This document shows positions 1 through 64,000 of a stretch of DNA of 64,000 nucleotides, one piece after another. Both the position numbers and the translations under genes were made by a program. The stretch comes from Podospora anserina (lineage: Eukaryota). The notes below the pieces were generated by a model. The model was not told the DNA's origin. It saw nothing but the letters and a program-made list of their open reading frames with translations, and ran no database searches. The DNA lies in the NCBI GenBank assembly GCA_017654855.1, contig CM030336.1:4526001-4590000 (forward strand). Direction: 5' to 3'. Each line of letters begins with the position of its first letter. Position 1 is the stretch's first letter.

Positions 1-633
1 AGACTTGGGTGACCAAGACAGTATCTCGCCATACTTGCCTCCATACTTGGGGAGTCGGGATTACAGAGGGTTGTCGAAACAGCGTTACATCGGCTTCCCG
101 TTTGGGATCGGATCGTGCAAAAACCTCTGCCGAAGCCATAACGGGTGAGTTATCCGGCAACACTTACTCATAAATGGACACGGAGGCAAGTCTCATTGGC
201 CTGTTAAATCATCATTGGAGCGCATCTAGACTCGCCCGGAAATTCTCTGGCCCACCAAGCGGCTAGCATCTCGCTGCATGATCTTCCCCAGTTTCTTGGC
301 CTCGAAAGGCGAGGCTGTAACGGCTACGCGAACGCCCGCCAACCTGGTTTTATCGTGCATACGGGCATTTTGGCAGTGAAGTGTGGAGTCTGAACGTAAC
401 ATCGTGAGGTTTCTGTTGACAAGTGATCTTCATCTCATCTCGGGCGCTAGAGCGTACTTGGGCAAGTCCTGAGACAAGGGAAATCATAATGGCGAGAGAG
501 AGGATTCGGCAGTTGTATCCACAGTCAAGTTCTTCTTTGCGCTTTGTTGACGGAGAAATATGCCCGATGTGGCTTGAGGCCGTGACAGCTGTAGCCCAGG
601 GCCGATCCCAGGTTGACAATGGCTTATTTCAAG

Positions 634-640
634 TATATAA
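634..640 (+). promoter_or_regulatory. TATA box of the GH62 gene
   Basis: TATATAA about 80 nt upstream of the ATG at 720. Confidence 0.55.
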
Positions 641-719
641 GCCAGGTCACCTTCGTTGGACGCTCCTCGGGTTCACCTGCCAGGCATCCAGTCTCTTGTC
701 TGATCATCAAGTCGCTAAG

Positions 720-1963
720 ATGAGAATCAACTCCAGCGTTCTCAGCCCAACGGCACTGGCAGCCCTGTCTCTCCTCGGATTCGCAATCCCTGGAGCTGAT
801 GCTGCCTGCAGCTTGCCAACCTCGTACAGGTGGAGAGACTCTGGCATTCTCGCACAGCCAAAGTCGGGCTGGGTCTCCCTCAAGGACTTCACCCATGTCC
901 CCTACAACGGCCAAAACCTCGTCTATGGCACATACCACGACGGCCGCAACTATGGCTCCATGAACTTCGGCCTCTTCACCAACTGGTCCGACATGGGCCG
1001 CGCCAGCCAGAACCAAATGAACAACGCCGCCGTCGCCCCGACCCTGTTCTACTTCCGCCCCAAGAACATCTGGGTCCTCGCCTACCAATGGGGTCCGACA
1101 GCCTTCTCCTACCGCACCTCCACCGACCCGACCAACCCCAACGGCTGGTCCTCCGCCCAGCCCTTGTTCTCGGGCACCATCGCCAACTCGGACACCGGCC
1201 CGATCGATCAGACCCTCATCGCCGACGACAAGAACATGTACCTCTTCTTCGCCGGCGACAACGGCCGCATCTACCGCTCCGTCATGCCCCTCAACAACTT
1301 CCCCGGCAACTTTGGCACTTCCACCACCATCATCTTCAACGGCGCCAAGAACGACTTCTTCGAGGCTGTTCAGGTGTACACCCTCAAGGACTCCTCCCCC
1401 ACGACCTACCTCATGATCATCGAGTCGATCGGTGCCCAGGGCCGCTACTTCCGTTCCTACACCACCACCAACCTCGGCGGTTCGTGGACACCCAACGCCG
1501 CGAGCGAGAGCAACTCCTTTGCTGGCAAGGCCAACAGCGGCACGACGTGGTCGAACGATATCAGCCACGGTGACTTGGTCCGGTCGAGCAACGATGAGAG
1601 GTTCGAGGTTGACCCGTGCAACTTGCAGTTGTTGTACCAGGGGAGGTCGGGGAACAGCAACGAGTATAACCTATTGCCGTACAGGCCTGGTCTGTTGACG
1701 TTGACGAACCCGGTCGGATCGCCTAATCCTAACCCTGCTCCTGGGCCGACGTCGACTGCTCAGACGACGCCGCAGCCGACGGGGGGGAATGGGGCGACGG
1801 TGCCGAGGTGGGGACAGTGTGGTGGGCAGGGGTATACCGGGCCAACGAGGTGTGAGGCTCCGTATACGTGCACGGTTTCTAACCAATGTGAGTTTGCTTG
1901 TTGCTCTGAGGATGAGGGATGATATGCTAATGAGATACGCCAGGGTACTCCCAATGCTTGTAA
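720..1963 (+). CDS. Secreted alpha-L-arabinofuranosidase, GH62, with C-terminal CBM1. Exons 720-1887 and 1944-1963.
   Basis: Signal peptide [30 protein letters not shown]62 motifs [57 protein letters not shown] linker, then CBM1 [28 protein letters not shown]...GCTAAT...CAG intron restores the CBM1 end WYSQCL*. Confidence 0.95.
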
Positions 1964-2106
1964 ACAGACACCACAATACAAGAGTGACGTGCAAGAAGGA
2001 TCTGGTCATCAGCTTGAGGATTGGCAAAAGAGCAAACGGCAAAAGAAAGCAAGGAATTCTTTCACCCACACATTTTGTACCTACCTACCTACTTCATAGT
2101 ACATAT

Positions 2107-3477
2107 TCAACCCTTCGCCCTTACTCTCCCAGTCCCCACCCCAAAAGGCAAAGGCTTCCACAGCACCTTAACCCCAAACCACCAAAGCTCATCCTGCCAC
2201 GTATTCCAATAATGACTCCCAAACGGCGTAACCCGATTGATATACCGTATCCCCACCGCATCCAACGCAGTCTGCAGCTCCCTCGCCTGAGGGAACACAA
2301 AATCGTAGAGTCCATAAGCAACCATGATCCCCTTCTTCAACAACCCCGGGTTTTGTACCGCAGAAGACGCATCGATATACGGCGTGTTGGTAGCAGGGGA
2401 AAACATCCCAAAGTAGTCAAACATGTCGGTGGCATTGACAAACATCTCGTACGTGAGAACACCGCCCATGGACAACCCCGCAAAGGCGCGACAGCTTGCG
2501 TTTTGGCAGACTTTGTAATTTTGTTCGACCCAGGGGAAGAGGTATTTCTCAAAGTTTTCGCGAACGTAAGGTGCGGGAGGGATGGGGACACTGTGGGATC
2601 TGTTGCCGTAGATGAACTTGCCTCCTGAAGCGTCGAGGTTGTAGAAGGAGGGGGTGACCACCACGGTTGGGGGGATGTGCTTCAGGCGGATGAGGTTATC
2701 CATCACATGGCTCATTCGTCCGAGGTTTTCCCAGTCGGCGCCGTTGCCGCCTGCACCATGGGAGAGATAGAGGAGGGGGTATCTCTTCTCGGGGATGGTT
2801 CCGTATTCGGCTGGGAGGTAGATGGAAAAGTCGTGGATGTCAGGGGCCGGATGGATCGATCCGGTGGAGGTGTAGTTTGCTGGTTTGACTACACCACGGT
2901 GACCTTCTGGTGCGTCGAGAGCGTAGTCAAAGTTGGTGTTGAGTTCGGGTGAGGCCTGAAATTTGTCATCGAAGGGGACCTGGAAGCTGGAGGCTACTTG
3001 ATCGCCTTGGACGTTTTGAAATGGCGGGAGGTCTGGGTCGATGACGAGATGGCCTGTGTCGATGCTGCAGTTGGGTGCGTAGTTGCAGTTGACGAGATAC
3101 GCAAAGCTGTAGATGCCGCTTGGGAGGGGTGTTGTGTATGTCCATACACCATCATCCGAGGACTTCATCTCATATGGCCACCTGTATAGCGGTTCTGCTG
3201 GGAGCTGAGGTGAAGGATTGCTGACATAAAAGTCGCCCGGCTGGTAGTCGTGGGGATCATAGCGGCCGTTGAAGCGGTACGACGTTCCTGTTGTGTGGAA
3301 CTGGTCGGTGAAAGGTTGAATTCCGCCTCCTATTAGCACCCGCTGCGCAGTTGCGTTGACATAGCAAAAGTCGACCTCGTAGCCAGTGGGACCACGGCCT
3401 GTCTTGCGAATGGTCACCGAAGCCGAAGCTTCTAGCGACAGTAGGCTCCCGATCGCAAGAAAACTTCGTAAAAGCAT
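2107..3477 (-). CDS. Secreted alpha/beta-hydrolase esterase (Fes/CE1-like) with N-terminal E-set/CBM48-like domain
   Basis: Signal-like MLLRSFLAIGSLLSLEASA. GVWTYTTPLPSGIYSFAYLVN is E-set-like. IYLPAEYG, YPLLYLSHGAGG, nucleophile motif AGLSMGG, C-terminal GSHYWNTWQ. Intronless. Confidence 0.85.
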   Translation of the reverse strand: MLLRSFLAIGSLLSLEASASVTIRKTGRGPTGYEVDFCYVNATAQRVLIGGGIQPFTDQFHTTGTSYRFNGRYDPHDYQPGDFYVSNPSPQLPAEPLYRWPYEMKSSDDGVWTYTTPLPSGIYSFAYLVNCNYAPNCSIDTGHLVIDPDLPPFQNVQGDQVASSFQVPFDDKFQASPELNTNFDYALDAPEGHRGVVKPANYTSTGSIHPAPDIHDFSIYLPAEYGTIPEKRYPLLYLSHGAGGNGADWENLGRMSHVMDNLIRLKHIPPTVVVTPSFYNLDASGGKFIYGNRSHSVPIPPAPYVRENFEKYLFPWVEQNYKVCQNASCRAFAGLSMGGVLTYEMFVNATDMFDYFGMFSPATNTPYIDASSAVQNPGLLKKGIMVAYGLYDFVFPQARELQTALDAVGIRYINRVTPFGSHYWNTWQDELWWFGVKVLWKPLPFGVGTGRVRAKG

Positions 3478-3765
3478 GCTGCATGAAATGGGATTTGCCT
3501 GCTTCAACGGAGCTTGAAGATTAATGGACGGTCGCTCTTTATAGGCAGCTCTGAAAGTATGCTCATCTGTCCCGGAGACCGGGTTGACAGGCACCTCATG
3601 CGGGGTTATTTGGATAAATTGTTCAAATGTAAGCTAAGTCGGGGACGCAGCACCTGTTGGATAAAGTCCCCTTCTATGCCACCATCGCTTGTGCCATCTT
3701 CCGGATATGCGGGCTTGGTTGCCCCGTTGAATGCTTTATGTGGAAGACAGGCCAAATCTATGACA

Positions 3766-4370
3766 TCAAAGGTTGGAAAGTGCAAAGTAAAACCAGGGAT
3801 GATAGATATCAGTTTCTGATAGTGGCTCGAGGATCCACGGCAGGTAATTCTGCTTCCAAAGCTCTTGCTGAACGCGGTCCATGTCAACTGGTGGCATCAT
3901 GACCCATTTTGCTTTGCACCATTCCCAGTATGACGAATACCATCCAGATTGATCCCAGTCAATGATGGCAGCTACCTTGGGATTCTCCCCACGAGTTACG
4001 AGGATATTGCAAGGAACAAGATCACCGTGAGTGAAAGCGATCGGTACCTCATCTTCGAGGTCTATGTAGCAGGCCTCTTGGAAGAGACGCACTGCATCAC
4101 TGGCCTCCCATGGGCCGTGAAGATTGCTGCTGTTTTTGAGGAGAATATCATTGAGGGGTCGTCTGTCGACAGCGCCTGCGGCCACAGCCTGATGAGCTGT
4201 TTCGAATCCATCACGGCTTCTGGCAAGCAGGAATCTGGAGCACCTATGTAATTTTCTCCCGAGTTTTGCTCCAAGCTCCGCCAACTTTGAACCATTCCGC
4301 GAAGCTCGAGACAAAGCGCCTGTCGGTCAGACTCCCCCAAGTCTTTCCAGCCTTCAGCTCTAGAGGAAGG
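3766..4370 (-). pseudogene. Aminoglycoside-phosphotransferase/choline-kinase-like (APH) gene, apparently 5'-truncated
   Basis: C-lobe motifs FTHGDLVPCNILV and AAIIDWDQSGWY.SYWEWCKAK. An intron joins ...SGENYIG to AVDRRPLND. No recognisable N-lobe upstream of EGWKDL. Confidence 0.6.
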
Positions 4371-4654
4371 GAAGTCATCCTCGTAGACACGCTGTGAGCG
4401 CAGGAGAGGCAGCCGGTGGGCGCCAGTTTGAGTGATCCAACAGGTGAATTTTGCTGATTGTGTGTTCAAGACATACTTCGTAGTTGAGGATGGAACTATT
4501 TTGAGGATGCCCCCGCACAGTTGCATAAATACATTGGCCAGTGCGGGCCGAGTGCACGCGCCACTCGACAATATAGGATGCAATTGTTTTATGCAACTCG
4601 CTCTCTGTTACTCGAGAGACCAAACCTGCTCCCCCCAGACAAGGACCCGCTAGC

Positions 4655-7284
4655 TTACTCACTTCCACTCGCCACCTCCTTTCCCTTGACGCATCTCCGT
4701 CTCATACCTATCCCAGCCTCTTCGTCAAAGCTGAAGGTGGAAACATCCACCACTGTGCTGCGAGCACCATGTAGTCTCCGATATTCACCCAATCGCCGCT
4801 CGGACTCTGCAATCACTGTTTCGACATCATATCCGCAAGCCGCCTATGCCGCACTCCAGATGTCCATGACTCCCTTTCTTTCTGCCACAGGTGTGAGTGT
4901 CCTGGCTGTCTCCGGGTCATCTCGGTCCCACATGTGGTAGACATTTCCTCCATGAGAGATGATGCATTTGAATGGTTCGATAATGAGGAGAGTTGCCAGC
5001 TTCAACACATCCTCATATTCTAATTCACCCTCTCCATCCAGATTACCCTCATCATCTTGTCTGTCATCCTCACTCCGCTCGGGTTCGTCAACGTCCACTC
5101 GACTGGGTAACTGTTCCCAACACTTTTCCATGTTGATCCGGAACAGTGGAGTTGCTAGACAAGTGCAGTGAGTGGAGAAAGTCTTGATACCTGTATCCGG
5201 AATCGCGTTGCAATGGTTGATTTGGATCCCCTCCACAGTTGAGGCTGTGGTGCAACATAAACAAATCATAGCAAAGCGCGTCGATAAAATTAACAACGTC
5301 ATCCGAATCGAAAACGCCCCAAAGCAAGGGCAATCTCCACGAGAAAGGCTGCCACGAATCTCTAAAACCGTGCAGCTGTCGAGCAAAAGGCTGGCTTTCA
5401 TCATCGCCACATAGGAACAGGATATACCAGGCATCTTCGCGTGAGGTATCTCCCCTCATGGTATCCTCTTCACCAATACACATTCCAATCAGTGAGAGGA
5501 GCTCGAGCACTTGACCAACAGGCATAATGCTCACCGACAAGCTCTAAAACGTCAAACTCGCTAGTTCATAGAATGTTGTGTTTTCAACGTCCAACAGAGG
5601 CTTAGCAATAGCCGGTTTCTTCGACAAGATAAGCGAATACATTGTATGCCCTGAATATTATGGATTTCTGTGGAATTAGTAGCAATTAGCCAACATGCTC
5701 TCTCATACTTTCAGGTTTGCAAGTCCCAAAGTATCTCCAGAAGCCCCTCTCCGTCCTCATCACGCGCACGAATCGAAAGCTCTCCTGTATGGATCATCTC
5801 CCTGATTTTGTCTATATTGTCGGCTACCACAAGACTCGTCATGACTGATTCCTTTTAGTTGTACACAGGATAGGTCATTATACGCGGACAAATGCTGTAA
5901 AAGCCTTGCTGGTCAGGACCAGACGAATGGGTGATGGAGATCCCTTGTGACAGGAGCCAGGGTCGTGGTGAAAAGTCTACGTGCACGCAGAAATGAACGG
6001 AATTATTCCTAGGCATAATACCGCGCACCCTGTAGGTTTGAACATTGATCCGGAGCTGGCCCCAGCGCATCACGATCCAATTCGTACGGGTTGAGAGAGG
6101 CATCTCCTTGAATCCTGTTGGTGATCCTGTGTAGGGCCAGTTGCTTGAGAAAGACCTTGTCGTGACCTTTCGTGGGTCTTGGAACTTGGCCGGGGACCGA
6201 TCAGCAACAATCATCGCAAACTTGGAAGCTGAGCTTGATTGGCCGTTTCTCAGATCAGGAACAGTCAGCGCCAGCTCATCTATTACTTCCCGAACACCAT
6301 CAAATCTGCCCATCAAAGGTTCAAAAACTCGTTGCCGCCTCTACCCGTACCATCCGAGCAAGGAGGTCCTGATTATCCCGTGAAAGCCCTGCTGTGGATA
6401 CCAATGTTGAGAGGCCTTCAATGTGTGTTTACTGAGATATCTGAAGGCTCTCCGGTCGGGATTGAATACTGGTCATGTTGCTCTCTGTCATTGTTTGGGT
6501 CGAGGACAGAAGGGTCTTGTTTTGGCTGAGAACTGTCTTAACCATTTCTCTCGCATCGGCTGCTTCCTGCGCGTTAAAACTCGCAGCATGTTGCGCAGAT
6601 CCAGGAGTGAGTCGCCGAAGCGGGCATGTTCTCCTGGAGCTGCTTCATTGATACCTCTCGCCGACTTGTCGAAGCCCTTTGTTCGGTGGCCATGCTATGA
6701 ATATCGCAGTGGATGGATGTCGAAATGTGCCTGTTGACCTCATTAATTGTGGTCAGCTCATTCTGATGCGTCGTCAATATCGTCTAGGCAAGCTTGCTCT
6801 CTCACCCTGTGATCATTGATATCGCCAACGTTGCTTCCCCCTTACGCTCCTCAAGCCTGCGCAGTAGTGCTGCCCTCTCTGCGCTGTGGAAAACAAATTT
6901 GGCGCGCTTCCATTTTGAGAGATCAGCTGGAATGAGATCGTACAGAACATGCATGTCCTGGGAGAAGCGCTGGGAAAGTGGCCTTATGAGCCGGGCAAGA
7001 TCAAGCTGCATCGATGAAGCAAGTGACGACTGCTGCACTTCAGTCGCATATGCTCGGAGCTGGTGGAATAACTCCTGAACCGCAGCAAGGGCTGTACCAC
7101 AAAAGTTATTAGTCGCCCTGCGTTCGATGGACTCAAGTAGTTCGGGTTCTGACATCTCTGCAGTTCCTGCACATCATCTTTGGCGTGGATGAAACCAGAC
7201 ACCAGCCCCGCTGTCGTCGAGGAGGCTCTCAATGTCGCGTCGAGCAGCTGAACAGCGGCAGCTAAAGTCCCAAAAGGCTTCCAT
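4655..7284 (-). pseudogene. Decayed gene for a fungal HeLo-like N-terminal domain plus ankyrin-type protein
   Basis: ATG GAA GCC TTT is followed by a frameshift into GTLAAAVQLLDATLR, and a second frameshift leads to ...SKWKRAKFVF...LLRRLEERKGEATLAIS, a typical fungal N-terminal helical domain. Ankyrin-like segment DNIDKIREMIHTGELSIRARDEDGEGLL near 5750-5820. In-frame TAG at 4844-4846 within IWSAA*AACGYDVE. Confidence 0.6.
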
Positions 7285-8028
7285 TCTTGCTCTGTAAATG
7301 TCGTGTTGTTGGTCTCTCTACGCACGAGGGGGTCAATGAAGGTGCAATGACGGTGCTTCGGCTTCCTTCACGTCCGAATGAAGTAGAGTTCAGCTCCTAG
7401 GCACCCCAACACGAAAGCAAAGGTCGGGCACGTGGATTGTCCTGCAGGCTTAGCTAATCCTGGCTGGTCATACTGCCTCATGACTTTGGGCACGCAGCCA
7501 CATCAATTTGGAGCTTTTCTTGTGCAGTTACGCAACCTCATTCGTCAATTTCCAACGTGATGTAAGGTATCCACTCCGAAGGTGCGACCGCACCTAACTC
7601 AGCCGTGCGACCTCAGCCTGGGTGACCTAGAGTGGCGATGCCCTCGGCATGCAAGTGACATCTTATGATGGCTTCACTCAAGGATTTTGGTTGTGGGAGA
7701 GCTCAGGAATCGGCCTTTGGGCTGAGGACCGGGAGGGTAATCTGGTGCTTCTGAGAATCTTTGGGTATATATTGGTTGGACCTCTATGCTCTTTGAAGCA
7801 GGTACTCTTTCTTTGTATCTAGCAGTTCAATATTGCCTGTGATTTGCCATCATTTCTGATTTCACATCACCACTGTCGGAACCACTTGTTAATGCCTAAA
7901 GAACACCCATCAGTCCTTCTAAAATAGTTGGAACCTAACCATCAAATTCACTCAACATCATATCTTGAACACCTCCTTAAATTACTCTTTACGGGTCCAT
8001 GCCCAGCAGAACAGACAAAGGTTTCAAC

Positions 8029-11000
8029 CTAACCATCATTAGAAAGAACAACCTCAAACTCCCCCCTAATCGGATCACGCTCCCTCGCCCCCCTAAAATA
8101 AGCAAGCGTAATCAACCTAACCACCCTATCCCCCTTCCCATAATCATTCAAGTACGCAAGCGACAGTATCGAACTAAGCTCATACACCTTCCTCACACTA
8201 ACAAAACCACTACTACTCCGCGGCAACAACCTCAATATCAGCACATCCAACTCAGGGTCATGAAGCTTGGAGAATTGCAGCAGCGCATTGAACCGCAAGT
8301 TACTCAAGATCGTGGCTCCCGCGCCTTGGTATGTCTTCATGAGCATGTTCCTCCCTTGGTATTTTGTGTCTCCTAGCGGAATGCAGACGTCGAATTCCTT
8401 GAGCATGTAGTTGCTTTGGGTGTTGCTGACGAGGATGGAAAATACAATGTCTTTGGGGAGATTGAGGCTGTTGGTGTAGATGGCGTTTTGGTTGGGGGTG
8501 TAGGCTGTGCATTTGAAGACTGGGGGGCCGGCTGGGTCTTCGGGAGCTATGGCTGCCCTGGTGGCTAAACGGGCGAAGTGGGGAGTGGAGGGTGATGGGG
8601 GAAGGATGGGAGATGTGACGGTGGGGATGCTGCGAATGTGCGGTGCGTCACAGGGTGAGTATGCCAAGGAGGCTGGTTCTGAGGTATCCAAGGAGAAGAT
8701 GGAACTGGCGGCTGTTGAGGCTGCGCGGGGGCGGAGAAAAGGATGGTCGCTGTCATCCTCTGAGCCCGAATCCTCATCGTCAGAGGCAGCGGTCGAGGGG
8801 AAGAGTTTTGGGACGATTGGATGGTTGGTTGAATGGAGGGTGCGCAGGGTCTGCGGTCCCTCCGGTGCCGCGAAAGCAAGACTACGTATCATGGTGGTGT
8901 TCTCGGGCGGCTGTAGGCTCGCGATGGCTGGGACGGGCTGGCCAGATCCGCTCTTCTTCAGGTCAATTTCGAGGTAGTAGATCGGCTCTGTTAGCTGCAT
9001 GGCGAACAAGGCGGAGTTGGGAGTGTCATCTTCAAAAGGAACAATATCAGGCCCCTCGGGATTCTTGGGGTGCTTGTACGGCTTCATCAGGTTCTTGTCG
9101 TTGAGCATATCGAGTTGCACCTTTGCGAATCTGGTCGACCTCAGCAAGCGCAGGTCGTCTTCGACATCTGGCTGTACAGCCCTAGGAACCGTATTCCACA
9201 GAAAAAAGTTGTCTTTGGAGGTTGGGCGTTGCTCAATGGGCGGCTTGAATGGCAACTGTGGATTGCTGGGGTCCAGTTTGCGCTCCTCCTTGTCAACCGT
9301 GTACTGTTTCCTCATGTTAACGGTGAGATGGTCTGCTCCAAGACTGTTTCCTACTGCGAAACACGGCTGGTGGGGAGGCTGGGTGAAGATCAGTGTGTCA
9401 AAGTCCACAGAGCCAGGGGTACGATCGAGCAGACCGAGCATGACACCGTCGGCAACAATCTCATGGCGTAACAGTGGTGCCTGCGGCGGAGCCTCCTGGT
9501 CTTTACGAACAGTGTCCACTTTGAGATCAGGAAACATGGTGACCAGATCGGATCGGAGGTAGAATCCATATGTGGGCACCTGCGGACGATGTTTCTGCTC
9601 TTCTGGGAGGTGCTTGATGAAACGGTTGACGGCCTCCTTGATAGCTGCACGATCCATGTCTGTCCCTTTCTCATTACCCAGGCTAAGAGTTCCGTCAATC
9701 ATCGCATCCACCCAGTTGGGATCGATGTAGAAGAACTTGAGGCTTTCCGGACTGAGGTGGGATGGGTCACTGATGAGATAATGCGCAGGGACGCCAGAGA
9801 GAAACATCCGGTCCATGACAAACGCAAGTACAACCATCCAGTCAGTAGAGACAGGGCTGTTTGTTTCGTCATAGACAATTTGGTGTTTTTCATCACTGCC
9901 CTGGGCAAGAGAAAGCTCGAGGGCTGCCTCCGTTGCCGCTTCGAGATATTGCTGCTCTATAATGCGGTTGTTGAGGTCAAGAGCACGAGTCTTTTTGGGC
10001 CCGAGGATGGGTCGGAACCAGCGCACCCAGGAAGAAGTGGGTGATGTTGCTGGATCAGACGGTCCGTCTACAGGATCAGGGGTTTCTGTTGGTAGTCCCT
10101 CGCTCATCTCATTGAGTCTGTTGACTGTATGTTTCATCCCATCCAAGACTTCGGCAAGTGTCCTCACGCTCGTCTCCCCTCCAAGTTTCTTTGCCGCTGC
10201 AAGCTTGATCTTGTGCATGGCCAACTTATGAATAGCACCCCTGAGCCGGGATAGTGCGGCCGTGAATCCCTGGTCCCCTACAGCGAGGACCCTGCCCAAG
10301 TTCCAAGCAGACGAATATGTCACATCCACAATTCCCAGCTCTTGATCAAGGATCTGAAAATCCTGACCTGAGTTGGAACAAGTGTCGAAATACGGGTTCT
10401 TGGGGACAACTGTGGGCGTGAAGGGACTTCGATAGAATGCCATAGTTGACTCGCCAGTCTGCATTCGGTACTTAACTAATGTGAAGCCATCTTCCAGTCT
10501 TTTTGCCAGGCGCTCACTAACTCTGTTTCCTTTCAAACTGTCTATGACATCCTGCGGTGGCCGAAGAACACTCAAAGATCTGCCCAAATTGACGAAGGAA
10601 TCATAAACGTTGAGCATGTTTGGCGGCATGACGGTGTAATTCCAACTGTGCAGAGAACAAAGACTGACAAACTGTTTCTCCTCCGGGTTGGGGAAGGTCA
10701 TCTGTTCGACACCCTCAATCGAGACGAGGTGAACCGCAACGCTGACTGGCGTTTTATTGTGCATTGGACCAGATCGTGCGCCAACGACGATGGAGAATAT
10801 TCCGACATCCTCTGTACCGCCGATGGCCATTCCCGTTGTGTTGATCTTGCGCACGTGCGAGAGGTATGTGTACTGAGACACGTCTGGCTTATCCTTCTCG
10901 ATCCTGTTGCCATTCTCGTCAAACGCCGAGAAAAGTGACTTGAACAAGTTCGATTTGATGAGGATGAATTCTCCTTTCTTGTCGTTGACGTTGCGAAACT

Positions 11001-11649
11001 CCTCTTCTCCATCTTGGATGGGGTTGGCGGCGTTTGTAATCCCCCTCATCTGTCCGACGGTCATCTTCATGGATAGCGTACTCGTTTGTTCCCACTCCTG
11101 CCCGGCAGGTAGATTCGGCAGTCCCTTCAAATCTCCTGGATTCAACTTGAGCTCTTCTTGCGTGAATGTGAACAGCGCCAGCCACGGCACCCTCCGCCTA
11201 GTATCGCCATTACCCTCCGTACTGGGGCTGCCAATTCTCTCCCACGGTAGATGGGGATCGCTCAACACAACGTGAGGCAGCATCCGGTTCTCTTCGGGGT
11301 ACCCCGACGGCGGATAGACCGAATAGACGGACTGTTCAGGCAGCATAAATTGCGGTGCGTCGACGGAGAAGGTCTGCTGAGAGAGGAGCAGCAGTGGCTG
11401 GTCGTTATTCTTGGCTGTGACGGTCTGCTCCGCGGTGACAGTGTACTGGGGTCCTGCGACAAGACTCGGCGCCCAGAAAGAGTTGAGCCGTTCCTCGCCG
11501 GGGAGGAGATCTGGACCGTCGTCGTCTTCGCCCAGTAGGGCGAGGCCTTTAGCTTTGCGGGCTTTGTAAACATTTCTTCGGGCATGGCGGAGGGTGAGGT
11601 GGCGGGGGGAGTTGATTGCCCGAGATTTGCCGCCTGTGAAGATAGCCAT
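8029..11649 (-). CDS. Uncharacterised 1206-aa protein (component A of the DUF6603-associated cluster), intronless
   Basis: 3.6 kb open frame. Conserved-looking blocks: FSVDAPQFMLPEQSVYSVYPPSG, LPHVVLSDPHLPWER, VPWLALFTFTQEEL, YLSHVRKIN, AVHLVSIEG, DVTYSSAWNLGRVLA, GVPAHYLISDPSHLSPESLKFFYIDPNWVDAMIDG, GFYLRSDLV. No signal peptide. Confidence 0.9.
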   Translation of the reverse strand: MAIFTGGKSRAINSPRHLTLRHARRNVYKARKAKGLALLGEDDDGPDLLPGEERLNSFWAPSLVAGPQYTVTAEQTVTAKNNDQPLLLLSQQTFSVDAPQFMLPEQSVYSVYPPSGYPEENRMLPHVVLSDPHLPWERIGSPSTEGNGDTRRRVPWLALFTFTQEELKLNPGDLKGLPNLPAGQEWEQTSTLSMKMTVGQMRGITNAANPIQDGEEEFRNVNDKKGEFILIKSNLFKSLFSAFDENGNRIEKDKPDVSQYTYLSHVRKINTTGMAIGGTEDVGIFSIVVGARSGPMHNKTPVSVAVHLVSIEGVEQMTFPNPEEKQFVSLCSLHSWNYTVMPPNMLNVYDSFVNLGRSLSVLRPPQDVIDSLKGNRVSERLAKRLEDGFTLVKYRMQTGESTMAFYRSPFTPTVVPKNPYFDTCSNSGQDFQILDQELGIVDVTYSSAWNLGRVLAVGDQGFTAALSRLRGAIHKLAMHKIKLAAAKKLGGETSVRTLAEVLDGMKHTVNRLNEMSEGLPTETPDPVDGPSDPATSPTSSWVRWFRPILGPKKTRALDLNNRIIEQQYLEAATEAALELSLAQGSDEKHQIVYDETNSPVSTDWMVVLAFVMDRMFLSGVPAHYLISDPSHLSPESLKFFYIDPNWVDAMIDGTLSLGNEKGTDMDRAAIKEAVNRFIKHLPEEQKHRPQVPTYGFYLRSDLVTMFPDLKVDTVRKDQEAPPQAPLLRHEIVADGVMLGLLDRTPGSVDFDTLIFTQPPHQPCFAVGNSLGADHLTVNMRKQYTVDKEERKLDPSNPQLPFKPPIEQRPTSKDNFFLWNTVPRAVQPDVEDDLRLLRSTRFAKVQLDMLNDKNLMKPYKHPKNPEGPDIVPFEDDTPNSALFAMQLTEPIYYLEIDLKKSGSGQPVPAIASLQPPENTTMIRSLAFAAPEGPQTLRTLHSTNHPIVPKLFPSTAASDDEDSGSEDDSDHPFLRPRAASTAASSIFSLDTSEPASLAYSPCDAPHIRSIPTVTSPILPPSPSTPHFARLATRAAIAPEDPAGPPVFKCTAYTPNQNAIYTNSLNLPKDIVFSILVSNTQSNYMLKEFDVCIPLGDTKYQGRNMLMKTYQGAGATILSNLRFNALLQFSKLHDPELDVLILRLLPRSSSGFVSVRKVYELSSILSLAYLNDYGKGDRVVRLITLAYFRGARERDPIRGEFEVVLSNDG

Positions 11650-12380
11650 CTTGGACTGAACCCCAAAACTGGAAAGCAGTCAAGGGCTATAACTCTAGCG
11701 TTAAGAGAAGTGTCGTGAAGTGAAGAATGAAGTAAGCTGCTGTTGGGCAAAACGTGAGGACGATGAGGAACTTGGAAAGTTGTTGTGCAGCAGCTTTGGT
11801 TTGGTCCGAGATTGGCCCACTTGCGATTTCCTCTCTCCCCCTCCCCACAAAATAGGCCAGTTATGTTCGAAGTACCTCGTTGTCTCCAAGATCAAAAAGT
11901 GACTTTGGGCGATACTTTTCCTGTTGAACAATGAGCACCACTATCCCCGAAGCAGGCAGACCGGAACCCCGCAGGGGTCACCTGCATTGCATAACAGACG
12001 GAACAGAGAGACCTATCGAAATATGCAGTACTACACTGCGTCACTGCATGTCTCAAGCGCGAATTCCGCAAGCTGGCATAATGGAACTTTGAACTGTCTG
12101 CTTCAGCCAGCCACTTTTGAGGATCATGATGGGCACGTCTGCATCATGAGCCGGATTGGGAGATGAAGCCGTACATCATGAGCGCTGAGTTGTCAGGCAT
12201 CACGATCGTCAGGTGAAATCATCCGGTGTCAGGATTGTGAGTTTCATATTGTTCGTCTTTGGGTGATCTACAACCGCAGCGCGTGGTGGTTTGAGGGGCC
12301 ACTGACTCCATGAAGGAAACTGCCATTATTGTTACCTCATATTTACGAAAATGATGTGCAGATTTTGCATGACAAGACGA

Positions 12381-12388
12381 TATATAAG
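12381..12388 (+). promoter_or_regulatory. TATA box of the beta-propeller gene
   Basis: TATATAAG about 140 nt upstream of the ATG at 12528. Confidence 0.5.
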
Positions 12389-12527
12389 TTATGATGGCTC
12401 TGCTTCAACATTCTGCCTTTAGATCCTCTCACTTTGTCACCATCTTTCCCATTACCTTGACAAACAAAAGACATCTCAACTGTTCCACAAAGTATTTCCC
12501 ATCTGCTTCAGGACTTGAATAGCAATC

Positions 12528-13548
12528 ATGGTCGGCGTAACAACCATTGCGAACCTCAATGCCCCAGCCGGCAAGCAAATCAGCTTGTACTACAACCTCA
12601 AAAATCAGAACCTTGGTCTTCAGCAACGCAACGAGTCCACTTCGCAAGACCCCCCCACCGATGTCTATGTCTCTAGCATCACCGCTCAAGTCGGATGGAT
12701 TGAGAACCCATCCCAGGTGGCCAGCGCCAACTTGACCGGTCTTCCACTTGTCTTCGGCTTCACTGAAAAGAAGGCCGATCCTGCTGTTCCCAAGCAGCTG
12801 AATCACGACGTCTCTATCCTTTCCCCTGTGTATAACCCTGTTGGCCAAACTCTCAAAGACAACAAAACCATCGCTGCTGTCAGTGACGGTGTGTCTGCAT
12901 CTGTCTTCTTCCTCACGTATGTGCCCCATCTTACCTTTCTACACTTATTCCTCATCCCCTCTTCCCTTCGTCTGTTCAGTCAACCAGGCTTATTGACCTT
13001 TTACCCAGCGGGGGAAGTGGAAACGCCTACAAAATCGAGGAGGCAGTCGTCGGCCAAATCCAACCAGACGATTGGTCCGGAACCGCAGTCATCATCCAGG
13101 ACTCATCCCTCGCTGCGTACTATTCCGAGCCCGGTGTTCGTCGGATCATTTACCAGGCTGCCGACAACTCCGAGATCCACGATTATCGCCCCAAACGAGG
13201 ATGTAAGTAAAACCTAGCCCGGAACTCATACCGATTAATAACCATTTTTTGACAGACGTGAACATTGGCAACACCAACGCCAAAGATGCCAGTCCTCTTG
13301 CTGTTGTCACGGCCGGCAGCAAGGCCTACCTCTACTACGTGAACACACATGATCAGGTGAAGAGGATCGTCAAGAGTGACCTCTCCAACCCGGACTCGTG
13401 GGGTCAGGAGCAGGATGTCAACGCGCCTAAAAAGGTTTCAAAGGAGAGTCAGATTACTGTCATCTCTGCGGGTGGGAAGAATCATTTGTTCTATGTCGCT
13501 CAGGGGGCGTCTGACACTACGTTTGAGCATATTGTCGACAGCCAGTGA
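12528..13548 (+). CDS. 291-aa beta-propeller protein resembling fungal fucose-specific lectins. Exons 12528-12916, 13009-13202, 13256-13548.
   Basis: Two canonical introns (GTATGT...CAG, GTAAGT...CAG) join the 229-aa and 99-aa ORFs through a third frame. Blade-like repeats: KTIAAVSDGVSASVFFLT, SSLAAYYSEPGVRRIIYQ, SPLAVVTAGSKAYLYYVN, SQITVISAGGKNHLFYV. No signal peptide. Confidence 0.8.
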
Positions 13549-14032
13549 AGGCGGGGACGGAATGTGGCTTGGATCTGACTTGCTGTCCACCTTTTTGTTA
13601 GGTTGGCATCACGATCGTTTCCTTCTCGGATAGGGTCTGGTAGCATGGATTCGTTCATTTATCTCACAATTTGGACCCTCGTGTGTTCAATACTTTATAT
13701 TCCTGTCTATAAAACTGAACACCAGCTCCTTCATCCGCGCTGATCAAGAACCGGCGGAGGCAATACTGCAACTAATCACCGTATTTCAGACTATAAAGGC
13801 GTGTATATTGTGCACGGTGTCAGATCTTCACTGTGACTTCTTGCCTAATTTTGCTATCCTCCAGGGCCATGAGTCAACCTTGCTATTGGTAGTTGGATGC
13901 ACAATCAAGCATGTATTGTGTGGATAAGGTGATGGGCTAATACCACAAAACCAAACTCAACAAATATTCTGAATTCCTAAACTAACCGGTCGACATGCAT
14001 CCCAAGCCCTACGTAAACCTACCATGGCACTA

Positions 14033-17000
14033 TCATGTCCTCGTCCCCTCTGCCTTGGTGTCATCCTCCGGCTTCTCCACCATAATCGGCCTCCGCAACT
14101 GCAAAAACCCCTCAATAGCCGTATACGGCGCCTTTTCAAACCCAGGTGCCATAACATTCCCCTTCCTCTCAATCCCATAAGCATTATAACTAGGAAATTC
14201 ATCCCCTTCAATATCAAACGGCTGCAGCCAATTCCAATCCCCAACGCCCAACGACGGAATAGCAACATTTCTCTTCGGAGCATTCTTCATAGACTTGGTC
14301 GTCAATCGACGATCCTTGCTGAACTCGCCCACGTCCTTGACAACATTCAACGGACCAGCATGGAAGAAAGCAACCATATTCTGCATGGCATCCTGCCAGG
14401 TCCAAGACGGCAGCTGCAGGGATTTGGCAGGCAAAAAGGAGGAAAACGCATGGACGGGCGTGAATGGGTCTAGTATAGCGCCGTAAACCTTCATTTCTTT
14501 GTTTCGAAGGTCGCGGTATTGTTGTGGGGAGAGGTACGGCCCGTCGTAGTGCCCGCCAGAGTGCGGAAATGGGGCTACCCAGAATGGTTTGAGCTTCGGG
14601 TAGGAGGTGTCGGGTGTGTTGTCCATCGGAATGAGATTCTCGATCCCGGAAGGGGGAGCAGGCTTTTTGTTGTCCTCGTTGAAGAAGTAAGTGTAGACGT
14701 TGTTGAGGACAAGCTCCTTCTCGTTGTCTTCGACGGTGGGTTCGGCAATGGTCTTGAAGTAGCCCACTAAGCCGTCGGCCTCGCGGGCCTTGTCGCCGAG
14801 CTTGATTTGGAATTCGTAGCTAGGTGCGGGAGGACGAGCATCCTGGGCAAGGAGATAGCGCTCGGGAGTGGCGCTCGCGACGCTGGTTTTTGTGCTCTGG
14901 TTTACGAGGGCGGGTTTCTCTAATTCCAGGGAGATGCCCATGTTGACGAGGGCGAGTGGCTTGCCGACGATGGAGCCGAGGAACTGGGAGTAGGCGCTGG
15001 GTGAGGGGGGCATGTTCTTGATGGCGGTCGAGATCATGATCCATAATCCGCGGAGGTAGTTGGCATTTTTCATCTTCTCGACGAGCTCGTCGAGTTGTCT
15101 GTTGTCCTTGACCGCGGGGGCTTTTTTCTCGTTGGAGTCCCCGGCCCCGGGCTCGGGAATGTTGTCGTCGTAGGCGAATGGGAGCCATCTGGGTTCAGCT
15201 ATGGCGCCATCCCGGCCCCCGACACGAACTTCGCGATAAAAAGTGCCATCGGCGAGGAAGATTTGGATGCCTTGATCCGCGTAGTTGATCACAAGCCAGC
15301 CCCAGATGGGATTCTCCCACTCGTCCACAGGGCGCCAGTAGGAAGAGACGGTATCGGGCTTGGGAGGAATTTCTTTGCCTTCATCATCTAGGTGTCGCTG
15401 GCGGATGACAAAGTCTGCGTTGAGACGCGCAGCTTGGTTGATCTGGGGCGGTAGCTGCATGAACTCGCACTTGGGCCCTTCGTTTTGCAAAACAGTGTTG
15501 GCGTGAGTCTTGCCGTTGACTGTGACGGTCTGAGGTTCGTAAAAGTCGCTGATGGCGGGATAGATGGGAGGGTGTTGACGAGGACCAGCGAGTGGCTTGG
15601 GGTCGATGGCGACAAGGGCTTGTCCAAACTTGTCAATCACATTGAACTTGGTGAACCTGAACTGCCCATGAGTTACGGGTTTGAAAGGGCAGAAGTCCTT
15701 TTTTGTGTAGTCATTCTGCACCGAGTAGGGCGTCAATGCGGAGTTGTTCTGAATCATTTGGATGCGTTCGTTTGTCAAGCCCGCCAGAGGGAACTCGGCC
15801 GCCTTAATCGCAGTAGTGCTCTGCAGACCATCACTCGTGATGAACTTGTTCTCTGGTTTGATGTGTGTCCCCGCTGACAGAGTGAGCAAGCCTTCAGTGA
15901 AGCCATTCAGAGGACAGGAGAGGAAAGGTAGTTTGGACAAGTGTTGCTGTACCCAGGTCCTCTCGTCATCATCAAGGTGCTCCTTCAAGATGGAGGGCGG
16001 TGTATTGTCAAACAGCTGATTCACCTTCGCCGCCAAGGAGAAGCTCGGCTGGGGAAGGATGAGAACCCGGCCGGAGAGGAGACACGTATCGCCCGCGGCA
16101 GCTGGTGTGCCAGACTTCATCTTCTCCCAGAGCGGCGTTGCGGGCTTTCCGTCTGCATCGACACCTGGAACGCCGTATCTGATCTTCTCAGGGGCGGAAA
16201 GGCGAACTGCCTGGCCGCTCAGATCCCAGTACTCAAAGGGAATGTGAGTATACTCCACGGCCCATTCAACGTAGAGCGGGAACCAAGGCTGACGATTCTC
16301 CCATCGATCTCTCCAGTACTTGTTGTCATTAGTTGCAGAGAGCTTGTCATGAAACTGGGGGAATGCGTGATCTTTCTCAGCAGCGGCATCGTCTGCGGTG
16401 TTGCTCGGCATAAGTGTCCAGAACTCTTTCAGCAACGTCTCAACGGCGCTCAAGGCAGATTGTCCGGGGAATTTCGTCGTCACCTGTGCTGCCAAGTTGC
16501 TGATGTCCCCCGGGACGGCCGTCTTCGTAACACATTGTGAAGACAACCTCGCCGTCCCACTGTCATTGAAGTCAGAAGGCCAACCGGACTCAACCCCCCC
16601 AAGTAAAACCGTCGGGTCTCGATGCTGAAAGTAAAAAGGAAGCGTGCTCGTCTTCAAGTCCTCCAGCAGACTGCTTTCCTTCATTTTCTTCTTGATTTCT
16701 TGCATTGTCGTATCCAATTCCTTCATGCGGTCTTCCAACTTGCTCAACTTTTCTGCCAAATCGTTCGTCTGACGCACATACGGATCATTGTTCCGATTGG
16801 CAAAATTTGTTTGATCCGTGACGTACTTCCACCAAATAGAGAACATGTCCCACCTGTACTGCTCTGCAGAGCGCGCACAGGCATCAACGAGCTGCTGATT
16901 GATGTTCAATTCGGCAAGCAGCTCGACGGCCTTGGGGTCTGGCTGGGTGGGCTTGCCCTTGGAGTCTTGACCAGCAATGAAATAATGCTTGCCACCCTGA

Positions 17001-18394
17001 ACGCGGCCGAAGTTCCAGTTGTAGACCATGTCTTTCGCTTCGCGCTGTCCCTCTACACCGTCATCCCTGGCATGGAGCAAAGAGTCAATGGCGAGAATGT
17101 CCTCCTCCAACCTCTCAACATCCTTGTCTTTCTCCTTGTGCCGCCTCGCGGTAATATAGGTGATCAAAGCGTCCATAGGTGATGTTCCTATCGCCGTGGA
17201 CGGCAATGAGTCATCCTGAAGTGTTACCGAGAACTTATCAGAAGGCATTTCAGGCTTGGTATTCATGTCCCAGCGGACATCGTACAAAGCACCGTGGAGA
17301 CACATCCTAACAGCGGATGTATCGGTGAGGAATGTCTCGACCTCACTCGTGCCAGTGTCCTTCAGCTCCATGTAAATAGCTTTGAGCTTATCCTCATGAG
17401 TGAACTTTCCATTCTTGTCAAACAAGGGGTCAGTGCTATCAGTGGAGTGCCAGCCAACGAGGTAGTAGTCTGCCGTAGCGGAATCGAGGTAGTGTCCTTC
17501 TGATGGCTTTGGCGGAGGTGCACCATCATCTCCCCTTGCGAGCTTCTTCTTATCATCTTCATCGAGGTACTTGAAATTGTCGACAATGCTAAAGACATTC
17601 GCGTTGTGGAGCTGGAAATCCGCAAAGAACATGTTGCCGCTCTTGAGAAGACTGATGTCCGTGTAGGAATTCTGATTGCCAGGCTGATAATCAGCCAAGG
17701 GGGTCTTCCTTCCGATAAAGACCTCAGCCTGTTGCTCGATATCCACCCCTTCGCCTTTCTGCCCAACTACAAAGGGGCTAACATCGGTCTGAAGATCAAA
17801 CGTGACAGGGATATCGTCAAGATCCCACTTGTAGTCACTCTCCAGCACCCAAGCCTCGTACTCGTTGAAGTATTTCTTCAATTCCTCCTTGACCGAGTCC
17901 ATGTGGAGCCTTCGGATGATGATCCACCGCGTAGGGGGCTGCAGATACTCTGGCGTGTCTGAGTTCTTTTTGTCGCCGCTGTCCTTGCTGGGTGGTTCTG
18001 TCCTCGGGGGGAGACCAAGTCTTTCACGCTCCTTGTCGTGCCGTTTCTCATCAACGGAGTCGGCAGCTACCACTCCAGACCTATACATGTCTGGGAGAAT
18101 CCAGTGGAGATAGACGCCATATCTGTTACGGCGCGGAGTTGGGTGAGGCTGGTCGCCCAGGTCCGTAAGGCGCATGTTCGTCGCAGCAGGTGCGGCATTG
18201 TGTAGGTCGGAGTGCCCAAGAACATCACTCTGGATGAGAAAGTTGTCCAGGCGGAGGAAAGTGTAGTTTGGCTGCGTGATGGGGATTATACGAGAGTTCT
18301 TGTCGTCCGCTTCGTTGGCGACTTTGTCGTTGAGAACAAAGGCTTGGAGCTGAAGAGGGATGAGGACGACACTGTCATTTGGCGAATTCTCCAT
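14033..18394 (-). CDS. Uncharacterised 1453-aa protein (component B of the DUF6603-associated cluster), intronless
   Basis: 4.4 kb open frame. Blocks: VLIPLQLQAFV, RYGVYLHWILPDMYRSG, PPTRWIIIRR, AWVLESD, FADFQLHNANVFSIVD, YYLVGWHS, central coiled coil, QPWFPLYVEWAVEY, GQFRFTKFNVIDKFGQ, QLPPQINQAARL, NPIWGWLVINYADQGIQIFLADG, GKPLALV, GLVGYF, LDPFTPVHAFSSFLP. Confidence 0.9.
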   Translation of the reverse strand: MENSPNDSVVLIPLQLQAFVLNDKVANEADDKNSRIIPITQPNYTFLRLDNFLIQSDVLGHSDLHNAAPAATNMRLTDLGDQPHPTPRRNRYGVYLHWILPDMYRSGVVAADSVDEKRHDKERERLGLPPRTEPPSKDSGDKKNSDTPEYLQPPTRWIIIRRLHMDSVKEELKKYFNEYEAWVLESDYKWDLDDIPVTFDLQTDVSPFVVGQKGEGVDIEQQAEVFIGRKTPLADYQPGNQNSYTDISLLKSGNMFFADFQLHNANVFSIVDNFKYLDEDDKKKLARGDDGAPPPKPSEGHYLDSATADYYLVGWHSTDSTDPLFDKNGKFTHEDKLKAIYMELKDTGTSEVETFLTDTSAVRMCLHGALYDVRWDMNTKPEMPSDKFSVTLQDDSLPSTAIGTSPMDALITYITARRHKEKDKDVERLEEDILAIDSLLHARDDGVEGQREAKDMVYNWNFGRVQGGKHYFIAGQDSKGKPTQPDPKAVELLAELNINQQLVDACARSAEQYRWDMFSIWWKYVTDQTNFANRNNDPYVRQTNDLAEKLSKLEDRMKELDTTMQEIKKKMKESSLLEDLKTSTLPFYFQHRDPTVLLGGVESGWPSDFNDSGTARLSSQCVTKTAVPGDISNLAAQVTTKFPGQSALSAVETLLKEFWTLMPSNTADDAAAEKDHAFPQFHDKLSATNDNKYWRDRWENRQPWFPLYVEWAVEYTHIPFEYWDLSGQAVRLSAPEKIRYGVPGVDADGKPATPLWEKMKSGTPAAAGDTCLLSGRVLILPQPSFSLAAKVNQLFDNTPPSILKEHLDDDERTWVQQHLSKLPFLSCPLNGFTEGLLTLSAGTHIKPENKFITSDGLQSTTAIKAAEFPLAGLTNERIQMIQNNSALTPYSVQNDYTKKDFCPFKPVTHGQFRFTKFNVIDKFGQALVAIDPKPLAGPRQHPPIYPAISDFYEPQTVTVNGKTHANTVLQNEGPKCEFMQLPPQINQAARLNADFVIRQRHLDDEGKEIPPKPDTVSSYWRPVDEWENPIWGWLVINYADQGIQIFLADGTFYREVRVGGRDGAIAEPRWLPFAYDDNIPEPGAGDSNEKKAPAVKDNRQLDELVEKMKNANYLRGLWIMISTAIKNMPPSPSAYSQFLGSIVGKPLALVNMGISLELEKPALVNQSTKTSVASATPERYLLAQDARPPAPSYEFQIKLGDKAREADGLVGYFKTIAEPTVEDNEKELVLNNVYTYFFNEDNKKPAPPSGIENLIPMDNTPDTSYPKLKPFWVAPFPHSGGHYDGPYLSPQQYRDLRNKEMKVYGAILDPFTPVHAFSSFLPAKSLQLPSWTWQDAMQNMVAFFHAGPLNVVKDVGEFSKDRRLTTKSMKNAPKRNVAIPSLGVGDWNWLQPFDIEGDEFPSYNAYGIERKGNVMAPGFEKAPYTAIEGFLQLRRPIMVEKPEDDTKAEGTRT

Positions 18395-19395
18395 CTTGGT
18401 AGTGCTGGTGTGTCGTTCCTGGTATCACCTGACTCAAACTGAAGCTCTCTAGGATGGTTGAGGCTGGCTTGACAAGATGGGGAACTACTCCCACAAGCTT
18501 TGTCTTCCAGATTGATCATTGCTGTGACCCGGGCGACGATATCTCCGCTGGGATGAAGCCAGTGTTCCTTGCACGGTGCATTGCATTGTCCAGTGTCCTC
18601 CGTTGACTGTTGCATTGCAGCTCAATTTGTGGAAGCCACAGATGCCCCGAATATGCACTCGATCGAGACGTGATAACAATTGCAGCAACAATTAGTCTCC
18701 TGCAAGTTTTCAGCTTTCCGCTCGCAACTGCCCGTCTATCATTTCTGATTCTGGCGTTGTACATCTGATCTTCTCTTCTGGTCAAACCTGCATGGTACAA
18801 TCATGTGAATGAAGCATACCCATCGTGATCACATCACGGCTCTCCGGTCCTGGCCTTCGCCAATAGAACGGACCGACGATGGGATCAGCGCGGTACTTTC
18901 AGCCACTAGGTGCACCTTTGCCCAAATGCCTCAAACTGCCGCACATGCGATTTATCCTTGTTGACATAGAGCCTATGGGACCGCGAGGTCGTAAAACGTG
19001 TGATAACATTAACGCATGCTGAAGACTGCGGCTTGCGCACATACCACCTCACGGGCCGCATTTGGAAGCCCAATCAAAGTGCAATTCAGAAGGGAATGGT
19101 GGGAAATCAGTGTTCCAGGTTGGGCGCTGATTCTGTAGGCCCAACAAGAACCTACCATAGATGTCTTCGTCATCGGCGAGATATGAATCACATGACATCG
19201 TTCAAACGGCTCATCTCTCTTGGCTCTCAGCACACAATGACTGTCTCAATAACCTCTTCTCAGAATACAAAACACTCCGGTTGCATCCTCCCACTGAAAT
19301 AATGGCTGTATGTCAAGAATGTCCTGTCCATTTGCTTGCATACCTAACATCAACTCCTCTAGCCTCCTCCGCAATGGACAGATGATTACACCCAA

Positions 19396-19677
19396 ATGGG
19401 TGGCGATGCAATCTGGGGCCCCGATGGCGAGGCGGTTGCTTACATCACTGCTGCCGGCCTTGACAAGACCAACTTGAAGCCACTCTTCACCCTCCTACCC
19501 TCGGTCACTGAAGACTTGACTCTCTTTCAAACGGGGTCACCGCTCAAGTTCTATCTCTGGAGTGCCGACGACTACAGTCTTCACAAGGTCACCTTGGATA
19601 ACTTGGATGAAATCTTGAAATGGCTGCAGGCTGAGGACAGGCCGTTCTATACTTTGCCATCGGAGAGGATTTTCTGA
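19396..19677 (+). CDS. Small hypothetical protein (93 aa or more; 5' end uncertain)
   Basis: Globular-looking acidic/hydrophobic ORF (...LKPLFTLLP...LFQTGSPLKFYLWSADDYSLHKV...). An upstream ATG GCT GTATGT...CAG intron candidate does not join in frame. Confidence 0.4.
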   Translation: MGGDAIWGPDGEAVAYITAAGLDKTNLKPLFTLLPSVTEDLTLFQTGSPLKFYLWSADDYSLHKVTLDNLDEILKWLQAEDRPFYTLPSERIF

Positions 19678-20028
19678 CGGCAGGGTGGTTCAAAAGGGGA
19701 TATGTGATTAATCTCTTTTTGCACCTAGTTTGCAGCGAGTACTAAAACTATTATCCTGTTGAAGATCACTGTGGCTCTGTCAGGGCTGCCCTTGCATTTC
19801 AAGAAGCTCGTGACATTTTGTTGGAAACTGGGGTTGCATGATAATTATGGGTTCTCCCACACTATTCAATCATGCAGAAGAACAGAGATAGCGAGCGGAT
19901 GTAACTTCTTGCTATAGAAAACTCTCATTTACACCATACCATGACTATCAATGAAACCTCTAATTTCCATCTCAAAGAGATTGAAACAGCATTTCCAACG
20001 ATTCCACCCACCTCAATCTTGACTCATG

Positions 20029-21397
20029 CTATGTTGTGATATCGAAGGGCAAATGGACCACTGGGTCGAACTGTTTAAGGTCGGCCTCGTAAATTCTCCC
20101 CATGAATGTGCAGTTTGCGCAAGGACCTGTAAAGAAATCGCGGATCTTCTCCTTGATATTCTTTCTTTGCTGAGTAATATGCTCGTATTTGTATTCTCTT
20201 TCGACTTTGAAATCTTTTGACTTCTTGTCAAAGTCAGAATCCAGGGTTGTGCCTCTTGGACTCAAGGCTATGCCCTTTGTCCTGGCCCTTTCTTGCGGAG
20301 TGCGGTGTCTTTTTCACCGGATATTATCAGCCAGCTGTGTATGAAATGGGAGACGCAAGCGAATGACGTCGTACTTACGATAGCATATGGAGAAAGGTGT
20401 ACGTCTCGGCACAGTTTCCGTATCGGAAGGTGTCTATGCTTCCCCCGGTCTTTGCCCACTTCCACTCCATGGTCTTGGAATACCCAGTAAAGTCCCAGTG
20501 GGCCACGATGTTGACTATTCCTTTGTCTCTATCGCAAATGTCCCATCGCGCCTTTCGAAGAAGACCGCCAAAGTTCCTTGTGCCGAGGCTACCGTAGTAA
20601 CCACCGAGCGACGCGCCCAACGAGAACAAGTTTGGCTCTCCAGAGGCCTTATCTGCTTCCGTCCATGTGATCTGGTACATGTTTGGTTGTGTCGATTTCT
20701 GCTTGTCAGACCGGACTACTACTCTTGCCGTGGGGAAATCCGGATCGGGCTCAAATTCTTCGATGTCTTCTTGGGAAAGAGGCGTACTGCCTCCTTCCAG
20801 CATCACACCAGCCCAGCGTGCATATAGCGCAAGGATTGGTATGTAGAAATTCTCCACTGTGGCGTGGGGCGGCGCGACCCCGAGCTTTGAGAGAAAGAGG
20901 CCCAGGAGGTCCGGAAGTAGAAAATAGAAGTTGTTTCGTAGGTCGTCCTCGACGACCTCTTTGAAGCGCTGGCGTCTTTTGTCATCTTCGAGTTTGGAAA
21001 TGTCGTTGTCGATGAGAGCTTGAGGCAAGAAGTTGAACCTCCATTTCGCTTCGGTGCCGCGGACATGAAGGACGCGCTTGTCATTCACTTTAGCCTTTTC
21101 CTCTCGTAGGACATGCTGCTCAGGAACTGGCTCTCTCCACTCAGCACCTGGAGAACTGTAATGCAATGTTAGTCAGGCGGCACATTGAAAGCCCCGAACC
21201 AATTCTGTGTGTCTGGATGCCGTCCGAATGTTCGTCGCACTAGATCGGAAAGGATTCTTATCATACCACAGCAGCTTGACCTTTTCGAGAACTAATCGCA
21301 GTTCCTTTTGGTGCGCCTCGTCTATCTTCTTAGCAGCTTCCCACTGCTCCTCCGTTCTCTTCCCCTTCGACACAATGCTCTCCACTAGGCCTTCCAT
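20029..21397 (-). CDS. 395-aa putative Zn-dependent deaminase-fold protein (CAE ... PCxxC). Exons 21397-21267, 21155-20379, 20308-20029.
   Basis: Introns GTATGA...CTAAC...CAG and GTAAGT...GCTGAT...AAG join three track ORFs (74, 263 and 78 aa) in frame. The spliced product contains RYGNCAETYTF and FTGPCANC. Confidence 0.75.
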
Positions 21398-22431
21398 TTT
21401 TTCGACAATCTACCCAGCAGCTATTAGCCTGGATTCATTCAGAACATCAGTCTGAAGGCCTCGATGACAAGGAGTATGTGAAGCCAAAACTGGTGATAAC
21501 AGGGAAGGTCTGGCACTTCATTGCTCCTCACTCACTTTTGCAGTCTCTGTAATGACATAGAGACTCTCAAATGTAGTATCGGGATCGCCTCGCGTGAGAA
21601 TTTCCCACTCCAAGGGAGCCGTGGAGGATTCCATGTTGGCAATATCAACGTGAAGATGGATTCTTTATTTGGTCGCTCTTCGAGAAACAAAAGAGGGAGA
21701 TGTCCTTACCCGGGATCAAGAGTGTACGAAGATCGTGACCATGAGTTGGAATAATGGTAGGTCCCTTATACAGAACCTGAAAGAAATGGGTGTCGTCTCT
21801 CATGACGTCTGCGATTCAGTGTAAGTATCTATTTGTCGAGGGGGAGAATAGAGTACTTTCACGGCACTTACGAGAATGGGAGGGGTTGCTCTGCTGCGGG
21901 CCGCCCACTTCAGCAGTTGATCCTTGGGTTCAGCTGCATTTGTTAGGTTGTCAGCCCATGGCTTGGCGGACGAATGGGTGTCTAGACTTTTGCATCTAGA
22001 CTTTTCATGCATGTATCGCGCGCTGTCCATTGTACCCGGCGTGCTTTTACGCAGTTGATCGACTTGAACTTGTTCCCAATCTGTCAAGGTGCATCACCCT
22101 CATGTATGCGGGGAGTCGGATCACATAGCACTGTGCCGACACCAAACAGGTACTGTATCTGGGACACCACTTCAGCAGTACCTTACGTACTCGGAGTTCA
22201 AGCATCGGTGACACTGCTCTCTCTCATGGGGTCCGATGCCTCGCCAGTCGTCTTGTTTGATCGCGAAATGTCGTTACAGTAGGAGGATGCTGCACCGAAG
22301 ACCATGATGTCGGCCTTGGCCTTGACCACGACACAATTTATGATTCACTACATTTCATTCTTGGTTATCATTACCAATACTAAGATACACAAACCACAGC
22401 ACCCACTCAGTCAACCCGTCTCATCGCCAAA

Positions 22432-25400
22432 ATGTCAAACGAAGACCCTCCCCCGCCTCCAGCTCCTCCCTCTGGCCCATTCACAGTCTACTCCAGCGTC
22501 GCGAAGCAGGGTGGCACTGGCTCAGTCAAGACTCTAACAGCAAAAACAAACATCGACAACTTCGTCCGTCAGCTTAGCTCAAGCAGTCTCGTCTTTTCCA
22601 GAGCGCCAACATCCCCTTCTCCTGAGACGATCCCTTTGGACCCATCTGATATCACCTTCAAATGGCTTACGCTCCTCGATCCCAAGGGCACCGTGAGTGC
22701 AGGTTTTCATGATGCTGCCACTCAAGACATCGATAACTTCCAGGTCCGCATGGCAGCCCCTTGGGATCTGGTATTCAGTTCTGCGCCCACATTCCTTGTA
22801 ACGACATTTGGTTCTGAGGGCAATCCGGGTTTAGCACCTGTGTCCAAGGTCCCCGTACCTGGGTTGAAGGATACTGGCAATCTTCTGTACATGGGCCTCG
22901 ACCCAACGACCACGCCCGTCACGGCGTCTGTGAAGGAACTCTTCGACTTCGCTGGGCTGAAGTCACCGCCTCTCTCTGAGTTTGCACCTTGGGGTGTCAC
23001 GCTGCGTGTATCAAGCGATCCAACAAAGCCGATTCGTAACGCGCTTTGGTACAGCCCACTCAACTACGATCAGACCATTCTCCGTCTGCAGTTCAGTCTG
23101 AGTGACGCAGACAGAGCCACCTTTCAAAGCTACATTGCCAAAGCACTTCCATCCCTCGAGTTCAGAAATGTGGATTTCATCTGCCGCCGCACCATCACCG
23201 GTACGACTACAGGTGGCAAGATATCAGCTTCCGCCCAAGGTGAAGTCCTGATCGAGACAGAGTGTCATCTTTTGCCCAAAGGCCACGATCTTCAGATCAG
23301 AGCGGGAATCAGAATTTTCCATGACCAGTACCATCTAACGTTCCAGCTCGACGAGCAGATCAAAGGTCACTCTGCTCTGGGGGACATACTGGCCTGGCTT
23401 GCAGAGTGTGTTGGGCTTCAGTCCGATGACTTCAAGTTTGTGACGGACATGCTTATGCAGCAGGATGGAAAGGCCTTTGGGGATGCGCTGGAGTTGCGCC
23501 GGATCCAGATTGCTCTCGGTACTGATGACGGCGGCAAGACAACCAAGTTGATGTCTTTTAGTGTCGACATTCAGGCCACGGCAACATTTGGGCATGAGAA
23601 TGGCCCTGATGGCAAGCCCAAGGACGCAGACCCCGTTGTCTTTCTGCTCACGTACTTGTGGGAGCGGGGAGGACCAACATTCGGGTCGATTAAAGGGAGC
23701 TTGTGGAAGGGGAAGCGCCCCATTTTCTTACCTATTTTTCTCTTCCCAGCTGTTTCATACCTACTTGTCGCTAATTTTCCAGTAATATACCAAGTCTAAT
23801 AGCTAACACGCTTTTCCAGACTTCAACGATAGCCCTGACAGGAACTTGGCGCCTGGGTTCGAGGAAATCAACTCTCTCGTCCCCACTCTCGCCAAAGTCC
23901 GCAAGACCATCAGCATCCCGGGCCTCATCCCAGGCTTGAACATCGAGAACGTGCCACACAATATCCCCACTGATATCAGCAGAGCCTACGTCGTGCTCAA
24001 CCAAAGCAGTATAGCCGTGGGCGGTACTGTCCAATCGCTGGATTTTACCTCCCAAGATAAGGACTACCCCGTACCACAGCTTAATCTTGGATGGGTCAGC
24101 ATCGACGCTTCGTACAACTGGGCCAAAGGGGCAACATCTCCTCTCAACGTCAAGGCCTCCTTTCTCGCCGAGCTCAGGCCGTCCAAGAATGCTACACACA
24201 AGGAGCCTGCCACGCTCGTGGGCGCCATGGTCTATGATAGTGGCAAGTGGACTTTGAGCGCTGACCTGGAAGGACTATATCTCTCCTCCCTCTACAACTT
24301 CTTTTTCCAAAAGCCATCGAACGCCGACCCCGATGCAACTGGAGAAGCAGATCATGTTCTCCCGCTCATCGAGGCCATCGAGATTGAAAGCATGAAGCTC
24401 ACCTACGTCTATGACAAGACGCCTACTACGGGAGACCAAGTTGTTGGCAGCTCATTCACCTTTGACGGAATTCTGAATGTCTCTGATTTGCAGCTCAAAC
24501 TTCATTTCTCGTATGAGAAGAAGGCCTTTGAGTTCCGAGCAACGTTACATGCCGGATCGGCGACAACCATTGGGAAGATCATCGAGGATCTCGTCGGAGA
24601 TGGCATCGACGTCCCAGAGTTCTTGTACGACGCCAAACTAGATCCAGCAAAAGACGGCCTTGAGATCGGTGTCATGAAGGGCTCATCGGCAAAGCCAGGC
24701 ACCCCTGCACCATTCCACTTTGTGGCCAAGCTCACGGTGAATTTCCCCAAAGATGTCCAAATCACGTTGACCTTCGCCCAGTGGCATGGTAGCAACTGGT
24801 CTGCTTCAGAACCGTCCAAGAAGCTGATCAAGGCCGCTCTGACCGGCATCCCCCATGTGTCCATCCCTCTTGTTGGCGATATCACGCAGCCATTTGACGA
24901 GATGTACTTCATGCATGTGATCGACGGTACCACGAAGAAGTCACCCCAGCAACTTCCCGGCATAACTCGCAAGGAGAAGGATGATCTCAACCTGGATGAA
25001 GCATTCAAGGCTCATCCTCTCGTTGTCAAGGACAAATCTAAGGATACCAGCGATGATGTAGTGGTCATCACTGCAGGCGCGCACCTCGCGATTGTCATCA
25101 AGAACGAGAGAGGCGAGAGAGTTTGCATCCTCGACTACAACTTCAAGAAGCAAAAGACTGTCGGAGATGGAAAGGAGAACACCAAAAAGCGAACCATCCC
25201 GGCAGGGGGAGAAAGTAAGGAACCTGCAAAGAAGGACTCGGACGGCAGCGCGGCCTCGGCGCCTCTGAAGAAGAAGATGGGCGGCCTATCCATCAGCGAT
25301 ATCGGTCTCAAATACGAGAACAAGATTCTCAGCATCTCTTTTACCGCCACCATGGAACTCGGCCCCGTGGGCTTCAGTCTCATCGGGTTCGCTCTCAACA

Positions 25401-27726
25401 TGGAGCTAACAAGCCTCAACCTGATCGATATCAGGATGCTGCCTCCTAGCCTGGAAGGCTTCTCAGTTGTTTTCGAGCGCAAGCCCCTTTCCATTGCCGG
25501 CATCATCCGCCATGGAAAGACTCCCGAACTTGAGTACTACGCCGGTGGACTCATCGTCGGATGGACGCCCTACCAACTCGAGGCAGCAGGCTTCTATGGT
25601 AAAGCCAAGCCCGAGGGACGAGACCCCTTCGTCTCCGTCTTCGTTTTTGCAAAGCTTGCGGGACCGCTTGTCTCGCTTGAATTCGCAGAGATCTCTGGCG
25701 TGACGGGAGGGTTTGGATACAATTCCAGCGTCCGCGTGCCCACAGCCGATCAGATTACCTCGTTTCCCTTCATTGATCAGCATGCCACGGATAATGCCGG
25801 CGATGCACTGGAAGCGCTGCAGAAGCTGACCAGCGCGGGACAGGATGCGTGGTTCCAGCCTTTGCCGGATACGTATTGGGCAGCAGCGGGCATGAAGATT
25901 GATGCCTTCCAGATGATCGCGCTTGACGCTGTTGTCGTTGTACAGTTCGGCACTTCTATCAAGCTGGGCATATTTGGTGTTGCATTAGTCGATGTTCCTA
26001 GCAGCCTGTCAGACTTCAAGTTTGCCCATGTTGAGCTCGGCCTCGCTGTTGTCGTCGATTTCGACATTGGTATCATGAAAGTGGAGGCGCAGCTCTCCCC
26101 CAAATCCTACATCCTTCATCCAAGCTGTAAGTTGACGGGTGGCTTTGCCCTTTGGTACTGGTTTGACGCCCCCCACGCTGATCAGGCCAATGTGGGCAAC
26201 TTTGTCTTCTCCCTCGGGGGTTATCACCAGGCTTTCAAAGTTCCAGTCGGATGGCCTGTCCCAGATCGCCTCAAAATCAACTGGGGTCTGGGCAACAACC
26301 TGTCCATCTCGGGAGAAGCCTTCTTTGCCATCACACCCAAAGTTTGCATGGGAGGCGGCAGACTTCGAGCTTCCTACTCCGCCGGGCCCATAGCAGCTTG
26401 GTTCGACGCTTTTGCCAATTTCCTGATCCAATACCAGCCTTTCCACTTTGCATCAGAAGCAGGCATTTGCATCGGCGCAAGCTTCAACCTGGACATCTGG
26501 TTCATTCACATCCACATCTCGGTCGAAGTGTCAGCAGATCTATACCTCTGGGGCCCCCCCTTGGCGGGCATCGTCTCTGTCAACATCAAAGTAGCCCGAT
26601 TCAACATCCACTTCGGCGATGACAACAACGGCCCCGGTGCACTGCAGCTCGACCAGTTCTTTGATCTTGTCTTGCAGGCTTCTAGCAAGAAGAAGGCAGC
26701 AACCACCACCACCCCCATGGCGGTCGCAACACCCATCATTCCAATCATGGAACCGGATCAAGCAGCCAGGTTCAAAAGGATATCTGACAACGTTGGACAT
26801 ACCTTCCTGGCGCGGTTCGGCCTCATGAACGATACCTCTGATCCCAAGCGCGAGCAGAACGCGGAGTGGGTAGTCAGGGCCGGCACATTCAGCTTTTCCA
26901 TCGGTTGCAAGATGATGGTTGACGACGTGAAGCTTGTAGGCAACAACAAAGAAGACATCAACTTCAAGGCCTCCGGGGCAGGCAGCATATTCGCCAAACC
27001 GATGAAGACCGATTCCTCCCTTGCCTCGCACATGACTGTGCGGATCACCCAGACCCAGGGGAAGCAGGTATGGGGAATGAGTCAGGAGTACAAGTCTGTT
27101 CCTACTGGTTTGTGGCAAAAGTGTAAGTGCTCCTCTCTGTCCTGCCTACTTCGACTGCTAATTATTCTGCAGACGACTCATCAAAAGACCCCTTGAACGG
27201 AAAGGGAAATAACAACATTGACGACTATCTCAACGACAAAGACGGAGGGATCAAGCTAATGAGCGGCATCTTGTTTTCTGCTCCTCCACCCAAGATGTCG
27301 GATGATAAGCTCAAGGTGTTTGACATCATCGACTCGACGCTCATGGAGATTGAGTCTGATAGGCAGTTCCCTCTTCCAACCAACTGCCATAAAGACTGGG
27401 ATCCTCACCCGCCAAGGAATGAGGAGGACGATGATGAGTGGACGGTTGTGCAGAAGAGGTGGAAGACACCTCTGTGGAACACGGATAATGAGCCTAAGCA
27501 CAGTTCTGTTTCCCTTGCAGTCGATTCGAGCTCAGAGGCTGCTGCTCAGCCTATTGTTCCAGTGGAACCCAAGACGCGAGACGTACAGACTGATTTTGTT
27601 TCTGCTTTTGTCAATGCTTTTAATTGGGATGCTGGCTTGAACTTACCTAGCCTGGCCAAGATGCCTCGGAAGCTGGAAAAGAGGTTTGGAGATTTGTTTG
27701 TTGTTCCACCGATGATGACTGCTTAG
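22432..27726 (+). CDS. ~1711-aa beta-rich DUF6603-type protein (component C). Exons 22432-23710, 23820-27122, 27173-27726; first intron donor is non-canonical.
   Basis: C-terminal half has motifs I recognise as DUF6603: GGLSISDIGLKY, GPVGFSLIGF, ISGVTGGFGYNSSVRVPT, YWAAAGMK, SYILHPSCKLTGGFA, GNFVFSLGGYHQAF, ISGEAFFAITPKVCMGGGRL, AWFDAFANFLIQYQPFHF, SADLYLWGPPLAG. Intron 2 is GTAAGT...GCTAAT...CAG. Confidence 0.85.
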
Positions 27727-27980
27727 TTGAATGGCAGTTTAGGGTCGAGAGAGGAGGGAGGGAGAGAAGGAGAAGGACACTTTTACATTGTAGCAGAGCT
27801 CACCTACTCAGCAAATGAGGCCAGTTCCTGGAATCACATTGGGTAATGGCCCTAGTATGTCTTGAAGTGTACGATAAAGTAGCCGCTGAAGAGGCTCAAC
27901 ATGGGCCGAAAATCAGCTGAGCTGAAAAGTCTGGCTTCTGTTATATACCTAACACGTATACATATACAGATTACCCCTTC

Positions 27981-30571
27981 TTAATCCACAGTGCCCTCGG
28001 GCAACACCGAAATATAATCAATCGGCGCCGGCTCCAACCCATCCGGCCTCCCCACAACCTTGAGCTCACTCCCCTTCTTAACCCTCACCCCCCTAAACGT
28101 CTTCCTCGCGGCCGTCTGTCCATCAATATATGGCGACGGCGCCCGTCCAAGCTCATACTCCAAATCCCCCTTCCACTTCCCCACCAATTTCCTATCCACA
28201 AACAGCTCCCAGGTCGAATTCCCCAGCGCCATATCATAGTAATTAACCGCAAGGTCATACTTCCCGCTCGGAACCTTGAGCTTCGTCGTGGCAGTGCCAA
28301 CAGTGCTGTTCGTCTCGGTAACGACACAGTGATACCCGCTTGCTGCCTCAAAGGGAGAGACTCTATACGACTTATACCCCTTGAGCTCCATCTCCTCAGC
28401 TTCAATCCTGTACTTGTGGTTGCCCACACGGCCGAGTTCATCAGGGATACCGCTCTTGTTGAAGTAAAACTGGTTCACACTGTCACGCCAGACGAGCGAA
28501 TGGCCAGCCTGGTAGATGAGCCGGAACAAAACGTGCTCGTAGCGCTCTTTGTCAATCCGGCCCTTGAGCTTCTCCCAAAGGGTGACGAATGTCTGCGCCG
28601 TGGCGCTGCCCTTGTAGTGGGCGTCGTAAAAGTGTTGAATGACTGTCTTGCCCGACTTGAGCTTTTGGGTGTACGGGACGTGGTGGAACCACAACAGAAG
28701 GTTGTCGGGGGTGGTCTCAATGTTCTCGTACATGGCCGCGATTTCAGGGGGGTACTGGCCGGCGAAACCGGTGCCGTTCCATACTGTTCGGTCCATGCCG
28801 ATGGTGTCATCGTCGGCGCGAGTCCATTGACCCCAGGGGTTTCCGTCTTGGGAGCCGGGGTTGGGACCGTAGTGGCCGAGGAGGATGTCGGTTAGGGTTT
28901 GGATGCCGAGGTTGCCGGAGTAATCCTCGTAGGCGGGCCAGGACTCCATCGAGATCTTGGTGATGACGTCGTGGACGAGCTTGTCGTGGCCGAAGGTGAG
29001 GGTGGTCCACTCCTTGAGGATGCCGGTGGAGGTTTGCTCCGGGTCCCAGGCGAGCTTGCCGTAGGCGTAGAGGTTGGACATGGCCAGGTGGGAGCCGAGC
29101 CAGGTGGTGTTGGTGCCGACGTTGACGACACCGGCGTACCCGGTGAGCTTCTGGCCGAAGCGCTTGCCAGACACGATGGACTTCAGGGTCGAGGGCTTGC
29201 TGTCGACGCGGAGATCAAAGTCGAGGAGTTCCTTCCACATGGGAGCGAGGTAGACGACGTCTGTGAAGAGAACTGTTAGGAAGTGACGTGACAAGGGGGC
29301 AGAATGAGATTTCACATACGGGCTTGTTGGCCAAGATACTCCTGGGTAATCTGAAGCTCAACTGTGGCACCAGTCCTGCGAAGGTGGGTGAAGAGAGGCG
29401 AAACAGGCTCGCGGACCTGGAAGTCGATAGGGCCGTACTTGATCTGAATGACAACATTGTCCTCAAACTTGTCATCGAGACCGTCAAAGTAGTTGACGGC
29501 CGCGTTGGCGCGGTCAGCCTTCCAGTCCAAAGTCTGGTTCAAGCTGCGGTGATCGTAGACGAAAGCGCGGAAAATGATGATACCGCCGTGGGGCTGGAGA
29601 GTGCGCGCAAACAGGTTGGCGCCATCAGCCAGGGTGCGGTTGTATGTCATGGGACCGGGCTGGCCTTCCGAGTTGGCCTTGACGAGGTAACCCGCCATGT
29701 CGGGAATGCGCTTGTAGAGGTTGTCGGCGATGCCCTGCCACCAGTTGACGACAGTCTCGTCAAGGGGGTCGAAGGTATCAAGCCCACCGAGAAGCTGAGG
29801 AGCGGCGAAGTTGAGCGAGAGACCAAGCTGGACACCGTAGGGGCGGAAGACGTCGGCGATGCGAGCGAGACCGTCCATGTTCTCGGGGGTGAGGATCGAA
29901 GCATTGGCGTTGACATTGTTGGCTACGACGGCGTTGATACCAATGGAAGCCAACAGCCGGGCGTACTGACCGGCGCGGGTGAGGTCCTCGCGAATGTGTC
30001 CGTCCCAGAAGAAGATGGAGTCACCGCCATAACCACGCTCGACGCTGCCATGAGTGCCACCATCTTGCATGTTGTCCCATTGGTTCACCCATCGGACTGG
30101 CGCATCGGGGTTGGAGGTAAGGGTAAAGTCGGACACATTGCCCTGGGCGATGACGGAGAGATAGTGGAAGGCACCGTAGAGGGCACCGCGCTCGTTTTGA
30201 CCGAGGATCAGGACGTTGCCCTTGGAGATCTTGAGGTAGAAGCCATCCTCGACGAGGTCGGGCAGACCCTTGGCAGCAGAAGGGTTCTTGTCGACGTATG
30301 CGCTGACGGTGCCAACGGTGGCAGTGGTACCCTTGGGCTTTGATTTTGCAACAGTCAACTTCTTGCCAAAAAGACCGCCGATGCCGTCCACCAGCTCCTG
30401 TCCAGCGGTATGGACGGGATATCCCTTGGTGGCGTTGAGAGTGACGACGGCAGAAGGCAGTTTGCCGAGATGGCGGGAGGCACTCGGGACGCGAGCATAT
30501 CGTAGCCAGGCAGCGAGACCGTCTTCGGCGACGGCAAGGCCGACGACCGCGAGCCACAACAAACTCCGCAT
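27981..30571 (-). CDS. aguA: Secreted alpha-glucuronidase, GH67 (843 aa). Exons 30571-29320 and 29260-27981.
   Basis: Signal peptide, then EDGLAAWLRY, RWVNQWDN, SVERGYGGDSIF, GYLVKANSEGQPGP, QIKYGPIDFQVREP, ELQITQEYLGQQAHVVYLAPMW (restored by a GTATGT...CAG intron), DNLLLWFHHVPY. Confidence 0.96.
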
Positions 30572-32359
30572 CTTGAAGGATTGGGCGGTGCTGACTGAGG
30601 GTGCGTCAAGTCATGTTTACACTGACGGCGGCACCTACATTTTAACTTCTGATGCTCGCCCGGCCGTCGTAGCAATGGATCGTCGAAAGTAGCATCGGCC
30701 CTGGATGCAATTCTCCAACTCAATTTATCCAGACATCCACTTGCTTGGGTCGTCCCCCCATCTTCCCCATCTCCCCCTCTTGCCAAGATGCAACGTCCTC
30801 CAGGGGTCAGATTCCACCACTCACGGGCCGTCATTGGTCTCTTTGTAGCCATAAACCCTAGCATATCCACTGTGCCCAACGGCTCGTCCCCGCGATACGA
30901 CCAAATCTAGACCAATCCGACCGTTATGATTCCTGGTGCTATTCAGCCTGTTGTTGGCGAGTTGAACATTGCCGGCTCGGCAGCGTGATGGACTTGCCCC
31001 CGTCGCGTAACATCATCAGGTTGGATGGAGCCCTCGTGCCGAAGTCACCAGCTGGGCAATATCGCCAGGACCTGCACGCACGTGTGGTGTGCCCTCCCGC
31101 CACCCATTCTTCGGGTGGGAGGCAGGTACAGATGCAGGTTGAACCTCAGATGGTTGCTTTCCTCGTGGTATTTTTGGGCCAGATGCTTCCCGACGCCACG
31201 AGGTTTGCCGGGTCGCTTGCTACGCGGGGCCTGGTGTGCTGACAAAGTCCGGAATTATCGGCGCGGTTCCCATTGCGTCGTGCGAGCGGTCAATGACCTC
31301 GGGTAGGTGGAGATGAAGCTGGAGACCATCGTGGAGCATCGGGCTTGACGTCATCTTTGGGTCTTGAGAAAGCTGGAGGGCATGGTGAACGGCCGATACT
31401 TTCGTCTCTGTCGTGGAATAAGCATTGAAAGGTGGCTGTAACAAGTGTATCCTACTGATTCAGAGGATCAGGTCGCAAGAATATTGCCCGAGATTTCGGT
31501 ATGGTGAGTTGAAGTGTTGGAGGTGATGGCTCAGGTTCCAACAGTCGGGCAGCTTGACGTCCCGGACAACGCTTACCGATGATCAACCTCCATGTGGGAT
31601 GGTCCTTCCTCAGGTAGACTGATGGATCTAAGTCTCTTTTCGCCTGCCAAATGTTATCTGCTTATCTCAACGCATTTTCTATGCGATCACCATTCTTAGA
31701 GCTTTGCCAGTGAGTGGGTAGGGTTGGTGGCAACACCAGAAGCTAGACGACCATTATCGTTGTAGAATAGTATTGGGAACTGGCCTTGGCCGCTTCGATA
31801 TTTTGGAAGTATATTATTTTTACTGATTCAACGAGGAACAGGCTAAATACCTAGGCGATCGGAATCCCTGTACCTACCTATTTAGAGATCAAACTCCAAC
31901 GTCCAGGACATGGACATACAAGCAACAACTCTCCACTCTAGACCACATCACACCGAGTACGAATCCTTGGACAAGTCAAGATATCGATGTATTGAACCAT
32001 ATTGGAATCTGTTACCGGACTTCATGGCTTGTGTCCATGGGGGACACAAAAGAATGGCATGTTCTACTAACGGGGGCCAATCTCCCTTAGTTGTTGAATC
32101 CCCGTCTTGGGGAGAAACATAAATTTGGGTTTTGGGTCAATACTCGTAGATGGACATGAGGTGATTGTACGGGGACATGTGGAAGCAGCGAACGGAAGAG
32201 AGTGAAGAGTATTTGGAACTGTTTGTATTGGTGTAAGCCAAGGGAGAAAATCAGAGGACCCAAACTGAGAAGGCTTGGTGTCCCCGAGACCATTCTTCAC
32301 GGACTTCCTGGTTAATTGTTGATCTCTGAGCAGGCAACCTGTAGGTACCTTCCAAAGCC

Positions 32360-32545
32360 CTAGTGTTTCTTGTCTTGTTTCCCGCCACCCCCTCCCTTGC
32401 TGCTGTTGCCCGTAGCATTGCTAGAGGTGCTCTTGCTACTTTCTCCGGACTTTCCACTGTCCCTCTTCGACGACTGCTGCTTGGTTTTTTCTTTGTCTTT
32501 GTTGATGGCTGGCTCAAGAACCATGACTGTAAGTATGTCTGACAT
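32360..32545 (-). CDS. Small hydrophilic S/K/G-rich hypothetical protein (61 aa)
   Basis: ATG in GCCATGT context. TATATAA on the minus strand near 32701-32707. Low-complexity product. Confidence 0.35.
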   Translation of the reverse strand: MSDILTVMVLEPAINKDKEKTKQQSSKRDSGKSGESSKSTSSNATGNSSKGGGGGKQDKKH

Positions 32546-34253
32546 GGCTGATAGGAGGTATAGGGTTCCTTGATGAATTGATGCGCTTTGCATGATGTGA
32601 TCTGTGAGATGCAGGTTTTGGATCTTGTAACGCAGTGATGTTGAGTTTGGTGTGGAGAAAGCTACAAAGAAAGCTACCTACTTGAATAGGTATGGTAGGT
32701 TTATATAGGTAGATAGGTAGATACTAGGATAGCCCTCAGGGTCTCAGGTTTCGCGTGACAGCAATCGTGATATCTGTCCTGCTCCTAGGTATCGTGATCT
32801 CTCACCTGTCTCGCTGCGTGGCGTATTGTTGGCAAAGTGATACTCACCTGGTGCTAACGAAGAGCAAAGTTCAGTTGGGAGTCGTCTTCTGGCGCCATTG
32901 ATGCCGCGGGTGATATCACTCAAAGGCTCCACTCTGCCATCAGGTCTTGGAAAATTACCTCGCGACAACGGCATGTTTCAAGGTTCTACACGTGATCTGA
33001 ATGAAAGACGGGATGGCAGCGATCTTCTTCTCAAGAAGCCGTTTCAAATAGCCTTCAGGACTATGAGAGTTAACAGTCATTCGTCGAGGACGCAAGAGAT
33101 CCATAGCTTGCGATCCCAAGATGCTCGCAAATATCCATCGTATAGATGTAGGCGGGCTGGTCAGGCTCCTTGTTATACAGACTTACACACTTTCTATCTT
33201 GGTCTCTCACAGTCCAACACCCCGCGCAATATTATCTACCTTCAACAACTTGTATCTGAGGAGTCCAACAGAACAGAATTCAACTCGCGGACCCGAACAA
33301 GATCCCATAAGCCAATTCTAAACCGAAAATCTGCCTCAACATCATAATCACAAAAACAATGTTACCCCTTCAAAAAAAAAAGGGGGGGGAGGGGGGGGTC
33401 ATGGACTGGGGACCAAAGGATGAAACTTCTTCAAGAGCTCCAGTGTCAGGGAGCAGAGATCGCCGTGACCAAGGGGCAGGTGACAAACAAAGAGCAAAGG
33501 GAGAATGACCCAGAACATGAGGGGGAGCACACAAACGGGAAGTCGATCCAAAATGCCAGTTGCAGGTAGACGGAGGTTACCTATTGTTAAGACCTTTGGT
33601 CTGGTGGATAGGGGTCTTTGAATACAACCCCGACGCTCGCCACCTGGTTTTTAGACGTCTTTCTTACACTGTAAATGAATCTCGAGTGGAATTGCAGTGC
33701 TCTGTGCTCTGGTCAATAGTGTGAATTACGTTCTTGTCTTTGCACCACCCAAGTGACCGAGCTGCAAAACAAAATGGTAGGAGAAAGCACTCCTCTCGAC
33801 AGCCGAACAGCTCTGGGGTCACACAAATTTTGCTCACACGCCACGTGTACATCCATCATGTGGCATGCCCCACGCTGAATCGACCTTGGACTTGACGCCT
33901 TATTGGGCATCTTGCCGTCAACCACCAACTAGCGCCGAATGACTACCATGACACGAGATAGTTTTTCCGACTCACAAATTTCTTCAGAATATAAGGCAAC
34001 CACCACAACAACAACAAATCGTCGATGGTTGAAGATATCCAGAATCGCTACCTGAACATATCAACCTGAGGTACCAACGTGCTCAAGACTACCTACCTAC
34101 CTTACCGTATATATATTTTGATTTCTAACACTAAACACCGCTTGAAAGCGACTGCAGCCTTATGTCGCTTCACATGTTCAAGCCTTCATCCACAACCTTT
34201 GATCACCGCCGAGCACCTTTCTTCGCCGCCCCTGTCATTCAAAGCCATACACA

Positions 34254-34424
34254 ATGTCCTCCATGATCCTACCCGAGGAGGAGGAAAGGCTTCGCCGCAT
34301 AGCCCGCATCGCAGAACAAAGCGCAGCCGCCGAGCGCAAACGGTACGAGGAGGCCAAGGCGCAGAGGGAGAAGGAAGAGAGAGAAAGACAGGAAAGAGAA
34401 CTGGCTGCCCAGGAGAGTAAATAA
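34254..34424 (+). CDS. 56-aa E/R-rich helical microprotein (below the ORF-track cutoff)
   Basis: CACAATGT start context and a TATATATA run near 34108. Translates to MSSMILPEEEERLRRIARIAEQSAAAERKRYEEAKAQREKEERERQERELAAQESK*. Confidence 0.5.
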   Translation: MSSMILPEEEERLRRIARIAEQSAAAERKRYEEAKAQREKEERERQERELAAQESK

Positions 34425-35110
34425 GGGTGTGGATATGGTTGGAAAGTCCCAGATGGTGTGTGCTCCTCACACGCAGTCATGGACGTATCTTGACAGTTGG
34501 CGAGCGTCAGCTAACAACATTATCAGGAGAAGAGTCGGCTTCACTGTCGGGCATGTGTGCCCGACACAATCAGTTCTCCCTGCTGCTGCCAGGTGCTCTT
34601 CAGTCTCACTTGGGGCAGCAAATCATGGATCCCCAATAACTACCTACTTAAATTTGCTGATACGGTGAACTGGAGAGGCCGGAAACTCCTCCTTCTAATG
34701 GGTCCAAGTGCGTGTGTGTTGGTGCCCAACCCCTCAGCAACCACCGCTGGAGCCTGCTCATTTGCAGACTCGTGGGTAGCTATCAAATGCCACGGATGCT
34801 TGGCGGCTCGACACTTCTGGTCTGCTTCTATTTCCTTCGTGCCATTTCGCCTTAGCAATGATCAAAGCTAGGGTAGTTGCGGTTAAGCCGTGGTGGGCAG
34901 GCGTGGTGGGGATCGGGTCTCAGTGTCAATAGGCATCTTTCTCGCCCAAGTTCGATCTATATAAGAGACATGATACGAGCAGGATAACCAAGTTGGATAT
35001 TCTTCCTATCAGCTTCTCAACATATCTGAGCTGTCGTCCAAGTTGTATCTTAGGCCAAGCCATCTGTCAAAACATCCAAGTTTTCCCAAGACCTACTTTA
35101 ACCTCCAACG

Positions 35111-35726
35111 ATGGTGAGCCCGGGAACCTTTAGCCCTGTGGGTATGATGCACCAGCAGGGGGTCATGACAGTGAGCACACATGACAGTTGAACAGTGAAT
35201 AGGGATTATGGTTCATGGCTTGCTGCAGCCGAAGCAAATCGAATCCTTAGAAAAAGCGTATTCCCAACTTGAGGTTCCGAACGCACGTGTGCAGGTGAAC
35301 CAAGATCACGACGGAGTTACCACATTCTACTTCAACGCCGGCGCTGGTACGGATACGAACGGTTGCATATTTCAAACCCACAGTGCCTCGACCACGGCCT
35401 CGATACTCCATATGGCGCAGACAAACGGGGCCGAGATCCAGCAGGCAAATGTCGACGTTCTCAGCGCAAAGGCCAATGTGAAGGTAGAAACGGTGGCTGG
35501 TGTTCTAGTTTATTATGGAGCTGACGCAGGAGTGTACCTCGCCGACGCTGAAGCCGGTCCTTTTCACGGCACTCTTGGGTTAGCTGCAGACACTAAGATA
35601 GGATGCAGAGATCAGTCAGTTGGATGGAAGGTGCTGGGTTGCGGAGTGAGGGTAGGAAGGGTCTACAAAATCTCGGCCTTGGGCAGTGGCTTTGGAATTG
35701 ACTTTCGGAAGTTTAAATGGCGGTGA
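35111..35726 (+). CDS. Gly/Ala-rich beta-strand hypothetical protein. Exons 35111-35141 and 35203-35726.
   Basis: TATATAAG at 34958-34965. A GTATGA...TAG intron joins the ATG at 35111 to the 172-aa ORF. C-terminus GLAADTKIGCRDQSVGWKVLGCGVRVGRVYKISALGSGFGIDF has alternating beta-hairpin patterning. Confidence 0.65.
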
Positions 35727-36515
35727 CCGGTCGATATGGCGGCCTCCTTGCCATGTGGTCGGTATGTCTTTTATGACGGGGAGAATGAATGGTTAATGGT
35801 GAAAGTTTGAACCGACGTTGAAAAATGCTGTGGCAGCACAGGTGGGAATTGTCATCGAACTATTCTTATATCGGCCACGACAACTCCCAGTTGACTTATA
35901 CGATAAGTATGACAGTCCTACCGGGGTTAACAACGGCACTCACCACGATGCTAGTTGAGATACGGAGATAATGCCAGTTGAAACCTGGTGGAGCATGGCG
36001 CAAAGGACCCCAAGGAACACATCCATATCTAATATACCTACGAGATTCCTAGGACGTCGAAGGCCCGGGAACGATTTTTGCTGAGTGCTGGGGCGATAGG
36101 GAGTTTGGTGGGCGGTGGACTCGCCGTGCTGTATTTATTGCTCTTGTGGTTGTACGACTCGGAAGACTTTGTGGAAAGGAAAGCTCCGGAGGACAACGTA
36201 GGAAGGCTTGAGGGGGTCGATGGTGCGGACGGCTGCTAGGTACAATTTACGAGTTGGATGGTAGAGGGAATAGGCTTTCTTGGTGATGGAAGGTTTAGTA
36301 AGAACCCGAACCCTTATCCCCCAAACATGCATGCGGCGGATAACCGTGCCAAGAGCGTTGCCGGCCGGCGGTGATGTACCTGCCGCCAAGTGGGGCGCAA
36401 AACACCTTGATGATTGATTGACTTTGGCAGACTGGGGACCAAAAAAAACATCGAAGACCGTTTCTTCCCCTCGGTTGGATCCGCCAATTCTGCGTATGCA
36501 TTTTTCACGTCGCCC

Positions 36516-39224
36516 ATGTTACCAGTCCGCCATGTTGCACAGGCAACTTTTCTGCGCTCCCTCTCCACCAGGCGCTTGATCGGTACCATCGCCGCGGGCC
36601 ATCATCGCATTCGCCTCCCATCGCCCCGCCTCCAATTCCAAGAGCCCCTCCAAGTTCGACATTATGCGCGCTTCACCGAAGATGTCTCGCTCGAACATGT
36701 ACCACTCGAATATGCACCGCTCGAACATGCACCACTCGACCATGTACCTCTCAAACATGTCGCCGCCGAACCCATGCCCAAAGCACAAAAACAGAACATA
36801 CCCACGCAGGACAAACCATGTCGTTTTGCTTGCCCCGTTCCTACCTGCGAATATGCGACAAAAGGATTCACCAGGAGGCCGAACCTCAGAAGACACATCG
36901 AACGAGTGCACCAGAACGAAAGGGCATTTCCCCTTAAGGAATTGCTCGCGGATATAGACAACAACCCAAGATTAGTGTATCCAGACCTCGAAGCGTTGAA
37001 AAGCGAAAAGCTTTCAAAACAGCGCTCCGGCCGCAAGAAGGTTGTTGAACTGGAAGCGCAACCTCTTCCCGAGACAGATGCCGAACCATCACCCAAAGCG
37101 GCGCCCTTGCCAAAGGAGGATTCCACCACTGCATCAACTCTTGGAAAGCTCCTCGGCGCCTTGGACAACGAAAAGCCCATCAAACGGCGGGGCAGGCCCA
37201 AAAAAGTCCGCGACGCCGAACCGTCCCCCGAAGCTGAGCAAGAGTCACAGCCCGCTACCTCGGGAGAACAGCCAAAGCCAGCCCGCAGACGCGGCGGCCG
37301 CCCAGCTGGATCCAAAAACAAACCCAAAGACCCCGCGAAACCCCCAAAAGAAAAAAGAGCATACGTCAGACGCTCCGTCAGATATGATCATCCCCAACCG
37401 GAAGTTACTTTCAAGGCTGACTGCGTCAACACGACATACCTCTACGATGCGCTCCTTGACACGGGGATGTGGGGTCGGCGCAACACCGCGGCCGCGAAGC
37501 AGAGGAGGCTAGAAATGAGGAAACACGCTGATGTGAAGAGGGTGAATATCCTCTCGGAAAAGCTCTGCGATGATGTGTTGGGGTATATGAAGCCTGGTCT
37601 GCTAGAGAGGCACAAGGGGTGTGACATTATTGATATCAACCCTGGGGCGGGTTTGTGGAGCAGAAAGCTGAATGATTTGCTGCAGCCTAGAAAGCATGTG
37701 CTCGTGGAGGAGGACTACAAGGTTTACGAACCGTTTCTGAAGCCGTTGGTAGAGAGGGAAGGGGTCGAGGTGTTGGAGGTTGCGTGGGCGCTTTGGGCAT
37801 CGTTGTTTGATGCGTTGGAGGAGAAGGGTGCGTTGGCGGCGCACCCGGTGCGGAACTATCAGCCTGATGAGACGCCGGAGAGGAACGACACGTTGCTTGT
37901 GGTGATGAACATGATGACTCTCGACAAGAAGAGGGTGGGGGGGAGGAGGATGGGGAGCATGACGGCCATGATTTTGTATCAGTTGATCAATTCGGTGAGG
38001 CTGCAGGGGTTGTTTCAGAAGTATGGGTTGGTGAGGATGCTGATTTGGGTGGATGAACATGAGAAGGCGCAGTATTTACCCAAGACGATCCAGAGGAGGA
38101 AGGCGGGGGCCATACAGGCTGAGCTCTCGCTAGATTGGGTCACCGAGGTGGCGGGAGTCGATCACCCGAATGGTGGCAAGAACTATATCTACAGGAGGGA
38201 CAAGCACATCGACATGGAGGGTATGGGCCAGGTTCTGGAGAGGATGAGAAAGGCGGGTCTCAAGGTGCCGGAGGGGCGAGAGACGGCGCTGTTGAAGAGC
38301 TGTTTGGAGCTGGAAAAGGAGGGAAAGTCAGTTAAGGCTGGAGAGCAGAAGCCGGCGCTTGCGGCAAGATATGAGCTGGGAGAGGAAGAGTGGGAGAAAT
38401 TGAAGGAGACGAAATCGAAGGAGGGCACATGGACAACGAGAGACAACGACCACCTGCACCGGAATACGTGGTTAAAGACGCAGACGGAAAAAAAGCAAGA
38501 ATTCCTGTACGAGTTGTTGATTAAGCTGGACGAGCTGACGAAACTGAAGCTCCAAGTTCTGGAAGAGGAGAAGGAGGGCAAGCTGGCGAAAGCTGCTCAA
38601 AAGAAGTTTGATAAACTCGAGGCCGAAATGAAGGAGCAGTGGGAAAGCATCGACCCGATCTCGAGAAGCAAGTTTTTGGTTGCGCGAGACAACTTGAGGG
38701 CTTTCAAGCAGCCGCCGGAGCTAGGACCTGTGCTCATGTGGGACCGTCGGCAGTTTGAGCCGCTGGTGGTGCAGCCGGAGGAGTTCTTGCCAGCGTGTGA
38801 CGGGGCTTTGCTGGACATTCAACCCAGGGCGATGGAGCCGGCGTTGCGAGCCAAATGCGAGCATGGGTCGAAGATGTTTGACCAGATGGACCTTATCATC
38901 CGGAGTCTGTATTTACAAGCCTCTGCGCCAATATCACAAGCGGTGGAGGGTCTGTGGCCTGGCTCAGGCCGGGGCGTGGCGGAAAAGATGAGGAGCCTCC
39001 ACGATCCTGCCCTGGGAGGGACGCCGCTCAAGGGCCCTGTAGGTGAGCTTGACCTGAGGGCACTGAACAGGACGCAGATTGTGGAGCTTGCGGAAAGGTG
39101 GTGGCAGTGGCCGTTTAAGCCTAGCTTTCCCGAGTTGGTCGGGAGGTTGGGCGAGGGGGAGGAGGAAAACGTCGATGGAGAAAATGGAGGAGGGGCTACC
39201 ATGCTGGGGCACATGTTCGATTGA
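36516..39224 (+). CDS. mtf1: Mitochondrial transcription factor Mtf1 / rRNA adenine dimethylase-like protein, with a C2H2 finger and AT-hooks in the N-terminal extension
   Basis: R-rich, acid-free presequence MLPVRHVAQATFLRSLSTRR. RVNILSEKLCDDVLGY, SAM-fold GCDIIDINPGAGLWSRKLNDLLQPRKHVLVE, ERNDTLLV, LFQKYGLVRMLIW, WDRRQFEPL, ALLDIQP, WWQWPFKPS. Confidence 0.8.
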   Translation: MLPVRHVAQATFLRSLSTRRLIGTIAAGHHRIRLPSPRLQFQEPLQVRHYARFTEDVSLEHVPLEYAPLEHAPLDHVPLKHVAAEPMPKAQKQNIPTQDKPCRFACPVPTCEYATKGFTRRPNLRRHIERVHQNERAFPLKELLADIDNNPRLVYPDLEALKSEKLSKQRSGRKKVVELEAQPLPETDAEPSPKAAPLPKEDSTTASTLGKLLGALDNEKPIKRRGRPKKVRDAEPSPEAEQESQPATSGEQPKPARRRGGRPAGSKNKPKDPAKPPKEKRAYVRRSVRYDHPQPEVTFKADCVNTTYLYDALLDTGMWGRRNTAAAKQRRLEMRKHADVKRVNILSEKLCDDVLGYMKPGLLERHKGCDIIDINPGAGLWSRKLNDLLQPRKHVLVEEDYKVYEPFLKPLVEREGVEVLEVAWALWASLFDALEEKGALAAHPVRNYQPDETPERNDTLLVVMNMMTLDKKRVGGRRMGSMTAMILYQLINSVRLQGLFQKYGLVRMLIWVDEHEKAQYLPKTIQRRKAGAIQAELSLDWVTEVAGVDHPNGGKNYIYRRDKHIDMEGMGQVLERMRKAGLKVPEGRETALLKSCLELEKEGKSVKAGEQKPALAARYELGEEEWEKLKETKSKEGTWTTRDNDHLHRNTWLKTQTEKKQEFLYELLIKLDELTKLKLQVLEEEKEGKLAKAAQKKFDKLEAEMKEQWESIDPISRSKFLVARDNLRAFKQPPELGPVLMWDRRQFEPLVVQPEEFLPACDGALLDIQPRAMEPALRAKCEHGSKMFDQMDLIIRSLYLQASAPISQAVEGLWPGSGRGVAEKMRSLHDPALGGTPLKGPVGELDLRALNRTQIVELAERWWQWPFKPSFPELVGRLGEGEEENVDGENGGGATMLGHMFD
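36690..36764 (+). repeat. Coding tandem repeat, 5 x 15 nt (LEHVP/LEYAP/LEHAP/LDHVP/LKHVA)
   Basis: CTCGAACATGTACCA-like unit repeated five times. Confidence 0.85.
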
Positions 39225-39669
39225 TGTTGTTCATCTCTAAAATGTATATATACCTTATATTTGATTTGTACACTATATATCAACTTGACTCAAAAACATG
39301 ATGACCATCATCATGGAAATTCCCGCCAAGGCAAGTTTCGGCTTAGCGGGACCAGGGTTGTTAGGTAAGCAAACCATTGAAACAATAGGGAGCTGAAAGC
39401 CAGGGTTTATGCGGGGCGTGGTTTTTTTTGGGGCGTTCCAGAATTGCGGTTATGGGGCGTGAACTTGGCAGCCAACGGCCCAGCCTGCAGCAGACGAGCA
39501 GCGCGCCGCCCCCCGGGCCCCTATCTCATGCATCTCAGCTTTTTGACCTACCAACCATATCGGCCTGCCCCATGACACACTCCTTATTACTTTTCTTCCG
39601 CCGTTACCAATTTCTTTCCTACACTCCTTTACCGTGACACTGCATTCACTTGCAGCCGACGACGATACC

Positions 39670-39692
39670 TTTTTTTTTTTTTTTTTTTTTTT
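39670..39692. repeat. Poly-T tract (23 nt) upstream of the GT90 gene
   Basis: Seen directly. A (CCGA)n run follows near 39850-39868. Confidence 0.9.
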
Positions 39693-40023
39693 GTATTTGT
39701 GGCATTTCGAACCTGTTGTTTCTGCCTTGTAACTTGAAGACGGCGCGCCACGCATCAACGGCGTTTCCAATTGACACCGACCCCGGATTTTACCTACCAA
39801 GCCATCGCAACCCAATTCCCCAGACCTTTTTGTTCCATCCAACCCCCAACCGACCGACCGACCGACCGCGATCACGAACTGCGCGTACCGGCGTCCGAGG
39901 CAATCCTAGCCGCCTACGAGAAGGAGCCGCGAACCTCTTGCCCCCTCCCATCGCGGCCCTCTACACCCGGACTACACGGTTATGCCAAACTAATATCCTC
40001 CCTCCTCGCCCTACCTATCAAAA

Positions 40024-41980
40024 ATGGCCTTCCCCCGCCGACCCTCAGCCTTCCTCCGCTACCTCATCCCCGCAGCTCTCATCCTCTGCGTGTTCTACGT
40101 TTTGACGGGACAGCCAGGCTCAGACTTTGCCTCCCCCCAAAACTTCCGCCGTCCCTGGGCCGGCTTAGGAGCCCAAAAACATCCAATCGAATACCTCATC
40201 GACTCGGCAGAAAAAGAGTTTGCAAACAAGATCTCCCGACAAAGCCACACCATCGCCGAAGCAGCAGCTGCCTACCGCCAACGTAGAGGCCGGCACCCTC
40301 CGCCCGGGTTTGACAAGTGGTTTAAGTTTGCGCAGGAAAAAAATGCGGTTATTGTGGAAGATTTCTGGGATCAGATATACCATGACTTGGAACCGTTTTG
40401 GGCGTTGGAGGCGCAGAGGATAAGGAAAGACGCGTGGGATTTTGAGATGAGGATCGAGGTTAGGGATGGGAAGGCGAGTAGTGGGAGTGATTGGTTCTGG
40501 ACAAAGATTTGGTTGAAGATGATTGGGACTGTGGAGGGGTTGTTGCCTGATATGGATATTGCGCTTAATGCGATGGATGAGCCGAGGTTGGTTGTGCCTT
40601 GGGAGGAAATTGATGAGCTGGTTGGGAGGGCGGGGCAAGATAAAAGGATGGTGAGGGCGGAGGAGGTGGTGACCGAGTTTGAGAAGTTGGCTAAGCCGGG
40701 GGAGGGGCCGGAGAAGGATTTTGAGACGCCGAAGAAGGTTTGGGAGGGGAATAGTAGGTTCATCTGCATGGGGAGTGGTGTTGCTTGGAGAGTGATGATG
40801 CTGACGAGATGCTGCGACAGAACACTACTGGTTGATCGCCCGCCGCGGGTGCCCGCCTACTTCCCTTGCGCGACAGTCGCCTGTTATTACTGACTTTAAC
40901 CGCACCCCGTTGATCAAGTCGTCCTTTGCGCTGCCTCACATGACGGAGGGTTATGTCTCCAACTATACCTTGTCGACCGATTTTTGCCATCAATCGGACC
41001 TCCAAGCCCTCGAGGGCGTCTTTGTCGAGCCCCTCTCCGTTTCGGCGACAAAAACGCTCTTTCCCATGTTTGGCGGCTCCAAACTGGCTGTCAACAACGA
41101 GATCCTCCTCCCGGCACCAATGTACTGGAACGAAGAGGAGCGCTTCATGGGCTCCCAGGGGGCGGATATCCCGTGGGAAGAAAAAGAAGACGCGGTCATC
41201 TGGCGCGGTGTGGCTACCGGCGGAAAGAACAAGGAGGACAACTGGCGCTCGTTTCAGCGTCACAGATTTGTGGCCATGAATAATGGGTCCAAGATTACGC
41301 TCGCGGAGCAGAGGCAGCTCGAGCCGGTGAACTTTGCGCTGCCCCCTAAAGCGTACGGGTTGAAGGCGCAGAAGAGGGGGAAATTGGGGGAGTGGGTGGC
41401 GAGCTGGTCGAACGTGCAGTTTATTGACCTCATGTGTGGGATTAAGGGCCAGGGCGTGAGGTGCAATTACACGGATCAGCACTTTGAGGTTACAAAGGGG
41501 ATGCCGATGGCGGAGCAGTTTAGGAATAAATATCTGCCTGACATTGACGGGAACTCGTTTAGCGGGAGGTATCTGGGTTTTCTGAGGAGCACGAGCCTGC
41601 CGATCAAGGCTACGCTGTGGAGGGAGTGGCACGATTCGAGGCTGGTGGCCTGGAAGCATTTTGTGCCGATGGATAGCCGGTTTGGGGATTGGTATGGGAT
41701 AATGGAGTTTTTCTTGGGGGCTGATGGGACGGGGAGGGATGAGGTGGCGAGGAAGATTGCGATGGAGGGGAAGGAGTGGGCGGAGAGGGTGCTGAGGAAG
41801 GAGGATATGCAGGTTTATGTGCTGAGGTTGCTGTTGGAGTATGCGAGGGTTAGTGATCCGAGGCGGGGGGAGATGGGGTGGGTGGATGATTTGCTTGGGG
41901 GGGAGGGGACGAAGGGGAGGGATAATGAACTGGTTAAGGATGGGGAGGGGGAGGTGGGGAGTGCGGCTGGGGAGGCTTGA
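40024..41980 (+). CDS. Glycosyltransferase family 90 (CAP10-like), type II membrane protein. Exons 40024-40753 and 40821-41980.
   Basis: N-terminal membrane anchor, HPIEYLI, YRQRRGRHPPPGFDKWFKFA, LPDMDIALNAMDEPR, WRGVATGG, KYLPDIDGNSFSGRY, PIKATLWREWHDSRL, DMQVYVLRLLLEYAR. GTAGGT...CTGAC...CAG intron. Confidence 0.93.
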
Positions 41981-43857
41981 GGATTCTAAGGGGGGGTATG
42001 GTTTTAATTTTTGTTGTATTGCGTTAAGATATTGATGTATAATTATTCGGTCTTTTTTTTGGTTTGTTTTGTGTGGTGTTGGTTGGCTTTTGTTGTGAAA
42101 ATTTGTGGGGGTGATGAAGGACAAGTCACGTTTTTGGAAGCAGGCGAGCAAAATGATTGAGCGAGCATTTGACGTTGCGGTGTTGGTGAAGCTGTTGATG
42201 TTGTTGTGTGTGACAGGGGCATGCTTGCTGCTGGGTTTATCAATCGTGGGATTCGAATGCTTGGCGTTGGCTTCTGGAAAGCTGGGCGGAAGCATTGAGA
42301 TCGGGGAAATTTGGGGATGGTGTGGTGGAAGATATCAAGTTGTGTTGTCATGTGCAATATTCACAATCTTGATATATTGGAATAGAGATGTCGTTATCGT
42401 CAAACAGTTGGAGAGATAGAGAGAGAATAGCTGTATCTGTGTGTCACCCAATCTGATAACTCGGAGTGAGGTGAGTGTTTTGCTATCAATTCTTATCTCC
42501 GAAGCGAGCAAGACTCGGTTCCGATCATTACCATCACTTGTGACCACTTTCCCAGTGGCGGTGTCATCTCTGACCGAACCCCGTGATTGAGTTTCAAGCA
42601 CAAGTCGGACCGCGAGATCGGGGAAATTTTACCTAAGAAGTTACGCAAAAGGAATCGGTGATGTTGTTCTGTTTCTGGAAGCTCACTGGAAGAATGTGGA
42701 GCGGCGGTCTGGGTAGCACCCCCGAGCGTGAAAGCCGGCGGTATCCGCCATGCTTGCTGGGATCTTCGTCCGGGATATGTCTTGGGTCCTGCCGTTAACT
42801 GAAGGGGCACTTATAACTTAACGGCAGTCCTGTCCGAGACTGGATCCAGTTGTGAGGTGGGATTTTGTTTTCTCAGCTTTTTTTTTCCGGTGTAGGAGAG
42901 GGTGATGGGAGGGTGATGGCAAGATGAGTGAATTACAGGCATCAAGGTGGATAGTGATGGGTGAACCTTGAGGGTCAGTGATGGGGAGGGAGATGGAGAG
43001 ACGGTTATAAATAGGAGATGTTGTTGGTTTTCGGTGAGATAGGTGGCTTGACTTGATTCATTCTTTCTCTCTCTTGTTTAGCGTCAGATAGCGGTTTATT
43101 TGCGACTTGTCATTTTGGCACTTGAGCCGAATTGCAGTTTGAGCTGTGCAACACACCCGACCCTTGCTGTCTGTCACGTCAACGACAATCTTCCCGAGGA
43201 GGCTCCGAAGACTGTTCTTTTCCCAAGAGGTATGTTTGGTTTGCTACTGTCATCATGTCTCCGTGTTTCGGCCCTCTGGCACATGCAGTTGTTGGTCGAT
43301 TGGGACGTCGAATCTTGATTGCGGCAGGGCGGGACAGGGGCGGCTGAGTTGCCAGAGTTGCAGCCCCGAGGCGTGCAGTGGTGATCGTGTTGTGGAAATC
43401 AGGAGGAAGGGCCAGAAGAGGCATTTGATGTGCTTCCCCACAGCTTGGAAGCAGATGTCACCTTCTGCGATCAGCCCCCCGATGCTGTGGTGTGTGTGGT
43501 CTTGGCGGGCTGGCGGCACATCGTCACCGCGCATGTGGTCCTTGTGTTCTGCGATCCCGGCCGGCGCGGCACAGGTGGTGCCCGTATCTGACCGATATTG
43601 TTGGAGCAGCGCCCGTTGATACATAGATAACAAGGCGGTCTTCCCCCTTCCAAGGGATGGAGCCTTCTGTGTTGGCTCCATTACCTATTTCTCTTTGTCC
43701 TTTGTTCTCTCTCTTGGATTGTTTATCCCCCTGTCTAAAAAACACAGCATTGACAGCCGCTAGATCTAGATCGCGCACTGCGTTTGCTGCACAGCTGCAG
43801 GTCACCCGCCCTAGCGACGCCGACAGCAGCCGAGACCCCAGCTCGGTATAAGAACCA

Positions 43858-45100
43858 ATGGCACCCTCCCGCCTCAGCGACATTGCAGACATTGCGCTGC
43901 CAACGACAAAGTCTACCAGCGCAACTGATACTGTCACCACTCTCCCAGACACTCCCGCCTCGAGCGTTGGCTCTCGCACTTTCGGCAGAAGCATCATGAA
44001 CACATCGTTGATCGAGAGCAAGTTCCTCAGCCACCCCGAGGATTTGGGTGTGGTGGCTGTAGGTTTCTCGGGGGGTCAGGTATGTTTGGCGAGGTTCTTG
44101 TCTACGGGAATGGGCGAGAGGCTGACAAAGAGAATGAATCACAGTGCAAACCAGGTGTTGACGCTGCGCCATCAGCGCTCATCGAAGCCGGCCTCCTCAC
44201 CCAGATCCGCGACGAGCTCGGTTACAACCTCCACGGCCATGACACAGTCCACCTCTACACCGACCTTGTGCCCAAGGAGGACCCCGACTACCGCAACATG
44301 AAGAACCCCCGCGCCGTCTCTGCCGTGACAAAGAAGATCGCCGATCAGGTGTATAACCAGGCCAAGGAGGGGAGACTGGTCTTGACTCTGGGTGGTGATC
44401 ACAGTATTGCCATTGGCACTATTGGTGGTTCGGCCAAGGCTATCAGGGAAAGGCTGGGCAGAGAGATCGCCGTCATCTGGGTGGACGCGCACGCCGATAT
44501 CAACACCCCCGAGACCAGCGGCAGTGGTAACATCCACGGCATGCCTGTTAGCTTCTTGACTGGGTTGGCCAAGGAAGACAAGGAGGATATCTTTGGGTGG
44601 ATCAAGGATGAGAACAGGATCAGCGTCAAGAAGATCGTGTACATTGGTCTGAGAGATGTTGATGCCGGCGAGAAGAGGATCTTGAGGGAGAATGGGATCA
44701 AGGCGTTTAGCATGTTTGACATTGACAGGTACGTTTTTGGTGACGTTGTTGCTTGTGTCGGAAAAGAGAAGCTGACAAGAGACATAGACATGGCATCGGC
44801 CGCGTGATGGAGATGGCTCTCGGTCACATTGGCAGCGATACCCCGATCCATCTGTCGTTCGACGTGGATGCGCTTGACCCCATGTGGGCGCCATCGACCG
44901 GCACCCCTGTCCGTGGAGGCTTGACGCTGCGCGAGGGTGACTACATCTGCGAGTGTGTGCACCAGACGGGCAGCTTGGTGGCTGTTGACTTGGTGGAAGT
45001 CAACCCCAGCCTGGCGCCTGCTGAAGACATCGGGGCTCACGAGACGGTTAGGGCCGGTTGCTCCCTTGTTCGGTGCGCGCTCGGCGAGTCTCTTCTGTAG
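43858..45100 (+). CDS. aga: Arginase. Exons 43858 (or 43996)-44079, 44145-44728, 44788-45100.
   Basis: [68 protein letters not shown]. Two canonical introns. Confidence 0.97.
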
Positions 45101-46312
45101 GCCTGTTTGCGGTCTCTTGGTCATTTTGATATTAGAAGGTATGGCAGCATCATGTGTACATAATTTCTGTTCTTCTTTTCGTTTTCAAGTTGCGTTTGGG
45201 TTGGGTAGGAGCACGCGTTTTGGTTTCCTTGTAGTTAGTACAGGCATGAATAGAGGGAAGGCATCCATCCCATCACTGAAATGTTCATTTTTAGCAGCAG
45301 CCTTATGATGGAAACGGGTGGCTGGGCCGGTGCCACGCTGCCCCACCACCCCGCGTTCAAGAAGTCGTTGCCGCCAGAGAGGAACAGACATGCATCATCC
45401 GAAATGTCTCATTGAGACCTGATTGTGCCTGGACTGATATCCGTCATCTTCCCAATTCATCTTCCTTTACGGATCTGTTCAACGTCAACGTTGAGTCCCA
45501 AGAACCACCTACCTACCCCAGCTCACCCGGCGGCCAGGCACGAACCAACCACCAGGTGGGCACAGCGCAATCGATAAGACAGGCGCGCCAAGACCACTTT
45601 CCGAATCTCGTGAAGCACCTGAAGAAGCGCGCTGGCTGCGCGCGCGGCACGGTGGGATAGCTGATATCCAACACAGGCGCAAGCAGGAGGAAGCAGTGCC
45701 GCTAGGCACAATTGTCGCATCGCATCCTGTCACAACATAATCGCATTTGTTTTTCTGTTTCTTTTGAACCTCCTATCGAACGACCGAGCGATAAAGCGAC
45801 GAAAAATCCAGGCCGTTGTTCCCAGCCACCGGCAGTTTGCGACAACTCCACCACCACCAGCACCGCCCGTGCAATCCGATCACCCACCAACCCACCACCT
45901 CACGGACTCACGGCTCCGAGTCTCTCCACCAGCCGGCCAGGCTACCACCGATCAACGACGTTCACTGGACGTGTGGGTAGTAGGCCAATTGGCGTGAGAG
46001 AGCGTCAAAGTCAGTTTTTTTGCGCTTTCTTGGGGATATTTTAGGTTGGGAGGGAGTTAGACAGGAGATACAAAATTTTGGGAGAACAGGCTGGTGCGGA
46101 TAGAAAAGCAACAATTGTTTACGGCATTACGAGTGTATTTTGACGCGCGACGGCGTTTTTGGAAGAACATCGTCTTGGTAGCTGGGTCTTTTGGAATTGG
46201 AACACAGCAACTAGCTTTGGAGAGAAACCACCAGCAAACACACCCCTGAAGTGGACGCTCCACCAAGCAGAACAACTTCACACAACAACTTTCACACAGC
46301 AACAACTCCAAA

Positions 46313-46947
46313 ATGGCCTCTGTCCTCACCTCGGAACCCTCCCTCGTCTACTCCCGCCGGGTAGTCGAGGCCCGGGTACACAAATACCACTGGCCCGCCG
46401 TCCAGCTCAACATCTGGATGCTCATCATGCTCATAAGCGCCTGCACCATCATTGGCGTATTTGCCACCTTTATTGACATCCAGCACACCCTTCTACTACC
46501 GGTACCGTGGTCCGTAGTCCTCCCCCCTCCCTCCCTTCCCATCCTTATTAACACAAAAACAGGTACTTCCCCTACTACATAACCGTCGCCTCCCTCGCAG
46601 TCTTCTTCATCCTCCTCCTCCTCTACCTCATCTACCAGCGCCGCTTGCTCCCCTCCATCGTCATGATAGGAGGTTTTATTCTCTTTGTGCTGTGGTTGAC
46701 GGGGTTGATAGTGATATCGGTGCAGCTGTGGGGGCCGGACGGGAGCGTGAGTTCGGAGTGCAATATCCAGGTTTTTGGGGCGAGTCCGATGCCCAAGGGG
46801 CAGACGCTGGAGACGTTGGCGTGGTTGGAGCAGAGGAGTATTTGCCAGAGCTGGCAGGCGGTTTTTGCGTTTGGGCTGGTGGGGGCGGTATTTTTGTTGT
46901 GGATTATGGTTATTGCTTATCAGGTTTTTGCGGATGATGCTGTTTGA
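46313..46947 (+). CDS. Four-TM MARVEL-like membrane protein. Exons 46313-46509 and 46563-46947.
   Basis: A GTCCGT...CAG intron joins LPVPW to YFPYYI. Four hydrophobic helices, with a Cys pair in the second loop. Confidence 0.8.
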
Positions 46948-47256
46948 TGGTGGTGGGGAAAGGGGCGCGTTGGGGAGTTCAGCTGTATGGGATGTGGAAT
47001 GAGTGATGATATCTACCTGTGTTTGGGTTTGGAAGGGAGGGATGTGTCAAAGGATGTGGATGGTGGTATGTATTGGGCATGATCACATATTGGATATCGT
47101 GGGGCTGGATTTTGGGTAATTTTTTTTTTTTTTGCTGTTTATAAATAATTATGATGTATTATTATCACGTTTCGGTCTTGCTGAACGCTGACACAAATTC
47201 CCAAAACGCCTTGCTTCTCATCACGCATCAGTCATGTTTGGGTTGTCATGGAGATT

Positions 47257-64000: not shown

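What the first reader, a model, noticed from the sequence alone, without database searches (positions are those of the whole stretch)
20029..21397. Hidden spliced gene encoding a toxin-type deaminase fold inside the cluster
Seen: three separate track ORFs splice in frame into 395 aa. GNCAE and PCANC lie in different exons, so the motif pair is invisible without splicing. Established: Zn-dependent deaminases use [HC]xE plus PCxxC, and CAE variants occur in polymorphic-toxin deaminase clades such as YwqJ-like. Inference: this is a nucleic-acid or nucleotide deaminase acting as cargo or effector of the DUF6603 cluster, or as an editing/mutator enzyme.
Basis: partly seen in the sequence, partly recalled or inferred. 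Interest (0 to 1): 0.72.

Follow-up and report, generated by a model that had tools for sequence, protein, structure and literature searches.

The report
Fungal deaminase with dedicated partner gene
A real, spliced Podospora gene encodes an unclassified zinc deaminase-fold protein whose small neighbour gene stays beside it, or fused to it, in other fungi, which suggests an undescribed toxin-plus-antidote pair, here lying inside a bacterial-type gene cluster of unknown function.

Summary
The gene is real. RNA-like contigs from 3 of 3 studies splice both proposed introns exactly and show a missed 5' exon: the protein is 432 aa, four exons (P. anserina Pa_5_11190). GxCxE is invariant in 67 of 67 aligned relatives, PCxxC in 54 of 55. 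The predicted core matches only Zn deaminases in its top 21 structural hits (best Z 7.2). No Pfam family fits; the anatomy is YwqJ-like but membership fails. The new result is a partner: a 106-aa gene 351 bp away, single-copy like the deaminase. Its family sits beside deaminase relatives in Trichoderma and 5 of 15 metagenome loci, in varied orientation, and is fused to them in 9 Xylariales proteins. A DUF6603 link recurs in two other genera (chimeric annotations) but is not general. Best reading: a cytidine-type nucleic-acid deaminase toxin with a cognate inhibitor, optionally carried by the DUF6603 cassette. Substrate, binding and toxicity are untested. The scan had not noted this family before; it had noted DUF6603 cassettes in bacteria.

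The parts
21536..21634 (-).
   Evidence: Translation; joint 21409|21536 in 3 of 3 RNA-like runs; conserved in Trichoderma orthologue
21267..21409 (-). Deaminase gene, coding exon 2 (N-terminal helical region)
20379..21155 (-). Deaminase gene, coding exon 3: helix 1, strands 1-2, insert, GNCAE (C329 Zn ligand, E331 predicted catalytic residue)
20029..20308 (-). Deaminase gene, coding exon 4: strand 3, insert, PCANC (C403, C406), stop
20309..20378 (-). 70-nt intron separating GxCxE from PCxxC; its position appears conserved in the family
   Evidence: Joint in 3 of 3 RNA-like runs; 57 of 133 GxCxE-bearing relatives end 5-26 aa after the motif, as gene calls that run into an intron do
21809..21871 (-). 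5' UTR intron (63 nt)
   Evidence: Joint in 1 of 3 RNA-like runs
19302..19677 (+). Small partner gene (106 aa; exons 19302-19307 and 19363-19677; orthologue annotated QC764_511195), convergent with the deaminase; family without Pfam match; candidate inhibitor/immunity protein
   Evidence: Intron joint in 2 of 3 RNA-like runs; family of 344 proteins; linkage and fusions; single copy
22432..27726 (+). DUF6603 gene (three exons), divergent from the deaminase; core of the surrounding cassette
   Evidence: PF20248 E 1e-148; introns
14033..18394 (-). 1453-aa cassette gene, homologous to the third gene of a Streptomyces DUF6603 cassette
   Evidence: BLASTP E 1e-39, 23% identity
8029..11649 (-). 1206-aa cassette gene, homologous to the second gene of a Streptomyces DUF6603 cassette
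   Evidence: BLASTP E 1e-43, 28% identity

Best explanation
The gene encodes a catalytically intact zinc deaminase of the cytidine-deaminase fold: Zn held by C329, C403 and C406, E331 shuttling the proton. It belongs to an unnamed family of filamentous ascomycetes and works as a two-component module with the 106-aa neighbour. Most likely the deaminase is a conflict enzyme that deaminates cytidine in nucleic acid (as bacterial YwqJ does on single-stranded DNA), and the small protein is its cognate inhibitor that protects the producer. In some lineages the module sits in a DUF6603 cassette, which may carry it as an exchangeable payload. Shown: gene structure, transcription, motif conservation, predicted fold, repeated linkage and fusion with the partner family. 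Inferred: Zn geometry, catalysis, substrate, inhibition by the partner, toxicity, export.
For: Splicing in 3 of 3 RNA-like runs. G327, C329, E331 invariant in 67 of 67 aligned relatives; C403 and C406 in 55 of 55 that reach them. In the model both motifs sit at helix N-termini after strands 2 and 3, as in the deaminase fold. The core model's top 21 matches are all Zn deaminases (3oj6 Z 7.2, rmsd 3.4 over 108; 3b8f Z 7.1, rmsd 3.1 over 105). Gx[CH]xE, the two inserts and C-terminal truncation are the marks of the YwqJ toxin clade (PMC3239186 Table 1 passage); YwqJ is an ssDNA cytidine deaminase with an adjacent immunity gene (PMC13648612). Partner: both genes give one match each in the 36-Mb genome and are neighbours; neighbours in Trichoderma chlorosporum by locus tag and equal contig length; beside deaminase relatives in 5 of 15 metagenome loci, 4 of the 5 with 1 kb or more of flank on a side, both convergent and divergent; fused C-terminally in 9 of 175 deaminase-search proteins, all Xylariales (hhalign 98.6%). 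Patchy, fast-diverging family (22-34% identity outside the closest relatives).
Against: No activity data. Structural Z-scores stay under 8 and Foldseek finds nothing; the best structural matches are enzymes for free nucleosides (blasticidin S and cytidine deaminases), not DNA toxins (DddB Z 4.8, DddA Z 3.7). No Pfam, NCBIfam or PADLOC match for either protein, including YwqJ and SUKH families. The partner is more conserved than the enzyme (87% against 64%, Podospora against Trichoderma), and permanent fusion in Xylariales needs release or cleavage if the partner inhibits; both fit a regulatory subunit as well. L012 has the deaminase without the partner in 3.3 and 4.3 kb of flank. Three of the five linked metagenome loci (L008, L011, L014) come from one sample series and may be one lineage; the nine fusions are one fungal order and rest on gene annotations. 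No fold-change is listed for either gene on exposure to two Serratia species (PMC4835503 supplement rows). No obvious signal peptide or known trafficking domain (sequence inspection).
Confidence: 0.5

Rival explanations
1. Small-molecule deaminase: it detoxifies or modifies a free nucleoside or nucleoside antibiotic, as blasticidin S deaminase does, and the small protein is an accessory subunit.
For: Best structural matches are blasticidin S deaminase and cytidine deaminase; CxE and PCxxC are also the CDA/BSD motifs; large inserts (aa 263-326, 356-401) could close the pocket; transcribed without evident harm in 3 studies.
Against: The model lacks strands 4-5 of CDA/BSD; no dCMP_cyt_deam match beyond 1 of 67 at E 0.14; patchy, fast-diverging family with a dedicated partner is unlike salvage enzymes (own knowledge).
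Confidence: 0.2
2. Intracellular RNA editor or antiviral/genome-defence enzyme regulated by the partner, in the manner of the Neurospora OLD-ZAO editing module.
Against: OLD enzymes are OTT_1508-type by that note; this protein lacks the GxxK motif and post-helix-3 elements of that clade. No edited letter in window 8000-27900 in 3 RNA-like runs (contigs lose rare variants). The partner shows no zinc-finger or RNA-binding family match.
Confidence: 0.15
3. The deaminase is an obligatory part or payload of the DUF6603 machine.
For: Lies between two core cassette genes; deaminase and DUF6603-gene sequence joined in annotations of A. coremiiformis (E 6e-28) and F. mangiferae (E 3e-11); all cassette genes covered by RNA-like contigs in the same runs.
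Against: 0 of 15 metagenome loci carry cassette genes, including L011 with 9.7 kb each side; no deaminase in 50 kb round the second DUF6603 locus; no deaminase annotated in 3 of 3 annotated bacterial cassette regions; no prokaryotic relative found.
Confidence: 0.1
4. Linkage without function: the genes travel together in accessory islands, and the partner has an unrelated job.
For: Unusually high identity between orders (64% and 87%) suggests block transfer; the partner family is large (344 hits) and its neighbours could not be checked in reverse.
Against: Linkage survives in convergent, divergent and fused arrangements at under 35% identity, which one block transfer does not explain.
Confidence: 0.05

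Closest known systems
YwqJ deaminase clade (Pfam PF14431; Bacillus subtilis YwqJ with immunity protein YwqK; PMC3239186, PMC13648612)
   Same: [quoted passage not shown]
   Different: No PF14431 match in 67 members; no conserved His in the insert; no LXG/RHS trafficking domain but a 175-aa family-specific helical N-terminus; spliced ascomycete genes, whereas the passages read name only basidiomycete eukaryotic members; partner matches no known immunity family.
Cytidine deaminase / blasticidin S deaminase (PDB 3b8f, 3oj6)
   Same: Best structural matches (Z 7.1-7.2, about 105 residues); three-Cys zinc site motifs CxE and PCxxC.
   Different: 11-13% identity; three times longer; lacks the C-terminal strands; large inserts; dedicated partner gene.
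Fungal OTT_1508-like deaminases, including Neurospora OLD-1/OLD-2 of the OLD-ZAO module
   Same: Fast-evolving fungal deaminases with an N-terminal extension and, for OLD, a linked partner gene.
   Different: Different clade: no GxxK before CxxC, no helix-4 region, no Pfam match; partner is not a zinc-finger protein (OLD-ZAO details from an earlier scan note and recall, paper seen as listing only).
Bacterial DUF6603 (PF20248) three-gene cassette
   Same: All three core genes have homologues round the deaminase.
   Different: Fungal copy is rearranged and spliced; no deaminase annotated beside 3 bacterial cassettes viewed; no paper holds the term DUF6603.

Membership tests
Zn-dependent deaminase (CDA-fold) superfamily | [HC]xE motif at the start of helix 2 | tested here: met
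   C329-x-E331 invariant in 67 of 67; helix 331-339 in the model
Zn-dependent deaminase (CDA-fold) superfamily | PCxxC at the start of helix 3 | tested here: met
   C403, C406 in 55 of 55, P402 in 54 of 55; helix 404-412
Zn-dependent deaminase (CDA-fold) superfamily | Core fold: helix 1, strands 1-2, helix 2, strand 3, helix 3 | tested here: met
   Top 21 rows of the core-model search are Zn deaminases, best Z 7.2, rmsd 3.4 over 108; Z under 8, Foldseek silent
Zn-dependent deaminase (CDA-fold) superfamily | Three ligands converge on one zinc; deamination activity | not testable with these tools
YwqJ clade | Gx[CH]xE in helix 2 | tested here: met
   G327 invariant in 67 of 67; definition from PMC3239186 Table 1
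YwqJ clade | [quoted passage not shown] | tested here: not met
   Insert present (aa 263-326) but no conserved His; conserved residues there are G266, W/F276, R284
YwqJ clade | Insert between strand 3 and CxxC; truncation after helix 3 or strand 4 | tested here: met
   Strand 350-355, CxxC at 403-406, only short helices after 412
YwqJ clade | Match to Pfam PF14431 | tested here: not met
   0 of 67 members at E up to 1; no match in the genome while the B. subtilis control rings. A profile-profile test could not be set up (no YwqJ sequences obtained)
YwqJ clade | ssDNA cytidine deaminase toxin activity blocked by a cognate immunity protein | not testable with these tools
   Needs bench work
OTT_1508-like fungal deaminases | GxxK before CxxC; strand 4 / helix 4 loop with conserved polar residue and axxP | tested here: not met
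   No such conserved columns; no strand 4 in the model; no Pfam match
SUKH immunity superfamily (for the 106-aa partner) | Four-helix, six-strand split-sheet fold; match to SMI1_KNR4/SUKH/US22 profiles | tested here: inconclusive
The resemblance of the C-terminal half is from memory only
DUF6603 cassette | Constant presence with the three core genes | tested here: not met
   Linked in Podospora, A. coremiiformis, F. mangiferae; absent at L011, L012 and the second genomic cassette

The most novel reading that the evidence does not exclude
Filamentous ascomycetes have a chromosomal polymorphic-toxin system: the bacterial-type DUF6603 cassette is a delivery or display apparatus, the deaminase is a DNA-mutating payload aimed at competing microbes or non-self hyphae, and the 106-aa family is a new class of immunity protein, made separately or as an autoinhibitory fused domain.
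Probability: 0.2. Interest if true: 0.9.

Novelty: new variant of a known kind. Interest (0 to 1): 0.63.

Why it matters
Bacterial deaminase toxins come with immunity genes, but a conserved deaminase-partner pair on fungal chromosomes was not found in the searches run. If the partner is an inhibitor, this is a new eukaryotic toxin-antidote module, testable at once in a genetic model where both genes are single-copy and transcribed. It would also give a first biochemical handle on the uncharacterised DUF6603 cassette. The family (225 clusters at 50% identity) is an unclassified deaminase scaffold with a possible natural off-switch, of interest for editing tools. If it proves to be a small-molecule enzyme, it is still a new family but far less surprising.

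Tried and rejected
Alternative splice models: acceptor at 20334 gives a stop at codon 304 and no PCxxC; donor at 21240 is not the one used. Family libraries: Pfam on exons, full proteins and both alignments, NCBIfam and PADLOC gave nothing significant. PDB sequence search: only weak cytidine deaminase rows, E 0.6-1.2. Foldseek: no match for either model; full-length VIA search gave Z 5.0 at best. Prokaryotic or viral relatives: none by pattern scans of GTDB genomes and IMG/VR for deaminase or partner, none in plasmids by tblastn; these scans are of limited sensitivity. Complex prediction of deaminase plus partner: no verdict (score 0.00, alignments not used, partner fold uncertain), neither for nor against binding. 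No run on record as RNA was listed (14 holders are guessed RNA); three runs of one study held none of the words, which is no evidence on expression. ESM Atlas ranked Chordata clusters first (0.95); not confirmed, since every named relative looked up was a filamentous ascomycete. YwqJ and SUKH-3 sequences for a profile-profile test were not found in four plasmid records. A family tree was not obtained (script machine lost). The paper reader closed before the supplement of PMC3239186 could be searched; it may list these fungal proteins, which bears on novelty. Two paper searches, one for the motif string, timed out. The reverse test (are partner genes always beside a deaminase) could not be run.

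Full report
1. Observation. The window is fungal: G000 has 36 Mb in 9 contigs, and the gene matches the protein named PODANS_5_11190 of Podospora anserina (259 of 259 identical over the long exon). Frame-keeping alone proves little, since very many splice combinations do so. Laying public contigs settles it: runs X2, X5 and X7 (three studies; RNA is the tool's guess) all skip 20309-20378, 21156-21266 and 21410-21535, and DNA-like run X15 skips none. The third joint adds an exon, 21634-21536, so the protein has 432 aa. Two Logan proteins of 395 and 425 aa on 2-kb contigs read straight across the junctions. No edited letters were seen.

2. The protein. No Pfam, NCBIfam or PADLOC family matches. 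A five-sequence profile finds 225 clusters at E up to 0.001 among 1.84 billion representatives. Of the 154 proteins then held, 133 carry GxCxE, 57 also a downstream CxxC, and 57 stop 5-26 residues after GxCxE, where this gene has its intron. In a 67-row alignment chosen for length, G327, C329 and E331 are invariant, and C403 and C406 are present in 55 of 55 rows that reach them. All named relatives looked up are filamentous ascomycetes: Sordariomycetes, Eurotiomycetes and one Pezizomycete. AlphaFold gives a confident single unit (pLDDT 88.5, pTM 0.91): helix 181-200, strands 241-246 and 257-262, CxE at the start of helix 331-339, strand 350-355, CxxC at the start of helix 404-412, and no further strands. 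Foldseek finds nothing. The exhaustive aligner ranks deaminases first for the full model (Z 5.0), and for a model of residues 179-432 (pLDDT 73) its top 21 rows are all Zn deaminases, led by blasticidin S deaminase (Z 7.2, rmsd 3.4, 108 residues) and cytidine deaminase (Z 7.1, rmsd 3.1, 105). Z is under 8, but unanimity of the hits plus motif placement makes the fold assignment firm. Zinc geometry was not measured.

3. Which clade. Iyer et al. [quoted passage not shown] This family meets all but the His and does not match PF14431. It is YwqJ-like in build and is not filed as a member. B. subtilis YwqJ is an ssDNA cytidine deaminase with an adjacent immunity gene (PMC13648612; abstract and two sections read).

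4. The partner. A 106-aa gene on the plus strand (19302-19307, 19363-19677; intron joint in 2 of 3 runs) ends 351 bp from the deaminase stop. It gave weak hits beside deaminase relatives in metagenome loci, which align on ten invariant columns. A profile built without the window protein finds it at E 2.5e-5 among 6375 segments. The family has 344 members at E up to 0.1 among 558 candidates and no Pfam or PDB match. It lies next to a deaminase relative in 5 of 15 loci: L017 convergent; L008, L011, L014, L019 divergent. Ten loci have under 1 kb on both sides; of the five with more, four carry it and L012 does not. L008, L011 and L014 share a sample series and may be one lineage. In Trichoderma chlorosporum the two genes have locus tags 315055 and 315060 on contigs of equal length. 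Nine of the 175 proteins from the deaminase searches carry the partner domain at the C-terminus after a 40-60 residue linker; all are Xylariales annotations (Xylaria, Nemania, Hypoxylon, Daldinia; hhalign probability 98.6%). In P. anserina distant queries of each family give one match each, at these two genes. The partner is more conserved than the enzyme (87% against 64% to Trichoderma). A SUKH-like look of its C-terminal half is recalled, and was not supported by Pfam (SUKH definition from passages of PMC3113570).

5. The DUF6603 cluster. The pair lies between a 1453-aa gene and the DUF6603 gene; with a 1206-aa gene these are homologues of the three core genes of a Streptomyces cassette. Two deaminase relatives are annotated as joined to DUF6603-gene sequence: A. 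coremiiformis to the N-terminal part (E 6e-28) and F. mangiferae to the last exon (E 3e-11). These are probably merged neighbours, and show adjacency in three fungal orders. Against a fixed link: none of 15 metagenome loci holds cassette genes, though only L011, L012 and perhaps L014 have enough flank; the second DUF6603 locus of the genome has no deaminase in 50 kb; three annotated bacterial cassette regions list no deaminase. Earlier scan notes describe exchangeable enzymes at bacterial cassettes; these are unchecked leads. The link is optional.

6. Mechanism. Best reading (0.5): an intact Zn deaminase that attacks cytidine in nucleic acid as a conflict enzyme, held in check by the partner. 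Shown are gene structure, transcription, motifs, predicted fold and linkage; catalysis, substrate, inhibition, toxicity and export are inferred. Rivals: free-nucleoside or antibiotic deaminase with an accessory subunit (0.2; the closest structures are of this kind); intracellular editor as in OLD-ZAO (0.15; PMC12754623 seen as listing only); obligatory cassette component (0.1); linkage without function (0.05). Against an inducible antibacterial role, neither gene has a fold-change listed after exposure to two Serratia species (PMC4835503, supplement rows only).

7. Novelty. No paper in the library holds DUF6603 or the gene names in its main text; two thematic searches returned nothing on this family; two more timed out. 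The scan's notes hold nothing like this protein. The unseen supplement of PMC3239186 could already list relatives. Verdict: real gene, corrected to 432 aa; unclassified deaminase family; conserved two-gene module; new variant of a known kind; interest 0.63.

Noticed in passing
window 12633-13709, + strand: Three-exon gene inside the cassette (introns 12917-13008 and 13203-13255) with by far the deepest contigs in all three RNA-like runs (depth cannot rank genes); no Pfam match; its repeats recall a fucose-lectin beta-propeller (from memory).
   Followed up: partly
G000:C1:3411514-3412779 (L006, L024): Second DUF6603 locus with in-frame stops and a fragment of the 1206-aa gene homologue next to it; looks decayed.
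   Followed up: partly
window 19316-20308: Single contigs join the partner's intron and the deaminase's introns, so the convergent transcripts may overlap at their 3' ends (contigs carry no strand).
   Followed up: no
P0080, P0171, P0172, P0064, P0173, P0175, P0121: In 7 of the 9 Xylariales fusions a methionine lies in the linker shortly before the partner domain; an internal start could give free partner from the same gene.
   Followed up: no
ESM Atlas hits for P0001: Two Chordata-dominated clusters of unnamed 364- and 388-aa proteins score 0.94-0.95; a possible animal branch of the family, unconfirmed.
   Followed up: no
P0155/P0296 against P0003/P0241: 64% and 87% identity between Podospora and Trichoderma chlorosporum, against 22-34% for other relatives, suggests transfer of the pair between orders.
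   Followed up: no
window 61001-62000: Very AT-rich block (GC 0.195), probably a RIP-degraded repeat.
   Followed up: no
window 420-3633 and 27981-30610: The cassette is flanked by plant-polysaccharide enzymes: GH62 with CBM1, an esterase, and GH67.
   Followed up: no
window 50209-52436, - strand: DUF7580 region followed by a subtilase S8 domain, a layout recalled from fungal protease-linked cell-death modules.
   Followed up: no
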